NCBI RefSeq assembly: GCF_003334815.1 | Contig: NZ_QOWO01000009.1 | DNA: 64,000 bases | From: Escherichia coli | Lineage (GTDB): Bacteria > Pseudomonadota > Gammaproteobacteria > Enterobacterales > Enterobacteriaceae | Strand: one strand, 5' to 3' | Part shown: one piece after another, positions 1 to 64,000 of the stretch | Layout of the letters: each line of letters begins with the position of its first letter | How positions within the stretch are numbered: position 1 is the stretch's first letter | Position numbers and translations under genes: made by a program | The notes under the pieces: generated by a model | The model's input: the letters and a program-made list of their open reading frames with translations, nothing else | What the model was told of the DNA's origin: nothing | The model's database searches: none

Positions 1-81
1 AATTGTTAACAATTTTTAAACAACAAACGGCAACCGATTTGTCTATTCGCTAATAACCTCAATACATTCATGAGATTACCA

Positions 82-108
82 GAAAAAAGCCGGCCGTTGG
101 GCCGGCTC
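82..108 (-). terminator. GC-rich hairpin (agccggccgttgggccggct) followed by a U-run on the minus strand, immediately 3' of aceF
   Basis: Inverted repeat 89-108 with A-run 82-88 on plus strand (U-run on minus transcript); sits in aceF-lpd intergenic region. Confidence 0.6.
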
Positions 109-114
109 TTTTAC

Positions 115-2007
115 TTACATCACCAGACGGCGAATGTCAGACAGCGTGTTGTTAATGATGGTAATGAAACGGGCACCATCAGCACCGTCGATCACGCGGT
201 GGTCGAAGGAGAGAGAAATCGGCAGCATCAGACGCGGCACGAACTCTTTACCATTCCACACCGGCTCCATCGCGGACTTGGAAACGCCGAGGATAGCCAC
301 TTCCGGCGCGTTCACAATCGGCGCGAAGTGGGTAGTACCCAGGCCGCCGATGCTGGAGATGGTGAAGCAACCGCCCTGCATTTCGCCCGCAGTCAGCTTA
401 CCGTCACGCGCTTTCTTAGAAATAGTCATCAGCTCGCGAGACAGCTCGATGATGCCTTTCTTGTTGACGTCTTTGAATACCGGAACAACCAGACCGTTCG
501 GGGTATCCACCGCCACACCGATGTTGATGTATTTCTTCAGGGTCAGACGCTGACCGTCTTCCGACAGCGAACTATTGAAGCGAGGCATCTGCTCAAGAGC
601 TGCAGCAACGGCTTTCATGATGAAGACAACCGGGGTGATCTTCACATCCAGCTTACGTTTCGCCGCTTCTTCGTTCTGCTGTTTACGGAACGCTTCCAAC
701 TCGGTGATATCGGTTTTGTCGAAGTGAGTAACATGCGGGATCATTACCCAGTTACGGCTCAGGTTCGCACCAGAGATTTTCTGGATGCGGCCCAGTTCCA
801 CTTCTTCGATTTCACCAAACTTGCTGAAGTCCACCTTCGGCCACGGCAGCATGCCAGGGATACCACCGCCAGTCGCTGCCGGAGCTGCTTCTGCACGTTT
901 GATAGCTTCTTTCACGTAAGCCTGAACGTCTTCGCGCAGGATACGACCTTTACGGCCAGTGCCCTTCACTTTCGCAAGGTTAACACCAAACTCGCGTGCC
1001 AGACGGCGGATCAGCGGAGTCGCGTGAACATAAGCGTCGTTTTCAGCAAATTCAGATTTGCCTTCCGCTTTCGCAGCTGGTGCTGCTGCCGGGGCTTCAG
1101 CTTTTGCTGCCGGTGCCGGCGCTGCCGCTTCCTGTTTCGCAGGAGCTGCCGCAGGCGCTGCGCCTTCAACTTCGAAGATCATAATCAGCGAGCCAGTTTT
1201 CACTTTATCGCCAACGTTGACTTTCAGTTCCTTCACGACGCCTGCAAACGGCGCCGGAACTTCCATAGAAGCTTTGTCGCCTTCTACGGTGATCAGTGAC
1301 TGTTCAGCGGCAACTTTGTCGCCCACTTTCACCATCACTTCAGTCACTTCAACTTCGTCACCGCCGATATCCGGAACGTTAACTTCTTTCACGCCAGCCG
1401 CTGGTGCAGGGGCCGCTGCCGGAGCTGCTTCCTGTTTAGCGGCCGGAGCTGCCGCGCCTGCTTCACCCGCGACTTCGAAGACCATAATCAGCGAGCCGGT
1501 AGACACTTTGTCACCCACGTTCACTTTGATCTCTTTCACGGTGCCAGCAAACGGAGCCGGAACTTCCATAGAAGCCTTGTCGCCTTCTACGGTGATCAGC
1601 GACTGTTCAGCTTCAACTTTATCGCCAACTTTCACCAGGATTTCGGTCACTTCAACTTCGTCGCTGCCGATATCCGGAACGTTAACGTCTTTTGCCGCCG
1701 CAGCCGCTGGTGCTGCTGCCGGAGCTGCTTCTTTCTTCTCTTCTGCCTGAGCAGGTGCAGCGTCTGCTGCACCGTCGGCGGAATCGAAAATCATAATCAG
1801 TGCGCCGGTCTGGGTTTTATCGCCAACAGAGACTTTGATCTCTTTAACGATACCCGCCTGCGGAGACGGAACTTCCATAGAGGCTTTGTCGCCTTCTACG
1901 GTGATCAGCGACTGTTCGGCTTCAACTTTGTCGCCCACTTTGACCAGGATCTCGGTGATTTCAACTTCATCAGCCCCGATGTCCGGTACTTTGATTTCGA
2001 TAGCCAT
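115..2007 (-). CDS. aceF: Dihydrolipoamide acetyltransferase, E2 of pyruvate dehydrogenase (630 aa), three N-terminal lipoyl domains
   Basis: ORF track 630 aa; three copies of lipoyl-lysine motif [13 protein letters not shown], Ala/Pro-rich linkers, C-terminal catalytic DHRVIDG motif. Confidence 0.97.
1050..2007 (-). repeat. aceF: Intragenic tandem triplication (about 300 bp period) encoding the three lipoyl domains of AceF
   Basis: Near-identical DNA segments, e.g. ttccatagaagc at about 1261, 1565 and 1873; protein shows three repeated lipoyl domains. Confidence 0.85.
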
Positions 2008-2021
2008 TATTCTTTTACCTC

Positions 2022-4685
2022 TTACGCCAGACGCGGGTTAACTTTATCTGCATCGATGTTGAATTTGGCGATTGCGTCAGCAACCACTTTCTTATCGATT
2101 TCGCCACGTTTAGCCAGTTCGCCCAGCGCCGCAACCACGACATAAGAAGCATCAACTTCGAAGTGGTGACGCAGGTTCTCACGGCTGTCGGAACGACCGA
2201 AGCCATCAGTACCCAGTACGCGGTAGTCGTCAGCCGGTACGTAAGTACGGACCTGCTCAGCGAACAGTTTCATATAGTCGGTAGATGCCACTGCCGGAGC
2301 GTCGTTCATCACCTGAGCGATATACGGAACGCGCGGAGTTTCCAGCGGGTGCAGCATGTTCCAGCGTTCACAATCCTGACCATCACGCGCCAGCTCGGTG
2401 AAGGAGGTCACGCTATAAACGTCAGAACCTACGCCGTAATCTTTCGCCAGGATCTCAGCTGCTTCACGGACGTGACGCAGGATAGAACCGGAGCCGAGCA
2501 GCTGAACTTTACCTTTGCTACCTTCAATAGTTTCGAGTTTGTAGATACCTTTACGGATACCTTCCTCAGCACCTTCCGGCATTGCCGGCATGTGGTAGTT
2601 TTCGTTCAGCGTAGTGATGTAGTAGTAAACGTTCTCTTGTTTTTCACCGTACATACGCTCCAGACCGTCATGCATGATGACAGCAACTTCGTAAGCGTAA
2701 GCCGGGTCGTAAGAGATACAGTTCGGGATAGTCAGCGACTGAATGTGGCTGTGACCATCTTCGTGCTGCAGACCTTCGCCGTTCAGGGTGGTACGACCGG
2801 AAGTACCGCCGATCAGGAAGCCACGCGCTTGCTGGTCGCCAGCCGCCCAGCACAGATCGCCAATACGCTGGAAGCCGAACATCGAGTAATAGATGTAGAA
2901 CGGGATCATCGGCAGATTGTTGGTGCTGTAAGAGGTCGCCGCTGCCAGCCAGGAACAACCTGCGCCCAGCTCGTTGATCCCTTCCTGCAGAATCTGACCT
3001 TTCTCGTCTTCTTTATAGTAAGCAACCTGCTCGCGGTCCTGCGGGGTGTACTGCTGACCGTTCGGGCTGTAAATACCAATCTGACGGAACAGACCTTCCA
3101 TACCGAAAGTACGCGCTTCGTCGGCGATGATCGGTACCAGACGATCTTTGATCGACTTGTTCTTCAGCATCACGTTCAGAGCACGAACGAAAGCGATAGT
3201 GGTAGAGATCTCTTTGCTCTGCTCTTCCAACAGCGCGCCGAAGTCTTGCAGGCTCGGCAGCTCAAGCTTCTCGGTGAAGTTCGGCTGACGGCTTGGCAGA
3301 TAACCGTGCAGTTTCTGACGCTGAGCGTGCAGATAGGTATGCTCTTCAGAACCTTCCGGGAAGGTGATGTACGGCAGTTTTTCGATATCTGCATCAGACA
3401 CCGGCACATTGAAACGGTCGCGGATATGACGCACACCGTCCATGTTCATTTTCTTAACCTGGTGCGCGATGTTTTTACCTTCAGCCGCGTCGCCCATGCC
3501 GTAACCTTTAATGGTATGAGCAAGGATTACTGTCGCTTTGCCTTTGGTTTCCTGCGCTTTCTTGAATGCAGCGTAGATTTTCTTCGGATCGTGACCACCA
3601 CGGTTCAGTGCCCAGATCTGCTCGTCAGTCCAGTCTGCAACCAGTGCTGCGGTTTCAGGATATTTACCGAAGAAGTGTTCACGAACGTACGCACCATCTT
3701 TCGATTTGAAGGTCTGGTAGTCGCCGTCAACGGTTTCGTTCATCAGCTGGATCAGTTTACCGCTGGTATCCTTACGCAGCAGTTCATCCCAACGGCTACC
3801 CCACATCACTTTGATCACGTTCCAGCCAGCACCTTCGAAGATGCCTTCCAGTTCGTTGATGATCTTGCCGTTACCGGTGACCGGGCCGTCAAGACGCTGC
3901 AGGTTACAGTTGATAACGAAGACCAGGTTATCCAGTTTTTCACGGGTAGCGATGGTGATCGCACCTTTGGATTCCGGTTCGTCCATTTCACCGTCACCGA
4001 GGAACGCGTAAACGGTTTGTTTAGAGGTATCTTTCAGGCCACGGTGTTCCAGATATTTCAGGAATTTAGCCTGGTAAATAGCACCAATCGGACCCAGACC
4101 CATAGATACGGTCGGGAACTGCCAGAATTCCGGCATCAGTTTCGGGTGCGGATAGGAAGAGAGGCCATTGCCGTGAACTTCCTGACGGAAGTTATCCAGC
4201 TGCTCCTGAGTCAGACGACCTTCCAGGAAAGCACGAGCGTACACGCCCGGGGAGATGTGGCCCTGGAAGTAAACCAGGTCGCCGCCATCCTGCTCGTTGC
4301 GTGCACGGAAGAAGTGGTTAAAGCACACATCATAAATGGTTGCGGAAGACTGGAAGGACGCCATATGGCCGCCCAGTTCGAGGTCTTTTTTCGACGCACG
4401 CAGCACCGTCATGATGGCGTTCCAGCGGATAGCTGAACGAATACGGCGTTCCAGTTCCAGATTACCCGGATACTCCGGTTGTTCTTCAACGGGGATGGTG
4501 TTGATGTAGTTGCTGATACCTGTGCCTGCGGCTACGTTTACACCGCCTTTGCGGGCTTCAGCAAGCAGTTGGTCGATCAGATACTGAGCACGCTCAACAC
4601 CTTCTTCACGGATGACCGATTCGATCGCCTGGAGCCAGTCGCGAGTTTCGATCGGATCCACGTCATTTGGGAAACGTTCTGACAT
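2022..4685 (-). CDS. aceE: Pyruvate dehydrogenase E1 component (887 aa)
   Basis: ORF track 887 aa starting [24 protein letters not shown]; sits between pdhR and aceF as in the pdh operon. Confidence 0.97.
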
Positions 4686-4845
4686 GGGTTATTCCTTATC
4701 TATCTAATAACGTTGAGTTTTCTGGAACCTGTCCCATTGAACTCTCGCCGGAAAGCTCAATAAGACAGGTTCTACGTTTAGTTGCCGCGCTTTTATATGC
4801 GCTTGATTTACAACATCTTCTGGATAATTTTTACCAGAAAAATCA

Positions 4846-5610
4846 CTAATTCTTTCGTTGCTCCAGACGACGCAGAGAACGCTCACGGCGGCTCTCTTCA
4901 CGACTTCTGTCGAGCAAAATTTCTTCGATAAAGGCCAGATGGCGATGCGATGCTTCGCGCGCTTCTTCCGGCTTACCGGCCATAATCGCTTCAAATATGC
5001 GGGTGCGGTGACTACTCACCAGCGGCAGCATCTCGCGACGCGAATAGAGCAATTCGAAGTTCTGGCGGACATTCTGGGCCAACATCGGCTCCATACACCT
5101 TAGCAGATGAAGCAGAACTACATTGTGGGCCGCTTCGGTGACGGCAATCTGATACTGGAGTACGGCGTTTGATTCCGCGTCCAGATCGCCAGACTGCTGC
5201 GCCAGCTCTATGGCGTGGTGGAGTTCACGGATGCGTTCCTTGTCTTCATCGGTACTACGCAGCGCGGCGTAATAAGCGGCGATACCTTCCAGGGCGTGTC
5301 GTGTTTCGAGCAAGTCATACTGTGACTCAGGATGGTCGGAGAGCAGCTCCACCAGCGGATCGCTGAAGCTTTGCCATAGGCTGCTCTGGACAAAAGTGCC
5401 GCCACCCTGGCGACGAAGCAACAAGCCCTTCGCTTCGAGACGTTGAATCGCCTCACGCAAGGAGGGACGGGAGACGTCAAACTGTTTTGCCAGTTCGCGT
5501 TCCGGTGGGAGTTTTTCGCCCGGGCGGAGAGTGCCTTCGAGGATCAAAAACTCCAGTTGCTGCTCAATCACATCGGAGAGTTTTGGTTGGCGGATTTTGC
5601 TGTAGGCCAT
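4846..5610 (-). CDS. pdhR: Pyruvate dehydrogenase complex repressor, GntR family (254 aa)
   Basis: ORF track frame; canonical start [18 protein letters not shown] is 11 codons inside the longest ORF; HTH GntR-type N-terminus. Confidence 0.93.
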
Positions 5611-5641
5611 GAGTTCCTGTCTTAAGCCACTTGCCGAAGTC

Positions 5642-5658
5642 AATTGGTCTTACCAATT
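5642..5658. promoter_or_regulatory. PdhR operator palindrome aattggtcttaccaatt in the pdhR promoter/leader
   Basis: Perfect inverted repeat ATTGGT-N3-ACCAAT about 30 bp upstream of the pdhR start codon; matches the known PdhR box. Confidence 0.7.
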
Positions 5659-6039
5659 TCATGTCTGTGACGCTAAAGTAACAAAGTATTCACCTTATGT
5701 CCATACAGGTTTTGATTGAAATCATGAAACTGTGCACATTTTAACAACTTGACATATATAACGTTTCAAAGTTGTAACTATGCACAAATGTAGACTTTAC
5801 GTAGGAAAGGAGTTTTTTAACGATTATTAAACTATAAAAATCCGAATTGAACCGATTCACTTACCAATTTTGTGATTTTTAATTCAATTAAAACGAATTT
5901 AAATTCATTCTACATATTGAGAGGGGTTGAGGCTGAGCTTTACAAACGGTTTCTTTTTAAGCAACTCATCTTCAACCATGCATAAAGCGGGTGCATTCGC
6001 TGCCGCATACCATTATTCTTGATCTGACGGAAGTCTTTT

Positions 6040-6080
6040 TGTAACAATTCAAACTTCTTTGATGTAAACAAATTAATACA
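6040..6080. promoter_or_regulatory. Candidate TyrR box(es) upstream of aroP
   Basis: tgtaaacaaattaataca at 6063-6080 approximates TGTAAA-N6-TTTACA; adjacent weaker tgtaacaattcaaac; about 70-110 bp upstream of aroP. Confidence 0.4.
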
Positions 6081-6150
6081 ACAAACGGAATTGCAAACTT
6101 ACACACGCATCACTGCGTAGATCAAAAAAACAACCACCGCACGAGGTTTC

Positions 6151-7524
6151 ATGATGGAAGGTCAACAGCACGGCGAGCAGCTAAAGCGCGGCCTTAAAAA
6201 CCGCCATATTCAGCTTATCGCGCTGGGTGGCGCGATAGGGACCGGGTTATTCCTGGGTAGCGCCTCCGTAATACAGTCCGCAGGGCCAGGGATTATCCTG
6301 GGTTACGCCATTGCTGGTTTTATCGCCTTTCTGATCATGCGTCAGCTGGGTGAAATGGTGGTCGAAGAACCTGTCGCAGGCTCCTTTAGCCACTTTGCTT
6401 ATAAATACTGGGGCAGTTTTGCCGGTTTCGCCTCTGGCTGGAACTACTGGGTACTGTACGTTTTAGTTGCCATGGCTGAGCTGACTGCCGTGGGTAAATA
6501 CATTCAGTTCTGGTATCCGGAAATCCCCACCTGGGTTTCTGCCGCCGTATTCTTTGTGGTGATTAACGCCATCAACCTGACCAACGTTAAAGTGTTTGGC
6601 GAGATGGAGTTCTGGTTTGCCATTATCAAAGTTATCGCGGTGGTAGCGATGATCATCTTCGGCGGCTGGCTGCTATTCAGTGGCAACGGCGGCCCGCAGG
6701 CGACCGTTAGCAACCTGTGGGATCAGGGTGGTTTCCTGCCGCACGGCTTCACCGGGCTGGTGATGATGATGGCGATTATCATGTTCTCGTTCGGTGGTCT
6801 GGAACTGGTGGGGATCACCGCAGCAGAAGCTGATAACCCGGAGCAAAGTATACCGAAAGCAACTAACCAGGTTATCTACCGCATCCTGATTTTCTATATT
6901 GGTTCGTTAGCCGTTCTGCTCTCACTGATGCCGTGGACCCGCGTTACCGCCGATACCAGTCCGTTTGTGCTGATCTTCCACGAGTTAGGCGATACCTTTG
7001 TGGCGAATGCGCTGAACATCGTGGTACTGACTGCGGCGCTCTCCGTGTACAACAGCTGCGTATATTGCAACAGCCGTATGCTGTTTGGTCTGGCACAACA
7101 GGGTAATGCGCCAAAAGCGCTGGCGTCTGTCGATAAACGTGGTGTACCAGTAAATACCATTCTGGTGTCTGCACTGGTAACGGCGTTGTGCGTACTGATT
7201 AACTACCTTGCCCCAGAGTCCGCTTTCGGACTGTTAATGGCGCTGGTGGTATCTGCACTGGTAATCAACTGGGCGATGATTAGCCTGGCGCATATGAAAT
7301 TCCGTCGCGCCAAGCAGGAACAAGGCGTGGTAACTCGCTTCCCTGCTCTGCTTTATCCGCTGGGTAACTGGATCTGCCTGCTGTTTATGGCGGCGGTACT
7401 GGTGATTATGCTGATGACCCCAGGAATGGCGATTTCGGTATACCTGATCCCGGTATGGCTGATCGTGTTAGGTATCGGCTATCTGTTTAAAGAGAAAACC
7501 GCCAAAGCCGTAAAAGCGCATTAA
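6151..7524 (+). CDS. aroP: Aromatic amino acid:H+ symporter, APC family (457 aa)
   Basis: ORF track 457 aa, multi-helix membrane protein with APC-type signature; position between pdhR and ampE. Confidence 0.95.
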   Translation: MMEGQQHGEQLKRGLKNRHIQLIALGGAIGTGLFLGSASVIQSAGPGIILGYAIAGFIAFLIMRQLGEMVVEEPVAGSFSHFAYKYWGSFAGFASGWNYWVLYVLVAMAELTAVGKYIQFWYPEIPTWVSAAVFFVVINAINLTNVKVFGEMEFWFAIIKVIAVVAMIIFGGWLLFSGNGGPQATVSNLWDQGGFLPHGFTGLVMMMAIIMFSFGGLELVGITAAEADNPEQSIPKATNQVIYRILIFYIGSLAVLLSLMPWTRVTADTSPFVLIFHELGDTFVANALNIVVLTAALSVYNSCVYCNSRMLFGLAQQGNAPKALASVDKRGVPVNTILVSALVTALCVLINYLAPESAFGLLMALVVSALVINWAMISLAHMKFRRAKQEQGVVTRFPALLYPLGNWICLLFMAAVLVIMLMTPGMAISVYLIPVWLIVLGIGYLFKEKTAKAVKAH

Positions 7525-7533
7525 TCTCTCTAC

Positions 7534-7558
7534 GCCCTCACCCGTACAGGGTGAGGGC
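7534..7558. terminator. Hairpin gccctcacccgtacagggtgagggc between convergent aroP and ampE
   Basis: Perfect 10-bp stem inverted repeat in 42-bp convergent intergenic gap. Confidence 0.55.
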
Positions 7559-7566
7559 AATAATCT

Positions 7567-8421
7567 TTACACCAACGCCCCGTAAATCGTCAGTAGTGCA
7601 ATCACCACCACGACCACGAACGAGGTTTTCTTCGCCATTGAAACCGCTGCCTTCGGCGTCTCCACCTTATCGACATGCGGTTCACGCGCCAGAGAGAACT
7701 GCGCCAGACGCGTTAACACCTGATACTGCGAAGTATGGAAATCACCCAGCGAAGCAAACCAGGCCGGTAACGCTTTCTCACCATGACCGATCAAGGCATA
7801 TACCACACCCGCAAGACGAACCGGCACCCAATCCAGTACATGAAGCACGGCATCAATGCCGGACTGTAAACGATGATGCGGCGTCTGATATCGCGCCAGC
7901 CAGTATTGCCATGCACGCAAAAACGCATACCCCATCAGCGTAACGGGTCCCCAGGTTCCCCCCACAATCAGCCAGAACAGCGGTGCAAGATAAAAACGAA
8001 AGTTAATCCACAGCAATGCATTTTGCAGCTCACGCAAATACTCACGTTCGTCGCAGCCTGCCGGGACGCCGTGAATCATGGTGAGTTCGCCAGCCATCGT
8101 GGCACGGGCATGGCTATCATTACGTGAAGCAGCTGTCAGATAAGCATGATAATGAAGACGAACTTTACCTGCGCCAATACACAGCAAACCAATCAGCAGC
8201 CACACCAGTAGCGTGGGAACGTTGAACAATACTCCCTGCAATGCGCGTAACAGTAAAAAAGTCACGCCCATCGCAATAATGGTCATGCCTAACGTGCGCC
8301 CGAGAGAAAAATGTTTCACCCGCCGAAAGAACGCTTCAAGACGATGATCAAGCTGCCAGTGCTCGCCCAACTTAAACAGGCGCTCGAAAATTAACACCAG
8401 TAAGGTTGTAAATAGCGTCAT
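7567..8421 (-). CDS. ampE: AmpE inner-membrane protein of the ampDE operon (284 aa)
   Basis: ORF track; canonical start [15 protein letters not shown]; overlaps ampD stop by 4 bp. Confidence 0.9.
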
Positions 8422-8969
8422 GTTGTCTCCTTGCTGACCAGCACACGAAACCGTGCCCAATCAAATGCAGGACCGGGATCGGTTTTCCGATCCGGCGCAA
8501 TATCACAATGGCCCGTCATGTTTTTAGCGATATCCGGATAGCAATCAATCAGTGCCCGCGTAACCGCCGCAAGCTGTTGATACTGCGCATCGGTATACGC
8601 CAGCGTATCGGTGCCTTCAAGCTCAATCCCAATAGAAAAATCATTGCAGCGTTCGCGCCCCTGATACTGAGAGACTCCCGCATGCCATGCACGTTTATCG
8701 AAAGGAACATACTGGACTATTTCACCATCACGGCGAATCAAACAGTGAGCGGAGACGCGCAAATGGGCGATCTCAGCAAAGAAAGGATGTGCCTGCGGAT
8801 CAATAGTTCCAGTGAATAATGCGTCGATCCACGGACCGCCAAACTCGCCTGGCGGCAGGCTAATATTGTGCACCACCAGCAGGGTGGGTGTTTCGTCATC
8901 CGGGCGGCAATCGTAATGTGGTGAGGGAACGCGGCGCGCGCCAACCAGCCACCCCTGTTCTAACAACAT
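8418..8969 (-). CDS. ampD: 1,6-anhydro-N-acetylmuramyl-L-alanine amidase (183 aa)
   Basis: ORF track 183 aa [26 protein letters not shown], amidase_2 fold. Confidence 0.95.
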
Positions 8970-8996
8970 GCAGGATCTCCTTATATGTGGTGCTAA

Positions 8997-9950
<954 letters not shown>

Positions 9951-10152
9951 TAGTTGACAGATTTATCCGCTCCATCGCGGGCGGATAATCTCCCCTTCCC
10001 CAACTTTCTTCGTAACGCCTCGCAAATTTCTTGTCTTTCGCTGCAACGAAATAAAAAACCTCGGAATCTGCTTTCCCGTTTCGTTTTTTGCCCCTCGCCT
10101 GTGCTGATGGCGTTTGCCAAAGTAGCGCCAACCAAATCAAGGAGCGAAACAG

Positions 10153-10593
10153 ATGGACAAGCAACGCGGTTTTACACTTATCGAACTGATGGTGGTTATT
10201 GGCATCATTGCCATTTTAAGCGCCATTGGTATTCCCGCTTATCAAAACTACCTGCGCAAAGCCGCACTCACCGACATGCTACAAACCTTTGTGCCTTACC
10301 GTACCGCCGTAGAGTTGTGCGCGCTGGAACATGGTGGATTAGATACCTGCGACGGTGGCAGCAATGGCATTCCCTCGCCTACCACCACCCGCTATGTTTC
10401 AGCCATGAGTGTGGCAAAGGGCGTGGTGTCGCTGACCGGGCAAGAAAGTCTCAATGGGCTAAGCGTCGTCATGACACCGGGTTGGGATAACGCAAACGGC
10501 GTCACCGGCTGGACGCGCAACTGCAATATTCAAAGTGACAGCGCATTGCAGCAAGCCTGCGAAGATGTCTTCCGCTTTGATGACGCCAACTAA
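10153..10593 (+). CDS. ppdD: Type IV prepilin (major pilin) with GFTLIELM N-terminal signature (146 aa)
   Basis: MDKQRGFTLIELMVVIGIIAIL is a textbook type IV prepilin leader/cleavage motif. Confidence 0.95.
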   Translation: MDKQRGFTLIELMVVIGIIAILSAIGIPAYQNYLRKAALTDMLQTFVPYRTAVELCALEHGGLDTCDGGSNGIPSPTTTRYVSAMSVAKGVVSLTGQESLNGLSVVMTPGWDNANGVTGWTRNCNIQSDSALQQACEDVFRFDDAN

Positions 10594-10602
10594 GGAGCGG
10601 CA

Positions 10603-11988
10603 ATGAATATTCCACAGCTCACTGCCCTGTGTCTGCGTTATCATGGAGTCTTGCTGGATGCCAGCGAAGAGGTGGTTCATGTTGCGGTAGTCGATGCACC
10701 TTCGCATGAGCTACTGGACGCATTGCATTTCGCTACCACCAAACGTATTGAGATCACCTGCTGGACGCGCCAACAAATGGAAGGTCACGCCAGTCGCACA
10801 CAACAGACATTGCCCGTAGCTGTTCAGGAGAAGCATCAGCCCAAAGCAGAGTTGCTAACTCGAACGTTACAATCTGCGCTGGAACAACGCGCGTCTGATA
10901 TTCATATCGAACCAGCGGACAATGCCTACCGCATCCGCTTGCGTATCGACGGCGTATTGCATCCTTTACCGGATGTTTCACCGGATGCCGGAGTCGCATT
11001 AACCGCCAGATTAAAAGTGCTGGGAAACCTGGATATTGCGGAACATCGCCTGCCGCAGGACGGGCAATTCACTGTCGAACTGGCAGGAAACGCCGTCTCA
11101 TTTCGTATTGCGACCTTACCATGTCGGGGTGGTGAAAAGGTGGTATTAAGGTTGTTACAGCAGGTGGGTCAGGCACTGGATGTCAACACGCTTGGAATGC
11201 AGCCGTTACAACTGGCGGACTTTGCTCATGCCTTGCAACAACCACAGGGACTGGTGCTGGTAACTGGCCCTACCGGCAGCGGCAAAACGGTCACGCTTTA
11301 TAGTGCCCTGCAAAAGCTGAATACCGCTGACATTAATATTTGTAGCGTCGAAGATCCAGTTGAGATCCCCATAGCCGGACTAAACCAGACGCAAATCCAT
11401 CCGCGTGCCGGACTCACCTTTCAGGGCGTTTTGCGTGCGTTATTGCGCCAGGATCCTGACGTCATCATGATCGGAGAGATCCGCGATGGCGAAACAGCAG
11501 AGATCGCTATTAAAGCGGCGCAAACTGGTCACCTGGTGTTGTCTACCCTACACACTAATTCCACCTGCGAAACGCTGGTACGTTTACAGCAAATGGGGGT
11601 CGCCCGCTGGATGCTATCATCGGCGCTTACGCTGGTAATAGCCCAGCGTCTGGTACGCAAACTTTGCCCACATTGTCGCCGGCAGCAAGGGGAGCCCATC
11701 CACATTCCAGACAATGTATGGCCATCGCCGCTGCCCCACTGGCAGGCACCCGGTTGTGTACATTGCTACCACGGTTTTTATGGTCGTACGGCCTTATTTG
11801 AAGTTCTGCCCATAACGCCGGTCATTCGTCAGCTTATTTCCGCTAATACCGACGTTGAATCGCTGGAAACGCACGCACGACAGGCGGGTATGCGTACGCT
11901 TTTTGAAAACGGCTGCCTGGCCGTAGAGCAAGGCTTAACCACCTTTGAAGAGTTAATCCGCGTACTGGGGATGCCGCATGGCGAGTAA
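10603..11988 (+). CDS. hofB: Type IV pilus assembly ATPase, GspE/PilB family (461 aa)
   Basis: Walker A GPTGSGKT, C-terminal CxxC zinc motif; directly downstream of ppdD. Confidence 0.93.
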   Translation: MNIPQLTALCLRYHGVLLDASEEVVHVAVVDAPSHELLDALHFATTKRIEITCWTRQQMEGHASRTQQTLPVAVQEKHQPKAELLTRTLQSALEQRASDIHIEPADNAYRIRLRIDGVLHPLPDVSPDAGVALTARLKVLGNLDIAEHRLPQDGQFTVELAGNAVSFRIATLPCRGGEKVVLRLLQQVGQALDVNTLGMQPLQLADFAHALQQPQGLVLVTGPTGSGKTVTLYSALQKLNTADINICSVEDPVEIPIAGLNQTQIHPRAGLTFQGVLRALLRQDPDVIMIGEIRDGETAEIAIKAAQTGHLVLSTLHTNSTCETLVRLQQMGVARWMLSSALTLVIAQRLVRKLCPHCRRQQGEPIHIPDNVWPSPLPHWQAPGCVHCYHGFYGRTALFEVLPITPVIRQLISANTDVESLETHARQAGMRTLFENGCLAVEQGLTTFEELIRVLGMPHGE

Positions 11989-13180
11989 GCAACTCTGGCG
12001 CTGGCATGGCATAACCGGCGACGGCAATGCGCAAGATGGGATGCTATGGGCAGAGAGCCGTACTTTACTGCTTATGGCACTACAGCAACAGATGGTTACC
12101 CCACTAAGCCTGAAGCGAATCGCCATCAATTCTGCGCAGTGGCGAGGAGATAAAAGCGCGGAAGTCATTCATCAACTGGCGACGCTACTCAAAGCAGGGT
12201 TAACGCTTTCTGAAGGGCTGGCTCTGCTGGCGGAACAGCATCCCAGTAAGCAATGGCAAGCGTTGCTGCAATCGCTGGCGCACGATCTCGAACAGGGCAT
12301 TGCTTTTTCCAATGCCTTATTACCCTGGTCAGAGGTATTTCCGCCGCTCTATCAGGCGATGATCCGCACGGGTGAACTGACCGGTAAGCTGGATGAATGC
12401 TGCTTTGAACTGGCGCGTCAGCAAAAAGCCCAGCGTCAGTTGACCGACAAAGTGAAATCAGCGTTACGTTATCCCATCATCATTTTAGCGATGGCAATCA
12501 TGGTGGTTGTGGCAATGCTGCATTTTGTTCTGCCGGAGTTTGCCGCTATCTATAAGACCTTCAACACCCCACTACCGGCACTAACGCAGGGGATCATGAC
12601 GCTGGCAGACTTTAGTGGCGAATGGAGCTGGCTGCTGGTGTTGTTCGGCTTTCTGCTGGCGATAGCCAATAAGTTGCTGATGCGCCGACCGACCTGGCTT
12701 ATAGTGCGGCAGAAATTGCTGTTACGCATCCCGATTATGGGTTCACTGATGCGGGGACAAAAACTCACGCAGATCTTTACGATTCTGGCGCTGACACAAA
12801 GTGCAGGCATTACTTTTTTACAGGGCGTAGAGAGCGTCAGAGAAACAATGCGCTGCCCGTACTGGGTGCAACTTCTGACACAAATCCAGCACGATATCAG
12901 TAACGGTCAACCCATCTGGCTGGCGCTAAAAAATACCGGTGAGTTTAGCCCGCTCTGTTTGCAATTAGTGAGAACAGGAGAGGCATCCGGCTCTCTGGAT
13001 CTCATGTTAGACAACCTCGCCCATCATCATCGGGAAAACACAATGGCGCTGGCGGATAACCTCGCAGCCTTACTGGAACCGGCGTTGCTGATCATAACGG
13101 GAGGAATTATTGGTACGCTGGTGGTGGCAATGTATCTGCCAATTTTCCATTTAGGCGATGCGATGAGTGGGATGGGATAA
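11978..13180 (+). CDS. hofC: Type IV pilus inner-membrane platform protein, GspF/PilC family (400 aa)
   Basis: ORF track 400 aa, overlaps hofB end by 11 bp; polytopic membrane protein. Confidence 0.92.
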   Translation: MASKQLWRWHGITGDGNAQDGMLWAESRTLLLMALQQQMVTPLSLKRIAINSAQWRGDKSAEVIHQLATLLKAGLTLSEGLALLAEQHPSKQWQALLQSLAHDLEQGIAFSNALLPWSEVFPPLYQAMIRTGELTGKLDECCFELARQQKAQRQLTDKVKSALRYPIIILAMAIMVVVAMLHFVLPEFAAIYKTFNTPLPALTQGIMTLADFSGEWSWLLVLFGFLLAIANKLLMRRPTWLIVRQKLLLRIPIMGSLMRGQKLTQIFTILALTQSAGITFLQGVESVRETMRCPYWVQLLTQIQHDISNGQPIWLALKNTGEFSPLCLQLVRTGEASGSLDLMLDNLAHHHRENTMALADNLAALLEPALLIITGGIIGTLVVAMYLPIFHLGDAMSGMG

Positions 13181-13206
13181 CGCTGGCGTGTTGCTCCACG
13201 CCAGCG
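13181..13206. terminator. Bidirectional hairpin cgctggcgtgttgctccacgccagcg between convergent hofC and guaC
   Basis: Perfect 9-bp GC-rich stem in the 34-bp gap between two convergent stop codons. Confidence 0.6.
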
Positions 13207-13214
13207 TTGGGAGA

Positions 13215-14258
13215 TTACAGGTTGTTGAAGATGCGGTTTTCTTGTTCCTGCACACGAATAAACGTGGTGCGCTTGGTCAGCTCTTTCAGGCGTGAAGCCC
13301 CAACGTATGTACAAGCTGAACGCAGGCCGCCCAAAATATCTCGCGCGGTATTTTCAACCGGGCCTCGCAGCGGCAGCTTAACGGTTTTACCTTCTGCTGC
13401 GCGATATTCCGCAACGCCGCCAACGTGACGTTTCATCGCAGACTCGGAGCTCATGCCGTAGAACAGCATAAATTTCTCGCCGTTCTCCTCAACGATGCGA
13501 CCGCCGCTCTCTTCGTGGCCCGCCAGCATGCCGCCAAGCATGACGAAATCGGCACCGCCGCCAAAGGCTTTCGCCACATCGCCCGGCGTGGTGCAGCCAC
13601 CATCGCTGACGATCATTCCGCCCAGACCGTGCGCAGCATCGGCACATTCGATTACCGCAGAAAGTTGCGGATAACCGACGCCTGTTTTGACGCGAGTTGT
13701 ACAAACAGAACCTGGGCCAATGCCAACTTTAACGATATCGGCACCTGAGAGGATAAGCTCCTCACACATTTCACCAGTCACTACGTTACCAGCACAAATG
13801 GTTTTGGTCGGCCACGCTTCACGCGCTTTCGCAACGAACTGCACGAAGTGTTCGGAATAACCATTCGCCACGTCAATACAAACGAAGTTTAATGCCGGGT
13901 TCAGGTCGAGAATCTGTTTAGTTTTTTCGAAATCCGCATCAGACGTACCGGTAGAAACCATCACATGTTTCAGCACATCAGCGGAAGAATTGTTGATAAA
14001 CGCTTGCCACTCTTCGACAGAATAGTGTTTATGCACAGCAGTCAAAATATCAAAAGAAGCCAGCGCAGAGGCCATAGAAAATGTGCCTACGGTGTCCATA
14101 TTTGCGGCGATAATCGGCACGCCGGACCAGCTCTGACCTGAATGTTTGAAGGTGAATTGACGTTCCAGTTCAACATCGGAACGGCTTTTAAGAGTGGAGC
14201 GTTTAGGGCGGATGAGAACGTCTTTAAAACCTAACTTCAGATCTTCTTCAATACGCAT
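13215..14258 (-). CDS. guaC: GMP reductase (347 aa)
   Basis: ORF track 347 aa [32 protein letters not shown] family. Confidence 0.96.
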
Positions 14259-14482
14259 GTGCGGATTCCTGGGGTTAATGGCTATAAGGGTAAGAGCGCA
14301 ACTCCAGTGACGCTATCATACGCACTAATCAATGCGGCGCAAGACTGCGAAATTGTCTTTTTTTACGCTACAATCCCATAAATTTACCTGGTAAATAGTG
14401 AGCGAACGTTTCATCAATTTCGCTTTCGTGCACTCATTTTTAACGTTTTGATAATCATGATGAATTCCCGGGAATATAAATT

Positions 14483-15103
14483 ATGAGGTATATAGTTGCC
14501 TTAACGGGAGGCATTGGCAGTGGCAAGAGTACCGTTGCCAATGCGTTTGCTGATCTCGGAATTAACGTCATTGATGCCGATATTATTGCGCGTCAGGTGG
14601 TTGAACCAGGTGCACCTGCGCTACATGCCATTGCTGATCACTTTGGCGCTAACATGATTGCTGCTGATGGAACATTGCAGCGCCGGGCCTTGCGCGAGCG
14701 GATCTTCGCCAACCCGGAAGAGAAAAACTGGCTTAACGCCCTGCTGCATCCGCTGATTCAGCAAGAGACGCAACACCAGATCCAGCAAGCTACTTCCCCC
14801 TATGTACTGTGGGTTGTGCCATTGCTGGTAGAAAACTCACTGTATAAAAAAGCGAATCGAGTGCTTGTGGTGGATGTCAGCCCAGAAACGCAACTTAAGC
14901 GCACCATGCAGCGCGATGATGTAACTCGCGAGCATGTCGAACAAATCCTTGCTGCTCAGGCAACGCGCGAAGCCCGCCTTGCCGTGGCAGATGACGTCAT
15001 TGATAATAACGGCGCACCGGATGCTATCGCATCGGATGTTGCCCGCCTGCACGCACACTATTTGCAGCTTGCGTCGCAGTTTGTCTCACAGGAAAAACCG
15101 TAA
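14483..15103 (+). CDS. coaE: Dephospho-CoA kinase (206 aa)
   Basis: P-loop GGIGSGKST near N-terminus; stop overlaps zapD start. Confidence 0.95.
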
Positions 15104-15846
15104 TGCAGACCCAGGTCCTTTTTGAACATCCACTAAATGAAAAAATGCGTACATGGCTGCGCATTGAGTTTTTGATTCAGCAACTCACCGTTAATTTACC
15201 CATCGTTGACCACGCTGGCGCGCTGCATTTCTTCCGTAATGTCAGTGAATTACTGGATGTTTTCGAGCGCGGCGAAGTCCGCACTGAGCTGTTGAAAGAA
15301 CTTGACCGGCAGCAACGTAAACTCCAGACCTGGATTGGCGTGCCTGGCGTGGACCAGAGCCGTATTGAAGCATTAATTCAGCAGTTAAAAGCGGCGGGGA
15401 GCGTATTAATTTCCGCGCCGCGTATCGGGCAATTTCTGCGTGAAGATCGTTTGATTGCTCTGGTGCGTCAGCGACTGAGCATCCCAGGCGGCTGTTGCAG
15501 CTTTGATTTACCTACATTGCACATTTGGCTGCATCTACCCCAGGCGCAGCGCGACAGCCAGGTAGAAACCTGGATTGCCAGCCTGAACCCGCTCACCCAG
15601 GCACTTACCATGGTGCTGGATTTAATTCGCCAGTCGGCCCCCTTCCGTAAACAAACCAGCCTGAATGGTTTTTATCAGGATAACGGTGGCGATGCCGACT
15701 TGCTGCGCCTGAATCTGTCGCTCGATTCACAGCTTTATCCGCAAATTTCCGGACATAAGAGCCGTTTTGCCATTCGTTTTATGCCGCTGGACACTGAAAA
15801 CGGACAGGTACCGGAACGTCTGGATTTCGAACTGGCCTGTTGCTAA
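15103..15846 (+). CDS. zapD: Cell division protein ZapD (247 aa)
   Basis: ORF track 247 aa [24 protein letters not shown]; position coaE-zapD-yacG. Confidence 0.93.
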
Positions 15847-15855
15847 GGAGTAAAA

Positions 15856-16053
15856 ATGTCAGAAACTATTACGGTGAATTGCCCAACCTGCGGGAAAACG
15901 GTGGTGTGGGGTGAAATCAGCCCGTTTCGGCCATTTTGCTCCAAACGTTGTCAGCTGATCGACCTCGGAGAATGGGCTGCTGAAGAAAAACGAATCCCCA
16001 GCAGTGGCGATCTTTCCGAAAGCGATGACTGGAGCGAAGAACCAAAGCAGTGA
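15856..16053 (+). CDS. yacG: DNA gyrase inhibitor YacG, zinc-finger protein (65 aa)
   Basis: CPTCGK...CSKRCQ four-Cys zinc ribbon; 65 aa. Confidence 0.92.
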
Positions 16054-16060
16054 CATTTGT

Positions 16061-16268
<208 letters not shown>

Positions 16269-16272
<4 letters not shown>

Positions 16273-16658
16273 AGACGTTTAAGCTTCGCAATTACCGGTT
16301 CATTGGCTGGCGGAAAATCATCGGCATTAAGACCGACCAGCGACATCCACTCACCGGGTTGCCCTTCTTTACCCCACGGCTCCCCTTCCCAGCGTTCGAC
16401 CAGCCAAAACCACAGTGTTATATGCCTGTCCGGGAATTCATATTCCAGTTTTTCAAATAGCGAAAAATGTTGGGGGGTAATCCCGACTTCTTCCTGAAGT
16501 TCACGCACCACCGCCTGTTCCGGCGTTTCACCCATTTCAATTTTACCGCCGGGAAACTCCAGTTTATTCGCCATGTGCGCATCTGCTGCGCGACGCGTTA
16601 TAAAGATTTCATTGTTCTCGTTGCGAATAATACCTACCGCAATTTGCAGCTTTTTCAT
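16269..16658 (-). CDS. mutT: 8-oxo-dGTP diphosphatase, Nudix hydrolase (129 aa)
   Basis: Nudix box GGKIEMGETPEQAVVRELQEEVGI. Confidence 0.96.
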
Positions 16659-16669
16659 TGTCTTAAACC

Positions 16670-16698
16670 TATAAAAAAGGCGCAGAATCCTGCGCCTT
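16670..16698 (-). terminator. Hairpin aaggcgcaggattctgcgcctt plus U-run on minus strand, between secA and mutT
   Basis: Perfect stem with T-run on the minus-strand side immediately 3' of secA stop. Confidence 0.5.
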
Positions 16699-16717
16699 TT
16701 ACTTCAACAGTTAGCTT

Positions 16718-19423
16718 TTATTGCAGGCGGCCATGGCACTGCTTGTATTTTTTACCAGAACCGCACGGGCAAGGATCGTTACGTCCTACTTTGCGCTCTC
16801 CGGTTTGCGCCGCCAGTGCAGCTGCGGCTGCAGAGTCGTCATCCTGATGGCTAAGCTGCTGCATTTGCGCTAAACGCTCGGCTTCCATACGACGCTGTTG
16901 TTCCAGCTCCTCAACCTCTTCAGGCATACGTACCTGAACTTTGCTCAGCGTACTGATAACTTCATATTTCAACGACTCCAGCATCGCTGCAAACATGGAG
17001 AACGATTCACGTTTGTATTCCTGCTTCGGATCTTTCTGTGCGTAGCCACGCAGGTGGATACCCTGACGCAGATAGTCCATCGCTGCCAGGTGCTCTTTCC
17101 ACAGGGAGTCAAGCGTTTGCAGCATGACGCCTTTCTCGAAGTGACGCATCATCTCAGCACCAACCACTTCTTCTTTACGCTGATACACTTCGATGGACTG
17201 CGCCAGAATGCGCTCACGCAGCGTCTCTTCATGCAGTTCTGGTTCTTTATCCAGCCACTCGGCAATTGGCAAATCGAGGTCGAAATCGTTCTTCAGACGT
17301 TCCTGCAGCCCCGGAATATCCCACATTTCTTCCAGCGACTGTGGTGGAATGTAGGCATCAATGGTCGCTTTGAACACATCTTCACGAATGCTGTTAATGG
17401 TTTCGCTCACATCGCTGACATCCAACAGTTCGTTACGCTGGGAGTAAATGGCGCGACGCTGATCGTTAGCCACGTCATCATATTCCAGCAGTTGCTTACG
17501 AATGTCGAAGTTACGGCTTTCAACTTTACGCTGGGCGTTGGCAATCGCTTTAGTCACCCACGGGTGTTCAATGGCTTCGCCTGGCTTCATACCCAGTTTA
17601 CGCATCATGCCGGATACTCGGTCGGAAGCAAAAATACGCATCAGCGCATCTTCCATCGACAGGTAGAAACGGGAAGAACCAGCATCCCCCTGACGACCAG
17701 AACGACCGCGCAACTGGTTATCGATACGACGGGATTCGTGACGCTCGGTACCGATGATATGCAGGCCACCTGCTTCCAGTACCGCATCGTGACGTACCTG
17801 CCAGTCGGCTTTAATTTTTTCAATTTGCTCTGCGGTCGGATTTTCCAGCGCGGCAACTTCTGCCTGCCAGCTACCACCGAGCACAATATCTGTACCACGA
17901 CCCGCCATATTGGTCGCGATAGTCACCGCAGCCGGATAACCTGCCTGAGCAACAATCGCCGCTTCGTTGGCGTGGAATTTGGCGTTCAGGACGTTGTGCT
18001 TAATACCGGCTTTGGTCAGTTCGTTTGACACCAGCTCCGATTTTTCGATGGAGATAGTACCCACCAGCACCGGCTGGCCTTTCGCAGTACGTTCTTTGAT
18101 ATCTTCAATGATCGCCTGAATTTTTTCCGCTTCAGTCATGTAGACCAGGTCCGGCAGATCTTTACGAATCATTGGACGGTTGGTCGGAACAACGACGGTA
18201 TCCAGCTTGTAGATTGAGCTAAATTCGAAAGCTTCGGTATCAGCAGTACCGGTCATCCCCGCCAGTTTTTCATACAGACGGAAGTAGTTCTGGAAGGTGA
18301 TCGAAGCCAGCGTTTGGTTTTCGTTCTGGATCTGCACACCTTCTTTCGCTTCCACAGCCTGGTGCAGACCATCGGACCAGCGACGGCCCTGCATGGTACG
18401 ACCGGTGTGTTCGTCAACGATGATAACTTCACCATCTTTAACGATGTAGTCGACGTCACGGGTAAACAGCGCATGAGCGCGCAGCGCCGCCGTTACGTGG
18501 TGCATCAGCATGATGTTGGCCGGAGAGTACAGAGACTCCCCTTCATCCATGATGCCCTCTTTCACCAGCAGTTCTTCAATCAGCACCAGACCACGTTCGG
18601 TCAGGTTCACCTGGCGAGATTTTTCGTCCACCGAGAAGTGGCCTTCGCCCTGGAAGGTTTCGGAGTCTTCTTTTTCCTGACGGATCAGGTGCGGAATAAT
18701 TTTATTCACGCGTTTATACATTTCCGAGCTGTCTTCTGCCGGGCCGGAAATGATCAGCGGTGTACGCGCTTCATCGATCAGGATGGAGTCCACTTCGTCC
18801 ACCAGCGCATAGTGCAGTTTACGCTGTACACGTTCTTCAGGGCTGAACGCCATGTTGTCGCGCAGGTAGTCAAAGCCGTATTCGTTGTTCGTACCGTAAG
18901 TGATGTCAGCTGCGTAAGCTTCGCGCTTTGCCGGTGCTGGCATGCCCGGCAGGTTGATACCGACAGTCAGGCCAAGGAATTCAAACAGCGGACGGTTGTT
19001 TTCGGCGTCACGTTGCGCCAGGTAGTCGTTGACGGTAACTACGTGCACGCCTTTACCGGTTAGTGCGTTCAGGTAAGCAGGCAGCGTTGCGGTCAGGGTT
19101 TTTCCTTCACCGGTACGCATTTCGGCGATGCAGCGTTCGTTAAGAACCATACCGCCGAGTAACTGAACGTCGAAGTGACGCATACCAAAGACGCGCTTAC
19201 TTGCCTCACGTACCACGGCGAAAGCTTCCGGGATCAGATTTTCCAGCACTTCGCCTTTTTCCAGACGTGCACGAAACTCTGCGGTTTTCCCTTTCAGTTC
19301 TTCGTCGGAGAGTTTTTCCATCTCCGGTTCCATGGCATTGATGATGTTGACCACTTTGCGCATCCGGCGCAGGGTGCGATCGTTACGACTACCGAAAACT
19401 TTAGTTAACAATTTGATTAGCAT
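16718..19423 (-). CDS. secA: Preprotein translocase ATPase SecA (901 aa)
   Basis: ORF track 901 aa [26 protein letters not shown]-terminal zinc-binding [14 protein letters not shown]. Confidence 0.98.
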
Positions 19424-19484
19424 AATAAAATCTCAAACGCCCCGCGTTGCGGAGTTAATAAAATGAAGTAAAGGTTTATTGTTG

Positions 19485-20205
<721 letters not shown>

Positions 20206-20227
20206 TTATACGACAGTATAAATGTCG

Positions 20228-21166
<939 letters not shown>

Positions 21167-21245
21167 CTATCCAACCGAAGTGTACTATACATTCGGCGGG
21201 CCAGTTTAGCACAAAGAGCCTCGAAACCCAAATTCCAGTCAATTC

Positions 21246-22397
21246 TTAATCAGCTTGCTTACGCAGGAATGCTGGGATATCCAGATAATCCGGCTCTTTC
21301 GCAGTTTGCGGCGCATTGTCATTCACGACTTTAGCAACCGGCTTCTGCTCCTGGGTCAGCGGAGCCATCCCATGCTGCTGGTAGCGATCCATCACTGGCT
21401 GCTGAACCTGCTTATTGGTCACCAGAGTGATTTCAGGACGTTTGTCCATGCCGATACCTGTCGCAACAACGGTTACGCGCAGCTCGTCATTCATATCCGG
21501 GTCAAGAGAAGTACCGATAACCACAGTCGCGTTGTCGGAAGCAAATGCACGGATGGTGTTACCTACCGTTTCGAACTCATCCAGACGCAGGTCGAAGCCC
21601 GCCGTGATGTTAACCAGCACGCCGCGCGCGCCAGACAGGTCGATATCTTCCAGCAGCGGAGAAGAGATAGCCATTTCAGCAGCTTCTTCCGCACGGTCTT
21701 CACCGCTCGCCACGCCAGAACCCATCATTGCGTAGCCCATCTCAGACATTACGGTGCGTACGTCTGCAAAGTCCACGTTCATCAAACCCGGACGAGTAAT
21801 CAGTTCAGCGATACCTTGCACAGCGCCTTTCAGTACATCGTTCGCTGCGCCAAACGCATCCAGCAGGGAGATACCGCGGCCCAGAACTTTCAGCAGTTTG
21901 TCGTTCGGGATAGTGATCAGAGAGTCCACATGCTTGGACAGTTCAGTGATCCCCTGCTCCGCGAATGCCATACGCTTCTTGCCTTCAAAGTTGAAAGGCT
22001 TAGTGACGACAGCAACGGTCAGGATACCCAAATCTTTTGCCACTTCAGCGACGACTGGTGCTGCACCTGTACCGGTACCACCACCCATACCCGCAGCAAT
22101 AAAGACCATGTCTGCACCTTCCAGCGCCGCACGCAATGCATCGCGATCCTCATCAGCCGCATTGCGGCCAACTTCTGGATTAGCGCCAGCGCCCAGTCCT
22201 TTGGTGATACCGCTACCGATTTGAATCGTCTGTCCAACCGCTGTTTTACGCAGCGCTTGTGCATCGGTATTTACCGCGAAGAATTCAACACCTTCAATGC
22301 GCTCGCGCACCATGTGTTCAACAGCATTACCGCCGCCGCCGCCGACGCCGATGACTTTAATCACCGCGTCATTGGTAAGTTCCATTGGTTCAAACAT
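21246..22397 (-). CDS. ftsZ: Cell division GTPase FtsZ (383 aa)
   Basis: Tubulin signature GGGTGTG, N-terminus [26 protein letters not shown]. Confidence 0.98.
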
Positions 22398-22457
22398 AGT
22401 TTCTCTCCGATTTGTGCCTGTCGCCTGAGGCCGTAATCATCGTCGGCCTCATAAAAA

Positions 22458-23720
22458 TTAAAACTCTTTTCGCAGCCAACTATTGAGTCGCTTGATCCAC
22501 GAGCCAACTGATGCTGTAACACGTTTTTCTACTTCAGCTTCACCGTTAAGATGTGACTCTTTCCCATAGTGAAGCAATCCCACCGCCGTCGAATAATACG
22601 GCTCCTGAGCATAATCCGTTAAACCGGTAATGTTCAGCGGCGCGCCGATACGCACTTGCGTATGAAACACGCGCTGAGCACAGGCTGCAAGACCTTCGAT
22701 CTGCGCTGCGCCACCGGTTAATACAATGCCTGCCGCCAGGTGATGTTTAACCCCTTGTTGGCGAAGCTTTTCCTGCAACTGCAATATCTCTTCGTTGACC
22801 AGGTTGAGCAGCTCGGTATAGCGCGGCTCGATCACCTCTGCCAGTGTCTGACGTTGCAGACTCCGTGGCGGACGACCACCTACGCTCGGCACTTCCACGC
22901 TCTCATCTTTTCCAACGATGGAACCCAGCGCACAACCGTGGCGAACTTTAATCGCTTCGGCGTCGCTTGGCGGCGTGCCAAAGGCGTAAGCGATATCACT
23001 GGTCACGACATTGCCAGCATAAGGAATTACCTTAGTGTGGCGCAATGCCCCACCGGTATAAACGGCGATATCCATTGTACCACCACCGATATCGACGACG
23101 CAGACACCCAGTTCACGTTCATCTTCCGTCAATACCGAATAACTTGATGCCAGTCCGGCAAATATCAGTTGGTCAACTTTCAGCCCACAACGTTCAACCG
23201 CTTTGACGATGTTTTTCGCCATATCGTTGTGACATGTGATCAGGTGCACTTTTGCCTGCATCCGCACGCCCGAAAGTCCTACCGGATTCTTGATCCCTTC
23301 CTGATAGTCAATCGCATACTCTTGCGGGATCACATGCAGCACACGATGCTCATCGCGCACACGCACCGATTTCGCGGTATGGACGACGTTTTCCACATCT
23401 TCTTGCGTCACTTCTTCTTCAGAAATAGGCACCATACCAATTTCATTCTGGCAGCTGATGTGCTTACCAGAAAGCGCCAGATATACCGAAGAGATCTGAC
23501 AATCTGCCATCAATTCTGCCTGGTCAATGGCGCGTTGTACGCACTTGACCACGGATTCGAGGTCGTTCACCCCGCCTTTATCCATACCACGCGACGGGCA
23601 GCTGCCCACGCCAATGATATTGACCATACCGTCGGGCAGAACTTCCCCTACTAAAGCGGCAACCTTCGCGGTACCAATCTCCAGTCCTACTACCAGTTTT
23701 CTGTCCGTCGCCTTGATCAT
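22458..23720 (-). CDS. ftsA: Cell division protein FtsA, actin-like ATPase (420 aa)
   Basis: ORF track 420 aa; overlaps ftsQ stop by 4 bp. Confidence 0.97.
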
Positions 23721-24547
23721 TGTTGTTCTGCCTGTGCCTGATTTTGTTGCTGAGTAGATTCCTCTGGCGGCAAGGGCGCCCAGCCTACTGCCGCTCCAGA
23801 GTCATAACGCAAATCAACGTAGCTAATCCGTTTGCCATCGGTTTGCGCCTGCTGCTGTAAAACCGGATAAAGTTCTACAAAGCGAGCCAAACGTTTCATC
23901 GTATCGCCCCGGCCAAGATTGAGCTTAATATCGTTATTCAGCGTCAACTGCCAGGAACGCCGCGCGGTCATCGCCGCTTCCTTCAGAGTAAATCTGTCCT
24001 TTGCCAGCATCTGCCCCATTTCGCGATAGCCCTGCAACACTTCATTGGCGCTGCCTTCCGGGCCATACAGCATTGGAAGCACCTGCTTGCTGGTGCGTTC
24101 TGGCGGCACGCTGAAGGTATTTCCTTCCGCGTCTACCATATGTTGATCATTCCACCGCGCAATCGGCACATATTCAACCAGATGAATCTTCAATTCATCA
24201 GGCCACTGCTTTCTGACGCTCACCTGCTTAATCCACGGCAGGCGTTGTTCTATTTGCGTCTGGATGATGTTGACATCCTGGGTCATAAAGGTACCCGGCT
24301 CACCCAATGCCAGGATCGACTGCCGGATATCGTCATTACGTGTGTAATGGCGTTCACCGGTCAACACCAGCTTTGAGAGCGGCAGGCGTTGCGCATCTTC
24401 CATCCAGCCCAACACGACCCAGCCGCTCACCAACACTGTCGTTAAAACGGTCAGCAGGAAAAGGATCCCCGCCAGACGCGTTCCATTATTGCGGCGAGAA
24501 GAAACCTCTTCTTCGCTGTTTCGCGTGTTCAGAGCAGCCTGCGACAT
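23717..24547 (-). CDS. ftsQ: Cell division protein FtsQ (276 aa)
   Basis: ORF track 276 aa, single TM then POTRA-like region; position ddlB-ftsQ-ftsA. Confidence 0.95.
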
Positions 24548-24548
24548 A

Positions 24549-26937
<2,389 letters not shown>

Positions 26938-26990
26938 TCTTTACGCCATTAACTTCTTAAATTCATACGATGCAAAAGGCATCGCTACAA

Positions 26991-28058
26991 TTACGCCCGG
27001 GCAACCCGGCTCACTTCATTTGCCACTCGCTCGGTGGCATCCGGAATGGATGCAGCGCGGGCGCGTTCTGCCATGGTTAATAAGGTTTCTCGCGACCACC
27101 CGGCCAGGGTGTTGGCGACAGCATCCACGCTAAGCTGTGGCTGCTCGATAATTTTGGCTGCGCCCGCTTTTTCCAGCGGTAGCGCATTCCAGTATTGCTG
27201 GCGGTCTTTATGTTGAAACGGCACAAACAACGCCGGTAGTCCTGCCGCGGCGATTTCACTCACCGTTAACGCACCGGAGCGGCAAACGACGACATCCGCC
27301 CACGCATACGCCGCCGCCATATCATCAATAAATTCCGTCACTTTATGCTGCGGTTGCCCCGCTTCGGCATACGCCTGTTCAACGGATTGTTGCGAACCTT
27401 TGCCGCTCTGATGCCAGATAGTGACTGAATCACCCAGTTTCGCAGCAACCTGCGGCATTGTCTGGTTAAGAATGCGTGCGCCCTGAGAACCACCCACTAC
27501 CAGCACACGAACCGGACCTTCACGTCCAGCCAAACGTTGCTGCGGCAACGGCAGCGCCAACACATCGGTACGCACCGGGTTACCCACTACTTCCGCATTA
27601 GGGAAAGCACCTGGAAACGCCTGCATCACTTTGGTGGCAATCTTCGCCAGCCATTTATTGGTTAAGCCCGCAATACCGTTTTGTTCATGAAGTACAACCG
27701 GAATGCCTAACGACCACGCGGCCAGACCACCTGGACCTGACACGTAGCCTCCCATACCGAGCACCACGTCAGGTTTGTACGCTTTCATAATCGCCCGCGC
27801 CTGACGCCAGGCGTTGAAGATACGCAGCGGGGCAGCTATCAGTGCTTTTATACCTTTTCCACGCAGACCAGAGATACGAATGAAATCAATTTCGATGCCA
27901 TGTTTTGGCACTAAGTCCGCTTCCATACGGTCGGCAGTCCCCAGCCAGCGAACTTGCCAACCCTGAGCCATTAGATGGTGCGCAACCGCCAGTCCCGGGA
28001 ATACATGTCCACCGGTTCCGCCTGCCATCACCATTAATCGCTTTCCTTGACCACTCAT
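26991..28058 (-). CDS. murG: Undecaprenyl-PP-MurNAc-pentapeptide GlcNAc transferase (355 aa)
   Basis: ORF track 355 aa [26 protein letters not shown]. Confidence 0.97.
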
Positions 28059-29299
28059 CGTGAACCTCGTACAAACGCCTGCGCTTTCTCCAGACGCGTT
28101 TCATAATCAATACGCAACAGCATCATGATGGCTGTCGACATAATCAGTAAGCTCGAACCACCGTAACTGATCAGCGGCAATGTCAGACCTTTGGTCGGTA
28201 ACATCCCCGCCGCCGCGCCTACGTTAACCAGCGCCTGGAAGCTAAACCAGATGCCAATAGAACAGGCGAGAAAACCGGAAAAACGGTGGTCAATTTCTAA
28301 TGCTTTACGGCCAATCGACATCGCGCGAAAAGCGACGAAGAATACCATTAAAAGTGCCAGCACCACACCGACATACCCCAGTTCTTCGCCGATAATGGCG
28401 AAAATAAAGTCAGTGTGCGCTTCCGGCAGATACTCCAGTTTTTGTACCGAGTTACCTAAACCTTGCCCCCAAAGTTCGCCGCGACCAAACGCCATCAGCG
28501 ATTGCGTTAACTGATAGCCGCTGCCAAAGGGATCTTCCCACGGGTTCCAGAATGCGGTAACACGGCGGATACGGTACGGTTCGGCGAGTATCAGCAACAC
28601 AACCGCTGAAATGCCCATACCGATAATGGCAATGAACTGCCACAATTTCGCTCCCGCCAGGAACAACATCGCCAGCGTAGTCACAAACAACACCACCACC
28701 GTACCAAGGTCTGGCTGTGCCAGCAGTAACACTGCCAACACCAGAATCACGCCCATCGGTTTCAGGAAGCCGCGCAGGTTATTACGTACTTCGTCGCCTT
28801 TACGCACCAGATAGTTGGCGATATAGCAAAACAGCGACAGTTTTGTCAGCTCCGCAGGCTGGATACGCAGCAAACCGAGATCGATCCAACGCGATGCCCC
28901 TTTAACCGAGCTACCCACTACCAGGACGATCATCAGCAGGATGATAGATCCGAGCAGCATCGTGGCACTGTAGCGTTGCCAGAACTCCATCGGCAGACGC
29001 AGCGTAATGATCGCCAGAATAAACGCCAAAATCAGATAGACACCATCACGCTTCGCGAAGAAGAACGGATCGTTGGTTAAGCGTTGCCCTATGGGCATTG
29101 ACGCCGAGGTCACCATGATAAAGCCAATCGCCGCGAGGCCGAAGGTCAGCCACAGTAAGGTGCGATCGTACATGATCAGGCTGTCGGTATCTTTTTCCCG
29201 CGAGCCCATCACCCAGCCCTTTAGCGCCGTGGAGATCCAGACCAGGATACTGAATCCTGGCAGGCGCGGCATTTTCAGGCGAGGGAGAGATAAACGCAT
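28055..29299 (-). CDS. ftsW: Peptidoglycan glycosyltransferase / lipid II flippase FtsW, SEDS family (414 aa; an in-frame ATG one codon upstream at 29302 is also possible)
   Basis: ORF track; polytopic membrane protein; overlaps murD stop and murG start. Confidence 0.95.
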
Positions 29300-30615
29300 C
29301 AACCTAACTCCTTCGCCAGACGGGCAAACTCATTGCCTCGTTGTTCAAAGTTCTTGAACTGATCAAGGCTGGCACAGGCTGGGGAGAGCAGAACCATATC
29401 GCCCGGCTGAACACGCGGAGCCAGCAAGCGCATCGCCTGTTCCATAGTTTCGGTTTGTTCTGCCACTTCCGGGCGTAGCGCCGCCAGCTGCGCGCCGTCA
29501 CGACCGAAACAATACAGACGTACGTTATCGCCATTCAGGTAACGCGCCAGTGGGCTAAAGTCCGCCGATTTACCATCGCCACCCAGCAACAAATGCAGTG
29601 TGCCGTCTACGTGCAGGCCATTCAGCGCCGCTTCCGTACTGCCGACGTTGGTCGCTTTCGAATCGTTAATCCAACGTACGCCGTTATGCTCCAGCACAAC
29701 TTCAAAGCGATGCGGCAGACCAGTGAATGTGGTTAACGCTTTCAGGCTGCTGGCACGCGGTAACCCTGCAGCATCTGCCAGCGCCAGCGCCGCCAGCGCA
29801 TTGGTGTAGTTATGCTGCCCGGAAAGTTTCATCTCTTTCACATTCAGCACTTTCTCGCCTTTAACCCGCAGCCAGGTTTCGCCCTGCTGATGATTCAGGT
29901 GATAGTCACCCATGTTGACGCCAAAGCTGACGCAGCGTTCATCCGCACCGCGAATCGGCATTGTTAAGGCATCATCAGCATTAACCACGCAAACTTTCGC
30001 GTTTTCGTAAATGCGCAGTTTTGCTGCACGATACTGTTGTAAACCAAACGGATAGCGATCCATATGATCTTCAGTCACGTTCAGAATGGTCGCTGCTACC
30101 GCCTGTAAGCTGGAGGTGGTTTCCAGCTGGAAGCTCGACAGTTCCAGCACGTACAGTTCACACTCATCATCCAGTAGCATCAACGCAGGCAGGCCAATAT
30201 TGCCACCCACACCAACGTTAACCCCCGCCGCTTTCGCCATTTCACCCACTAGCGTGGTGACCGTGCTTTTGCCGTTAGAACCGGTAATCGCCACAATCGG
30301 TGCTTGTGCTTCGCGACAGAACAGCTCGATATCGCCAACGATTTCGATTCCGGCATCAGCGGCAGCGCTTAAGGATGGATGCGCCAGTGCAATACCGGGA
30401 CTGGCGACAATCAGATCTGCCGCCATCAGCCATTCATCATTCAGACTGCCCGTGTGGCGTTCTACGGCTTCGGGTAATTTATCCAGGCCAGGCGGTGTCA
30501 TACGCGTATCCATAACGCGCGGCGTCACACCGCGAGCGAGGAAAAAGTCCACGCAGGAAAGCCCGGTGAGGCCCAGGCCGATAATGACGACATTTTTACC
30601 CTGATAATCAGCCAT
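29299..30615 (-). CDS. murD: UDP-N-acetylmuramoylalanine--D-glutamate ligase (438 aa)
   Basis: ORF track 438 aa [25 protein letters not shown]. Confidence 0.97.
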
Positions 30616-30617
30616 GA

Positions 30618-31700
30618 TTAACGTACCTTCAGCGTTGCCAGACCAATCAGAACCAGCATCAGCGAAATAATCCAGAAACGCACAATGACGCGCGGTTCCG
30701 GCCAGCCTTTCAGTTCATAGTGGTGATGAATCGGTGCCATGCGGAAAATACGTTGTCCGCGCAGTTTAAAGGAGCCGACCTGCAGGATGACAGAAAGCGT
30801 TTCTACCACGAACACGCCCCCCATAATCACCAGCAGGAATTCCTGACGTAGCAGTACGGCGATAATGCCTAACGCACCACCTAACGCCAGCGAACCTACA
30901 TCGCCCATAAAGACCTGCGCCGGATAGGTGTTAAACCACAGGAAGCCCAGTCCTGCCCCGACTATCGCGGTACAGACAATAACCAGTTCCCCGGCGTGTC
31001 GCAGATACGGTATATGCAAGTAGCTGGCAAAGTTCATATTGCCGGTCGCCCACGCCACCAGCGCAAAACCACCGGCGACAAATACGGTCGGCATAATTGC
31101 CAGGCCGTCGAGACCATCGGTCAGGTTTACCGCGTTGCCAGTACCCACAATGACGAAGTAAGCCAGCAGAATGTAGAACAGCCCCAGCTGCGGCATCACA
31201 TCTTTAAAGAATGGGACCACCAGCTGCGTTGCGGGCGTGTCTTTGCCGGCAAGGTACAGGGCGAAGGCGACACCCAGCGCAATGACCGACATCCAGAAAT
31301 ACTTCCAACGAGCGATCAACCCTTTGGTGTCTTTACGCACCACTTTGCGATAATCATCAACAAAGCCAATAACACCGTAACCTACCAGCACCACCAACAC
31401 GCACCAGACGTACGGATTGGACGGGTAAGCCCACAGCAGTACGGAGATCACAATCGCCGTCAGGATCATAATCCCGCCCATGGTCGGCGTACCGCGCTTG
31501 CTGAAGTGTGATTCAGGACCGTCGTTACGCACCACCTGACCAAAGGAAAGTTTTTGCAAATGAGCAATCATACGCGGGCCCATCCACAATGAGATGAACA
31601 GCGCGGTCAGCAGGCTGACGATGGCGCGAAACGTCAGATAGGAAAAGACGTTAAAGCCGGAATAATATTTGACCAAATGTTCGGCCAGCCAAACTAACAT
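30618..31700 (-). CDS. mraY: Phospho-N-acetylmuramoyl-pentapeptide transferase (360 aa)
   Basis: ORF track 360 aa [27 protein letters not shown]. Confidence 0.97.
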
Positions 31701-33052
31701 GTCCCATTCTCCTGTAAAGCGCGTACTACCTCTTCCATGGCGGCACTACGTGAACCCTTAACTAAAATCGTAATTACCTGTTGCTCAGCAATCAGTAATT
31801 TAAGACGCGTAATTAACGCAGTTTTATCAGCAAAATGTTCGCCAACGCCGCTGGCGGTGCTGATAGCATGGCTTTGTTTACCCACGCTTAACACGCGGTC
31901 AATACCAGCAGCTTTTGCCGCCTCGCCCACCTGTACATGGCAGGCTTCGCTTTCAGCGCCCAGTTCCGCCATATCGCCCACCACCAGCACGCGGTAGCCC
32001 GGCATTTCAGCCAGTACCTGGACTGCTGCAGTCATTGAACCGACATTGGCGTTGTAGGAGTCGTCGAGCAGCAACTGGTTTTCTGCCAGTTGGATGGGGA
32101 ACAGACGGCCTGGAACAGCTTTCAGATTTGCCAGCCCCGCTTTGATAGCATCAAGCGTTGCGCCCACGGACATGGAGAGCGCAGCGGCTGCCAGCGCATT
32201 CGCAATATTGTGACGCCCCGGCAACGGCAGCAGAACATCGACGCTACCGGTTGGGGTTTGTAGGGTAAATTCCGTACCGTGCGAGGTCACATGGATATTG
32301 GTGGCGGTGAAATCGCTGTTGGCGGCATTGGGTGAGAAACGCCACACTTTGCGTGAGCCAATTACGCTCTGCCAGTTCAGCCAGTCGTTGTTGTCGGCGT
32401 TCATAATGGCGATACCGTTTTCCGGCAGGCCGCTAAAGATTTCACCTTTCGCTTTCGCGACACCCGCAAGCGAGCCAAAACCTTCCAGATGCGCCGCTGC
32501 CAGGTTGTTGACCAGCGCAGCTTCCGGGCGAGTCAGACTCACAGTCCAGGCTATTTCGCCCTGATGGTTCGCGCCAAGTTCAATAACTGCGTAATCGTAT
32601 TCCGGCGTTAAGCGCAACAGCGTCATCGGTACACCGATGTCGTTGTTGAGATTGCCTGCCGTATAAAGCGTGTTGCCGCACTGGCTTAAAATCGCCGCCG
32701 TCATCTCTTTAACGGAGGTTTTGCCGGAGGACCCCGTCAGAGCAACCACGCGCGCCGGAACTTGCTGGCGAACCCATGCAGCCAGTTCACCAAACGCCAG
32801 ACGCGTATCCTTGACGATTAACTGCGGCAGGTCGATGTCCAGCGGACGGCTAACCAGTAGTGCGCCTGCGCCGCCAGCTTTCGCCTGGTCGGCAAAATCG
32901 TGGGCATCAAAACGTTCGCCTTTCAGGGCAACAAACAGGCAGCCCGGCGTCAGTTTTCGGGTATCAGTGGTTACAGCATCAAGGGTGATATCTGCACCTT
33001 GCAGTTCACCGTTGAGAATGTCGGTAAGTTGGCTAAGGGTTACGCTAATCAT
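31694..33052 (-). CDS. murF: UDP-MurNAc-tripeptide--D-Ala-D-Ala ligase (452 aa)
   Basis: ORF track 452 aa, Mur ligase motif TGSSGKTS. Confidence 0.97.
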
Positions 33053-34536
33053 GCAATCACCCCCAGCAGACGCGCCACCGTGACGCGATCGGAGTAGTCC
33101 AGACGCTGATTGCCAACAATCTGGTAATCTTCATGGCCTTTGCCCGCGACCAGTACCACATCATTCTCTTTAGCCTGCATAACGGCGCAAGTCACCGCTT
33201 CAGCACGGCCTTCCATCACTTTGGCATGTCCGGCATCTAACATTCCCGCCAGAATATCGTTGATGATGGCACGCGGTTCTTCGGTACGCGGGTTATCGTC
33301 CGTCACCACCGCCACGTCAGCAAACTCTTCGGCAATTGCGCCCATCAGTGGACGCTTACCTTTATCGCGATCGCCACCACAGCCAAAGACACACCACAGC
33401 TTGCCCGCACAGTGCAGACGCGCCGCCTGTAAGGCTTTTTCCAGTGCATCCGGCGTATGCGCGTAATCCACCACCACCGTCGGTTTGCCTGGCGCAGTGA
33501 ACACTTCCATACGTCCGCAAACCGGTTGCAGACGCGCGGCGGTTTTCAGCAGATCAGCCAGTGGATAGCCGAGTGCCAACAGTGTCGCCAGCGCGAGCAG
33601 CAGGTTGCTGACGTTAAAAGCGCCCATCAGATGGCTTTCAATTTCGCCATCGCCCCAACTTGAGCTAAAGCGAATCGTCGCACCGCTGTCGTGATAGTTC
33701 ACTTCGGTCGCTTTCAACCAGCGTCCGTGACAGTTCGGATTAATATGATCTTCCATTGATACCGCAACCGCGTCCGGCAGTTTTGCCAGCCAGCGGCGGC
33801 CCACTTCATCGTCGGCGTTAATAATCGCCTGACCGCAATGATGCTCAGAATAAAGCAGCCATTTCGCGGCTTCGTAGTGTTCCATATCACCATGATAATC
33901 AAGGTGATCGCGGCTTAAGTTGGTAAAGACCGACGCCGCAAATTTCAATGCCGCCACACGGTGCTGTACCAGCCCGTGGGAGGAAACTTCCATTGCGCAA
34001 AACGTCGCGCCCTGATCCACCAGCCCCGCCAGCTCATGCTGAACATCGACTGCCGAACCGGTTGTATTTTCTGTCGGGATCACTTTCCCCAGCAGGCCGT
34101 TACCAACGGTGCCCATTACCGCGCTGGTTTCGCCAAGCAGTTGGCTCCACTGCGCCAACAGCTGGGTAGTCGTGGTTTTGCCGTTGGTGCCCGTTACGCC
34201 CACGAGACGTAAATTGTCAGAGGGTTCATGGTAAAAGCGGCCCGCCAGTGCAGATAAACGCTCGTTGAGCTGGCTGAGATAGATGACCGGTACGCCGTGC
34301 ATTTCACGGATTTCACCATCGGTCGCCTCATCTTTCGCCTCTGCAATAATGGCAGCCACACCTTGCGCTATCGCCTGCGGGATATATCGACGCCCGTCCG
34401 CCTGATGACCTACTACAGCTACAAAGAGATCGCCCGCCGCAGCCACACGGCTGTCGAGTGTCATCTCTCGCAGTGCTCGCGAAGGTGCGTCTGGCACCCA
34501 CGGAGCAAGAAGGTCGCGCAAATTACGATCTGCCAC
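33049..34536 (-). CDS. murE: UDP-MurNAc-L-Ala-D-Glu--meso-diaminopimelate ligase (495 aa)
   Basis: ORF track 495 aa, Mur ligase motif TGTNGKTTT. Confidence 0.97.
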
Positions 34537-36289
34537 CTGTCCCCTCGCCTTGATTAATCACAAATTCATTTTTATCGCCCGTTGTCAGCGCATCCGGCTC
34601 GATGTTCATGGTACGCAATACGCCGCCCATGATGGCACCAAAGACCGGCGCGGAAACGGCGCCGCCGTAGTATTTACCCGCCTGCGGATCGTTGATAACA
34701 ACAACCAGCGCGAAGCGCGGCTGACTCGCAGGCGCAACGCCTGCGGTATAAGCAATATATTTATTGATGTAGCGACCGTCCGGCCCGACCTTTTTCGCGG
34801 TACCGGTTTTAATGGCGATACGATAGCCTTTAATCGCCGCCTTCACGCCGCCGCCGCCTGGTAGCGCCACGCTTTCCATCATATGCACCACAGTGCGGAC
34901 AATGGATTCCGGGAAGACACGTTCACCGGGAACCGGGGGGTCAACTTTGGTAATCGACAGTGGGCGATAAATGCCGTAGCTGCCGATAGTTGCGTAGACT
35001 CGCGCTAACTGTAATGGTGTTACCATTAGCCCGTAGCCGAAAGAGAAGGTGGCCCTCTCTATGTCAGACCACCGTTGTTTTTGAGGATATAAGCCACTGC
35101 GTTCTCCGACCAACCCCAAATTGGTCGCTTTTCCCAGTCCAAAACGTGAGTAAGTATCTACTAACGCTGAGGACGGCATCGCTAACGCCAGCTTGGAAAC
35201 ACCGACGTTACTCGACTTCTGTAATACCCCGGTCAGGGTTAATTCGCTGTAGCGTGCCACGTCTTTGATTTCGTGGCCGTTAATTCGATAAGGAATGGTA
35301 TTGAGTACCGAGTTTTCCCGCACCACGCCACGTTGCAACGCGGTCATTACCACCATCGGTTTAACCGTTGAGCCCGGTTCAAACACGTCGGTGATGGTAC
35401 GGTTACGCATCGCCTCTTTCGGCGTGCCGCTCAGATTGTTAGGGTTGTATGACGGGCTGTTAGCCATCGCCAGCACTTCACCGGTGTTGACATCCACCAG
35501 CACGGCGCTACCAGATTCAGCCTTGTTAAAGGCCACCGCGTTGTTCAGTTCGCGATAAACCAGCGCCTGCAGGCGTTCATCAATACTCAGCGCCAGGTTG
35601 TGCGCTGCCTGGCTGTCAGTAGAAGAAATATCTTCAATTACGCGACCATAGCGGTCTTTACGCACAATGCGCTCACCCGGCTGCCCGGTAAGCCATTTAT
35701 CGAAACTCTTCTCAACGCCCTCAATCCCTTGACTATCGACGTTAGTAAAGCCGATGAGGTGAGCAGTCACTTCGCCGGACGGATAGTAACGGCGAGACTC
35801 TTCACGCAGATGAATCCCCGGCAGTTTCAGTTTTTTGATGTAGTCCGCCATGTCAGGGTTCACCTGACGCGCCAGATAAATAAAGCGCCCTTTCGGGTTG
35901 GCGTTAATGCGGGCTGAAAGCTGATCCAGCGGAATATTGAGCGCGTTAGCCAGCGCCTTCCAGCGGTCACCGACGCTGATACCGCCAGCGTCATGCACTT
36001 CTTTCGGGTCAGCCCAAATCGCTTTTACCGGCACGCTCACCGCTAACGGGCGACCAGAACGGTCAGTAATCATGCCGCGGGAGGTGGAAACTTGCTGAAC
36101 GCGAAGAGAACGCATGTCGCCCTCTTTCACCAGCATATCCGGGGAGATAACTTGTAACCACGCTACGCGTCCGAGCAGAAAAGCCAGCGCCAGGAGAATA
36201 CAGCCGCATAACAACGCAAAACGCCAACTGATAAAGTTGGCATGTTCTTCCTGACGTTTTGGTTTCTGCGTTTTCGCCGCTGCTTTCAT
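34523..36289 (-). CDS. ftsI: Peptidoglycan D,D-transpeptidase FtsI / PBP3 (588 aa)
   Basis: Penicillin-binding motifs STVKP, SSN, KTGTA present in translation. Confidence 0.98.
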
Positions 36290-36304
36290 GCGTCGCGTTT
36301 ATCC

Positions 36305-36670
36305 TTATTTTTGCACTACGATATTTTCTTGTGACGGATCAACATGCTGCATTTGCAGCTTTTCCGTGGCGATCCTTTCCACCCGGCTATGGTCGCCGAG
36401 CGCATTCTCTTCAAGGATCAGGTTGCGCCATTCAATGTCTAAAGCATCTCGCTCCAGCACCAGTTGTTCGCGCTGAGCGGTCAGTAAACGGGTATGGTGC
36501 GCCGTGGTTACCACAGTCACCGCCGTCAAAATAATGCAAATGAACAGGCAGAGTGGCAGCTTCCCAAATCGCAAAAGATCGTCACCGATAACACCAGGCA
36601 ATGCATGGCGCTCGTGGCTTCCCATCGATCCTTTAACTTTGCTTAGAGCTTCTGTCACTCTGCTGATCAT
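36305..36670 (-). CDS. ftsL: Cell division protein FtsL (121 aa)
   Basis: ORF track 121 aa [27 protein letters not shown], single TM + coiled coil. Confidence 0.95.
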
Positions 36671-37608
36671 GCATTCGTCCTCTCTGCAATACGCAGAACT
36701 GAACTACGGGCACGAGGGTTCTCAGCCACCTCTTCTTCGCCCGGCATTAACTTGCCTAGTGCTCGCAGCTGACGGCCACCCAGTTTTTTGAGCTGCTCTT
36801 CAGTCATCGGTAACCCTGCCGGAACTTGCGGACCGCGGCTGTTTTCACGCATAAAACGTTTCACAATACGGTCTTCCAGCGAGTGGAAGCTGATGATCGA
36901 AAGCCGCCCACCCGGGGCCAGCACGTTGAGCGAGCTTTTTAGCGCCTGCTCTATCTCCTCCAGTTCACTGTTTACCCAAATGCGCACCGCCTGGAAGGTA
37001 CGGGTCGCGGGATGTTTAAACTTATCTTTCACCGGCGTTGCAGCAGCCACGACTTCCGCCAGTTCTTTGGTGCGGGTCATCGGCTGTTCGCGGTTACGCT
37101 CGACAATGGCGCGGGCAATGCGTTTGGCAAAACGCTCTTCACCATAGGTTTTCAATACCCAGGCGATATCGGCTTCTTCTGCGGTTTGTAGCCATTCAGC
37201 GGCTGACTGCCCACGGGTTGGGTCCATACGCATGTCCAGCGGACCATCGCGCATAAAGGAAAAGCCACGTTCAGCATCATCAAGTTGCGGTGAAGAGACG
37301 CCAAGATCGAGGAGAATGCCGTCGATCTTGCCGATAAGATCGCGCTCGGCAACGTATTCGCCCAGCGCGGAGAAAGGTCCGTGGATGATGGAGAAGCGCG
37401 GATCATCAATAGTCTTCGCAACGGCGATAGCCTGCGGGTCGCGATCGATCGCCAGCAAACGCCCCTCTTCGCCAAGCTGCGAGAGGATCAGACGTGAGTG
37501 ACCACCGCGACCAAAAGTCCCATCAATGTAGATGCCATCAGGACGGATATTGAGGCCATTAACGGCTTCATCCAGCAGCACCGTAGTATGTTTATAGTTT
37601 TCCATCAT
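36667..37608 (-). CDS. rsmH: 16S rRNA m4C1402 methyltransferase RsmH/MraW (313 aa)
   Basis: Canonical start [19 protein letters not shown] 43 codons inside longest ORF; SAM-MTase. Confidence 0.94.
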
Positions 37609-37609
37609 T

Positions 37610-38068
37610 TTATAGAGACAAGTCCTGCAGTCGCTCCGATAAGTCTCCGGTAGCCAACTGCTCTGCGTCGATATCTTCCTTGACCTGTTGATGCCAGGTT
37701 GTTTCATCCCACAGCTCAAACTTGTTGAACTGTCCAACCAGCATCACTTCTTTTGTCAGCCCGGCATGTTGCCGCAGTACTGGCGCGATTAACAATCGAC
37801 CTGCGCCATCCATCTGACATTCGCTGGCATGACCTAACAGTAGGCGCTGCACACGGCGCTCAACCGGGTTCATGCTCGACAGACGCGATAATTTTTGCTC
37901 GATAATTTCCCATTCAGGCAGGGGGTAAAGCAGCAGGCACGGGTGATAAATGTCAATGGTGCAAACCATTTGACCGGCAGCGTTCTCAAGCAGCTGTTCC
38001 CGATAACGGGTAGGCACTGATAAGCGCCCTTTGCTGTCGAGATTGACTAACGTTGCTCCCCGGAACAT
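37610..38068 (-). CDS. mraZ: Transcriptional regulator MraZ (152 aa)
   Basis: Canonical start [19 protein letters not shown]; first gene of dcw cluster. Confidence 0.94.
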
Positions 38069-38079
38069 GCCAGCCTCAC

Positions 38080-38150
38080 CCCTTATTCCCACTTTGCCCC
38101 ACAATTTCCCACTGAAAGGAGTTTACGGAGCTGAGGAAAAGCTTGTCAAG
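38080..38150 (-). promoter_or_regulatory. Pmra promoter (-35 TTGACA at 38145-38150, -10 TAAACT at 38120-38125, minus strand) with three 10-bp-spaced GTGGG(A/G) direct repeats (38087-38112) = MraZ operator
   Basis: Direct reading: rc gives TTGACA-N18-TAAACT followed by gtgggaaattgtggggcaaagtggga. Confidence 0.7.
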
Positions 38151-38625
38151 CCAGTCACAAGGCATACCGAGGTAAAAAACCCGATGTTTACGGCTAATAT
38201 CAGCGTTGTTTATTTTACGTCCAACGTGCGAAGCAAATTAACGTTATGAATAGCTGTAAGAAAAAATCCCTCATCGTCATCACCGTTTTAAAATGACTCA
38301 CTATTTTCCACAGCAAATATAAAGTGTCAGTTTGCGACGCGAGCGGCATTTTAGGACATATCTTCCCCGGTTAACAGTCCTTGTTACGTCTGTGTGGCGC
38401 TTGATGCCAGCGGGTTTGCGCAAAAGCAAAGAAAAGTGTTTGTTAAATCGGCAATTCATCGCCGCATGTAACAAAATAATGCAAAAACGCGCTGTCGATA
38501 TCACTTAATTATTGTGAATTTCAGCTGGTGAGTTAATTAACGGGCGGGTTTAAAAGCATTTATCAATAATAGTCAGGAATAGTCTTATTTACTTTAAGCA
38601 TATTGATGTCCAGTCCCGTACTCTA

Positions 38626-38660
38626 CGCGCCAGAGGGAAATTCACCTGGCGCGTATTTTT
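38626..38660 (+). terminator. Hairpin cgcgccag-N12-ctggcgcg followed by tattttt on the plus strand, just 3' of cra (cra is on the minus strand)
   Basis: 8-bp GC stem with T-run on plus-strand side only; orientation fits a plus-strand transcript or a bidirectional terminator. Confidence 0.4.
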
Positions 38661-38669
38661 GTTCGCGGC

Positions 38670-39674
38670 TTAGCTACGGCTGAGCACGCCGCGGCGATAG
38701 AGATTACGTTTAATGCGCGTTAAACCAGGTTTTGGCTTACGCGGTTCGTCCAGGCTTGCCAGGACAATCTCCAGCACACGCTCTGCGACATCGCGGTGAC
38801 GTTGAGCCACTGCCAGCACCGGACACTGTAAGAAGTCGAGCAGTTCGTTATCGCCAAAGGTGGCAATTGCCAGGTCAGAAGGCAGTTTGCCGTCGCGACG
38901 CAGCGTGACATCCATCACTCCTTGCAACAACGCAAACGACGTTGTGAACAGCGCCTGCGGCATCGGATGCGTTTCCAGCCATTTTTCGAATAACTGGGCA
39001 GCCGCCTCCCGCTCATAGCTGTTGGCATACAGGAAATGCACTTCGCGCGGATCATCTTTCCAGGCAGTACGGAAACCTTGTTCACGCAGGAAGCTGACAG
39101 AAAGCTCCGGTAGCGCACCAAGATAAAGCACCGTCTCGGCGGGAAACTTACGTAACTCTTCCGCCAGCATTTCGGCATCATCCTGATCGGCACCAACCAC
39201 GCTGGTGAAGTGTTCACGATCGAGGGCGCGGTCCAGCGCGACAATCGGGAACGGGTCGTTAGCCCAGCGTTGATAAAAAGGATGCTCAGGAGGCAACGAC
39301 GTCGAAACAATAATGGCATCAACCTGACGCTGTAAAAGGTGCTCAATGCACCGCATTTCGTTGTCTGGCTGATCTTCTGAGCAGGCAATCAGCAGTTGAT
39401 AACCCCGTTGCCGCGCCTGGCGTTCAAGATAGTTAGCGATGCGGGTATAGCTGGTGTTCTCCAGATCGGGGATCACAAGACCAATAGAACGTGTGCGTCC
39501 AGCACGAAGCCCAGCTGCCACGGCGTTCGGGTGGTAATTGTGCTCACGCACCACAGCCATGACTTTTTCAACGGTTTTGTCGCTCACACGGTATTGCTTC
39601 GCTTTGCCGTTAATAACATAGCTTGCAGTGGTCCGCGACACTCCCGCCAGCCGAGCGATTTCATCCAGTTTCAC
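38670..39674 (-). CDS. cra: Catabolite repressor/activator Cra (FruR), LacI family (334 aa)
   Basis: N-terminal [27 protein letters not shown]. Confidence 0.97.
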
Positions 39675-39853
39675 AATTGCCCCTTGCGTAAAATGTAAAA
39701 ACCATAGCCATTGTACTGGTATGGGTTAAATTCATTAACATCTAAGCGCAGAAAATTAACTGCGGCAACTGCTTTTATTCCAGGTTCCCACTGATTTCGC
39801 AAAAAAAGCCCAACGTGACATGTTGGGCTGTAAATTGCGCATTGAGATCATTC

Positions 39854-40345
39854 TCAACGCATTATTTTATCGCCGCGCGAAAGTCCGACCACACCAGAGC
39901 GAGCAACCTCCACAATTTTCGCCACATCGCGAATCGATGCTAAAAATGCATCAAGCTTACCGCTGGTGCCTGCTAATTGAACGGTATAAAGCGAGGGTGT
40001 GACATCGATAATTTGCCCACGGAATATTTCCGTATTACGTTTCACTTCGTCACGCCCGTAACCGCTGGCCTGAATTTTCACCAGCATGATTTCCCGCTCA
40101 ACATGCGCGCCCTGCCCCAACTCACTCACGCGCAAGACATCGACCAGTTTGTGTAATTGCTTTTCGATCTGCTCAAGTACTTTTTCATCGCCCACGGTCT
40201 GGATGGTCATACGCGATAATGTCGGATCGTCGGTTGGCGCAACGGTCAGGCTTTCAATGTTGTAGCCACGCTGGGAAAAAAGGCCAATCACGCGGGATAA
40301 CGCGCCTGATTCATTTTCGAGTAAGACTGATAATATCCGGCGCAT
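39854..40345 (-). CDS. ilvH: Acetolactate synthase III small (regulatory) subunit (163 aa)
   Basis: Canonical start [19 protein letters not shown] (ACT domain). Confidence 0.94.
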
Positions 40346-40347
40346 AA

Positions 40348-42072
40348 TCAGGTTCTCTCCGTTTTGCTTAACCACATTTCATCCATTCCGCCCCCGCGAA
40401 TCTGCATCGGGTAGACGTGCTCGCTGCCATCGACGGTAACATCAACAAACACCAGGCGATTATTGCGCACCTGTTCCAGCGCCTCGCTAAGTTTGCTTTC
40501 CAGCTCATGCGGATGAGAAATCTGGATCCCGACATGCCCATAGGCTTCCGCCAGACGGACGAAATCGGGTAGCGATTGCATATAAGATTGTGAATGACGG
40601 CCGGAATAGATCATGTCCTGCCACTGCTTCACCATCCCCAGATAGCGGTTATTGAGATTCACCACCAGTACGGGCAACTCGTATTGCAACGCGGTAGACA
40701 GTTCCTGGATGTTCATCTGAATACTGCCGTCGCCAGTGACGCAAACCACGGTTTCTTCTGGCAACGCCATTTTGACGCCCAGTGCCGCAGGTAAACCAAA
40801 ACCCATCGTGCCGAGGCCACCGGAATTGATCCAGCGACGCGGTTTGTCGAATGGATAATAAAGTGCAGCAAACATCTGGTGCTGCCCGACATCGGACGTC
40901 ACGTAAGCGTCTCCCTTCGTCAACCGCCAAAGAGTCTCGATCACCGCCTGCGGTTTAATCTTTTCACTGTGAGTGTCATATTTCAGGCACTGACGAGCGC
41001 GCCACTGTTCAATTTGCTGCCACCAGTCGCGGATCTCATCCAGTGGTTGATGGGCGGATTCTTGCGACAAGAGTTCAAGCATTTGTTCGAGGACCTGGCG
41101 AGCATCCCCCACAATCGGGATATCCGCAGTCACGGTTTTAGAAATGGAAGTAGGATCAATATCGATATGCAGAACAGTGGCATTTGGGCAGTACTTTGCC
41201 AGATTGTTCGTCGTTCGGTCATCAAATCGTACCCCGACGGCGAAAATCACATCCGCGTTATGCATCGTCATATTGGCTTCGTAGGTACCGTGCATTCCCA
41301 GCATGCCCAGTGCCTGACGATGCGTTGCCGGAAACGCCCCCAGCCCCATCAATGAGCAAACAACGGGCAGATTCAACGCCTCCACCGTTTCTTTCAACTG
41401 CTGATGGCAGCCCGCCGTGATTGCCCCACCGCCTACGTAGACAACCGGTTTTTTTGCCGCTACCAGCGTTTGCAGAGCACGCTTAATTTGCCCTTTATGT
41501 CCGGTAGTAGTGGGATTGTAAGAACGCATACTGACCGACTCCGGCCAGACATAGGGTAATTTGTTCGCCGGATTAAGAATATCTTTCGGTAAATCAACGA
41601 CTACTGGTCCTGGGCGACCACTTGCCGCCAGCCAGAAAGCCTTTTTCAGCACCTGCGGAATGTCTTCCGTTTGCTTAACCAGAAAACTGTGTTTAACCAC
41701 CGGTCGCGAAATCCCCACCATGTCGCACTCCTGAAAGGCATCGTAACCTATCAACGAGGTCGCTACCTGCCCGGAAAGGACAACTAATGGAATGGAATCC
41801 ATATAAGCGGTGGCGATGCCAGTAATCGCATTGGTCGCCCCTGGACCCGACGTTACCAGCACGACGCCGACTTCCCCGGTCGCGCGCGCCAGGCCATCGG
41901 CCATATGCACCGCCGCCTGCTCATGACGAACTAATACATGATCAATACCACCCACGGTATGCAATGCATCATAAATATCAAGGACTGCGCCTCCGGGATA
42001 ACCGAATACTTGTTTAACGCCCTGATCGATAAGCGATCGGACGACCATCTCGGCTCCAGACAACATCTCCAT
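40348..42072 (-). CDS. ilvI: Acetolactate synthase III large subunit (574 aa)
   Basis: Canonical start [19 protein letters not shown]; TPP-binding enzyme. Confidence 0.95.
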
Positions 42073-42389
42073 GGCCTGCCTCACTGTTTGACGGAAAAAA
42101 TGTGTAAAACACATTAACCGTCCGATCTTGCTTAAGCAATTGGCAGCCAGAGACATAAACACGGGGTAATAAGAATAAACAGGAGGAAAGGTGAAAAGAA
42201 ACGATAAAATCCTCCATTACAGAGGATTAAATTGATAATAAATCGGCTGAATCCCACAACTTACAGCAATTTCTCTATTTTTTTAATTAATCCTAAAATA
42301 GAGAGCCCACACATTCAGAATAAAATTCTACATTCAATAAAAAATGCAGAATAAACCAGACATTCATGTCTGACCTATTCTGCAATCAG

Positions 42390-43334
42390 TTAGCGTTTGC
42401 AAATTGAGACTAATTGCTCTTCCATCCACTGATGGCCTTTATCGCGCCCGGCAGCTTCATGCCAGGAGAGATAACAGGTTCTGCTGTTTTGTTTTAACGG
42501 CAGCGGTAATACCTGTAATTCTAAGGATTCAGCGAACTCTTCAGCCAGCCAACGCGGCGCAATAGCGACCAAATGCGTTTGCGACACCACGCTAAGTACG
42601 CTCATCATTGCCATGCCCTGATACGCGATACTGGCTTGCTTATCTACCGTGTCATACCAAGGTTGACTAAATGACGCGAAACGATCGAGCGAAACCGCCG
42701 CATGTTGTTCGTTATAAACATCATGTTTCAGTAACGGGCCCTTAATTGTTGGATGATTTTTGCTGGCTACCAGCACCATTTCATCTTTAAATAATGGTAC
42801 GCTGGTAAATTCAGGACGATGGAAGTCTTCATAACTAATCACAAACTCCGTTTCCTGATAACGCAGCTGATGTTCAGTGTTCTGATTTAATGAAGACTTG
42901 AACATAACATGTATATTTGGCGCAATCTGCTCAATGTGATTATAAATCTGCGAGGTCAGAATGCTGTCTAACGGGCTGCAAACACAAAGATGAAATACAC
43001 GTTCACTGCTCGCGGGTTCAAAACCTGAACCAGGCAATTCATTTTGTACTAGTTGCAATGCCTGACGAACTGAACCAAAAAGTTGAAATGCGCGAGCAGT
43101 CGGTTGAATACCACGGCCATAACGAACAAAAAGCTCGTCATTAAACATCACCTTCAGGCGTGCAACAGCGTTACTGACCGCAGGTTGCGACATTCCCAGA
43201 ACATGAGCGGCACGAGTAATGTTTTGCTCCTGCATCACGGCATCGAAAACGGTTAATAAGTTGAGATCGACCATGCGTAGCTGTGGTTTGCTTAACTCCG
43301 CCGTCTCTGGATGATCTGTTTGTACCTCTGGCAT
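42390..43334 (-). CDS. leuO: LysR-type transcriptional regulator LeuO (314 aa)
   Basis: Canonical start [33 protein letters not shown]; LysR HTH. Confidence 0.93.
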
Positions 43335-43993
43335 ACTTAACTCCACTGTCACACTTAACTCCCTTTCCCTTATTGGAATGCAGAGAAATAATCCTGAAGA
43401 ATATGATTTATCATGCATATAAAATAAGAAAAAGCAAAATGAGTAAAATTCGGAAAACATAAAGATACGGGTTCTGATAAAAACAGAATCCATTGCCGTG
43501 GAATGAGTCATTTACCACAGCATAATAATCCATAATGTTTTTGTTGCGAAAACAATCTAATCATAACTACCGCGAATACTCAATCATCTACAAAATGGAT
43601 TAAATGTGCTTATTTAATAATTAATTTATATATTTAATGCATTAATTCTTAACATTAATTGATCAATAATATTCACCAAATCAATATCAAAAAAAATCGC
43701 AAAACATATAATTCAATACAAATCATCAGGATAGGTTTTGCAACGCGTGCATTTTGTCCCCTTTTTCCTCGTTGATTAGATGCAAAAATTTATGCTGAAA
43801 TATGTCAACCGATGAAAAGCGTCGGTAGTTAAGCAGAAATTAATATCGCTTACTTTAACCACCGCAGCACAATTAGCTAATTTTACGGATGCAGAACTCA
43901 CGCTGGCGGGACGTTTTTATTGCGTCAGGGTTGACATCCGTTTTTGTATCCAGTAACTCTAAAAGCATATCGCATTCATCTGGAGCTGATTTA

Positions 43994-44080
43994 ATGACTC
44001 ACATCGTTCGCTTTATCGGTCTACTACTACTAAACGCATCTTCTTTGCGCGGTAGACGAGTGAGCGGCATCCAGCATTAA
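43994..44080 (+). CDS. leuL: leu operon leader peptide with four consecutive Leu codons (28 aa)
   Basis: [28 protein letters not shown]-stop read from sequence. Confidence 0.93.
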
Positions 44081-44095
44081 GCCAGCACGCAGTCA

Positions 44096-44128
44096 AACAA
44101 AAAACCCGCGCCATTGCGCGGGTTTTTT
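44096..44128 (+). terminator. leu attenuator terminator hairpin aaaacccgcgccattgcgcgggttttttt
   Basis: Perfect GC stem + T7 run between leuL and leuA. Confidence 0.9.
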
Positions 44129-44172
44129 TATGCCCGAAGCGAGGCGCTCTAAAAGAGACAAGGACCCAAACC

Positions 44173-46835
<2,663 letters not shown>

Positions 46836-46837
46836 TC

Positions 46838-48854
<2,017 letters not shown>

Positions 48855-48862
48855 TCCCCTTG

Positions 48863-48880
48863 CCCGGTCAAATGACCGGG
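48863..48880. terminator. Hairpin cccggtcaaatgaccggg between convergent leuD and setA
   Basis: Perfect 6-bp GC stem in 48-bp convergent gap. Confidence 0.5.
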
Positions 48881-48902
48881 CTTTCCGCTATCGTCCACGT
48901 CA

Positions 48903-50081
48903 TCAAACGTCTTTAACCTTTGCGGTTAAAAATAATGCGACAACAGAAATAACCGCAATTACCCAGTAGACAGCAAAGTGCCCCCAACTTTGTGCAATTG
49001 CTCCCTGAATAACGCCAGCCAGAATTACCCCGGTAGAAATACTGTTAGTAAATAAGGTGGTAGCTGCCCCCGCTCTTCCAGGCATTAAATCCTGAAACCA
49101 TAGCATCCCAATACCCGCAACAATGCCGATAAATACAGCGTTAAAAAGTTGCAGCGTCATCAACGCCATACGGCTATTAAAGAAAATCAATCCGGTGTAA
49201 AACAGTACTCCTGCCGCCACTGCTATGACCATCATTCGCCGCTTACCATAACGTTTGACATAGTAGCCAGCCAGAATCATTGCTGGTATTTCCAGTCCAG
49301 CTGCCGTCCCCATCAGGAAACCCGCCAGTTTGTCTGGCAATCCTAACTCGCTACTGATCCACAACGGCATATCAATAATGTACATGGTGTTGCAGGTCCA
49401 CATTAACGTCGAGGCGACAAATAACATCCGTACGTTACTATCCTGCCAGCCACCTTGCATTGATAAAGCATTTTCCGACGGCAGTTCTACCCGCGCCACA
49501 GACGGAAGCATAAATGCAATCAATACCAGACTGAGTGTGAATATCCCGGCGGCAATCGAAAACATCACCGTAAAGCCGTAATTCAACGCCAGCATAAAGG
49601 CCAACGGTGGACCGATAACCCATGCCAGAGAAAGCTGCGCACGCATCACCGAGCTAAACATCACCACTTCTCGCGCCGAGTTATCCGCATATTCCCGCGC
49701 CAGAGCAAATAACTGTGGCATTGCCGTATTGGCCAGAGATGCCAGAAGCACACCACAGGTGATAAGCGTCAGATAATGACGATTAAATGCAAACAATAGC
49801 GCATTGCCGATAGCCATCAAACAGCAAAATATAATCAGTTTTCGCCGATCGCCCTGACTGTCAGAACGTTTTGCCAACCAGAGGCTTACGCCGATCCCAG
49901 CAATAGCATTCACCGTATAAAAGAGGCCGATCCAGAAAGGTTGCGCGCCAACCTCACGACTCAGAAATAAGCTCAATGTAGGAGCCTGTAGCGCCCCGGC
50001 CACCCCCATCATAAAAGCGACCAGCATAAATGCCGCGTAAACACCGTTCATACGGCGAGCCATCGTCATTATCCAGATCAT
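48903..50081 (-). CDS. setA: Sugar efflux transporter SetA, MFS (392 aa)
   Basis: ORF track 392 aa, 12-TM MFS; immediately downstream of sgrS. Confidence 0.93.
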   Translation of the reverse strand: MIWIMTMARRMNGVYAAFMLVAFMMGVAGALQAPTLSLFLSREVGAQPFWIGLFYTVNAIAGIGVSLWLAKRSDSQGDRRKLIIFCCLMAIGNALLFAFNRHYLTLITCGVLLASLANTAMPQLFALAREYADNSAREVVMFSSVMRAQLSLAWVIGPPLAFMLALNYGFTVMFSIAAGIFTLSLVLIAFMLPSVARVELPSENALSMQGGWQDSNVRMLFVASTLMWTCNTMYIIDMPLWISSELGLPDKLAGFLMGTAAGLEIPAMILAGYYVKRYGKRRMMVIAVAAGVLFYTGLIFFNSRMALMTLQLFNAVFIGIVAGIGMLWFQDLMPGRAGAATTLFTNSISTGVILAGVIQGAIAQSWGHFAVYWVIAVISVVALFLTAKVKDV

Positions 50082-50108
50082 ACGTTCCCTTTTTAGCGCG
50101 GCGAGAAT

Positions 50109-50335
50109 AAAAAAAACCAGCAGGTATAATCTGCTGGCGGGTGATTTTACACCAATACTCAGTCACACATGATGCAGGCAAGTCAACTTTCAGAATTGCG
50201 GTCATCCCACTGCATCAGTCCTTCAAGCATGGTTAATCGTTGTGGGACGCTTAACCAACGCAACCAGCACAACTTCGCTGTCGCGGTAAAATAGTGCTGA
50301 TAAAACTGACGCATGGGGCACCCCCTTGCTTCATC
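50109..50335 (-). ncRNA. sgrS: Dual-function small RNA SgrS (about 227 nt) with 3' intrinsic terminator
   Basis: Contains sgrT ORF; 3' end hairpin ccagcag-N7-ctgctgg followed by U8 (plus strand 50109-50137); divergent from sgrR. Confidence 0.85.
50183..50314 (-). CDS. sgrT: SgrT small protein (43 aa) encoded within SgrS
   Basis: MRQFYQHYFTATAKLCWLRWLSVPQRLTMLEGLMQWDDRNSES-stop. Confidence 0.85.
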   Translation of the reverse strand: MRQFYQHYFTATAKLCWLRWLSVPQRLTMLEGLMQWDDRNSES

Positions 50336-50402
50336 GTTAGGAATTATTGACTTAATATAGGGAAAATAAAATTGCTGTCTTTTGCACAGGAGTTCCCCTT
50401 TT

Positions 50403-52058
50403 ATGCCATCTGCTCGTCTGCAACAACAGTTCATCCGCCTGTGGCAATGCTGCGAGGGTAAATCGCAGGACACAACGCTCAACGAACTGGCAGCGTTATT
50501 GAGCTGCTCGCGTCGTCATATGCGCACCCTGCTCAACACCATGCAGGATCGCGGCTGGCTGACGTGGGAAGCGGAAGTCGGGCGCGGTAAACGCTCGCGT
50601 CTGACATTCCTCTATACCGGGCTGGCGCTTCAGCAACAGCGGGCGGAAGACCTGCTGGAGCAGGATCGTATCGATCAACTGGTGCAGTTGGTTGGCGACA
50701 AAGCGACTGTGCGGCAAATGCTGGTTTCTCATCTGGGCCGCAGCTTCCGCCAGGGGCGGCACATCCTGCGCGTGCTCTACTATCGTCCGTTGCGTAATCT
50801 GCTACCTGGCAGCGCATTGCGCCGTTCCGAAACCCATATCGCCCGGCAAATCTTCAGTTCGCTAACGCGCATAAATGAGGAAAATGGGGAACTGGAAGCA
50901 GACATCGCCCACCACTGGCAGCAAATTTCACCGCTTCACTGGCGTTTCTTTTTGCGTCCAGGAGTCCATTTTCACCATGGTCGTGAACTGGAAATGGACG
51001 ATGTGATCGCCTCTTTAAAACGAATCAATACGCTGCCGCTCTATTCGCATATTGCTGACATTGTGTCGCCGACGCCCTGGACGCTGGATATCCATCTCAC
51101 GCAACCGGACCGCTGGTTACCGTTACTGCTGGGGCAAGTTCCGGCGATGATCCTGCCGCGCGAATGGGAAACCCTCAGTAACTTTGCCAGCCATCCCATC
51201 GGCACCGGTCCGTATGCGGTGATTCGCAACAGCACCAATCAACTGAAAATTCAGGCATTCGATGACTTCTTCGGTTACCGGGCATTAATCGACGAAGTTA
51301 ACGTCTGGGTTCTGCCGGAAATTGCCGACGAGCCAGCCGGAGGGCTGATGCTAAAAGGTCCACAGGGCGAGGAAAAAGAGATTGAAAGCCGCCTGGAGGA
51401 AGGTTGCTACTATTTACTGTTCGACAGCCGCACCCATCGCGGGGCGAATCAGCAAGTCAGGGACTGGGTAAGCTATGTGCTTTCTCCAACTAATCTGGTC
51501 TATTTCGCTGAGGAACAGTACCAGCAACTGTGGTTCCCGGCTTATGGACTGCTCCCCCGTTGGCACCATGCCCGCACCATAAAGAGCGAAAAACCGGCTG
51601 GCCTGGAAAGCCTCACCCTAACCTTTTATCAGGATCACAGTGAGCATCGGGTGATTGCCGGGATCATGCAGCAGATTCTGGCAAGTCACCAGGTCACGCT
51701 GAAAATCAAAGAGATCGACTACGATCAGTGGCATACAGGAGAGATCGAAAGTGATATCTGGCTAAACAGCGCCAACTTTACCCTGCCGCTGGACTTCTCT
51801 GTTTTCGCACATTTATGCGAAGTGCCACTGCTACAACATTGCATTCCCATTGACTGGCAAGCCGACGCTGCTCGCTGGCGCAATGGCGAGATGAATCTGG
51901 CGAACTGGTGCCAGCAACTGGTCGCCAGCAAAGCGATGGTGCCATTATTGCACCACTGGCTGATCATTCAGGGGCAACGCAGTATGCGCGGCCTGCGCAT
52001 GAATACCCTCGGCTGGTTCGATTTTAAATCAGCGTGGTTTGCGCCACCGGATCCATGA
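50403..52058 (+). CDS. sgrR: Transcriptional regulator SgrR (551 aa)
   Basis: Canonical start [15 protein letters not shown]; N-terminal HTH + solute-binding-like domain. Confidence 0.93.
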
Positions 52059-52094
52059 TTGCTGGTTGATAACAAAATCACTACACTAACGCCG

Positions 52095-52200
52095 TTCTCA
52101 ACGGGGTGCCACGCGTACGCGTGCGCTGAGAAAATACCCGTCGAACCTGATCCGGATAACGCCGGCGAAGGGATTTGAGGCTCCTTCTCAAGTCCTTTGC
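52095..52200 (+). ncRNA. TPP (thi-box) riboswitch in thiBPQ leader
   Basis: Conserved elements ggggtgcc ... ctgagaaaatacccg ... gaacctgatccggataacgccggcgaaggga read directly upstream of thiB. Confidence 0.85.
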
Positions 52201-52221
52201 CACTCTTTTTTGAGGTGCAAA

Positions 52222-53205
52222 GTGTTAAAAAAATGTCTGCCCCTGCTGTTGCTGTGCACAGCGCCCGTTTTCGCTAAACCCGTTCTGACTGTTTATACCT
52301 ACGATTCCTTCGCCGCCGACTGGGGGCCTGGTCCGGTGGTTAAAAAAGCCTTTGAAGCCGACTGTAATTGCGAACTGAAACTGGTGGCGCTGGAAGATGG
52401 CGTTTCGCTTCTCAACCGTCTACGGATGGAAGGCAAAAACAGTAAAGCCGATGTGGTGCTGGGGCTGGATAACAACCTGTTAGACGCCGCCAGTAAAACC
52501 GGACTGTTTGCCAAAAGCGGTGTGGCAGCGGATGCCGTTAACGTTCCCGGCGGCTGGAATAATGACACTTTCGTACCGTTTGATTATGGCTACTTCGCCT
52601 TCGTTTATGACAAGAACAAACTGAAAAACCCGCCACAAAGCCTGAAAGAACTGGTTGAGAGCGATCAAAACTGGCGGGTGATTTATCAGGATCCGCGCAC
52701 CAGTACACCGGGGCTGGGTCTGTTGCTATGGATGCAAAAAGTCTATGGCGATGACGCCCCACAAGCCTGGCAGAAACTGGCGAAGAAAACGGTCACGGTC
52801 ACCAAAGGCTGGAGCGAAGCCTACGGCCTGTTTTTAAAAGGTGAAAGCGATCTGGTACTGAGTTACACCACCTCTCCGGCTTATCACATTCTCGAAGAGA
52901 AGAAAGATAACTACGCCGCCGCGAACTTCAGCGAAGGTCACTATCTGCAAGTGGAAGTCGCCGCCCGCACCGCTGCCAGCAAGCAGCCGGAGCTGGCGCA
53001 AAAATTCCTCCAGTTTATGGTTTCTCCGGCTTTCCAGAATGCGATCCCAACCGGCAACTGGATGTATCCGGTGGCAAACGTCACGCTGCCTGCCGGTTTT
53101 GAAAAATTGACCAAACCCGCAACCACGTTGGAGTTCACGCCAGCCGAAGTGGCGGCACAACGTCAGGCATGGATTAGCGAATGGCAACGCGCCGTCAGCC
53201 GTTAA
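52222..53205 (+). CDS. thiB: Thiamine ABC transporter periplasmic binding protein (327 aa, GTG start)
   Basis: Signal peptide LKKCLPLLLLCTAPVFA; SBP fold. Confidence 0.93.
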   Translation: MLKKCLPLLLLCTAPVFAKPVLTVYTYDSFAADWGPGPVVKKAFEADCNCELKLVALEDGVSLLNRLRMEGKNSKADVVLGLDNNLLDAASKTGLFAKSGVAADAVNVPGGWNNDTFVPFDYGYFAFVYDKNKLKNPPQSLKELVESDQNWRVIYQDPRTSTPGLGLLLWMQKVYGDDAPQAWQKLAKKTVTVTKGWSEAYGLFLKGESDLVLSYTTSPAYHILEEKKDNYAAANFSEGHYLQVEVAARTAASKQPELAQKFLQFMVSPAFQNAIPTGNWMYPVANVTLPAGFEKLTKPATTLEFTPAEVAAQRQAWISEWQRAVSR

Positions 53206-54791
53206 TTCCCGGCTGGTTAATTCCAGGTGTAAGCGCCACCACGCTGGTGGTAGCGGTTGCGCTGGCGGCGTTTCTCGCCCTGTGGTGGAACGCGCCGCAG
53301 GATGACTGGGTGGCAGTCTGGCAGGACAGCTATCTGTGGCATGTGGTGCGCTTCTCCTTCTGGCAGGCGTTTCTCTCGGCACTGCTCTCTGTCATACCCG
53401 CGATATTCCTCGCCCGCGCGCTCTATCGCAGGCGCTTTCCGGGTCGGCTGGCGCTGTTGCGTCTGTGTGCAATGACCTTGATCCTCCCGGTGTTGGTCGC
53501 TGTTTTCGGCATTCTTAGCGTCTATGGTCGCCAGGGCTGGCTGGCAACACTCTGCCAATCGCTCGGTCTGGAGTGGACCTTTTCGCCCTACGGCCTGCAA
53601 GGTATTTTGCTGGCCCATGTGTTTTTTAATCTGCCGATGGCGAGCCGCTTATTACTCCAGGCACTGGAAAACATCCCCGGCGAACAGCGTCAACTTGCCG
53701 CCCAGCTTGGGATGCGTAGCTGGCATTTTTTCCGCTTCGTCGAATGGCCGTGGTTACGGCGACAAATCCCGCCGGTTGCTGCGCTTATCTTTATGCTCTG
53801 TTTCGCCAGCTTCGCCACCGTGCTATCGCTGGGGGGCGGTCCGCAGGCGACCACTATCGAGCTGGCAATCTATCAGGCGCTGAGTTACGACTACGATCCT
53901 GCCCGCGCGGCAATGCTGGCGCTGCTCCAGATGGTGTGCTGCCTCGGGCTGGTGCTGTTGAGTCAGCGATTGAGTAAGGCCATTGCGCCCGGCACCACGC
54001 TGCTGCAAGGCTGGCGCGACCCGGACGATCGTCTGCATAGCCGCATTTGCGACACGGTGTTAATTGTGCTGGCGCTGCTGCTGTTGCTGCCACCGTTACT
54101 GGCGGTGATCGTCGATGGGGTAAATCGCCAGTTGCCGGAAGTGCTGGCACAACCGGTGCTGTGGCAGGCGCTGTGGACCTCGTTGCGTATTGCGCTGGCG
54201 GCAGGTGTATTGTGCGTAGTGCTGACCATGATGCTGCTATGGAGCAGTCGCGAACTGCGGGCGCGGCAGAAAATGCTGGCGGGTCAGGTGCTGGAGATGA
54301 GCGGCATGTTGATCCTCGCCATGCCGGGGATTGTGCTGGCTACCGGCTTCTTTTTACTGCTCAACAACACTATCGGCCTGCCACAATCTGCTGACGGCAT
54401 TGTGATTTTCACCAATGCGTTAATGGCGATCCCTTATGCGCTGAAAGTGCTGGAAAACCCGATGCGCGATATCACCGCCCGCTACAGCATGTTATGTCAG
54501 TCGCTGGGGATTGAAGGCTGGTCACGCTTAAAAGTGGTGGAGCTGCGCGCCCTGAAACGTCCACTGGCGCAGGCGCTGGCCTTTGCATGCGTGCTGTCGA
54601 TTGGTGATTTTGGCGTGGTGGCGTTGTTCGGTAACGATGATTTCCGCACCCTGCCGTTTTATCTCTACCAGCAAATTGGCTCCTATCGCAGCCAGGACGG
54701 TGCGGTCACCGCGTTAATTCTGCTGCTGCTCTGTTTTCTGCTGTTTACCGTGATTGAAAAACTACCGGGGCGAAATGTTAAAACTGACTGA
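53181..54791 (+). CDS. thiP: Thiamine ABC transporter permease (536 aa)
   Basis: ORF track 536 aa, duplicated permease domains; overlaps thiB and thiQ. Confidence 0.95.
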
Positions 54792-55473
54792 TATCACCTG
54801 GCTTTACCACCATTTGCCGATGCGTTTTAGCTTAACGGTGGAACGCGGCGAGCAGGTGGCGATCCTCGGGCCAAGCGGCGCGGGTAAAAGTACCCTGCTG
54901 AATTTGATCGCCGGTTTTCTGACGCCAGCCAGCGGTTCGCTGACTATCGATGGCGTAGATCACACAACTATGCCGCCGTCACGCCGTCCGGTGTCGATGC
55001 TGTTTCAGGAGAACAACCTGTTCAGCCACCTGACGGTCGCACAGAACATCGGGCTGGGGCTAAATCCGGGATTGAAACTGAACGCGGTACAGCAGGGGAA
55101 AATGCACGCTATCGCCCGCCAGATGGGGATTGATAATTTAATGGCGCGGTTACCGGGCGAGCTTTCCGGCGGTCAGCGACAGCGAGTGGCGTTAGCGCGT
55201 TGTCTGGTACGCGAACAGCCGATTTTATTGCTCGATGAACCGTTCTCTGCGCTCGATCCGGCGTTACGTCAGGAGATGTTGACGCTGGTGAGCACGAGCT
55301 GCCAGCAGCAAAAAATGACGCTATTGATGGTGTCGCACAGCGTGGAAGATGCGGCGCGGATCGCCACGCGCTCGGTAGTAGTCGCCGACGGGCGCATCGC
55401 CTGGCAGGGTATGACCAATGAGTTGTTGAGCGGTAAGGCGAGTGCTTCGGCACTATTGGGGATTACGGGTTAG
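54775..55473 (+). CDS. thiQ: Thiamine ABC transporter ATP-binding protein (232 aa)
   Basis: Walker [13 protein letters not shown] signature LSGGQRQR. Confidence 0.95.
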
Positions 55474-55480
55474 TATGCAC

Positions 55481-55568
<88 letters not shown>

Positions 55569-55586
55569 CCCGCACAAGACTATCTC

Positions 55587-56351
55587 CTAAACCCCAACCA
55601 CTTTACGCAAAATATCGATATACACCGGCATCAACGGGTGGCGAATTAACACCACCAGCGCCACCACGCCGATGGCAGAAATCAACGGCGTCAGCCACAA
55701 CAAACGACCGCGGGACAAATAATGACTCAAACGGTCAGTCGCTTTACCGCTGCGCCATAACCGCCAGCACAGCCAGCCACCAACCCACAAAAACACCGCT
55801 GTTGCCAGCAGCAACCATTTAAACTCACCGCTCTGCATTCCGGCAGGAATATCGATCGCCGCGCCCGCCAGAATCCCTGGCAGGAAGTAAAACGGCGGCC
55901 ACAGCAGGCAGCCGATAATATTCGGCGTAATAAATTTAGCCACCGGCAGATCCAGCATTCCCGCCACCATTGGCACCAGCGGACGCGTCGGGCCAACAAA
56001 ACGACCGACCAGAATGGTGAACATGCTGTGTTGATGCAACGCATGTTCAGTTTTATCAAGTAGTGCTTTGTTTTTCTTCAGAAATGACCAGCGATGCAAC
56101 GGCTTTTTAAAACGCCAACCCAGCCAGAAAGAAATCCAGTCGCCCATCAAGCAGCCAATAATCCCTGCCAGCCAGGCGTGCCAGAAACTTAACTCGCCGC
56201 TGCCAATCAGCGCTCCCAGCCCCGCCATCAGCACCGTACCGGGTAGAATCAAACCGACCAGCGCCAGCGACTCCAGAAAGGCCACCAACACCACCGCCAT
56301 CAATGAATACACGGTGGATTGGGTAATAAAGTGTTCCAGCAATGCTTGCAT
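55587..56351 (-). CDS. yabI: DedA-family inner membrane protein (254 aa)
   Basis: ORF track 254 aa; position between thiQ and araC. Confidence 0.9.
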   Translation of the reverse strand: MQALLEHFITQSTVYSLMAVVLVAFLESLALVGLILPGTVLMAGLGALIGSGELSFWHAWLAGIIGCLMGDWISFWLGWRFKKPLHRWSFLKKNKALLDKTEHALHQHSMFTILVGRFVGPTRPLVPMVAGMLDLPVAKFITPNIIGCLLWPPFYFLPGILAGAAIDIPAGMQSGEFKWLLLATAVFLWVGGWLCWRLWRSGKATDRLSHYLSRGRLLWLTPLISAIGVVALVVLIRHPLMPVYIDILRKVVGV

Positions 56352-56436
56352 AATGTGCCTGTCAAATGGACGAAGCAGGGATTCTGCAAACCCTATGCTA
56401 CTCCGTCAAGCCGTCAATTGTCTGATTCGTTACCAA

Positions 56437-57315
56437 TTATGACAACTTGACGGCTACATCATTCACTTTTTCTTCACAACCGGCACGAAACTCGCTCGGG
56501 CTGGCCCCGGTGCATTTTTTAAATACTCGCGAGAAATAGAGTTGATCGTCAAAACCAACATTGCGACCGACGGTGGCGATAGGCATCCGGGTAGTGCTCA
56601 AAAGCAGCTTCGCCTGACTAATGCGTTGGTCCTCGCGCCAGCTTAAGACGCTAATCCCTAACTGCTGGCGGAAAAGATGTGACAGACGCGACGGCGACAA
56701 GCAAACATGCTGTGCGACGCTGGCGATATCAAAATTGCTGTCTGCCAGGTGATCGCTGATGTACTGACAAGCCTCGCGTACCCGATTATCCATCGGTGGA
56801 TGGAGCGACTCGTTAATCGCTTCCATGCGCCGCAGTAACAATTGCTCAAGCAGATTTATCGCCAGCAGCTCCGAATAGCGCCCTTCCCCTTGCCCGGCGT
56901 TAATGATTTGCCCAAACAGGTCGCTGAAATGCGGCTGGTGCGCTTCATCCGGGCGAAAGAAACCCGTATTGGCAAATATTGACGGCCAGTTAAGCCATTC
57001 ATGCCAGTAGGCGCGCGGACGAAAGTAAACCCACTGGTGATACCATTCGCGAGCCTCCGGATGACGACCGTAGTGATGAATCTCTCCTGGCGGGAACAGC
57101 AAAATATCACCCGGTCGGCAGACAAATTCTCGTCCCTGATTTTTCACCACCCCCTGACCGCGAATGGTGAGATTGAGAATATAACCTTTCATTCCCAGCG
57201 GTCGGTCGATAAAAAAATCGAGATAACCGTTGGCCTCAATCGGCGTTAAACCCGCCACCAGATGGGCGTTAAACGAGTATCCCGGCAGCAGGGGATCATT
57301 TTGCGCTTCAGCCAT
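56437..57315 (-). CDS. araC: Arabinose operon regulator AraC (292 aa)
   Basis: Canonical start [35 protein letters not shown] 17 codons inside longest ORF; C-terminal AraC HTH. Confidence 0.97.
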
Positions 57316-57339
57316 ACTTTTCATACTCCCACCATTCAG

Positions 57340-59354
<2,015 letters not shown>

Positions 59355-59364
59355 GGACACGATA

Positions 59365-60867
59365 ATGACGATTTTTGATAATTATGAAGTGTGGTTTGTC
59401 ATTGGCAGCCAGCATCTGTATGGCCCGGAAACCCTGCGTCAGGTCACCCAACATGCCGAGCACGTCGTTAATGCGCTGAATACGGAAGCGAAACTGCCCT
59501 GCAAACTGGTGTTGAAACCGCTGGGCACCACGCCGGATGAAATCACCGCTATTTGCCGCGACGCGAATTACGACGATCGTTGCGCTGGTCTGGTGGTGTG
59601 GCTGCACACCTTCTCCCCGGCCAAAATGTGGATCAACGGCCTGACCATGCTCAACAAACCGTTGCTGCAATTCCACACCCAGTTCAACGCGGCGCTGCCG
59701 TGGGACAGTATCGATATGGACTTTATGAACCTGAACCAGACTGCACATGGCGGTCGCGAGTTCGGCTTCATTGGCGCGCGTATGCGTCAGCAACATGCCG
59801 TGGTTACCGGTCACTGGCAGGATAAACAAGCCCATGAGCGTATCGGCTCCTGGATGCGTCAGGCGGTCTCTAAACAGGATACCCGTCATCTGAAAGTCTG
59901 CCGATTTGGCGATAACATGCGTGAAGTGGCGGTCACCGATGGCGATAAAGTTGCCGCACAGATCAAGTTCGGTTTCTCCGTCAATACCTGGGCGGTTGGC
60001 GATCTGGTGCAGGTGGTGAACTCCATCAGCGACGGCGATGTTAACGCGCTGGTCGATGAGTACGAAAGCTGCTACACCATGACGCCTGCCACACAAATCC
60101 ACGGCAAAAAACGACAGAACGTGCTGGAAGCGGCGCGTATTGAGCTGGGGATGAAGCGTTTCCTGGAACAAGGTGGCTTCCACGCGTTCACCACCACCTT
60201 TGAAGATTTGCACGGTCTGAAACAGCTTCCTGGTCTGGCCGTACAGCGTCTGATGCAGCAGGGTTACGGCTTTGCGGGCGAAGGCGACTGGAAAACTGCC
60301 GCCCTGCTTCGCATCATGAAGGTGATGTCAACCGGTCTGCAGGGCGGCACCTCCTTTATGGAGGACTACACCTATCACTTCGAGAAAGGTAATGACCTGG
60401 TGCTCGGCTCCCATATGCTGGAAGTCTGCCCGTCGATCGCCGCAGAAGAGAAACCGATCCTCGACGTTCAGCATCTCGGTATTGGTGGTAAGGACGATCC
60501 TGCCCGCCTGATCTTCAATACCCAAACCGGCCCAGCGATTGTCGCCAGCTTGATTGATCTCGGCGATCGTTACCGTCTACTGGTTAACTGCATCGACACG
60601 GTGAAAACACCGCACTCCCTGCCGAAACTGCCGGTGGCGAATGCGCTGTGGAAAGCGCAACCGGATCTGCCAACTGCTTCCGAAGCGTGGATCCTCGCTG
60701 GTGGCGCGCACCATACCGTCTTCAGCCATGCACTGAACCTCAACGATATGCGCCAATTCGCCGAGATGCACGACATTGAAATCACGGTGATTGATAACGA
60801 CACACGCCTGCCAGCGTTTAAAGACGCGCTGCGCTGGAACGAAGTGTATTACGGGTTTCGTCGCTAA
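59365..60867 (+). CDS. araA: L-arabinose isomerase (500 aa)
   Basis: Canonical start [20 protein letters not shown] 8 codons inside longest ORF. Confidence 0.97.
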
Positions 60868-60870
60868 GTA

Positions 60871-61312
60871 GCCGCATCCGGTATGTAACGCCTGATGCGA
60901 CGCTGACGCGTCTTATCTGGCCTACACGCTGCGATTTTGTAGGCCGGATAAGCAAAGCGCATCCGGCATTCAACGCCTGATGCGACGCTGGCGCGTCTTA
61001 TCAGGCCTACGCGCTGCGATTTTGTAGGCCGGATAAGCAAAGCGCATCCGGCATTCAACGCCTGATGCGACGCTGGCGCGTCTTATCAGGCCTACGCGCT
61101 GCGATTTTGTAGGCCGGATAAGCAAAGCGCATCCGGCATTCAACGCCTGATGCGACGCTGGCGCGTCTTATCAGGCCTACGCGCTGCGATTTTGTAGGCC
61201 GGATAAGCAAAGCGCATCCGGCATTCAACGCCTGATGCGACGCTGGCGCGTCTTATCAGGCCTACACGCTGCGATTTTGTAGGCCGGATAAGCAAAGCGC
61301 ATCCGGCACGAA
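60871..61312. repeat. Tandem REP/BIME array: about 5 copies of an 85-bp unit, each unit containing two inverted REP palindromes
   Basis: cctgatgcga recurs at 60891, 60976, 61061, 61146, 61231 (exact 85-bp period); the three middle units appear identical. Confidence 0.9.
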
Positions 61313-61321
61313 GGAGTCAAC

Positions 61322-62017
61322 ATGTTAGAAGATCTCAAACGCCAGGTATTAGAAGCCAACCTGGCGCTGCCAAAACACAACCTGGTCACGCTCACATGGG
61401 GCAACGTCAGCGCCGTTGATCGCGAGCGCGGCGTCTTTGTGATCAAACCTTCCGGCGTCGATTACAGCGTCATGACCGCTGACGATATGGTCGTGGTTAG
61501 CATCGAAACCGGTGAAGTGGTTGAAGGTACGAAAAAGCCCTCCTCCGACACGCCAACTCACCGGCTGCTCTATCAGGCATTCCCCTCCATTGGCGGCATT
61601 GTGCATACGCACTCGCGCCACGCCACCATCTGGGCGCAGGCGGGTCAGTCGATTCCAGCAACCGGCACCACCCACGCCGACTATTTCTACGGCACCATTC
61701 CCTGCACCCGCAAAATGACCGACGCAGAAATCAACGGCGAATATGAGTGGGAAACCGGTAACGTCATCGTAGAAACCTTTGAAAAACAGGGTATCGATGC
61801 AGCGCAAATGCCCGGCGTTCTGGTCCATTCCCACGGCCCGTTTGCATGGGGCAAAAATGCCGAAGATGCGGTGCATAACGCCATCGTGCTGGAAGAGGTC
61901 GCTTATATGGGGATATTCTGCCGTCAGTTAGCGCCGCAGTTACCGGATATGCAGCAAACGCTGCTGGATAAACACTATCTGCGTAAGCATGGCGCGAAGG
62001 CATATTACGGGCAGTAA
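61322..62017 (+). CDS. araD: L-ribulose-5-phosphate 4-epimerase (231 aa)
   Basis: ORF track 231 aa [35 protein letters not shown]; class II aldolase fold. Confidence 0.97.
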
Positions 62018-62020
62018 TGA

Positions 62021-62036
62021 CTGTATAAAACCACAG
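62021..62036. promoter_or_regulatory. LexA (SOS) box ctgtataaaaccacag upstream of polB
   Basis: Perfect CTGT-N8-ACAG palindrome 56 bp upstream of the polB GTG start. Confidence 0.85.
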
Positions 62037-62091
62037 CCAATCAAACGAAACCAGGCTATACTCAAGCCTGGTTTTTTGATGGATTTTCAGC

Positions 62092-64000
62092 GTGGCGCAG
62101 GCAGGTTTTATCTTAACCCGACACTGGCGGGACACCCCGCAAGGGACAGAAGTCTCCTTCTGGCTGGCGACGGACAACGGGCCGTTGCAGGTTACGCTTG
62201 CACCGCAAGAGTCCGTGGCGTTTATTCCCGCCGATCAGGTTCCCCGCGCTCAGCATATTTTGCAGGGTGAACAAGGCTTTCGCCTGACACCGCTGGCGTT
62301 AAAGGATTTTCACCGCCAGCCGGTGTATGGCCTTTACTGTCGCGCCCATCGCCAATTGATGAATTACGAAAAGCGCCTGCGTGAAGGTGGCGTTACCGTC
62401 TACGAGGCCGATGTGCGTCCGCCAGAACGCTATCTGATGGAGCGGTTTATCACCTCACCGGTGTGGGTCGAGGGTGATATGCACAATGGCACTATCGTTA
62501 ATGCCCGTCTGAAACCGCATCCCGACTATCGTCCGCCGCTCAAGTGGGTTTCTATAGATATTGAAACCACCCGCCACGGTGAGCTGTACTGCATCGGCCT
62601 GGAAGGCTGCGGGCAGCGCATCGTTTATATGCTGGGGCCGGAGAATGGCGACGCCTCCTCGCTTGATTTCGAACTGGAATACGTCGCCAGCCGCCCGCAG
62701 TTGCTGGAAAAACTCAACGCCTGGTTTGCCAACTACGATCCTGATGTGATCATCGGTTGGAACGTGGTGCAGTTCGATCTGCGAATGCTGCAAAAACATG
62801 CCGAGCGTTACCGTCTTCCGCTGCGTCTTGGGCGCGATAATAGCGAGCTGGAGTGGCGCGAGCACGGCTTTAAAAACGGCGTCTTTTTTGCCCAGGCTAA
62901 AGGTCGGCTAATTATCGACGGTATCGAGGCGCTGAAATCCGCGTTCTGGAATTTCTCTTCATTCTCGCTGGAAACTGTCGCTCAGGAGCTATTAGGCGAA
63001 GGAAAATCTATCGATAACCCGTGGGATCGAATGGACGAAATTGACCGCCGTTTCGCCGAAGATAAACCTGCGCTGGCAACTTATAACCTGAAAGATTGCG
63101 AGCTGGTGACGCAGATCTTCCACAAAACTGAAATCATGCCATTTTTACTCGAACGGGCAACGGTGAACGGCCTGCCGGTGGACCGACACGGCGGTTCGGT
63201 GGCGGCATTTGGTCATCTCTATTTTCCGCGAATGCATCGCGCTGGTTATGTCGCGCCTAATCTCGGCGAAGTGCCGCCGCACGCCAGCCCTGGCGGCTAC
63301 GTGATGGATTCACGGCCAGGGCTTTATGATTCAGTGCTGGTGCTGGACTATAAAAGCCTGTACCCGTCGATCATCCGCACCTTTCTGATTGATCCCGTCG
63401 GGCTGGTGGAAGGCATGGCGCAGCCTGATCCAGAGCACAGTACCGAAGGTTTTCTCGATGCCTGGTTCTCGCGAGAAAAACATTGCCTGCCGGAGATTGT
63501 GACTAACATCTGGCACGGGCGCGATGAAGCCAAACGCCAGGGTAACAAACCGCTGTCGCAGGCGCTGAAAATCATCATGAATGCCTTTTATGGCGTGCTC
63601 GGCACCACCGCCTGCCGCTTCTTCGATCCGCGGCTGGCATCGTCGATCACCATGCGTGGTCATCAGATCATGCGGCAAACCAAAGCGTTGATTGAAGCAC
63701 AGGGCTACGACGTTATCTACGGCGATACCGACTCAACGTTTGTCTGGCTGAAAGGCGCACATTCGGAAGAAGAAGCGGCGAAAATCGGTCGTGCACTGGT
63801 GCAGCACGTTAACGCCTGGTGGGCGGAAACGCTGCAAAAACAACGGCTGACCAGCGCATTAGAACTGGAGTATGAAACCCATTTCTGCCGTTTTCTGATG
63901 CCAACCATTCGCGGAGCCGATACCGGCAGTAAAAAGCGTTATGCCGGACTGATTCAGGAGGGCGACAAGCAGCGGATGGTGTTTAAAGGGCTGGAAACCG
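62092..64000 (+). CDS. polB: DNA polymerase II (family B), 5' portion only; GTG start; runs off window end
   Basis: Open frame from GTG at 62092 to window end, so not in the ORF track (no stop codon); translation [34 protein letters not shown]..., exo motif DIET, polymerase motifs YGDTDS and KKRYAG. Confidence 0.93.

Follow-up and report, generated by a model that had tools for sequence, protein, structure and literature searches.

The pilABCD genes of Haemophilus influenzae and Vibrio cholerae run in the order pilin-ATPase-platform and serve DNA uptake from a CRP-S promoter controlled by Sxy/TfoX and cAMP-CRP, and in all of these respects the ppdD-hofB-hofC operon of E. coli resembles them. 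EHEC O157:H7 carries an orthologous operon, hcpA-hcpB-hcpC, whose mature pilin differs from PpdD at 1 of 140 residues. For the E. coli operon itself, Cameron and Redfield (2006) found that CRP binds a ppdD fragment, weakly in vitro, and that Sxy induction is 90-fold and fully CRP- and cAMP-dependent (PMC1635313). Induction of sxy yields processed PpdD and hofQ-dependent DNA uptake (PMC3330819), a 13-gene set has been reported to give pilus assembly in laboratory E. coli, and PpdD assembles into helical pili in published experiments, the structure of the pilus having been solved (6gv9, 6gms). We take from this literature that the operon depends on Sxy and CRP, that the pilin is processed and the pilus assembled, and that DNA uptake requires hofQ.

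The locus that we analysed is almost certainly the E. coli K-12 ppdD-hofB-hofC operon, one of four unlinked type IVa pilus gene sets and under Sxy/CRP control. The operon is already known and well studied and its genes are ordinary; as a finding this textbook K-12 locus alters nothing in current knowledge, although its intactness and the selection on it have now been verified. A single new lead emerges, an extra conserved motif in the promoter. An initial annotation had described the module as poorly expressed in the laboratory, not novel and of debated physiological role. The first two statements agree with the literature, which on the third is indeed divided among DNA uptake or nutrient use, adhesion and kidney persistence. 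Its further description as the least understood element of the window calls for a change of emphasis, since the regulator, the pilus structure, the 13-gene reconstitution and hofQ-dependent DNA uptake have all been published.

Gene identity, layout and conservation of the operon

The window (the whole 64-kb stretch of DNA that was analysed) differs from K-12 at 2 SNPs and in the copy number of one repeat and is otherwise equal to it. The three genes and the 3.4-kb region around them show 100% identity with E. coli K-12 MG1655, and of 5426 complete E. coli genomes 5424 contain at least 80% of this region. Positions 10153-13180 of the plus strand hold three intact, tightly packed ORFs with no internal stops, the first coordinate being exactly the ppdD start and the last exactly the hofC stop (Table 1). 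RefSeq labels them, in order, ppdD, 'gspE' (= hofB) and hofC, and all three proteins match NCBIfam equivalogs end to end and above cut-off. The gene junctions fit the single operon that had been proposed: ppdD and hofB are 9 nt apart, with AAGGAG ahead of hofB, and hofB and hofC overlap by 11 nt. Co-transcription is also supported by the published 90-fold Sxy induction, since the qPCR amplicon of that study (PMC1635313) maps to 10924-11032, inside hofB. Gene identity, intactness and operon layout are established by these comparisons.

Table 1. Features of the ppdD-hofB-hofC locus (positions in the window)
Feature	Position	Strand	Remarks
CRP-S (Sxy-dependent CRP) site TTCTTCGTAACGCCTCGCAAAT	10006-10027	+	centre 10016.5; diagnostic C6 and G17
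TTGTCT, candidate weak -35 (inferred)	10031-10036	+	15-nt spacer to TAAAAA
TGCAAC element	10042-10047	+	starts 25 nt 3' of CRP-S centre; candidate second-regulator site or promoter spacer
TAAAAA, candidate weak -10 hexamer (inferred)	10052-10057	+	conserved block
Palindrome CGGAA-N6-TTCCCG	10062-10078		centre 10069.5; 53 bp from CRP-S centre
Conserved T-run and GCCCCTCGCC block	10084-10099	+	species alignment
Shine-Dalgarno AAGGAG of ppdD	10140-10145	+	from sequence; ~90% conserved
ppdD, type IVa major prepilin, 146 aa	10153-10593	+	NF007862, Pfam, PDB
hofB, PilB/GspE-family pilus assembly ATPase, 461 aa	10603-11988	+	NF007755, Pfam T2SSE
hofC, PilC/GspF-family inner-membrane platform protein, 400 aa	11978-13180	+	NF007861, Pfam T2SSF
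13-bp hairpin	13178-13209		between convergent hofC and guaC; overlaps hofC stop codon

The hairpin at the 3' end of the operon has a predicted energy of -24.4 kcal/mol (z = -3.6 relative to shuffles) and is probably a bidirectional terminator or a 3'-end stabiliser, with no U-tract; a simple terminator scan missed it because a T-run is absent. An Rfam search of 9800-13400 at E<=1 gave no match.

PpdD begins MDKQRG/FTLIELMVV, with Gly at -1, Phe at +1 and Glu at +5, and the class III prepilin peptidase signal leads into a hydrophobic N-terminal helix (MDKQRG/FTLIELMVVIGIIAIL). Taking a leader below 10 aa and a mature length of about 140-160 aa as the type IVa criterion, the 6-aa leader and 140-aa mature pilin fit type IVa and not type IVb. 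The protein scores 35.9 bits with TIGR02532 (cut-off 16.3) and 269 bits with NF007862 (cut-off 138, model positions 1-145 of 145 covered), and it contains the Pfam domains N_methyl (4.7e-10) and Pilin. Once mature, it is identical at 139 of 140 residues to the chains of the cryo-EM pilus PDB 6gv9. Cysteines 56 and 66 correspond to mature C50-C60, and cysteines 124 and 136 to mature C118-C130 in the C-terminal loop, positions that agree with the two disulfide bonds, C50-C60 and C118-C130, reported in the literature.

HofB matches NF007755 at 823 bits (cut-off 617), and its Pfam T2SSE domain (PF00437) covers residues 75-453 (1.3e-146). Near the N-terminus there is a weak partial match to MshEN (residues 8-69 align with positions 24-86 of the 90-position model, E = 3e-5), and alignment to the PilB model begins at model position 160. 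The motifs comprise Walker A GPTGSGKT (residue 222), a Walker B-like VIMIGEIRD, a TGH His box and a C-terminal tetracysteine (zinc) motif, CPHC at 355 and CVHC at 385, which separates assembly ATPases from PilT. The RefSeq product name for hofB, 'type II secretion system protein GspE', is misleading; it derives from NF007755, a HofB-type model. HofC matches NF007861 at 661 bits (cut-off 401), carries two T2SSF (PF00482) domains (64-186 and 269-388) and three hydrophobic segments (~159-192, 212-236 and 361-395), and has M. xanthus PilC (3jc8) as its nearest PDB relative. NCBIfam, Pfam and PDB all agree with the initial annotation in its assignment of a pilin with a GFTLIELM leader, a PilB/GspE ATPase with GPTGSGKT and a PilC/GspF platform protein. 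It had also allowed for a pseudo-operon with frameshifts or premature stops and for the lack of a pilin-class signal peptide; the ORFs are intact and PpdD carries the signal.

These family assignments bear on whether the module might instead serve type II secretion, with PpdD as a pseudopilin and HofB and HofC as secretion ATPase and platform. That view draws on the RefSeq name of hofB, on the Pfam domain names T2SSE and T2SSF and on matches of HofB, HofC and PpdD to the GspE, GspF and GspG models, all below threshold. K-12, however, has its own complete gspC-O operon elsewhere, the true GspE of which is 44% identical to HofB. HofB scores higher with the PilB model (486 bits) than with the GspE model (458 bits), both below cut-off (for the latter, TIGR02533, 457.6 bits with a cut-off of 630.25), and its nearest PDB relatives are PilB proteins. 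PpdD, moreover, forms a true type IV pilus by cryo-EM, and the partner genes are of the PilMNOPQ type. A type II secretion function is effectively refuted, and we regard the module as belonging to a type IVa pilus.

The partners of the operon are encoded elsewhere. No secretin or PilMNOP-like gene is present in the annotated 64-kb window (aceF to polB), as had been noted from the sequence. A search of the rest of the genome for hofQ and hofMNOP had been proposed, and on the matching K-12 chromosome hofMNOPQ, ppdAB-ygdB-ppdC, pppA, gspO and yggR all lie more than 1 Mb away. The K-12 hofMNOPQ products are annotated as DNA utilization proteins and a DNA uptake porin (PilMNOPQ-type), and K-12 also has a separate true gspC-M operon plus gspO. 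The location of the partner genes is thereby established.

Across enterobacteria, full-length orthologs are found in 99 of 101 cases for ppdD, 70 of 73 for hofB and 53 of 55 for hofC, and the synteny nadC>ppdD>hofB>hofC<guaC is kept in about 100 Enterobacteriaceae species. The median identity of PpdD across genera is 83%. Within Escherichia, where dS is unsaturated, dN/dS is 0.016-0.05 for ppdD, 0.076-0.086 for hofB and 0.107-0.108 for hofC, which establishes purifying selection. An operon that is silent in the laboratory might be a functionless, decaying relic that is intact in K-12 by chance, and HofB and HofC do diverge 2.5-3.5 times faster than flanking housekeeping proteins, truncated genes occur in a few (four) species representatives and IS903B lies inside the region in one E. 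coli strain. Against decay stand the dN/dS values of 0.02-0.11 for the three genes, their full length in about 96-98% of species, the near-universal presence of at least 80% of the region in E. coli (5424/5426), promoter elements conserved across about 100 species and published experiments in which the induced genes are functional. A relic is thus very improbable, and we take the operon to be maintained by selection.

Control by Sxy and CRP and the role of the pilus

CRP-S sites are 22-bp CRP sites that are recognised by C6 and G17. The one upstream of ppdD was placed by phylogenetic footprinting together with the published CRP-binding EMSA fragment (PMC1635313), which maps to 9939-10069 with the site mid-fragment. 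In 61 of 101 Enterobacteriaceae species the best CRP-S-like 22-mer is centred 131-136 nt upstream of the ATG, compared with 2.6% in shuffles, and among those 61 sites C6 is present in 60 and G17 in 47. These data establish both the position and the conservation of the site. Scanning the window with the consensus TGCGA-N6-TCGCA alone was uninformative (33 matches versus 46 expected). The published need for Sxy (TfoX) and cAMP-CRP in its transcription explains why the operon is silent in laboratory cultures.

A sigma-70 consensus promoter scan gave no match. The candidate -35 and -10 hexamers of Table 1 would put the centre of the CRP-S site near -47, a position that is standard for neither class I nor class II; in other Sxy-regulon promoters an A-rich hexamer likewise follows TGCAA by 5-7 nt. 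Compared by eye with the sigma-54 (-24/-12), sigma-32 and sigma-E consensus sequences, the conserved blocks fit neither the spacing nor the invariant bases of any of them.

In the mechanism that we favour, transcription from upstream of ppdD is essentially off until Sxy (TfoX) and cAMP-CRP act together at the weak CRP-S site (10006-10027). PpdD is made as a prepilin, which GspO or PppA, both encoded elsewhere, cleaves after Gly-1 and methylates on Phe+1. By homology with PilB and PilC, we infer that hexameric HofB docked on inner-membrane HofC would then pull pilins from the membrane and polymerise them. Other loci supply an alignment complex (HofMNOP), a secretin (HofQ) and minor pilins (PpdA-PpdB-YgdB-PpdC). 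The product is a type IVa pilus that goes by the name of competence pilus and that in EHEC is called the 'hemorrhagic coli pilus' (HCP).

With a different emphasis, the pilus would be mainly an adhesin or virulence fibre, as for HCP in EHEC or in UPEC kidney persistence, and not a DNA-uptake machine. HCP bundles in EHEC mediate adherence, invasion and cytokine induction (PMC2920817), and UPEC hofQ mutants show reduced persistence in the mouse kidney (PMC2649431). Yet commensals and pathogens both conserve the competence-type CRP-S site, the operon shares its regulation with DNA-processing genes such as dprA and comM, and hofQ is required for Sxy-induced DNA uptake. The pilin also varies unusually little for an adhesin that is exposed (median identity 83%, dN/dS 0.02-0.05). 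That adhesion is the main role seems unlikely, although the adhesin and DNA-uptake roles are not mutually exclusive and can coexist.

A conserved TGCAA(C) element in the ppdD promoter

In the alignment of ppdD promoters from 101 species, a TGCAAC block 3' of the CRP-S site is about 90% conserved in its columns. Exact TGCAA occurs in the expected 13-nt window in 69 of the 101 species, compared with 1% in shuffles, and in 61 of these 69 it starts at +24 or +25 from the CRP-S centre. The K-12 hofM, ppdA, yggR and dprA promoters have TGCAA at the same offset from the CRP-S centre as ppdD. Exact tandem TGCAA with a 10-bp period is found in K-12 hofM and ppdA, the element at ppdA being conserved across 11 genera; at ppdD, the pentamer 10 bp upstream of TGCAAC is degenerate, most species showing 2-3 mismatches. 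Period-10 pairs number 2 in 343 kb of K-12 DNA versus an estimated expectation of about 0.9, which is not significant alone, and the weight of the pairs comes from their location, fixed offset and cross-species conservation rather than from their count. The idea that TGCAA repeats are exclusive to pilus operons, as in the V. cholerae class that responds to CytR and TfoX, is weakened by dprA, which has TGCAA at +24; comM and comEA have TTGCA variants at other offsets.

By sequence comparison, TGCAA(C) matches a CytR half-site. CytR operators consist of paired TGCAA/TTGCA half-sites, in octamers AATGCAAC/GTTGCATT, on one helix face (PMC3454398), and lie between two CRP sites about 49-53 bp apart (PMC4581735). 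At ppdD, the palindrome that lies 53 bp away from the middle of the CRP-S site has a 5-N6-5 form and is a poor match to the CRP core (4 of 10 positions in K-12); K-12 hofM and yggR have comparable candidates at +53. Across species the arms of the palindrome are conserved and its spacer is variable, and GGAA-N6-TTCC occurs four times in the 64-kb window. A covarying RNA hairpin or attenuator is unlikely here, given the free spacer and a left-arm G>T in Citrobacter that is uncompensated; a T-run begins about 6 nt past the stem. The GCCCCTCGCC block that follows has a similar counterpart, TTTTTTTCTCCTCGC, upstream of K-12 ppdA.

In V. cholerae, CytR is needed alongside TfoX at the pilus genes. 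In the papers searched we found none linking CytR to ppdD, hofM or ppdA and no description of the TGCAA(C) element, though the element or the exact site may already have been reported. We suggest, tentatively and as a possibility that is rather less probable than not, that TGCAA(C) in Sxy-regulon promoters may be bound by a second regulator through which activation by Sxy and CRP is gated, with CytR as the best candidate. In that case the availability of nucleosides would supply part of the natural signal that is missing for this 'cryptic' pilus. The suggestion touches an old question, the natural switch of the E. coli competence and pilus genes and the action of Sxy at CRP-S promoters, and the TGCAA element and the palindrome offer targets for mutation, with CytR as a specific testable regulator.

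Comparison with known systems

The EHEC HCP pilin and K-12 PpdD agree in both disulfides and in the ALEH residues of the calcium site, and the two pili depend on the same accessory genes. EHEC makes pili on minimal casein medium, whereas K-12 does so under no natural condition known. Compared with H. influenzae and V. cholerae, E. coli has no known natural inducing signal or chromosomal transformation, and while pilABCD includes the pilD peptidase gene, the E. coli operon is without it, GspO and PppA being encoded elsewhere. The K-12 type II secretion proteins GspG, GspE and GspF belong to families homologous to PpdD, HofB and HofC and have the same architecture; in contrast, they are encoded at another locus, which has a secretin of its own and a complete set of pseudopilins, and HofB, HofC and PpdD miss the T2SS equivalog cut-offs.

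The PilA, PilB and PilC proteins of Pseudomonas, Neisseria and Myxococcus share with those of the operon the class III signal, the tetracysteine T2SSE ATPase and the platform with two T2SSF domains. HofB differs in an N-terminus about 100-120 residues shorter than that of the listed PilB chains (461 versus 566-588 aa), and PpdD differs from classical PilA in its second disulfide, which is typical of the enterobacterial subclass. In ppdD-hofB-hofC conservation is higher for the pilin than for the ATPase, whereas in classical type IVa systems the reverse is usually the case.

Identity, layout and partners of the operon

The initial annotation had read ppdD-hofB-hofC as a cryptic and not novel type IV pilus module; the module is real and was rightly read, and the locus is already known. 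It consists of three plus-strand ORFs between nadC (+) on one side and the convergent guaC (−) on the other, with the pilin leader and Walker A motif first quoted for it: the PpdD N-terminus is MDKQRG/FTLIELMVV and HofB carries GPTGSGKT, VIMIGEIRD, a TGH box and CPHC...CVHC. A gap of 9 nt separates ppdD from hofB, AAGGAG precedes both starts, and the last 11 nt of hofB are shared with hofC. Positions 9900-13300 match E. coli K-12 MG1655 with 100% identity, and 5424 of the 5426 complete E. coli genomes contain at least 80% of this region. The window as a whole equals the MG1655 record (NZ_CP032667.1) apart from SNPs at 5119 (within pdhR) and 34127 (within murE), the only substitutions up to ~61,096, and an ~85-bp tandem repeat in the araA-araD spacer (~60873-61308), of which the window has two copies (170 bp) more than the record.

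All three products match their NCBIfam equivalogs over the full length: PpdD NF007862 (269 bits, cut-off 138), HofB NF007755 (823 bits, cut-off 617) and HofC NF007861 (661 bits, cut-off 401). Their Pfam domains are N_methyl and Pilin in PpdD, T2SSE with a weak partial MshEN match in HofB, and two T2SSF domains in HofC. PpdD is represented in the PDB by 6gv9 (pilus) and 6gms, with 139 of 140 residues identical, while the closest PDB relatives are PilB proteins for HofB and M. xanthus PilC for HofC. RefSeq annotates the genes at exactly the same coordinates, and through model NF007755 PGAP labels hofB 'gspE: type II secretion system protein GspE'. Since the true gsp operon lies elsewhere and K-12 GspE is a paralog sharing 44% identity with HofB, this name is misleading and could misdirect automated readers.

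As first noted, secretin and PilMNOP-type genes are absent from the annotated window (aceF to polB). The suggested search for hofQ and hofMNOP elsewhere found them together in the K-12 chromosome, where every other machine gene is separated from the operon by over 1 Mb of the 4.64-Mb circle. The 13-gene set, driven by a strong promoter, is reported to be sufficient for PpdD pilus assembly in laboratory E. coli (preprint and works cited there), and EHEC produces these pili under the name 'HCP' (PMC2920817). Kidney persistence is reduced in UPEC hofQ mutants (PMC2649431).

Coordinates of the operon, its upstream features and related K-12 loci (window positions unless stated; L numbers denote K-12 loci)
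Feature	Location	Strand	Remark
ppdD ORF	10153-10593	+	146 aa
hofB ORF	10603-11988	+	461 aa
hofC ORF	11978-13180	+	400 aa
13-bp hairpin	13178-13209		between hofC and guaC; −24.4 kcal/mol, z = −3.6
CRP-S site, TTCTTCGTAACGCCTCGCAAAT	10006-10027		by footprinting
TGCAAC block	10042-10047		conserved across species compared
TAAAAAA block	10052-10058		conserved across species compared
Palindrome CGGAA-N6-TTCCCG	10062-10078		conserved; centre 53 bp from CRP-S centre
T-run, then GCCCCTCGCC	10084-10099		conserved across species compared
GCCAAAG block	10116-10122		conserved across species compared
TGCAA element at hofM	L004 ~5463-5477		upstream
TGCAA element at ppdA	L005 ~4103-4117		upstream
TGCAA element at yggR	L006		upstream of yggR (33296)
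TGCAA element at dprA	L128		upstream of dprA (9816)
yggR perfect CRP-S core, TTCTGCGATGGCGCTCGCAGGT	L006 ~33145-33166		centre 141 nt upstream of yggR start; TGCAA at +25
hofMNOPQ	K-12 chromosome 360,623-363,909
ppdA-ppdB-ygdB-ppdC	K-12 chromosome 919,198-920,934		adjoining recC
pppA	K-12 chromosome 769,023
yggR (PilT-like)	K-12 chromosome 788,295
gspO	K-12 chromosome 417,155

Intactness and selection

A single DNA-pattern scan for the PpdD N-terminus in species-representative genomes yielded 120 loci, and the order nadC>ppdD>hofB>hofC<guaC is kept in ~100 Enterobacteriaceae species. Full-length ORFs were found for 99 of 103 closed ppdD ORFs (99 of 101 enterobacterial orthologs, two of the four deviant ORFs being non-orthologous pilins), 70/73 hofB and 53/55 hofC, compared with 84/84 for nadC and 45/45 for guaC. 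Within Escherichia (dS 0.12-0.73), dN/dS was 0.016-0.05 for ppdD, 0.076-0.086 for hofB and 0.107-0.108 for hofC; the flanking genes gave 0.025-0.076 (nadC) and 0.007-0.011 (guaC). Intact ORFs across orthologs together with low dN/dS therefore place ppdD, hofB and hofC under purifying selection. A search for internal stops in the three window ORFs found none, and with orthologs mostly full length and dN/dS low we reject a pseudo-operon; neither the frameshifts or stops nor the missing pilin signal peptide that the initial annotation had named as grounds against its reading were seen.

Operon disruption is sporadic. ppdD is truncated to 84 aa in Kluyvera genomosp. 3 and 58 aa in Citrobacter braakii ATCC 51113, hofB to 192 aa in Citrobacter sp. 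MGH106, and hofC is likewise truncated in C. amalonaticus and the same Kluyvera; in E. coli strain 74-2 an IS903B insertion lies inside the matched region. A further match, a 532-bp contig (coverage 0.78) of 'Arthrobacter sp. GMC3' (NZ_PJIO01000150.1), codes for a NadC C-terminus 100% identical to that of E. coli and a PpdD N-terminus 98% identical, and is almost certainly E. coli contamination of an actinobacterial assembly.

Across 31 complete loci, median protein identity to K-12 was 85% for NadC, 92% for GuaC, 83% for PpdD (81% without the first 30 residues), 66% for HofB and 58% for HofC. The pilin is thus constrained like housekeeping genes, at about the level of nadC, and far more than the motor HofB or the platform HofC. 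Such an inverted gradient, with a pilin better conserved than its motor, is unusual among type IV pili.

The CRP-S site and its surroundings

Our promoter scan found no sigma-70 consensus promoter. A CRP-S site at ppdD, bound weakly but specifically by CRP, was described by Cameron and Redfield (2006, PMC1635313), who also measured a 90-fold induction by Sxy requiring both CRP and cAMP. Their EMSA fragment maps to 9939-10069 and their 'ppdD' qPCR amplicon to 10924-11032, within hofB, and the amplicon therefore supports co-transcription. Induction of sxy leads to processed PpdD and hofQ-dependent DNA uptake (Sinha and Redfield 2012, PMC3330819); how Sxy acts was still unknown according to a 2018 preprint.

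We placed the CRP-S site by phylogenetic footprinting of 101 sequences (K-12 and 100 other species representatives), whose nadC-ppdD spacers measure 160-247 bp. The best CRP-S-like 22-mer is centred 131-136 nt upstream of the ATG in 61 of the 101 (2.6% in shuffles), with C6 in 60 and G17 in 47 of those 61 sites. In several species the core is a perfect TGCGA-N6-TCGCA.

Among the other conserved blocks, the centre of the palindrome and that of the CRP-S site are ~5 helical turns apart. Because the arms of the palindrome are conserved and its spacer is free, it would fit a protein-binding site more readily than a hairpin in the RNA. CRP-CRP spacings of 49-53 bp have been used to predict CytR-controlled promoters (PMC4581735); the palindrome resembles a CRP site only poorly, although its spacing falls within that range.

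The TGCAA element as a candidate CytR half-site

An exact TGCAA occurs in the expected window upstream of ppdD in 69 of 101 species (1% in shuffles), starting at +24/+25 from the CRP-S centre in 61 of the 69. At K-12 ppdD, hofM, ppdA, dprA and yggR alike, TGCAA(C) begins 24-25 nt downstream of that centre, followed after 5-7 nt by an A-rich hexamer at the last four. At ppdD and ppdA, conservation of the element extends across Enterobacteriaceae; as dprA also carries it, it is not specific to pilus operons. A second TGCAA lies exactly 10 bp upstream at hofM and ppdA, the only two such pairs in 343 kb of K-12 DNA scanned, and the corresponding repeat at ppdD is degenerate. Among thyA-ppdA spacers of 11 genera, eight have an exact pair and two a pair with one mismatch, and the sequence separating the pentamers is free to vary. 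The hofM repeats fall within the mrcA coding sequence. We found no description of the element in the accessible literature.

The CytR half-site is TGCAA/TTGCA within AATGCAAC/GTTGCATT and functions in direct or inverted repeats along a single face of the helix (PMC3454398). The element matches this half-site, and from sequence it is possibly a candidate site for CytR; it might instead be a spacer feature of these promoters and not a regulator site. In the accessible literature we found nothing linking CytR to the ppdD, hofM or ppdA promoters, and we regard the element as a lead, not a result. For comparison with the CytR reading, dependence on both CytR and TfoX (Sxy) is known in V. cholerae for pilABCD, pilMNOPQ and the genes of the minor pilins, by an unknown mechanism (PMC4581735), and at udp, a known CytR target, TGCAA likewise lies at +25 from the distal CRP centre.

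Follow-up and report, generated by a model that had tools for sequence, protein, structure and literature searches.

Pmra, the sigma-70 promoter heading the Escherichia coli dcw cluster, and its three-box MraZ operator

Gene order and setting of the dcw cluster

The window, by which we mean the whole 64,000-nucleotide stretch of E. coli DNA analysed here, carries on its minus strand the genes mraZ, rsmH, ftsL, ftsI, murE, murF, mraY, murD, ftsW, murG, murC, ddlB, ftsQ, ftsA, and ftsZ, in that order, and cra lies upstream of mraZ at 38670-39674. Pmra and its MraZ operator, which occupy the cra-mraZ intergenic region next to mraZ, form a textbook regulatory node, the transcription entry for the septum and cell-wall genes. 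The initial annotation had described an unbroken minus-strand run from mraZ to ftsZ, and this holds for the gene run itself, which extends from 38068 to 21246 (16,823 bp) with gaps of at most 60 bp. The transcription unit, however, continues beyond ftsZ. The lpxC gene (21145-20228) begins 100 bp past ftsZ and is followed by a hairpin and T9 terminator at 20201-20149, and the unit ends after lpxC rather than ftsZ.

The locus is nearly indistinguishable from that of the reference strain. Over the 1.1 kb around Pmra the identity to E. coli K-12 MG1655 is 100%, and 5,424 of 5,426 complete E. coli genomes contain this segment; a longer comparison with NC_000913.3, of 18,301 bases starting upstream of mraZ and ending past lpxC, finds a difference at one position. 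This mismatch falls at 34127, where murE codon 137 reads ACC (Thr) in the window and ATC (Ile) in the reference. Positions were converted between the two sequences by subtracting the window position from 127702 to give the K-12 position. The K-12 annotation also places a small RNA, FtsO, inside ftsI (35044-35217, minus strand) and an antisense RNA, StfZ, across the ftsA-ftsZ junction (22203-22754, plus strand), so annotated RNA regulators are present in the dcw cluster as well. The coordinates of the promoter, operator, and gene features are collected in Table 1.

Table 1. Features of Pmra, its operator, and the genes downstream. Coordinates refer to the window; positions relative to the start site take +1 as 38113.
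Feature	Coordinates	Strand	Evidence or remark
-35 hexamer TTGACA of Pmra (mraZ1p), -36 to -31	38144..38149	minus	Perfect consensus; invariant in 81/81 Enterobacteriaceae species
Promoter spacer AGCTTTTCCTCAGCTCCG, 18 nt	38126..38143	minus	Length 18 in 81/81 species; consensus AGcTTTTCCtccgCTCCG
-10 hexamer TAAACT, -12 to -7	38120..38125	minus	100% conserved in all species; placement fits the mapped start
Transcription start, A 38113 (K-12 89589) or G 38112 (K-12 89590), 45-nt leader	38112..38113	minus	Two published maps
MraZ box 1, GTGGGA, +2 to +7	38107..38112	minus	GTGG core invariant; GTGGGA in 74/81 species
MraZ box 2, GTGGGG, +12 to +17	38097..38102	minus	Preceding TT and GTGG core invariant in 81 species
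MraZ box 3, GTGGGA, +22 to +27	38087..38092	minus	Preceding AAA and GTGG invariant; last two bases vary
Degenerate unit in phase with the boxes, GGGGTG, +32 to +37; overlaps the ribosome-binding site and is probably no true fourth box	38077..38082	minus	Departs from the repeat pattern at two positions
Shine-Dalgarno GAGG, 5 nt before ATG	38074..38077	minus	Sequence read; 88-99% conserved
mraZ, 152 aa, repressor reading the boxes	37610..38068	minus	TIGR00242, 227 bits against a cutoff of 98
Cluster downstream of mraZ	20228..37608	minus	ORF layout; K-12 annotation; 1 mismatch in 18,301 bases to NC_000913.3

Promoter anatomy and transcription start

Read along the minus strand, Pmra consists of TTGACA, an 18-nt spacer, and TAAACT, and is followed by CCTTTCA, box 1, AATT, box 2, CAAA, box 3, ATAAGGGGTGAGGCTGGC, and the ATG of mraZ. 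The initial annotation had given this promoter and the three repeats before mraZ exactly to the base. In a scan with a sigma-70-like consensus, Pmra matched at 10 of 12 positions and was the top match both in the intergenic region and across the 18.8-kb cluster.

The position of the start site rests on published maps. Kim et al. (2012) reported a mraZ transcription start at K-12 89589, supported by 29 reads and giving a 45-nt UTR; the upstream sequence listed in that study ends in TAAACTCCTTTCA, which places the start at window position 38113. The same study reported an equivalent mraZ start position in K. pneumoniae, also with a 45-nt UTR. Cappable-seq, which selects triphosphate 5' ends, gives a start at K-12 89590 (window 38112) with a score of 27.2, the strongest of the four Cappable-seq starts in the cra-mraZ intergenic region. 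Both mapped starts lie 7-8 nt past TAAACT, within the 6-8 nt expected of a sigma-70 promoter, and the 18-nt separation of the hexamers falls in the usual 16-18 nt range. With +1 at 38113 the ATG stands at +46. A start mapped elsewhere would have spoken against the promoter proposed from the sequence; the maps instead give 38113/38112.

A passage in a secondary source gives the mraZ leader as 38 nt. With a leader of that length, transcription would begin at 38106, 14 nt beyond TAAACT, in conflict with the 45 nt of both maps. The agreement of two genome-wide maps on a 45-nt leader that fits the -10 hexamer, unlike the often-quoted 38 nt, is a point that the present analysis adds.

Additional starts on the mraZ strand have been published. 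One lies inside mraZ at K-12 89701 (window 38001; 23 reads) and was assigned to rsmH, and weak Cappable-seq starts occur at K-12 89783 (window 37919), 89143 (38559), and 89237 (38465). A literature search on the names of secondary mraZ promoters found nothing relevant.

Three boxes at a 10-bp period

The three boxes repeat with a period of exactly 10 bp, and box 3 ends 18 nt before the mraZ ATG (38068-38066). The pattern GTGGGR-N4-GTGGGR-N4-GTGGGR occurs once in the 64-kb window with both strands counted, against an expectation of 0.00 from 100 dinucleotide shuffles, and the looser GTGG-N6-GTGG-N6-GTGG likewise occurs once, against 0.01 expected. A repeat finder run without a prior pattern returned AGTGGGAA twice, 20 bp apart. 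Tandem Repeats Finder gave no report at the boxes, which form too short an array for it and are separated by spacers that differ too much. The fourth in-phase unit was considered as a further MraZ box and rejected; it is common in species with a short leader, but outside Buttiauxella it is lost where the leader carries the 10-bp insertion described below.

Two aspects of the geometry needed adjustment. The repeats had been placed on the same helical face, which is approximately right, as the 10.0-bp period set against ~10.5 bp per turn makes the boxes drift by ~34 degrees over three units. They had also been described as lying between the promoter and the start codon. Their position is correct, but the boxes begin at +2 and thus fall in the initially transcribed region, under the polymerase footprint.

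The site has the sequence features by which an MraZ operator is recognised. Such operators have three or more direct repeats built on a GTG(G/T) core and spaced by ~10 bp from core to core, with six bases between the 4-nt cores, and here three GTGG cores follow one another at exactly 10 bp; the boxes are located just upstream of mraZ, downstream of the -10 hexamer, and overlap or abut the transcription start; the gene that comes next encodes the cognate MraZ, in which both DXXXR motifs and the basic residues for DNA contact are present; and the boxes are under purifying selection relative to the flanking DNA.

Conservation across Enterobacteriaceae and within E. coli

We compared the mraZ loci of 80 other Enterobacteriaceae species with that of E. 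coli, giving a set of 81. The genome scan took in MraZ proteins at least 88% identical, and the matches listed by the protein search were all at least 84% identical. Both hexamers, TTGACA and TAAACT, recur in every one of the 81 species with 18 nt between them, as do the three GTGG cores with their 10-bp period, so that the repeat spacing, which the initial annotation had singled out for comparison across the family, proved constant throughout. The consensus of the box region over the 81 species is GTGGgaatTTGTGGgnnAAAGTGGnn, where capitals mark invariant positions. The third unit varies outside E. coli, where it reads GTGGTG, GTGGTA, GTGGCG, or GTGGAG; GTGGGA at this position is found only in E. 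coli among the 81 species. The repeat had been written as GTGGG(A/G), which is accurate for E. coli itself, whereas the unit conserved in the 81 species is GTGG. The comparison thus defines the true conserved unit as (TT/AAA)GTGG, with a strict 10-bp period and locked to the -10 hexamer rather than the start codon.

This registration is seen in the distances on either side of the boxes. The gap between the -10 hexamer and box 1 is 7 nt in 73 of the 81 species and 6-8 nt in all of them, while box 3 lies 17-19 nt from the ATG in 61 species and 26-28 nt from it in 20. Because the gap to the -10 is fixed while the distance to the ATG shifts, the boxes are anchored to the promoter and not to the start codon. 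In a column-by-column profile the block from 38153 to the ATG stands out against an adjoining upstream region whose identity to E. coli is only 40-65%. An insertion of ~10 bp is present between box 3 and the Shine-Dalgarno sequence in 20 species (Buttiauxella, Cedecea, Kosakonia, and others), for example GAAAGGGGAATTTAAGGGTGAGG, and it looks like a duplication of one 10-bp unit.

Within E. coli, the -10 hexamer, boxes, and leader are identical in 4,835 of 5,424 genomes. The variants sampled affect 38132, in the spacer, and 38114, and leave the boxes intact. At 38132 the A of the window and K-12 corresponds to C in O157:H7, O104:H4, other E. coli, and every other genus. Position 38114, one base before the start site, is a C/T polymorphism. 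One complete genome, that of E. coli WS3294A (NZ_CP035819.1), lacks the 5 bp CAGTG equivalent to 38110-38114, and with them the start site and half of box 1, its first half; either the strain is a natural operator mutant or the assembly is in error.

These comparisons bear on the proposal that the repeats are a functionless product of chance or slippage, or that they serve another regulator such as PdhR. PdhR has been reported to give a 1.7-fold ChIP enrichment and a very weak gel shift on a mraZ operator fragment. A neutral origin is excluded by the zero chance expectation together with GTGG cores that are invariant in 81 species beside scrambled flanks. As to PdhR, no match to its box ATTGGTNNNACCAAT with up to three mismatches is found in 38069-38669; the nearest lies inside mraZ at 37955-37969, and the total of such matches in the window is at the level of chance. 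We assign either form of this proposal a near-zero probability. A perfect PdhR box, ATTGGTCTTACCAAT, is located at 5643-5657 (K-12 position about 122,050). On the K-12 map it stands just upstream of pdhR, and it is probably the operator of pdhR itself.

Repeats as protein-binding DNA or as structured nucleic acid

The boxes are rich in guanine, and expression could in principle be set by a G-quadruplex, formed in the non-template strand or in the mRNA leader, instead of by MraZ binding, a role that has been suggested for S. aureus PmraZ. The E. coli sequence GGG-N7-GGGG-N6-GGG-N5-GGGG at 38110-38079 does match the canonical four-tract motif with loops of 1-7 nt. A quadruplex at the S. aureus mraZ promoter has been characterised biophysically by authors who claim that G-quadruplex-forming motifs are conserved in Gram-negative bacteria. 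Both MraZ and this proposed S. aureus quadruplex have come under discussion as targets for antibacterials. Among the 81 Enterobacteriaceae species, however, the canonical motif is present in one, E. coli; it is absent from the others because their third unit is GTGG(T/C/A)N. The window as a whole contains three such motifs against 1.9 expected, which is no enrichment. When the leader was folded with an algorithm that allows quadruplexes, the minimum-energy structure did not contain one, and the isolated segment reached only -2.0 kcal/mol. The conservation of GTGG together with the preceding TT or AAA fits read-out by a protein rather than a quadruplex. We regard control by a quadruplex as very improbable. 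The 81-species result qualifies the published claim for Gram-negative mraZ promoters and adds the observation that the canonical motif at this promoter is peculiar to E. coli within the family.

All three repeats are transcribed (+2 to +27), and they might accordingly act in the RNA, as part of a structured or protein-bound leader that controls the translation or stability of the mraZ message. The leader with 30 nt of coding sequence folds no better than its shuffles (z = -0.22), with the repeats predicted to be unpaired, and the leader has no match to an Rfam family. Moreover, the repeats keep their register with the -10 hexamer but not with the translation signals: in 20 of the 81 species the Shine-Dalgarno sequence and the ATG are displaced by a further 10 nt. 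We therefore find control through the RNA scarcely credible.

MraZ and its proposed action at Pmra

The gene immediately downstream of the boxes encodes MraZ (TIGR00242). Its two DXXXR motifs lie at residues 11-15 (D11-R15) and 87-91 (D87-R91), and D11, K13, R15, D87, and R91 align with D11, K13, R15, D82, and R86 of the M. genitalium protein. The match between E. coli MraZ and the chains of the M. genitalium structures is distant, with an E value of about 1e-11. In the M. genitalium MraZ-DNA complexes solved by cryoEM, one subunit occupies each GTG(G/T) box and inserts a beta-sheet cradle in the major groove. Residues K13, R15, and R86 contact the bases, and K13A, R15A, and R86A each abolish binding. 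The same structures indicate that the MraZ ring must open for adjacent subunits to reach successive boxes.

For E. coli, binding and repression by MraZ at these boxes are taken second-hand from the literature. Papers citing Eraso et al. (2014) relay that E. coli MraZ binds the repeated sequence and represses Pmra. Citing papers also state that MraZ reduces expression from mraZ to murC and that the R15A substitution abolishes the lethality of MraZ overproduction. The protein is reportedly a dodecamer.

Taken together, the anatomy and conservation of the promoter, the mapped starts, the identity of the downstream gene, and the reported repression identify the site as Pmra (mraZ1p), the sigma-70 promoter that heads the dcw cluster, combined with an operator through whose boxes MraZ represses its own synthesis. 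We put the probability of this reading at about 0.93. A promoter with an MraZ operator at the head of dcw had been proposed from the sequence, and that assignment is borne out. The element is real and already known, and the overall picture of it is unchanged. The further suggestion that it is the control point for the whole cluster was overstated, as the reported repression runs from mraZ to murC and further promoters within dcw are described in the literature.

A plausible sequence of events can be outlined. RNA polymerase would engage TTGACA-N18-TAAACT and initiate at 38113/38112. Adjacent MraZ subunits would each insert their beta-sheet cradle, with K13, R15, and R91, in one of three successive major grooves, and an MraZ oligomer would bind the three boxes cooperatively on roughly one face of the DNA. 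The opening of a dodecameric E. coli MraZ onto three boxes is extrapolated from the Mycoplasma structures. Because boxes 1 and 2 lie inside the polymerase footprint, bound MraZ would obstruct the polymerase, presumably by steric occlusion, and it may do so at polymerase binding, open-complex formation, or promoter escape. Since mraZ is the first gene transcribed, such repression would amount to negative autoregulation and would at the same time reduce expression of the division and cell-wall genes nearest the promoter.

Comparison with other mraZ promoters

The E. coli K-12 Pmra (Hara 1997; Mengin-Lecreulx 1998; Eraso 2014) has the same DNA, gene order, promoter, and repeats as the window, and the element itself shows no difference. 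At 38132, in the spacer, the window has the A of K-12, most E. coli lineages having C instead.

A parallel outside the family is that of B. subtilis, where Pmra, as in E. coli, has three GTGG-core hexamers at a 10-bp period upstream of mraZ. The B. subtilis repeats, three copies of GTGG[A/T]G separated by 4-nt spacers, differ in having A or T as the fifth base rather than the G of E. coli, and the operon is shorter, comprising mraZ-mraW-ftsL-pbpB. Deletion of the three repeats in B. subtilis abolishes repression by MraZ, and the repeat triple occurs once in that genome. Co-expression of MraW does not rescue MraZ toxicity in B. subtilis, unlike in E. coli.

The M. genitalium operator, known from cryoEM (9qlr, 9qlg, 9sx6), resembles that of E. 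coli in that transcription starts inside or at box 1, and its contact residues K13, R15, and R86 are conserved in E. coli MraZ. It contains four boxes as opposed to three, and free M. genitalium MraZ is octameric where the E. coli protein is reportedly dodecameric. In B. cenocepacia, PmraBc also has repeats with a GTG motif, situated downstream of the -10 and overlapping the start site, and the fragment is shifted by MraZ. This promoter departs from E. coli in its four 7-nt repeats with 3-nt spacers and its 100-nt leader, and no active internal promoters were detected in the B. cenocepacia cluster, unlike that of E. coli.

Conserved sequences in the spacer and upstream of Pmra

Promoter spacers normally vary freely in sequence. 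At Pmra most of the 18 spacer bases are invariant across the 81 species (AGcTTTTCCtccgCTCCG), and most species have a tandem CTCCG-CTCCG. Further upstream, two islands on the minus strand of the cra-mraZ intergenic region are conserved. The first, island A, at about 38319-38377, reads CTGTTAAC and then TGTCCTAAAATGCCGCTCGCGTCGCAAACTGACACTTTATATTTG, and is 90-100% conserved in the 81 species. Within it lies TAAAAT (38353-38348), which resembles a -10 hexamer and is followed after ~6 nt by a Cappable-seq start (K-12 89360, window 38342, score 9.4). Island A looks like a conserved distal promoter reading towards mraZ, one that carries no annotation. The second, island B, spans 38229-38264, reads TTTTTCTTACAGCTATTCATAACGTTAATTTGCTTCG, and includes the perfect palindrome TAACGTTA at 38246-38239; it is 95-100% conserved and may be a protein-binding site. 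A small ORF in island B (38280/38274 to 38215, M(TM)RDFFLQLFITLICFARWT) was also considered, but an in-frame ATG is missing from more than half of the species, and the stops vary. The ORF was accordingly rejected: the peptide is only apparent, and it is the DNA that is conserved.

Because the spacer and the first bases after the -10 are invariant and two islands upstream are conserved amid scrambled DNA, it is conceivable that the dcw control region takes inputs beyond a sigma-70 promoter and three boxes. These could be a factor that reads the spacer, or a conserved distal promoter and operator from which a leader of ~274 nt would run into mraZ. We consider such additional inputs rather doubtful. 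An Rfam search of the DNA upstream of Pmra gave no match at E values up to 1, the predicted fold of RNA transcribed from 38342 to 38160 is no more stable than those of shuffled sequences (z = 0.00), and no terminator-like sites occur in 37900-38800. The cra stop codon is closely followed, at 38624-38655, by a perfect inverted repeat with 10-bp arms (TACGCGCCAG / CTGGCGCGTA) around a 12-nt loop; no T-run comes after it, and it may be the 3' end structure of the cra transcript.

Follow-up and report, generated by a model that had tools for sequence, protein, structure and literature searches.

What kind of control is encoded in the long AT-rich DNA between the divergent genes leuO and leuL of Escherichia coli, and in the short leader that follows it? 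The question arises from a window, i.e., the whole analysed stretch of 64,000 nucleotides, in which positions 43200-44300 show 100% identity to E. coli K-12 MG1655. The RefSeq annotation of the identical K-12 DNA gives the same calls for leuO, leuL, and leuA. The gene order is ilvI (minus strand), leuO (minus strand), leuL (plus strand), and leuA (plus strand), and the AT-rich DNA lies between the divergent promoters. The main parts of the locus are as follows:

42390-43334, minus strand: leuO coding sequence, LysR-type regulator of 314 amino acids (open reading frame and translation, NCBIfam LeuO equivalog, RefSeq K-12)
43335-43993, no strand: divergent control region leuO-leuL, AT-rich, 659 bp (GC content, nothing annotated, conserved length and GC)
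43994-44080, plus strand: leuL leader peptide coding sequence, 28 amino acids (translation, NCBIfam leader-peptide equivalog)
44173-45744, plus strand: leuA, the first structural gene under attenuator control (open reading frame, RefSeq K-12, NCBIfam)

The start codon of leuO is the complement of 43332-43334, and its product matches the NCBIfam LeuO equivalog with 572.8 bits against a cutoff of 262, besides many weaker LysR-family matches. LeuO is a member of this family, encoded divergently from leuL in 79 of 80 enterobacterial loci. The leuL frame runs from the ATG at 43994 to the stop codon at 44078-44080 and matches the leu leader-peptide equivalog (80.9 bits, cutoff 59), while the leuA product is recognized as 2-isopropylmalate synthase (1047 bits, cutoff 748). 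The leuO-leu control region is a long-studied, already known E. coli K-12 locus that fits published mechanisms. It comprises, with high confidence, two adjoining control devices that are already known: the leu attenuator and an AT-rich regulatory spacer serving leuO and leu. Ribosome stalling, termination efficiencies, and the binding of H-NS, LeuO, BglJ-RcsB, and Lrp are deduced or taken from the literature in what follows.

The GC content of the spacer is 32.9%, compared with 52.8% for the whole window, of which it is the lowest-GC 659-bp stretch. Windows of 659 bp with equally low GC account for 0.06% of the total, and every one of them overlaps the spacer. A preliminary description of this DNA had named a 659-bp AT-rich spacer between divergent leuO and leuL, and both its coordinates and its size are right. 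The divergent layout extends over many genera. In the 79 species genomes that share it, the spacer measures 549-753 bp (median 633 bp, 5th-95th percentile 602-658 bp) and its GC content is 31-44% (median 34%); the Salmonella subspecies in the set have spacers of 645-655 bp with 33-34% GC. Two regions can be distinguished within the leuO-proximal and central parts of the spacer:

43522-43721, no strand: AT-rich core, a candidate H-NS nucleation or silencer zone (21.5% GC, the lowest 200-bp GC in the spacer)
43395-43464, minus strand: leuO-proximal conserved blocks, probably part of the leuO promoter or regulatory region (80-genome identity)

A 200-bp core of 19-32.5% GC is found in each of the 80 enterobacterial species examined, in most of them near the middle of the spacer, and its sequence has a median identity to E. 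coli of only 0.46. One natural isolate carries an IS1 insertion within the core, at 43640-43648. The conserved length of about 630 bp together with the central AT-rich core may reflect a geometric need of H-NS bridging or of supercoil coupling. In the leuO-proximal blocks, the identity of 20-bp windows over the 80 genomes reaches 0.74-0.87 at 43395-43434 and 0.82 at 43445-43464. From these blocks and the literature, we infer the placement of the leuO promoters. A scan of the spacer with TCGATAAATT, the form of the H-NS high-affinity motif assumed here, yielded two weak matches with two mismatches.

Upstream of leuO, published work places the promoters P1 and P2, LeuO sites, and a BglJ-RcsB site, and it describes repression by H-NS and StpA as well as LeuO autoregulation (PMC5025477, PMC3950696). 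H-NS acts at leuO, and upstream divergent transcription activates more than 10-fold in Salmonella (PMC10981669). The promoter relay has been reviewed (PMC4264507, PMC4770239), with most of the experiments performed in Salmonella leu-500 or topA backgrounds. The silencing by H-NS and StpA, the autoregulation by LeuO, and the supercoiling relay at the spacer rest on these experiments, which have been published for the locus of E. coli as well as that of Salmonella. In the proposed mechanism, the 659-bp spacer would act as a shared regulatory region for the divergent leuO and leu promoters. H-NS and StpA would silence leuO, and LeuO, through autoregulation stimulated by 2-isopropylmalate, and BglJ-RcsB would counteract this silencing. 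Negative supercoils produced by neighbouring transcription would couple ilvIH, leuO, and leuABCD, forming the promoter relay.

The other side of the spacer carries the leu promoter and one element upstream of it:

43931-43959, plus strand: leu promoter, with the -35 element TTGACA at 43931-43936, a 17-bp spacer, and the -10 element TAACTC at 43954-43959 (sequence reading)
43865-43879, no strand: operator-like block CAGCACAATT(A/C)GCTA, almost invariant, 15 bp (80-genome conservation)

The TTGACA hexamer and the downstream segment TATCCAGTA..CTAAAAGCATAT are conserved in the 80 genomes. We infer the -10 element and a start site at about 43967 from the spacing and from the K-12 annotation. The consensus promoter scan did not list the leu promoter, because its -10 element has no T at position 6; the scan returned a sole promoter-like site in the spacer, fewer than shuffled sequences give.

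The block is the sole near-invariant one upstream of the promoter. In the 80 genomes, 12 of its 15 positions are at least 95% identical (43866-43873, 43876-43878, and 43880, shifted by the alignment line), and two more are at least 80% identical. Relative to the presumed leu start site, it lies at about -102 to -88. Measured against the Lrp consensus in the form assumed here, the block has two mismatches, and a scan with the same assumed consensus gave four E. coli sites with at most two mismatches, against 0.39 expected. A broad coating of the spacer by Lrp is unsupported, because only the block at 43865-43888 recurs across species. The literature search found no factor assigned to the block 43865-43879, which may already stand in curated regulatory databases, and the search on the palindrome AATTAGCTAATT returned irrelevant matches only. 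The block is proposed with low confidence as a candidate transcription-factor operator, for which the factor could be Lrp, or LeuO with 2-isopropylmalate.

The same block bears on the first alternative explanation, according to which the spacer would be mainly a classical LysR divergent promoter, where LeuO with 2-isopropylmalate activates leu directly and both the relay and H-NS spreading are secondary. The LysR operator has the form T-N11-A and precedes the start site of its target by roughly 50-80 bp, and a divergent promoter of this type would not obviously require about 630 bp. The conserved block contains an AGC-N7-GCT dyad (pattern AGCACAATT.GCT) and does not carry the T-N11-A signature of the family. 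Further evidence against this explanation comes from the observations that mutation of leuO does not cause leucine auxotrophy (PMC4264507) and that leuO is silent under laboratory conditions (PMC5025477). In its favour, LeuO binds leuLABCD promoter DNA in vitro, with 2-isopropylmalate enhancing the binding and raising the thermal stability as well (PMC12494820), and the divergent arrangement is typical of LysR-type regulators (PMC4264507). The near-invariant block with its dyad, about 95 bp ahead of the leu start site, points in the same direction, as do several 7-N5-7 near-palindromes in the AT-rich core, which match in shape the core site described for LeuO (PMC6698644). Taken as the main function of the spacer, such a promoter is possible but doubtful. 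It would complement, and not exclude, the reading of the spacer as a silenced and supercoil-coupled regulatory region.

Second, the length of the spacer could be explained by an unannotated gene for a small protein or by a small RNA. The preliminary description had stated that the spacer contains no open reading frames. This stands for frames of at least 60 amino acids lying wholly inside the spacer and fails for shorter ones, since mechanical open reading frames of 22-41 amino acids lie wholly inside it. A frame of 59 amino acids (43283-43462) runs into the spacer from leuO, and upstream of their start codons the frames of leuO and leuL stay open for 59 and 35 codons, respectively. In addition, one sigma-70-like match at 43550-43522 points to leuO. 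However, at most 10 of the 76 non-Escherichia loci keep any given spacer frame at full length and free of stops, compared with 69 of 76 for leuL, and the DNA under the longer frames is the least conserved and contains many gaps. The annotation of K-12 and of 40 sampled E. coli genomes contains nothing in the spacer apart from IS1 insertions. The Rfam scan at E <= 1 gave no family for the spacer, apart from sub-threshold matches on the terminator and two microRNA-family matches, which are taken as chance. An undisclosed frame with homologs, the finding that would have spoken against the earlier account, did not emerge, as the spacer frames are not kept across genera. A hidden gene or small RNA is therefore rejected as very unlikely.

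Third, the spacer could be a horizontally acquired remnant on which H-NS acts purely as a xenogeneic silencer and which has no locus-specific regulatory role. Its GC content, 20 points under that of the window and still lower in the core, would suit foreign DNA, and so would the weak sequence conservation of the core between genera. The spacer also varies more than its flanks within E. coli: 1151 genomes fall at 90-95% identity when the spacer is compared by itself, and 6 when the flanks are included. On the other hand, several blocks of the spacer are conserved at an identity of at least 0.8 in the 80 genomes, and the region has neither a retained open reading frame nor a mobile-element signature or flanking repeats. 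The layout, the length, and the low GC are shared by 79 enterobacterial species, so that, as had been claimed from the sequence at the outset, the spacer is no foreign island, and an acquired remnant is rejected as highly improbable.

Downstream of the spacer, the second device is formed by the leader RNA and its alternative structures:

43967-44129, plus strand: leu leader RNA of about 163 nt, with the attenuator at its end (Rfam, minimum free energy fold)
44021-44032, plus strand: four tandem CUA leucine control codons, CTA in the DNA (translation)
44019-44057, plus strand: protector hairpin core, pairing 44019-44025 with 44051-44057 and 44035-44038 with 44046-44049 (minimum free energy structure)
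44047-44111, plus strand: antiterminator (preemptor), pairing GCGCGG 44047-44052 with CCGCGC 44106-44111 and enclosing an inner stem (constrained folds)
44099-44129, plus strand: intrinsic terminator (attenuator), with a 13-bp perfect stem, CAUU loop, and U7 (sequence, repeats, folding)

The leader matches the Rfam family RF00512 (Leu_leader) at 43980-44129 with 145.8 bits (gathering score 50), over model positions 1-148 of 148. Its minimum free energy is -55.7 kcal/mol (z = -4.9 against shuffled sequences), and the corresponding structure consists of the protector and the terminator. The four consecutive leucines reported earlier for leuL are present in its 28-residue product and are all encoded by CUA, which makes up 3.5% of the leucine codons in the long open reading frames of the window. 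Given four leucines in a row, the probability that all of them are CUA is about 1.4e-6, and the run is more than chance. Among 79 species, four CUA codons occur in 74, three in 3, and three with an additional CUC in 2.

Leucine-dependent termination and readthrough at this leader have been described (PMC9291695 and the 1991 work cited therein; PMC9299463), and the attenuation of leuL, its pause, and its protector hairpin have been published (PMC9291695). A plasmid PleuL-gfp fusion that includes the attenuator gave no response to added amino acids (PMC6345581). In the proposed mechanism, the leu promoter would produce the leader of about 163 nt encoding LeuL with four rare CUA codons, which would allow ribosome-mediated attenuation. 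When Leu-tRNA is plentiful, the ribosome would pass the CUA run and the protector would hold the GCGCGG sequence (strand GCGCGGUAGAC). With the protector formed, the 13-bp terminator and its U7 tract would form and stop transcription before leuA. Under a shortage of Leu-tRNA, the ribosome would stall at the CUA run and the protector would melt. The freed GCGCGG at 44047-44052 would then pair with CCGCGC at 44106-44111 before the 3' arm of the terminator is made, resulting in readthrough into leuABCD.

The structures themselves are consistent with such a switch. Around a 4-nt loop, the two arms of the terminator (44099-44111 and 44116-44128) show 100% complementarity, and seven T residues accompany them at 44123-44129, which bears out the perfect hairpin with a T7 tract that had been noted after leuL. 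The hairpin by itself has a folding energy of -19.7 kcal/mol, is located 44 nt upstream of the leuA ATG, and has a core that is invariant in the 80 genomes. The simple terminator scan did not pick it up, probably because the A-U pairs of the stem absorb most of the T run that is sought after a stem. The protector sequesters five of the six nucleotides of GCGCGG, as leucine codons 1-2 and the AAC-GCA sequence pair with the GCGCGGUAGAC strand. Across 75 distinct leaders, pairing is kept at 98% in the first of its two helices and at 97% in the second, and a single base pair covaries, changing from UA to CG in 13 sequences.

The CCGCGC sequence lies within the 5' arm of the terminator; the antiterminator and the terminator are mutually exclusive. 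The competing antiterminator pairing, for which RNA folding had been suggested as a check, is present. The folds of the ribosome-controlled switch used a leader truncated before the 3' arm and assumed footprint sizes. With the footprint masked and the 3' arm absent, the antiterminator reaches -19.9 kcal/mol, compared with the -19.7 kcal/mol of the terminator. Folded in silico with a ribosome masking the leucine codons, all 80 enterobacterial leaders form the antiterminator and have their terminator arm captured, whereas without the ribosome the arm is free in 68 of the 80. Pairing amounts to 82% and 77% for the two given leader structures and falls to 37-47% and 21-46% once the partners are slid. 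All three switch strands are invariant across the enterobacterial leaders, and the six closing pairs of the antiterminator are 100% paired and unchanged in the 75 distinct sequences. Covariation in this closing helix was therefore impossible to see among these sequences, and the conservation of synonymous sites was used instead: codons 19-20 (CGC, GGT) are invariant at their fourfold-degenerate sites. Covariation over the whole structure was not clearly above that of shuffled sequences, and in the comparison across genera, pairing in the outer helices of the E. coli minimum free energy structure is no more than 67-73%. Equilibrium folds of the full-length leader contain the terminator in every case, even with the ribosome mask. 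The switch therefore depends on kinetics, which was modelled only by truncation and assumed footprints.

The idea that the hairpin and T7 tract are a constitutive terminator or insulator of a short leuL transcript, and not a regulated attenuator, is scarcely credible: the equilibrium fold and the symmetry of the element (A6-stem-T7), which could also stop minus-strand transcription, would agree with it, but no separate strong promoter-like site for leuA is present at 44130-44172, synonymous sites in the antiterminator strand do not vary, all 80 leaders reproduce the ribosome-dependent switch, and attenuation control of leu has been published (PMC9291695, work cited therein, PMC9299463).

Both devices can be compared with known systems. 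The leader is the identical element described by RF00512 and the NCBIfam leu leader peptide, with the four CUA codons, the protector, the antiterminator, and the terminator all present, and E. coli differs from other genera only at non-critical leader positions. The trpL, hisL, thrL, pheL, ilvL, and ivbL attenuators share its logic of tandem control codons, mutually exclusive hairpins, an intrinsic terminator, and a pause hairpin (PMC9291695). They differ in their control codons, and the leu leader uses a rare codon. In sequence, these attenuators are not significantly related to the leu leader: the models of the Thr, Phe, and Trp leaders reach 20-28 bits on it, below their gathering scores and mainly through the terminator. 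The ilvIH-leuO-leuABCD relay of Salmonella Typhimurium, also described in E. coli, has the same genes, gene order, divergent promoters, and AT-rich intergenic DNA; however, its 72-bp silencer and LeuO sites were mapped in Salmonella, whose sequence can be aligned with the E. coli core only in part. The bgl, yjjQ-bglJ, and cas promoters likewise combine AT-rich DNA and H-NS silencing with counter-silencing by LeuO or BglJ-RcsB (PMC5025477, PMC3950696, PMC6698644). Unlike in those systems, the silenced gene here is the counter-silencer itself, and the AT-rich DNA belongs to the ancestral core genome and not to an acquired locus.

Both the leu attenuator and the ilvIH-leuO-leuABCD relay have long served as teaching examples. 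The sequence of the window is that of K-12, and it holds little that is new. The comparative data add modest detail on the switch, the codons, the spacer, and one conserved upstream block. Even synonymous sites do not vary in the strands of the switch, nearly all of the Enterobacteriaceae sampled retain the rare CUA codons, and the spacer keeps its length and its AT-rich core while its sequence drifts. If the upstream block is indeed an operator, it would give the leu promoter a direct input from the leucine pathway beside attenuation and supercoiling, and the textbook picture would stay unchanged.

The DNA between leuO and leuA is the leuO-leuL control region of Escherichia coli K-12. The interval 43200-44300 of the window matches E. 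coli K-12 MG1655 at 100% identity and is present in 5400 of 5426 complete E. coli genomes. On identical DNA, RefSeq annotates leuO, leuL (leu operon leader peptide) and leuA and leaves the spacer without annotation; among 40 E. coli genomes sampled down the ranking, the sole annotated feature under the spacer is one IS1. The products match NCBIfam equivalogs (LeuO 572.8, curated cutoff 262; leader peptide 80.9, cutoff 59; LeuA 1047, cutoff 748), and Rfam Leu_leader (RF00512) is matched end to end at 43980-44129 (145.8 bits, gathering score 50). The region is among the best-described regulatory regions in bacteria and is therefore already known. It contains the following elements:

42390-43334, minus strand: leuO coding sequence, 314 aa, ATG as complement of 43332-43334 (sequence read over 42200-44500 and ORF listing)
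43335-43993: leuO-leuL spacer, 659 bp, between the two ATGs
43335-43364: conserved block at the leuO 5' end
43395-43434 and 43445-43464: conserved blocks, probably leuO promoter elements
43522-43721: AT-rich core, 21.5% GC
43865-43879, extending to 43888: conserved block CAGCACAATT(A/C)GCTA
43931-43936 (TTGACA) and 43954-43959 (TAACTC), 17-bp spacer: leu promoter, well conserved
from 43994, plus strand: leuL coding sequence, 28 codons, ATG ACT CAC ATC GTT CGC TTT ATC GGT CTA CTA CTA CTA AAC ... TAA
44099-44111 and 44116-44128: arms of the terminator hairpin AAAAAACCCGCGC-CATT-GCGCGGGTTTTTT
44123-44129: T7 tract closing the hairpin

The preliminary description is confirmed in its observations: the length and coordinates of the AT-rich spacer between divergent leuO and leuL are exact, the four consecutive Leu codons are read as CTA x4, and the hairpin after leuL is perfect (arms 100% complementary) and closed by seven T. 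The GC content of the spacer is 32.9% versus 52.8% for the window, and it is the lowest-GC 659-bp stretch in the 64 kb, with 0.06% of 659-bp windows equally low, all of them overlapping it. The next lowest are 5543-6201 (37.5% GC) and 42187-42845 (41.3%). The latter spans the AT-rich ilvI-leuO intergenic region, in which an Lrp consensus is matched with one mismatch at 42316-42330 and RefSeq annotates YabR (14 aa, 42191-42235, plus strand), oriented opposite to the genes on either side.

Folding of the free leader (43967-44130) yields a long protector stem and the terminator, at -55.7 kcal/mol (z = -4.9). The antiterminator is called the preemptor in older leu papers; "protector" is used as in PMC9291695. 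The protector core consists of two helices: G44019-U44025, which runs from the second base of the Gly codon through Leu codon 1 to the second base of Leu codon 2, pairs with G44051-C44057, and C44035-A44038 pairs with U44046-G44049. The two helices together sequester all but one of the six bases of GCGCGG (44047-44052). At equilibrium, the complete leader keeps the terminator every time, even with a ribosome mask. A kinetic switch would be expected to show such persistence, which is thus no test of it; folds were therefore made with a ribosome masked over any one of the four Leu codons, the RNA ending before the terminator 3' arm. In these folds GCGCGG pairs with CCGCGC (44106-44111), part of the terminator 5' arm, closing a structure of -19.9 kcal/mol, comparable to the terminator hairpin (-19.7). 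Without a ribosome, or with one at the stop codon, the 5' arm is free in the truncated folds. The competing pairing by which the proposed attenuator was to be judged is thus found in silico, placed as the classical protector, preemptor and terminator model requires. The terminator (44099-44129) is also symmetric (A6-stem-T7), and therefore intrinsic-terminator-like to minus-strand transcription from leuA towards the spacer.

The leader was compared across 80 loci, obtained by a LeuO scan with one genome per species and drawn from Escherichia, Salmonella, Citrobacter, Enterobacter, Klebsiella, Kluyvera, Kosakonia, Leclercia, Raoultella, Atlantibacter and others. It lies upstream of and divergent from leuO in 79; the remaining contig is too short. 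GCGCGG, CCCGCGC, GCGCGGG and the T7 tract do not vary in the 80-sequence alignment. The protector and terminator structure is 82% paired, versus 37-47% with the partners slid, and in the two core helices of the protector pairing reaches 98% and 97%, and one pair covaries. The corresponding values for the antiterminator are 77% versus 21-46%; its closing helix is 100% paired and never varies in sequence, and therefore covariation is uninformative either way. Kinetic folds with a ribosome at the final Leu codon capture CCCGCGC by 5-7 of its 7 bases in 80/80 leaders, and with no ribosome the motif is wholly unpaired in 68/80. In leuL, hardly any position of codons 10-15 and 19-20 varies, and this extends to the fourfold-degenerate third positions in CGC and GGT; third-position identity is 0.89 for codons 10-21 (flanking codons 0.63-0.68). 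Such a pattern points to the RNA, not the peptide, as what is constrained. Among 79 species, 74 have CUA x4 as control codons, three have CUA x3 and two have CUA x3 plus CUC. Since CUA makes up only 3.5% of leucine codons in the long ORFs of the window, CUA x4 given LLLL has p ~1.4e-6.

Upstream of the leader, CAGCACAATT(A/C)GCTA barely varies among 80 enterobacterial genomes. It lies ~95 bp upstream of the leu start site, which the K-12 annotation and the promoter spacing would put at ~43967. The block carries an AGC-N7-GCT dyad and has two mismatches to an Lrp consensus. At up to two mismatches, this consensus has four sites in the E. coli spacer versus 0.39 +/- 0.60 in shuffles, and of 84 such sites in the 80 spacers, 60 fall in the interval that contains 43865-43888, 100-150 bp ahead of the leuL ATG. 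The block is a candidate operator for Lrp or LeuO; the searchable literature yielded no assigned factor, and curated databases may already record it. A high-affinity H-NS motif has two weak matches only. Five 7-N5-7 near-palindromes with 6/7 complementarity, the shape reported for the LeuO core site (PMC6698644), lie at 43620-43659, 43536-43554, 43669-43687 and 43808-43826; two of them, ATTAATT-N5-(A/C)ATT(T)AAT, lie in the AT core.

Elsewhere in the window, in which no tRNA genes were found, the following RNA elements are matched:

4688-4801, plus strand: tp2, 103.4 bits, expected K-12 RNA
16076-16269, minus strand: naRNA4 (REP-type) tandem array, two copies
16673-16742, minus strand: STnc40, 84 bits, expected K-12 RNA
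22389-22478, minus strand: Rfam PssrA ("plasmid-encoded Shigella sRNA A"), 105.5 bits
50109-50335, minus strand: SgrS, 228.8 bits, expected K-12 RNA
52092-52191, plus strand: TPP riboswitch, 65.9 bits, expected K-12 RNA
60942-61262, plus strand: naRNA4 (REP-type) tandem array, four evenly spaced copies, 85-bp period

The PssrA match is odd for a family named plasmid-encoded, as it lies at what is presumably the chromosomal ftsA-ftsZ junction of the K-12 map.

A foreign origin of the spacer is ruled out, as the preliminary description had held, by its similar length, low GC and AT core across 79 species. The claim that the spacer has no ORFs stands for ORFs of at least 60 aa wholly within it, and fails for mechanical ORFs of 22-41 aa and for a 59-aa ORF (43283-43462) entering from leuO; the frames are open upstream of the ATG for 59 codons at leuO and 35 at leuL. 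No conserved hidden ORF or known RNA family was found in the spacer either. By tblastn, no spacer ORF is kept stop-free at >=80% length in more than 10 of 76 non-Escherichia loci, versus 69/76 for leuL, and conservation is lowest, and gaps most frequent, beneath the longer ORFs. A permissive Rfam scan of 43250-44200 returned only the leu leader, plus terminator-driven sub-threshold matches. Of the two conditions that the preliminary description set for its refutation, neither holds.

Within E. coli the spacer is more divergent than its flanks, with 1151 genomes at 90-95% identity for the spacer alone (43335-43993) and only six with flanks included (43200-44300). IS1 lies inside it in two natural isolates (human faeces, duck), NZ_AP045775.1 and NZ_CP076646.1; in the former it sits in the AT-rich core at 43640-43648, flanked by a 9-bp target duplication. 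Activation of leuO by insertions upstream of the gene is known.

How the spacer may act, by H-NS silencing and a promoter relay, is taken from the literature, which supports the earlier interpretation. In E. coli and Salmonella, leuO is silenced by H-NS and StpA and autoregulated by LeuO; of its two promoters, distal P1 and proximal P2, the second is activated by BglJ-RcsB from a site 57 bp upstream of the P2 start (PMC5025477, PMC3950696). H-NS is bound at leuO in Salmonella, and inducing a divergent unit 427 bp upstream of the leuO start site raises leuO transcription >10-fold, supporting supercoiling-driven counter-silencing (PMC10981669). In the relay, ilvIH, leuO and leuABCD are activated sequentially, with Lrp acting at ilvIH (PMC4264507, PMC4770239). 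A 2025 study describes leuLABCD promoter DNA as bound by LeuO, more strongly with the LeuA product 2-isopropylmalate (PMC12494820). Adding amino acids had no effect on a plasmid PleuL-gfp fusion that carried the attenuator, and its authors explain this by missing genomic context (PMC6345581).

Across the 79 species, the distance between the two ATGs is 549-753 bp (median 633, 5th-95th percentile 602-658), spacer GC is 31-44% (median 34%) within loci of ~51%, and a 200-bp core with 19-32.5% GC is present in each species, mid-spacer in most; the median identity of the E. coli core to other genera is only 46%. Conservation is thus stronger for composition and geometry than for sequence, as would fit recognition of DNA shape by a protein such as H-NS.

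Follow-up and report, generated by a model that had tools for sequence, protein, structure and literature searches.

Sequence anatomy of the SgrS/SgrT small RNA locus and its junction with setA in a 64-kb Escherichia coli window

SgrS, SgrT, SgrR and SetA of Escherichia coli K-12 are among the best-studied small RNA (sRNA) systems, and the primary paper on read-through into setA is reportedly Sun and Vanderpool 2011. In K-12, SgrS of a sequence identical to the one treated here has been found experimentally to be induced by glucose-phosphate stress via SgrR, to depend on Hfq and to lower ptsG mRNA. Published work also reports that SgrR activates both sgrS and setA, and an RT-qPCR study treated sgrST-setA as a single operon, both ends of which rise together. 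The sgrS terminator has been described as having a stem of moderate strength, a long U tail and a regulated efficiency that goes up under stress; SgrS is co-transcribed with setA, and Hfq does not bind the read-through RNAs, in which the U tract is internal (PMC6582626). Hfq-dependent sRNAs have U tails of at least 7, and the tail of SgrS has a role in Hfq binding (PMC6582626). For recognising SgrS homologs, Horler and Vanderpool 2009 used a divergent sgrR homolog, a conserved promoter with its -10 element, 3' complementarity to the translation-initiation region of the cognate ptsG, and an inverted repeat followed by a T run.

Identity and anatomy of the locus

We compared a 64,000-nucleotide stretch of E. 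coli DNA (the window) with these systems, starting from a sequence-only reading that had placed a dual-function SgrS sRNA in it. Window positions 47702..52702 were identical to 75000..80000 of MG1655 NC_000913.3 (100% identity, 0 mismatches over 5 kb), which ruled out a non-K-12 strain with a variant locus around sgrS. The annotated MG1655 coordinates of sgrS (77367..77593), sgrT (77388..77519), sgrR (75644..77299) and setA (77621..78799) mapped one-to-one onto the window (Table 1). When 5,426 complete E. coli genomes were searched by megablast, 49800..50700 matched MG1655 and numerous other strains at 100% identity, and the matched segments carry annotations for sgrR, sgrT and setA. The window as a whole is the reverse complement of MG1655 from ~63.7 to 127.7 kb, and its differences from that genome (three SNPs and one repeat-number change) all lie far from sgrS. 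Given the identity to MG1655 together with the published dual function, SgrR activation and sgrS-setA co-transcription, this is almost certainly the known E. coli K-12 sgrR / sgrS-sgrT-setA glucose-phosphate-stress locus. The locus itself brings no new biology; it is a positive control, in that a well-characterised dual-function sRNA locus was recovered from raw sequence with near-exact boundaries.

Table 1. Coordinates of the features of the locus within the window
Feature	Position	Strand	Description
sgrS	50109..50335	-	227 nt; +1 at 50335, 3' end in U8 run at 50109
sgrT CDS	50183..50314	-	43 codons plus stop, within the 5' two-thirds of SgrS
GGGGGUGCCCC inverted repeat	50315..50325	-	SgrS nt 11-21; sequesters the sgrT ribosome-binding site
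Seed (base-pairing region)	50149..50168	-	SgrS nt 168-187; complementary to the ptsG mRNA ribosome-binding region
Rho-independent terminator	50109..50138	-	8-pair stem (7 Watson-Crick plus G.U), 7-nt loop, U8 tail
sgrR-sgrS divergent control region	50336..50402		67 bp; with CAATAAT and conserved upstream blocks
sgrR	50403..52058	+	551-aa transcription factor, sgrS activator
Terminator-setA junction	50082..50108	-	27 nt, with setA Shine-Dalgarno AAGGGA at 50086-50091
setA	48903..50081	-	392-aa sugar efflux transporter, MFS/SET family

A covariance-model scan of the whole window, which the sequence-only reading had proposed as a check, returned a full-length match to Rfam RF00534 (228.8 bits, gathering score 37; E 2.7e-64; model positions 1-232 of 232). 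The match spans 227 nt from 50335 to 50109, in agreement with the transcript of about 227 nt that had been proposed, and its sequence equals annotated MG1655 sgrS (b4577). The claim of a dual-function SgrS is thus supported by the Rfam match, the identity to MG1655 and the published dual function, with a coding arm that is weak. All SgrS features that can be checked in silico are present, namely the covariance-model score, divergent sgrR with its promoter, the SgrT open reading frame, ptsG complementarity and a terminator with at least 7 U; the divergent sgrR, the ptsG complementarity and the terminator sought by Horler and Vanderpool 2009 were all found here.

The sgrR ATG lies at 50403 on the plus strand, leaving exactly 67 bp (50336..50402) before sgrS, and the earlier description of a 67-bp region shared by divergent sgrS and sgrR proved exact. 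SgrR scored 1126.8 bits against the NCBIfam equivalog NF010149 (cut-off 476). Within the shared region, CAATAAT at -14..-8 (window 50343-50349) and the blocks upstream of it were invariant in an alignment of 22 species representatives (A2). We take CAATAAT as the putative sgrS -10 element because of this invariance, which fits the published account of a conserved -10 element and an experimentally defined sgrS promoter. A consensus scan had offered AAGACA-16-TATATT, whose end lies 19 nt short of the annotated +1; for the sgrS promoter we preferred the invariant CAATAAT and rejected this candidate.

The seed was examined by scanning each 25-nt window of SgrS against ptsG -50..+10 from MG1655. 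The best duplex paired SgrS 167-188 with ptsG -29..-8, over the ptsG Shine-Dalgarno (-27.8 kcal/mol, matched by only 1 of 200 shuffled targets). This sliding-window scan replaced a whole-molecule duplex of SgrS with ptsG -110..+30, which yielded a long, meaningless interaction no better than shuffles. Folding of the whole RNA gave -79.2 kcal/mol compared with -63.4 kcal/mol in shuffles (z -3.4). On A2, 87.7% of the Rfam consensus structure was paired, compared with 31-46% for control structures in which one partner was slid by 1-3 columns; double changes occurred at 7 pairs of the internal helices, no better than in shuffles of the same 22 species. The SgrS structure is therefore backed mainly by conservation and wobble changes, with only modest covariation.

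Elsewhere in the window, the only single-base differences from MG1655 NC_000913.3 across 1..61138 were at 5119, 34127 and 61096, and these three SNPs indicate a source in K-12 or a very close relative, not the exact reference. The araD-araA spacer holds an 85-bp tandem repeat of 5.1 copies (60873-61308), REP/BIME-type with an Rfam naRNA4 match, and the MG1655 spacer has two 85-bp units (170 bp) fewer. The Rfam family PssrA (RF02797, 'plasmid-encoded Shigella sRNA A') matched at full length at 22389-22478 (-) with 105.5 bits. This match covers the 3' end of chromosomal ftsA and the beginning of ftsZ (K-12 105224-105313), overlapping annotated antisense StfZ on the opposite strand, a position at odds with the family's name. 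Further Rfam matches fell at their expected K-12 positions: tp2 antisense in the pdhR-aceE spacer (4688-4801, +), two naRNA4/REP units after mutT (16076-16269, -), STnc40 at the secA 3' end (16673-16742, -), the leu operon leader (43980-44129, +) and the TPP riboswitch, annotated sroA, between sgrR and thiB (52092-52191, +).

The coding arm and its ribosome-binding-site hairpin

The sgrT frame, read on the minus strand from 50314 to 50183, encodes a 43-aa product (MRQFYQHYFTATAKLCWLRWLSVPQRLTMLEGLMQWDDRNSES) followed by a stop. The 43-codon SgrT frame proposed within the sRNA is thus intact, and it matched Pfam PF15894 over residues 3-37 (E 3.5e-13, 49.5 bits). A search of NCBIfam returned no model for it; in PGAP annotation an identical protein is called 'glucose uptake inhibitor SgrT'. 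Among the 22 species representatives, 21 retained an open frame with an ATG and a Shine-Dalgarno. Mean pairwise differences at codon positions 1, 2 and 3 were 0.12, 0.16 and 0.27 (22 species), and the peptides followed the pattern F..YF.AT....WL..LS.PQRL.MLEELMQWE. Separately, sgrT seems to have been lost or weakened independently in several places, with ATT in place of the ATG start in Enterobacteriaceae bacterium UBA5654 (L035:248-561) and an O157-like strain, and a frameshift in HS-02.

The coding arm of the K-12 allele is weak, because the GGGGGUGCCCC hairpin occludes the sgrT ribosome-binding site. The K-12-lineage base G13 (window 50323) makes a GGGG/CCCC stem across the sgrT Shine-Dalgarno, and the first 30 nt of SgrS fold at -12.4 kcal/mol with G13 compared with -6.7 kcal/mol with the A13 of other alleles; the other alleles and other genera carry A at nt 13 or are without the repeat. 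Published experiments report that the K-12-specific stem-loop inhibits sgrT translation, that native sgrT translation in K-12 is weak, and that a base-pairing-defective K-12 sgrS with its native ribosome-binding site gives no growth rescue. When compared with the commonest setA-positive allele, the K-12 lineage differs by three bases: T at -50 (50386), which sits in the conserved sgrR-sgrS control region, G13, and G116 (50220). The last converts SgrT residue 32 from E to G, a change common to some strains; the residue is E in 20 of 21 other species and D in one.

These observations, E32G in the K-12 copy included, could be read as making the K-12 allele effectively a pure riboregulator, in which the hairpin silences native sgrT and 'dual-function' is an overstatement. 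We think this possible but unlikely, since the sgrT frame, its start codon and its Shine-Dalgarno are intact, K-12 SgrT is active when expressed, reviews report SgrT translation under stress, and the hairpin may open in vivo; SgrT is further described as interacting with EIICB-Glc (PMC3901232). We thus retain the dual-function reading, with a coding arm weakened in this allele.

Terminator, setA junction and variation among relatives

The terminator stem pairs CCAGCAG (50131-50137) with CUGCUGG (50117-50123) on the minus strand around a 7-nt loop, a closing G.U bringing it to 8 pairs, and U8 follows directly (50109-50116). The hairpin folds at -13.2 kcal/mol compared with -3.4 +/- 1.7 in dinucleotide shuffles (z -5.7), and none of the 200 shuffles reached its stability. 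The terminator had earlier been called strong: its hairpin and U8 were borne out, but 'strong' applies only in relative terms, as the literature describes a moderate, regulated terminator. The setA ATG lies at 50081 (-), and the previously proposed distance of 28 bp holds when counted from the final U to the first base of the start codon, but not as the gap, which is 27 nt (50082..50108). The encoded protein scored 602.6 bits against NCBIfam TIGR00899 (cut-off 522.3) and 446.7 against the SetB equivalog, below its cut-off of 693.

We then surveyed related genomes with a seed-based pattern (CATNANGTGNNNCTGAGTANTGGTGT), which fixes 20 of 26 bases at SgrS nt 162-187. In species-representative genomes it found 38 loci (L007-L044) in Escherichia, Salmonella, Citrobacter, Klebsiella, Raoultella, Atlantibacter and Superficieibacter. 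The seed columns were invariant in the 22 species of A2, a set gathered with the seed pattern, so that this invariance is not independent evidence. A tblastn search of the 38 loci with the window proteins placed sgrR divergently upstream of sgrS wherever sequence reached that far. With enough downstream sequence available in 37 representatives, setA directly followed sgrS in 33 and was absent from four Escherichia (E. albertii, E. whittamii, Escherichia sp. E1V33 and the E. coli representative), in which leuD comes directly after sgrS. The distance from the T run to the setA ATG was 27-32 nt in 28 of the 33, 35-41 nt in four and 134 nt in one Atlantibacter.

Between seed and terminator, some loci (e.g. 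Klebsiella, Raoultella) carry 60-165 inserted nucleotides, and across the loci the terminator sits 59 to 229 nt past the seed, yet the stem moves with setA and the range of gaps is kept regardless. The stem CCAGCAG/CTGCTGG was exact in 35 loci, one Atlantibacter species among them, around a loop that takes >10 forms; two further Atlantibacter had a single G.U-compatible change, and one locus was truncated. This conservation is not an artefact of selection, because the search pattern constrained only the seed. No compensatory changes occurred in the stem among the 35 representatives, which is unusual for an intrinsic terminator, and the stem therefore gives no covariation evidence. We also asked of the aligned species whether a G.U-closed, weaker terminator (-13.2 vs -15.5 kcal/mol) tracks the presence of setA, and rejected the idea as a general rule, since the closing pair is G-C in 20 of 22 aligned species and setA is present in 16 of those 20.

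Within E. coli, sgrS was found in 5400 of the 5426 complete genomes, as a form at least 95% identical to the window in 3242 and as a diverged form (~80-95% identical), whose match ends at the terminator end, in 2158. Roughly 8 of 30 evenly spaced genomes from the ranking were 100% identical to the window. The setA gene was present in 3241 of the 5426, leaving ~40% without it, and the three diverged-allele genomes inspected (B2 NRG 857C, O157-like and HS-02) all had sgrS then leuD, without setA. From these counts, presence of setA and the K-12-type sgrS 3' allele appear linked in E. coli, and near-perfectly so. The diverged allele is ~9% different, its changes concentrated in the 3' third, between the final codons of sgrT and the U tract; promoter, first ~125 nt, seed and terminator stem are conserved between both. 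A published comparison of K-12 with CFT073/O157 SgrS gives 88% identity and notes the O157 ATG-to-ATT change. Its synteny figure shows setA, and in the literature we found no text discussing the concordance of allele and setA. Between seed and terminator (A2 columns 278-300, window ~50139-50148) two haplotypes were seen, AAAATCACCCG and TAATCGCC(A/G)CG, each common to more than one genus; K-12, for example, has its haplotype in common with Salmonella and UBA5654, while C. werkmanii carries that of B2-type E. coli. Such cross-genus sharing may reflect ancient recombination involving the 3' end of sgrS together with setA as a module. The allele-setA link in E. coli, the invariant terminator stem and the conserved terminator-setA spacing are of minor specialist use.

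The sequence-only reading had also suggested that terminator read-through couples sgrS to setA, and the 27-nt gap, the conserved spacing and the published co-transcription all agree with this, as does a consensus promoter scan that found no promoter-like site on the minus strand between the sgrS +1 and setA. We therefore favour a scheme whose anatomy, family membership, ptsG complementarity, conserved frame and conserved junction come from the sequence, and whose induction, Hfq dependence, SgrT activity and read-through come from the literature. Accumulating sugar phosphates would lead SgrR to activate the divergent sgrS promoter, and most transcripts would end at the CCAGCAG/CUGCUGG+U8 terminator to give the 227-nt SgrS, whose 3' U tail and terminator hairpin would bind Hfq. 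The single-stranded seed (nt 168-187) would then pair with ptsG mRNA at its ribosome-binding region, as well as with other targets, causing translation block and decay. The same RNA would serve as mRNA for the 43-aa SgrT, an inhibitor of the PtsG transporter, with weak translation in the K-12 allele. Transcripts that read through the terminator would continue 27 nt into setA and act as setA mRNA, not as sRNA, and the terminator would thus split output between the sRNA and a sugar exporter. No sequence evidence against this SgrS/SgrT-setA explanation was found.

Other readings of the junction were weighed against this scheme. The invariant stem, its movement with setA and the gap of 27-32 nt in 28 of 33 representatives raise the idea that the terminator and setA junction form a sequence-specific regulatory module and not merely a leaky hairpin. 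We hold this to be unlikely; if true, a factor or alternative structure could read the stem and so set the ratio of sRNA to setA mRNA, or a processed setA mRNA could require the hairpin as its 5' element. A setA promoter of its own, with the terminator insulating two independent genes that are adjacent only incidentally, would accord with the good hairpin and U8 tail, and with the ~40% of E. coli genomes that keep sgrS without setA and so show SgrS to be independent of it. Such a promoter is highly improbable, as the scan found no candidate inside sgrS, the 27 nt before the setA ATG are mostly Shine-Dalgarno region, the spacing is kept in 28 of 33 species despite seed-to-terminator distances of 120-229 nt in some, and SgrR-dependent setA induction and co-transcription are published. 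Finally, although a same-strand element directly upstream of setA with a terminator between is the classical attenuator layout, we dismiss a mere transcribed leader or attenuator of setA mRNA, lacking any trans-acting role, given that sgrS far outnumbers setA among E. coli genomes (5400 to 3241), that the seed is complementary to ptsG and invariant across genera (in a set selected by pattern there), and that extensive published genetics document trans regulation by SgrS.

Comparison with known systems

Like SgrS, the RNAs AzuCR, RNAIII and SR1 are single transcripts that base-pair with mRNAs and encode a small protein. The coding (5') and pairing (3') parts of SgrS are separate, whereas those of AzuCR are described as overlapping. 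In the class of read-through sRNA-ORF pairs (PMC6582626), an sRNA promoter drives a downstream ORF and the read-through RNA is not a functional sRNA; SgrS-setA is the example given there, and this locus does not differ from it. The SgrS allele of CFT073, O157:H7 and phylogroup B2-type strains shares its promoter, 5' two-thirds, seed and terminator stem with the window, but is ~9% diverged, mostly in the 3' third: the SgrT C-terminus, the seed flanks, the terminator loop and the U tract. It carries A13 and so is without the ribosome-binding-site hairpin, and it has leuD directly next, without setA; O157-type strains also have ATT for the sgrT ATG, unlike the window. From SgrS/SgrT of MG1655 (b4577/b4662; RF00534) there is no difference at the locus, which has the same ends, open reading frame, seed and terminator, the same divergent sgrR and the same downstream setA.

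Follow-up and report, generated by a model that had tools for sequence, protein, structure and literature searches.

Transcriptional TPP riboswitches of Gram-positive bacteria, such as the thi-box leaders of Bacillus subtilis, carry at their end an intrinsic terminator, made up of a hairpin and a U-tract. The Escherichia coli thiB leader shares with them the aptamer family and the competition between P1 and anti-P1, but it differs in that no terminator was found and its output is the masking of the Shine-Dalgarno (SD) sequence. Two related switches occur in E. coli itself. The thiC switch resembles that of thiB in its TPP aptamer, in cotranscriptional sensing bounded by anti-P1 formation, and in dual effects on translation and mRNA; however, thiC has a larger platform, Rho-dependent termination and a regulatory pause at the start codon, whereas thiB is compact and passes through a transient strand-displacement intermediate. 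The thiM switch, whose aptamer has been crystallized, has the same aptamer class, the same design of a translational OFF switch that masks the SD, and an anti-P1 alternative, and the thiM and thiB structures have been called 'very similar' by the authors (PMC11487190). The two differ in the genes they precede, which are the salvage kinase genes thiMD in the case of thiM and transporter genes in the case of thiB. The thiB switch is already known: it is in Rfam, in the RefSeq annotation and in several mechanistic papers, and the exact leader, also referred to as tbpA or SroA, has been characterized in PMC10578472, PMC11487190 and PMC8609307. It lets E. coli turn off thiamine import once the pool of the cofactor has been filled and serves as a model for the cotranscriptional, or kinetic, control of a translational riboswitch.

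We analyzed a stretch of E. coli DNA of 64,000 nucleotides (hereafter, the window), for which a sequence-only reading had proposed a TPP riboswitch controlling thiBPQ at positions 52059-52221. These coordinates are those of the entire intergenic gap between the stop codon of sgrR (ORF end at 52058) and the GTG start codon of thiB at 52222, a start that the same reading had named and that agrees with the RefSeq annotation. The sequence from 51950 to 52350 is shared at 100% identity with E. coli K-12 MG1655, among many other strains, and 5,400 of 5,426 complete E. coli genomes contain a match to it. On MG1655, RefSeq places a 'riboswitch / TPP riboswitch' feature on the same bases, with sgrR upstream and thiB-thiP-thiQ downstream. 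The genes of the locus were assigned by NCBIfam equivalog models as follows:

50403-52058, + strand: sgrR (NF010149 SgrR equivalog, 1127 bits against a cut-off of 476); its stop codon adjoins the putative thiB promoter
52222-53205, + strand: thiB (tbpA), periplasmic thiamine/TPP-binding protein, with the GTG start given by RefSeq (TIGR01276 equivalog, 647 bits against 317)
53181-54791, + strand: thiP, ABC transporter permease (NF006953 ThiP equivalog, 1189 bits against 970)
54775-55473, + strand: thiQ, ABC transporter ATPase (NF008039 ThiQ equivalog, 445 bits against 298)

The overlaps of 25 nt between thiB and thiP and of 17 nt between thiP and thiQ are as expected for a single operon. The proposed control of thiBPQ is borne out by the equivalog assignments of ThiB, ThiP and ThiQ, by the RefSeq feature, and by published TPP-dependent translational repression (PMC10578472, PMC11487190). 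Compared to the E. coli thiB/tbpA riboswitch as described (SroA, RF00059), the aptamer, the sequestering and antisequestering stems, the SD and the GUG all match and nothing differs; we are almost certain that the element is the published thiB (tbpA) TPP riboswitch, a cis-acting OFF switch in the thiBPQ leader. Its value as a discovery is small, the element being known, although a riboswitch with its expression platform proved recognizable from raw sequence alone. The small RNA SgrS lies nearby, divergent from sgrR (50109-50335, - strand; Rfam, 228.8 bits, above the gathering score), and is found upstream of sgrR-thiB in 15 of 20 related loci scanned. The 3′ end of sgrR precedes the leader in most aligned upstream regions.

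Identification of the aptamer rests on the Rfam model RF00059, which matches with 65.9 bits against a gathering score of 54.3, so that the low covariance score named in the sequence-only reading as grounds for refutation was not found. The match covers model positions 1-105 of 105 with an E value of 1e-10 (whole 64-kb window, both strands), and ends 31 nt upstream of thiB on the same strand, followed by thiP and thiQ. The opposite strand of the leader gave no Rfam match. The thi-box core reported in the thiB leader, CTGAGA...ACCTGATCCGGATAACGCCGGCGAAGGGA, is present at 52126-52173 on the + strand, occurs once in the 64-kb window, and had no match in 100 dinucleotide-preserving shuffles. When the Rfam alignment was mapped on the sequence, all five helices P1-P5, whose absence would likewise have counted against the proposal, were seen to form:

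52092-52191, + strand: TPP riboswitch aptamer (= stable RNA SroA), RF00059 match, with the RefSeq feature at the same MG1655 bases
52097-52101 (CUCAA) with 52175-52179 (UUGAG), + strand: P1 (Rfam alignment), with 99.3% of cells paired in 54 orthologs
52102-52105 and 52107 with 52134 and 52137-52140, + strand: P2 (Rfam alignment)
52108-52112 with 52121-52126, + strand: P3 (Rfam alignment), with compensatory changes at 3 pairs
52126-52131, + strand: J3/2, CUGAGA, the pyrimidine-sensing part; G52128 is G35 of the literature
52146-52149 with 52168-52171, + strand: P4, in the pyrophosphate-sensing arm of the thi-box; region invariant in 54 orthologs
52152-52155 with 52162-52165, + strand: P5, in the pyrophosphate-sensing arm, with loop AUAACG; region invariant in 54 orthologs

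Standard base pairs account for 22 of the 23 mapped model pairs. The exception, G52149-A52168 in P4, is non-canonical in all 54 orthologs as well. U52096-G52180 is a possible sixth pair of P1, and the thiB aptamer lacks the P3a that the Rfam model allows as an option. The ligand-contacting CUGAGA of J3/2 and the thi-box ACCUGAUCNGGNUAANNCCNGCGNAGGGA are both exact at 52126-52173, and nearly every base of them is invariant in the 54 orthologs. Direct TPP binding and the accompanying structure change have been established in the literature by RNase H protection, by smFRET, and by the loss of response in G35C and G17C mutants (PMC11487190, PMC8609307, PMC10578472); G35C abolishes TPP regulation (PMC11487190). 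The identity of the leader RNA with SroA is taken from PMC3511261. The only other Rfam match in the leader, to the plant microRNA family MIR8139 at 52167-52200, is below threshold (17.5 bits where the gathering score is 90; E 0.59). It coincides with the anti-P1 hairpin and was dismissed as spurious.

The interval first proposed for the riboswitch contains it but is not all RNA. [quoted passage not shown]

52059-52064, + strand: putative -35-like hexamer of the thiB promoter, TTGCTG, separated from the -10 by 17 nt (8 of 12 consensus positions matched)
52082-52087, + strand: putative -10 hexamer TACACT (many relatives have TACAAT); the published starts lie 5-7 nt downstream
52092-52094, + strand: transcription start region, with +1 at 52092 (Berman et al. 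numbering) or 52094 (Grondin et al. numbering)

The Grondin et al. numbering, in which U130 is the middle of the GUG, G121 belongs to the SD, G35 lies in CUGAGA and the toeprint is at C144, puts +1 at 52094 (PMC11487190). That of Berman et al., in which nucleotides 5-9 equal nucleotides 95-99 and both pair with nucleotides 85-89, and in which G17 is a ligand-site residue, puts it at 52092 (PMC10578472). In Salmonella, 5′ RACE located the start 129 nt upstream of the GTG (PMC3511261). At the -10 position T-A-C-A-x-T is kept in every aligned ortholog, and a TTGC/TTTC block is conserved at the -35 position (52059-52064). A consensus scan of 51700-52400 called no sigma-70 promoter, and the two hexamers are proposed from the alignment and the published starts. 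A natural experiment bears on them: approximately 1,047 of 5,400 E. coli genomes, including O157:H7, carry an islet of about 1 kb between sgrR and thiB with espY2, encoding the type III secretion effector EspY2 on the opposite strand (for example, positions 4997-6000 of locus L082, E. coli O157:H7 F6667), and in these genomes the sequence becomes homologous to the window again from about 52057, immediately before the putative -35. The position of this junction supports the proposed thiB promoter, and 52059-52091 would be promoter and untranscribed spacer rather than RNA. At its other end, the proposed interval stops one base short, since the SD hairpin includes 52222; the switch proper extends from about 52092 to 52222. 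The O157:H7 F6667 locus differs in a further respect, setA being absent between leuD and sgrT.

Downstream of the aptamer, the expression platform contains two alternative structures and the SD that they compete to mask or expose:

52164-52201, + strand: anti-P1/extended antisequestering helix, 52164-52180 with 52186-52201, loop CUCCU (-19.8 kcal/mol alone)
52195-52222, + strand: SD-sequestering hairpin, CUUUGC..CUC (52195-52200 and 52203-52205) with GAG..GCAAAG (52212-52214 and 52217-52222), loop UUUUUU
52212-52217, + strand: Shine-Dalgarno sequence GAGGUG, in which G121 of the literature is 52214

The pairing that had been proposed between a pyrimidine-rich segment and the SD next to the GTG was recovered as a 9-bp hairpin, in which CUUUGCCACUC (52195-52205) pairs with GAGGUGCAAAG (52212-52222, that is, the SD and the first base of the GTG) at -10.6 kcal/mol. 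The pyrimidines need to be divided in two, however: the strand that opposes the SD is CCUUUGCCACUC (52194-52205), while a second tract, CUCCUUCUCAA (52181-52191), instead invades P1. The cis-regulatory RNA called in the sequence-only reading is confirmed, but the anti-P1/antisequestering helix, which makes the element a switch, had gone unmentioned there. At the top of this helix, the linker UCUCAA (52186-52191), a repeat of the P1 5′ strand, pairs with the 3′ strand of P1; at its base, the anti-SD tract pairs with the 3′ strands of P4 and P5. The helix therefore cannot coexist with P1, P4/P5 or the SD hairpin.

Folding calculations were compared for the aptamer-enforced, nascent and full-length transcripts. 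With the aptamer enforced, the SD hairpin forms, and the unpaired probability is about 0 for 52212-52214 and 52217-52222. The antisequestering helix is the minimum free energy (MFE) structure of nascent transcripts ending at 52201-52210. In the full-length ligand-free RNA, the MFE structure combines P4/P5, a short anti-P1 hairpin and the SD hairpin at -48.4 kcal/mol; forcing the SD open raises this to -41.6 kcal/mol. Since the equilibrium fold does not have an open SD, the ON state would have to be kinetic or ribosome-assisted. In these models, the open SD is best interpreted as a kinetic, cotranscriptional outcome and not as the thermodynamic ground state, in agreement with the published data and the modest regulatory range. 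Relative to the published work on thiB, the folds add only that, in the nearest-neighbour model, the open-SD state lies off the equilibrium minimum. The Rfam aptamer fold itself has -37.4 kcal/mol compared to -50.7 kcal/mol for the unconstrained MFE; we do not count this against the riboswitch, because the ligand, tertiary energies and folding kinetics are outside the model.

To assess conservation, representative genomes were scanned for ThiB, giving 80 loci, all from Enterobacteriaceae, with 81-98% protein identity. The thi-box core precedes thiB in 78 of the 79 loci with upstream sequence, and 14 of the 20 orthologous loci scored with RF00059 exceeded the gathering score. Across 54-73 orthologous leaders the core does not change, in contrast to the neighbouring loops, which vary. 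The covariation alignment comprised the 54 orthologous leaders in which P3 is short. Its invariant parts are the aptamer core, the linker CUCAA, CCUUUGCC (anti-SD strand) and GGUGCAAAGUG (SD and start); the P3 loop, the anti-P1 loop and the loop of the sequestering hairpin vary freely. The segment GGTGCAAAGTG (52214-52224) is identical in 54 of 54 leaders; the two SD bases preceding it vary in a few, with G52212 nearly invariant. Paired cells amounted to 94.1% in the aptamer, 95.9% in the sequestering stem and 95.7% in the antisequestering helix, compared to 25-62% for controls slid by 1-3 columns (at most 57.6% for the sequestering stem and at most 62% for the antisequestering helix). The aptamer match, its helices, their conservation and the gene context are shown by the present analysis.

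Covariation, as seen in this alignment, supports only P3 among the helices. In the sequestering stem, one loop-proximal pair changes from C-G to U-A in 4 sequences and the other columns are nearly invariant, and the antisequestering helix showed no covariation in the 54 Enterobacteriaceae leaders, its columns being almost invariant. Orthologs with AAAGG instead of GAGG as the SD carry CCCCCU instead of CCACUC as the partner tract and keep the CUCAA linker. The platform is conserved as the model requires, with conservation of sequence and conservation of pairing inseparable among such close relatives.

Together with the literature, these features support the following sequence of events. Transcription begins at about 52092-52094 from a putative weak sigma-70 promoter adjoining the sgrR stop, and the first ~88 nt fold into the TPP aptamer with P1-P5 and the thi-box. 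TPP bound while the leader is being transcribed locks P1 (52097-52101 with 52175-52179) and P4/P5, leaving the anti-SD strand at 52195-52205 free to pair with 52212-52222, so that the SD and the first base of the GTG are buried. Binding of 30S subunits and translation of thiB then fall, with the drop in operon mRNA a secondary effect. If no TPP is bound, the linker at 52186-52191 invades P1 and the helix grows to 52164-52180 with 52186-52201, using up the anti-SD tract before the SD is transcribed, and the ribosome site emerges open.

Ligand binding, translational repression, the role of the linker as invader and the cotranscriptional window have all been demonstrated in the literature on the identical sequence. 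The published repression by TPP is modest, 2- to 4-fold: it amounts to 2.3- to 3.9-fold for reporter fusions (2.3- to 3.2-fold for the translational ones), and TPP weakens the 30S toeprint at +15 by a factor of 2.2 (PMC11487190). The SD mutant G121C abolishes expression and the start-codon mutant U130A, in the GUG, behaves as expected (PMC11487190). [quoted passage not shown] A mutation that weakens the SD-sequestering stem breaks the TPP response, and mismatch and compensatory rescue experiments fit strand displacement with the P1 5′ strand as incumbent, the 3′ strand as substrate and the linker as invader (PMC10578472).

Whether the mRNA level is also controlled is a point on which two groups differ. 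An alternative reading is that premature transcription termination, intrinsic or Rho-dependent, is the main mode of control rather than translation initiation. TPP represses a transcriptional lacZ fusion 1.6- to 3.9-fold, also when the start codon has been inactivated, and the related thiM and thiC switches use Rho (PMC11487190). In addition, a stable RNA of ~93-100 nt, SroA, accumulates from the thiB leader. However, the terminator scan of 51700-52400 found no terminator-like site on the + strand, and the SD hairpin is followed by GUGUUAAAAAAA and not by a U-run; attenuation by an intrinsic terminator was accordingly rejected. In single-round in vitro transcription only the full-length product was seen at all TPP concentrations, and bicyclomycin leaves repression unchanged (PMC10578472), so that Rho would seem not to be what lowers thiBPQ mRNA. 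The thiM switch, by contrast, uses Rho and requires 34 codons for its mRNA-level effect, against 12 codons for thiB (PMC11487190). Moreover, the effect on thiB mRNA depends on an intact SD, as would be expected if it followed from the exclusion of ribosomes (PMC11487190). We therefore consider termination an improbable main mode, and regard control of translation initiation as the primary one.

The same ~93-100 nt species, detected as a discrete RNA in both E. coli and Salmonella (PMC3511261), could alternatively be a trans-acting small RNA (SroA/sYJ20) for which the position before thiB is incidental. In Salmonella, tigecycline induces the RNA while tbpA mRNA is unchanged, and the deletion phenotype is complemented in trans (PMC3511261). 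Against this, a full aptamer, linkage to thiB in 78 of 79 loci and a conserved SD-sequestering platform are what a cis switch needs and a trans-acting sRNA does not, cis regulation has been demonstrated directly (PMC11487190, PMC10578472), and SroA has no established target. A purely trans-acting main role is, in our judgment, very improbable. Trans and cis roles are not mutually exclusive, and beyond cis switching SroA (~93 nt), whose induction in Salmonella by tetracycline as well as tigecycline again leaves tbpA mRNA unchanged (PMC3511261), may persist with a separate trans-acting or stress role, an addition that seems to us unlikely and that would not replace the cis function.

A different assignment of the platform strands within the same riboswitch has also to be weighed, in which the linker tract at 52181-52191 would be the anti-SD strand and would pair with UUUGAGG at the SD (52209-52215) once P1 forms. 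UUUGAGG is common to the P1 3′ strand (52174-52180) and the SD region, so that a partner of one can pair with the other, and the linker CUCAA is invariant in the 54 orthologs. Nevertheless, the aptamer-enforced fold prefers the local hairpin of 52195-52205 with 52212-52222 over linker-SD pairing, and orthologs with an AAAGG SD alter the CCACUC tract and not the linker. Furthermore, deletion or randomization of linker nucleotides 95-99 locks the switch OFF (PMC10578472), indicating that the linker is dispensable for sequestration and required for its relief. On the strength of the locked-OFF mutants and the constrained fold this assignment was rejected; it is already largely refuted, and we give it hardly any credence. 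That the thi-box is a chance resemblance without function has a negligible probability given the Rfam E value of 1e-10, 0 of 100 shuffles, an invariant core in 54-73 leaders and the published mutants, and nothing was found in its favour.

The leaders of relatives showed several insertions. Among 72 distinct Enterobacteriaceae thiB leaders, 19 carry an insert of 20-200 nt in the P3 hairpin (Citrobacter, Klebsiella, Raoultella and relatives). In one set, the distance from the start of P1 to CTGAGA is ~150-230 nt (L004, L009, L012, L025, L029, L040, L041, L048, L052, L057 and L068; an example is L025 2194-2350), and in another the P3 inserts are shorter (L010, L011, L014, L016, L061, L065, L075 and L080). 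The ~120-nt form of the insert folds as a long extension of P3 at -50 to -65 kcal/mol and belongs to a dispersed intergenic repeat that every one of the 5,426 E. coli genomes carries (median 11 places, ~85% identity). This repeat resembles ERIC; a full-text literature search found no paper linking ERIC elements with a thiamin riboswitch. The 5 loci tested whose inserts measure 146 nt or more all fell below the Rfam TPP gathering score, and such long-insert leaders are probably missed by Rfam-based annotation.

The SD-sequestering hairpin of Citrobacter sp. wls619 (L009 2355-2487) has a second insert of ~120 nt within its loop, flanked by CCTTTGCCACC and TGAGGTGCAAAGTG. This insert, which includes GCTCACCCC...CCTGGGGAT, resembles a member of the same repeat family in reverse orientation, and each of the two inserts of this leader falls in a hairpin loop. 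A Pluralibacter sp. MAG (L066 2250-2500) keeps the full expression platform ahead of thiB but no more of the aptamer than its 3′ end, starting with GGCGAAGGGA, the 5′ two-thirds of the aptamer being replaced by unrelated AT-rich sequence. This loss could be due to rearrangement, insertion or an assembly artefact of the MAG.

Other RNA families were matched elsewhere in the window. The Rfam family RF02797, 'PssrA, plasmid-encoded Shigella sRNA A', matches at full length at 22389-22478 (- strand, 105.5 bits), and the 3′ end of the match holds a ribosome-binding site and the ATG of an ORF, which we take to begin with the FtsZ N-terminus. With the start of FtsZ inside it, the family would match the chromosomal ftsA-ftsZ junction and nothing plasmid-specific. 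Also above their Rfam gathering scores were the leucine operon leader (43980-44129, + strand, 145.8 bits), tp2 (4688-4801, + strand, 103.4 bits) and STnc40 (16673-16742, - strand, 84 bits). Four matches to naRNA4 (RF02564) lie 85 nt apart at 60942-61262 on the + strand, each with exactly 60.2 bits, and two more at 16076-16269 on the - strand; these look like tandem repeat arrays of the REP/BIME type.

Follow-up and report, generated by a model that had tools for sequence, protein, structure and literature searches.

The window, a 64,000-nucleotide stretch of Escherichia coli DNA, contains the arabinose genes araB, araA, and araD (Table 1). The last two share an operon and are separated by a spacer that is occupied by a tandem array of REP sequences. 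This array is extragenic, starting after the stop codon of araA and ending before the ribosome-binding site of araD, and the Shine-Dalgarno sequence of araD is the same whatever the number of units in the array. A promoter and terminator scan of the araA-araD gap returned neither a sigma-70-like promoter nor an intrinsic terminator; any termination of transcription there would be REP-type or Rho-dependent. On the minus strand, overlapping open reading frames with TTG starts, 51 to 73 aa in length, recur every 85 bp across the array (60818-61446). We dismissed a coding role for these frames, which arise from the periodicity of a sequence that lacks stop codons.

Table 1. Features of the araBAD segment of the window, with positions in window coordinates
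Feature	Position	Strand	Basis or remark
araB	57654-59354	+	ORF list, RefSeq annotation of matching sequence
araA (L-arabinose isomerase), 5' neighbor of the array	59365-60867	+	ORF list; RefSeq annotation, identical Stbl4 sequence
araA stop codon TAA	60865-60867	+	
araA-araD intergenic spacer, 454 bp (MG1655: 284 bp)	60868-61321	+	
GTAG, then a truncated inverted Y REP reduced to its 3' arm (GTAGCCGCATCCGG), adjoining the araA stop	60868-60881	+	Read from sequence
Unit A, 6 bases unlike B	60873-60957	+	Unit alignment; also in MG1655
Three B units, 100% identical	60958-61042, 61043-61127, 61128-61212	+	MG1655 holds one
Unit C, 1 base unlike B (A for G, unit position 54)	61213-61297	+	Also in MG1655
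Partial sixth unit CGCATCCGGCA, finishing the last inverted Y REP	61298-61308	+	
Five direct Z2-type REPs	60890-60925, 60975-61010, 61060-61095, 61145-61180, 61230-61265	+	
Five inverted Y-type REPs	60939-60968, 61024-61053, 61109-61138, 61194-61223, 61279-61308	+	
Four Y+Z2 pairs matching Rfam RF02564 naRNA4	60942-61007, 61027-61092, 61112-61177, 61197-61262	+	araBAD mRNA sense strand
araD Shine-Dalgarno AAGGAG, 2 nt past the final REP	61311-61316	+	Read from sequence
araD (L-ribulose-5-phosphate 4-epimerase), ATG at 61322, 3' neighbor of the array in the operon shared with araA	61322-62017	+	ORF list, RefSeq annotation

The original prediction had described the gap as 454 bp long and made up of about five tandem 85-bp units, each a pair of inverted REP palindromes, and both the length and the composition were borne out. 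Tandem Repeats Finder reported an array at 60873-61308 with a period of 85, 5.1 copies, 98% matches, no indels, and a score of 823, and a separate repeat search placed the units in the identical 85-bp register. Read in this register, the order of units is A, B, B, B, C, followed by an 11-nt partial unit. Five Z2 REPs alternate with five inverted Y REPs across linkers of 13 nt after each Z2 and 6 nt after each Y; the naming of the two REP types is partly based on the Bachellier/Gilson consensus sequences. A degenerate Z2 pattern matched the window six times against 0.00 matches expected from shuffled sequences, so the REP pattern is not a product of chance. The truncated Y arm at the upstream edge is predicted to form a weak alternative hairpin (60873-60899, z = -2.3) by pairing with the 5' arm of the Z2 that comes first.

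These features identify the spacer element as the known BIME-2 of the araBAD operon, an array of alternating Z2 and inverted Y REPs. The BIME-2 class is defined by short linkers and by the lack of a long L linker with an IHF site (PMC3333891). In the ara array we found alternation of Y and Z2, short linkers, tandem conserved copies, and an extragenic site, and the IHF consensus WATCAANNNNTTR had zero matches in 60868-61321. BIME-1 (RIB/RIP elements), a single Y-L-Z1 arrangement with an IHF site, shares with the ara array the REP palindromes in inverted pairs but is single-copy and has a long linker that carries the IHF site. The ara array is instead multi-copy, of the Z2 type, with linkers of 13 nt and 6 nt, and without the IHF consensus, and we therefore ruled out BIME-1. 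The array is a textbook BIME-2, its locus already serves as an experimental model, and it is not a new element. Elsewhere in the window, the yacG-mutT spacer has an IHF consensus (TATCAATGAGTTA, 16168-16180) 10 nt from a single minus-strand REP (16190-16225); unlike the ara array, this pair has by its sequence the look of a BIME-1/RIP-type element.

The resemblance extends to a structured RNA family. Four Y+Z2 pairs each matched the naRNA4 model over its full length (positions 1 to 77) with 60.2 bits, barely above the gathering score of 59.5, whereas the minus strand scored 41.7. In the alignment, Y forms the first hairpin and Z2 the second; the RF02564 model was derived from one unit of REP325, which is described as Y + Z2. 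REP325, the BIME-2 between yjdM and yjdN, likewise consists of tandem Y + Z2 hairpin units within an operon. The ara units differ from those of REP325 in their shorter Y loop and shorter Y-Z2 linker, 66 nt being aligned to the 77-position model. naRNA4 is described as a discrete HU-binding small RNA; the likeness of the ara units to it is one of sequence and structure model. A second array that matches naRNA4 is the iscR-trmJ BIME-2, in which tandem Y/Z2 pairs and identical interior units are again found and which also varies by whole units among assemblies; unlike the ara array, it lies at another locus outside the window, has a 91-bp period, and is on the opposite strand. As RNA, each Z2 of the ara array is predicted to form a hairpin of -21.4 kcal/mol and each Y one of -14.3 kcal/mol, and the predicted fold of the whole spacer reaches -231 kcal/mol (z = -7.2 versus shuffles).

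The closest relative of the array is the araD-araA BIME-2 of MG1655 and W3110 (Sutormin et al. 2019 coordinates 66566-66813; Ton-Hoang et al. 2012 substrates B315/B316), which occupies the same locus between the same flanks and contains the same units A, B, and C. The window is identical to it base for base except for two added exact B units. The gap in MG1655 had been given as 284 bp in the original prediction, from which two extra units and no other length difference were expected in the window. This figure was correct: NZ_CP032667.1 and NC_000913.3 both have a 284-bp gap with the unit order A, B, C (araD 65855-66550 and araA 66835-68337 in the latter), which excludes a 454-bp spacer in MG1655. 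The window exceeds MG1655 by exactly 170 bp, and its A, B, B, B, C thus contains two B units more than A, B, C. A piecewise alignment of positions 1-64000 with MG1655 contained no indel outside the array, the sole substitutions being those at 5119 and 34127, and this upheld the expectation that the array is the sole length difference. The first substitution is a synonymous change of pdhR codon 164 from GTG to GTA, an allele that occurred in 0 of 5,426 complete genomes. The second gives murE codon 137 as ACC (Thr) where K-12 has ATC (Ile), and the Thr allele is common among natural E. coli. The murE allele led us to consider that the window came from a natural relative of K-12, a possibility that we rejected: over a 25-kb stretch the top matches were MG1655-type K-12 records with 100.0% identity as printed and equal bit scores, the single difference from NZ_CP032667.1 was the one at murE, and no natural strain among the matches listed outscored K-12.

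Copy number at this locus varies among strains. We measured the gap in 96 records, besides the top hit, that were drawn as two systematic samples from 5,426 complete genomes. Four lengths were found: 284 bp (n = 36), 168 bp (n = 28), 199 bp (n = 21), and 114 bp (n = 11). On direct reading, 284 bp corresponds to three units, 199 bp to two, and 114 bp to one, while the 168-bp allele holds one unit and an unrelated 54-bp palindromic insert. Arrays of at least four units were present in 0 of the 96 sampled genomes; across the 5,426 genomes the number of arrays this long is a lower bound, as the three-unit query missed the four-unit array of XL1-Blue CP081007, probably because at most 40 pieces were listed per record. 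[quoted passage not shown] The insert of the 168-bp allele (about 29% of the sampled genomes, for example strain OkiPb01700) is rich in G/C and begins TTGTTTTCCCCCTCGCCCCTTTGGGGAGAGGGCCGGGGTGAGGGG. We take this 54-bp palindrome to resemble the "box C" repeat. Whether real or not, the difference between three and five units is an ordinary variation in copy number within a repeat known to vary.

Arrays longer than that of MG1655 were found in a small set of records. A four-unit array of the K-12 type (A, B, B, C) is present in GM4792, in the chicken isolate JX21CE35, in FACU 2024, and in one XL1-Blue record. The identical five-unit allele occurred, among the matches listed, in only 3 of the 5,426 genomes: TOP10 CP080620, XL10-Gold CP081008, and Stbl4 CP081009. 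These carriers share an accession batch with XL1-Blue CP081007, BL21(DE3) CP081489, BL21-RIPL CP083273, and Rosetta2 CP083274. All six batch assemblies examined at araA-araD exceed MG1655 by one to two units. XL1-Blue from this batch has four units as against three in an independent XL1-Blue assembly (CP132550), in NEB 5-alpha, and in MG1655, and both BL21 records of the batch have four as against three in the reference BL21(DE3) (NC_012971). In the batch BL21 records the array is moreover homogenized to A', C, C, C, in place of the A', B', C of the reference.

The same inflation is seen at iscR-trmJ, where seven of seven batch records contain four 91-bp units and where MG1655 and the independent XL1-Blue contain three. 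The array of XL1-Blue CP081007 lies at positions 11725-12091 of the segment NZ_CP081007.1 1020000-1050000, and the two XL1-Blue assemblies are identical over 30 kb around iscR-trmJ save for one unit. Two E. coli lineages would thus have gained units at two loci in the hands of one submitter only, a pattern that a shared pipeline explains far better than biology does. Sequence comparison therefore suggests that the unit gains of the batch are probably an artifact of the assembly pipeline.

Two further observations concern individual records of this batch. The TOP10 record (NZ_CP080620.1) retains the araCBAD-leu region in full and carries the DH1/DH5alpha-family cra allele, whereas in genuine DH10B the stretch from rapA to cra is deleted; the label "TOP10" therefore mismatches the sequence. 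In the XL1-Blue record (NZ_CP081007.1), the isc-hca region lies at about 1.03 Mb, some 0.38 Mb from ara, where synteny with MG1655 predicts yjdM. This position implies that the chromosome was inverted or otherwise rearranged on a large scale, or else that it was misassembled.

The two extra units of the window could be of the same origin, that is, a miscount of identical repeats by an assembly pipeline, or they could reflect a change that occurred in the cell. From the sequence comparisons we lean slightly toward the miscount, to which we give a little better than an even chance, leaving a real addition of two units at a little less than even. The confinement of the identical five-unit allele to the suspect batch, among the matches listed, argues for a miscount, as does the inflation of that batch at araA-araD and iscR-trmJ relative to MG1655 and the independent XL1-Blue and at araA-araD relative to the independent BL21(DE3). 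Other observations point away from it. The window is not a batch record, and its connection to the pipeline is one that we infer. The cra substitution (39131) by which the DH1/DH5alpha/JM109/XL1-Blue family is recognized is missing from it, and its pdhR substitution is absent from the 5,426 genomes. The 64 kb contain no indel relative to MG1655 outside the array, so the assembly of the window is otherwise accurate, and long reads would easily span a 454-bp array. Four-unit alleles exist outside the batch in GM4792, JX21CE35, and FACU 2024, and natural strains carry one to three units, which means that the locus does change in vivo.

If the five units are real, they might have arisen recently in a K-12 sub-line by ordinary repeat instability, either replication slippage or unequal exchange of sister chromatids at the 85-bp direct repeats, with the middle unit added twice or two units added in one go. 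We regard this origin as possible but clearly less probable than a miscount. The 100% identity of the three B units is what a recent duplication predicts; exact copies of interior units are, however, also typical of a repeat miscount, so this identity does not discriminate between the two. Also in favor of slippage or exchange are the natural polymorphism (114, 168, 199, and 284 bp in the 96 genomes), the four-unit K-12-type alleles in three records from other submitters, and the window itself, whose K-12 sub-lineage is not that of the suspect batch and whose sequence shows no indel elsewhere. Set against these is the result that no independent five-unit genome was present, among the matches listed, in the 5,426, the sole other carriers coming from a batch with systematic inflation at two loci.

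The araD-A locus has also been studied as a substrate for a transposase. Partial BIMEs from araD-A of MG1655 were cleaved in vitro by TnpA-REP and recombined into products with additional REPs; the substrates were single-stranded oligonucleotides, and models of tandem amplification were proposed in the same work (Ton-Hoang et al. 2012, PMC3333891). The five units might therefore be real and have been added by TnpA-REP/RAYT cleaving at iREP plus linker sites, through strand transfer or a rolling-type mechanism that could deliver more than one identical unit per event. The ability of the K-12 enzyme to cleave and recombine araD-A BIME oligonucleotides in vitro (PMC3333891) is consistent with this route, but this support for amplification is in vitro rather than in vivo, circular BIME intermediates were not found in a mobilome study, plasmid-borne REP arrays proved stable (bioRxiv 10.64898/2026.03.23.713779), and no feature of the sequence separates a transposase route from slippage. 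We consider addition by the transposase improbable. The broader proposal that the extra units record a recent single-step amplification of the BIME-2 in vivo in a K-12 laboratory line, possibly by TnpA-REP, is in our judgment also unlikely, if marginally less so.

Published work on this and other BIME-2 elements bears on what the array would do, the gyrase and TnpA-REP data having been obtained with the three-unit allele of MG1655/W3110. Topo-Seq placed three gyrase cleavage sites in the araD-araA BIME-2 (66566-66813) with ciprofloxacin in the presence or absence of rifampicin (Sutormin et al. 2019, PMC6379681 supplement), and Espeli & Boccard 1997, as recorded in that supplement, had mapped two gyrase cuts there. 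Gyrase cuts Y REPs far more often than Z2 (Sutormin et al. 2019, PMC6379681). The original prediction that such arrays can bind IHF and gyrase thus stood for gyrase and failed for IHF, whose binding is a property of BIME-1 and whose consensus is missing from the gap. For REP325, expression of the downstream gene yjdN was about 8-fold lower, partly through Rho, while the message of the upstream gene yjdM was stabilized and a ladder of truncated transcripts was seen (bioRxiv 10.64898/2026.03.23.713779). The same study found moderate affinity for HU and detected no effect on the nucleoid, and the role of naRNA4 in the nucleoid is now disputed (bioRxiv 10.64898/2026.03.23.713779). According to a 15-nt rule attributed to Liang, Rudd & Deutscher 2015, a REP hairpin that starts no more than 15 nt past a stop codon lowers translation of the upstream gene. 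In the window, the first complete REP (a Z2) begins at 60890, 22 nt beyond the araA stop, and only the truncated Y arm is nearer.

At the DNA level, the araD-A BIME-2 would be expected to serve as a gyrase cleavage site in vivo and its single strands to be cut and recombined by TnpA-REP in vitro, as published for MG1655/W3110. At the RNA level, by analogy with other BIME-2 elements and chiefly REP325, its stable hairpins should partly terminate transcription ahead of araD and should shield the upstream araBA message from 3' exonucleases. By the same analogy, we infer that extra units would mean stronger limitation of araD, more protection of araBA, and more gyrase sites.

Such effects raise the prospect that the expansion is real and was selected, additional REP hairpins usefully altering the AraA:AraD ratio or local supercoiling. 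The attenuation of a downstream gene and stabilization of an upstream one by REP325 would fit this idea by analogy, as would the cutting of the araD-araA BIME-2 by gyrase. No sign of selection is seen, however: the five-unit allele is absent from the 96 genomes sampled, natural and laboratory strains alike, and, among the matches listed, from all independent K-12 records. Less AraD relative to AraB is expected to raise the level of toxic L-ribulose-5-phosphate, as in araD mutants, and this expected build-up opposes a benefit. We hold selection to be the least credible origin of the extra units and very improbable.

The biological weight of the extra units is small, because variation in the number of BIME-2 units is known and araD-A is already a model substrate. 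Should the allele be real, it would be a handy strain marker and would supply a natural isogenic pair, three units against five, in which the dose of REPs could be related to the attenuation of araD, the stability of araBA mRNA, and how many gyrase sites there are. A more general consequence concerns databases. At two BIME-2 loci, one RefSeq batch of laboratory strains carries surplus units; any such length difference therefore needs a check against reads before it is interpreted. Tandem REP counts in some "complete" assemblies are unreliable, and reading them at face value is unsafe.

One other tandem repeat in the window deserves mention. A 303-bp repeat of 2.7 copies with 80% matches lies inside aceF (1172-1986). 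The repeat is ordinary and agrees with the presence of three lipoyl domains in the E2 subunit.
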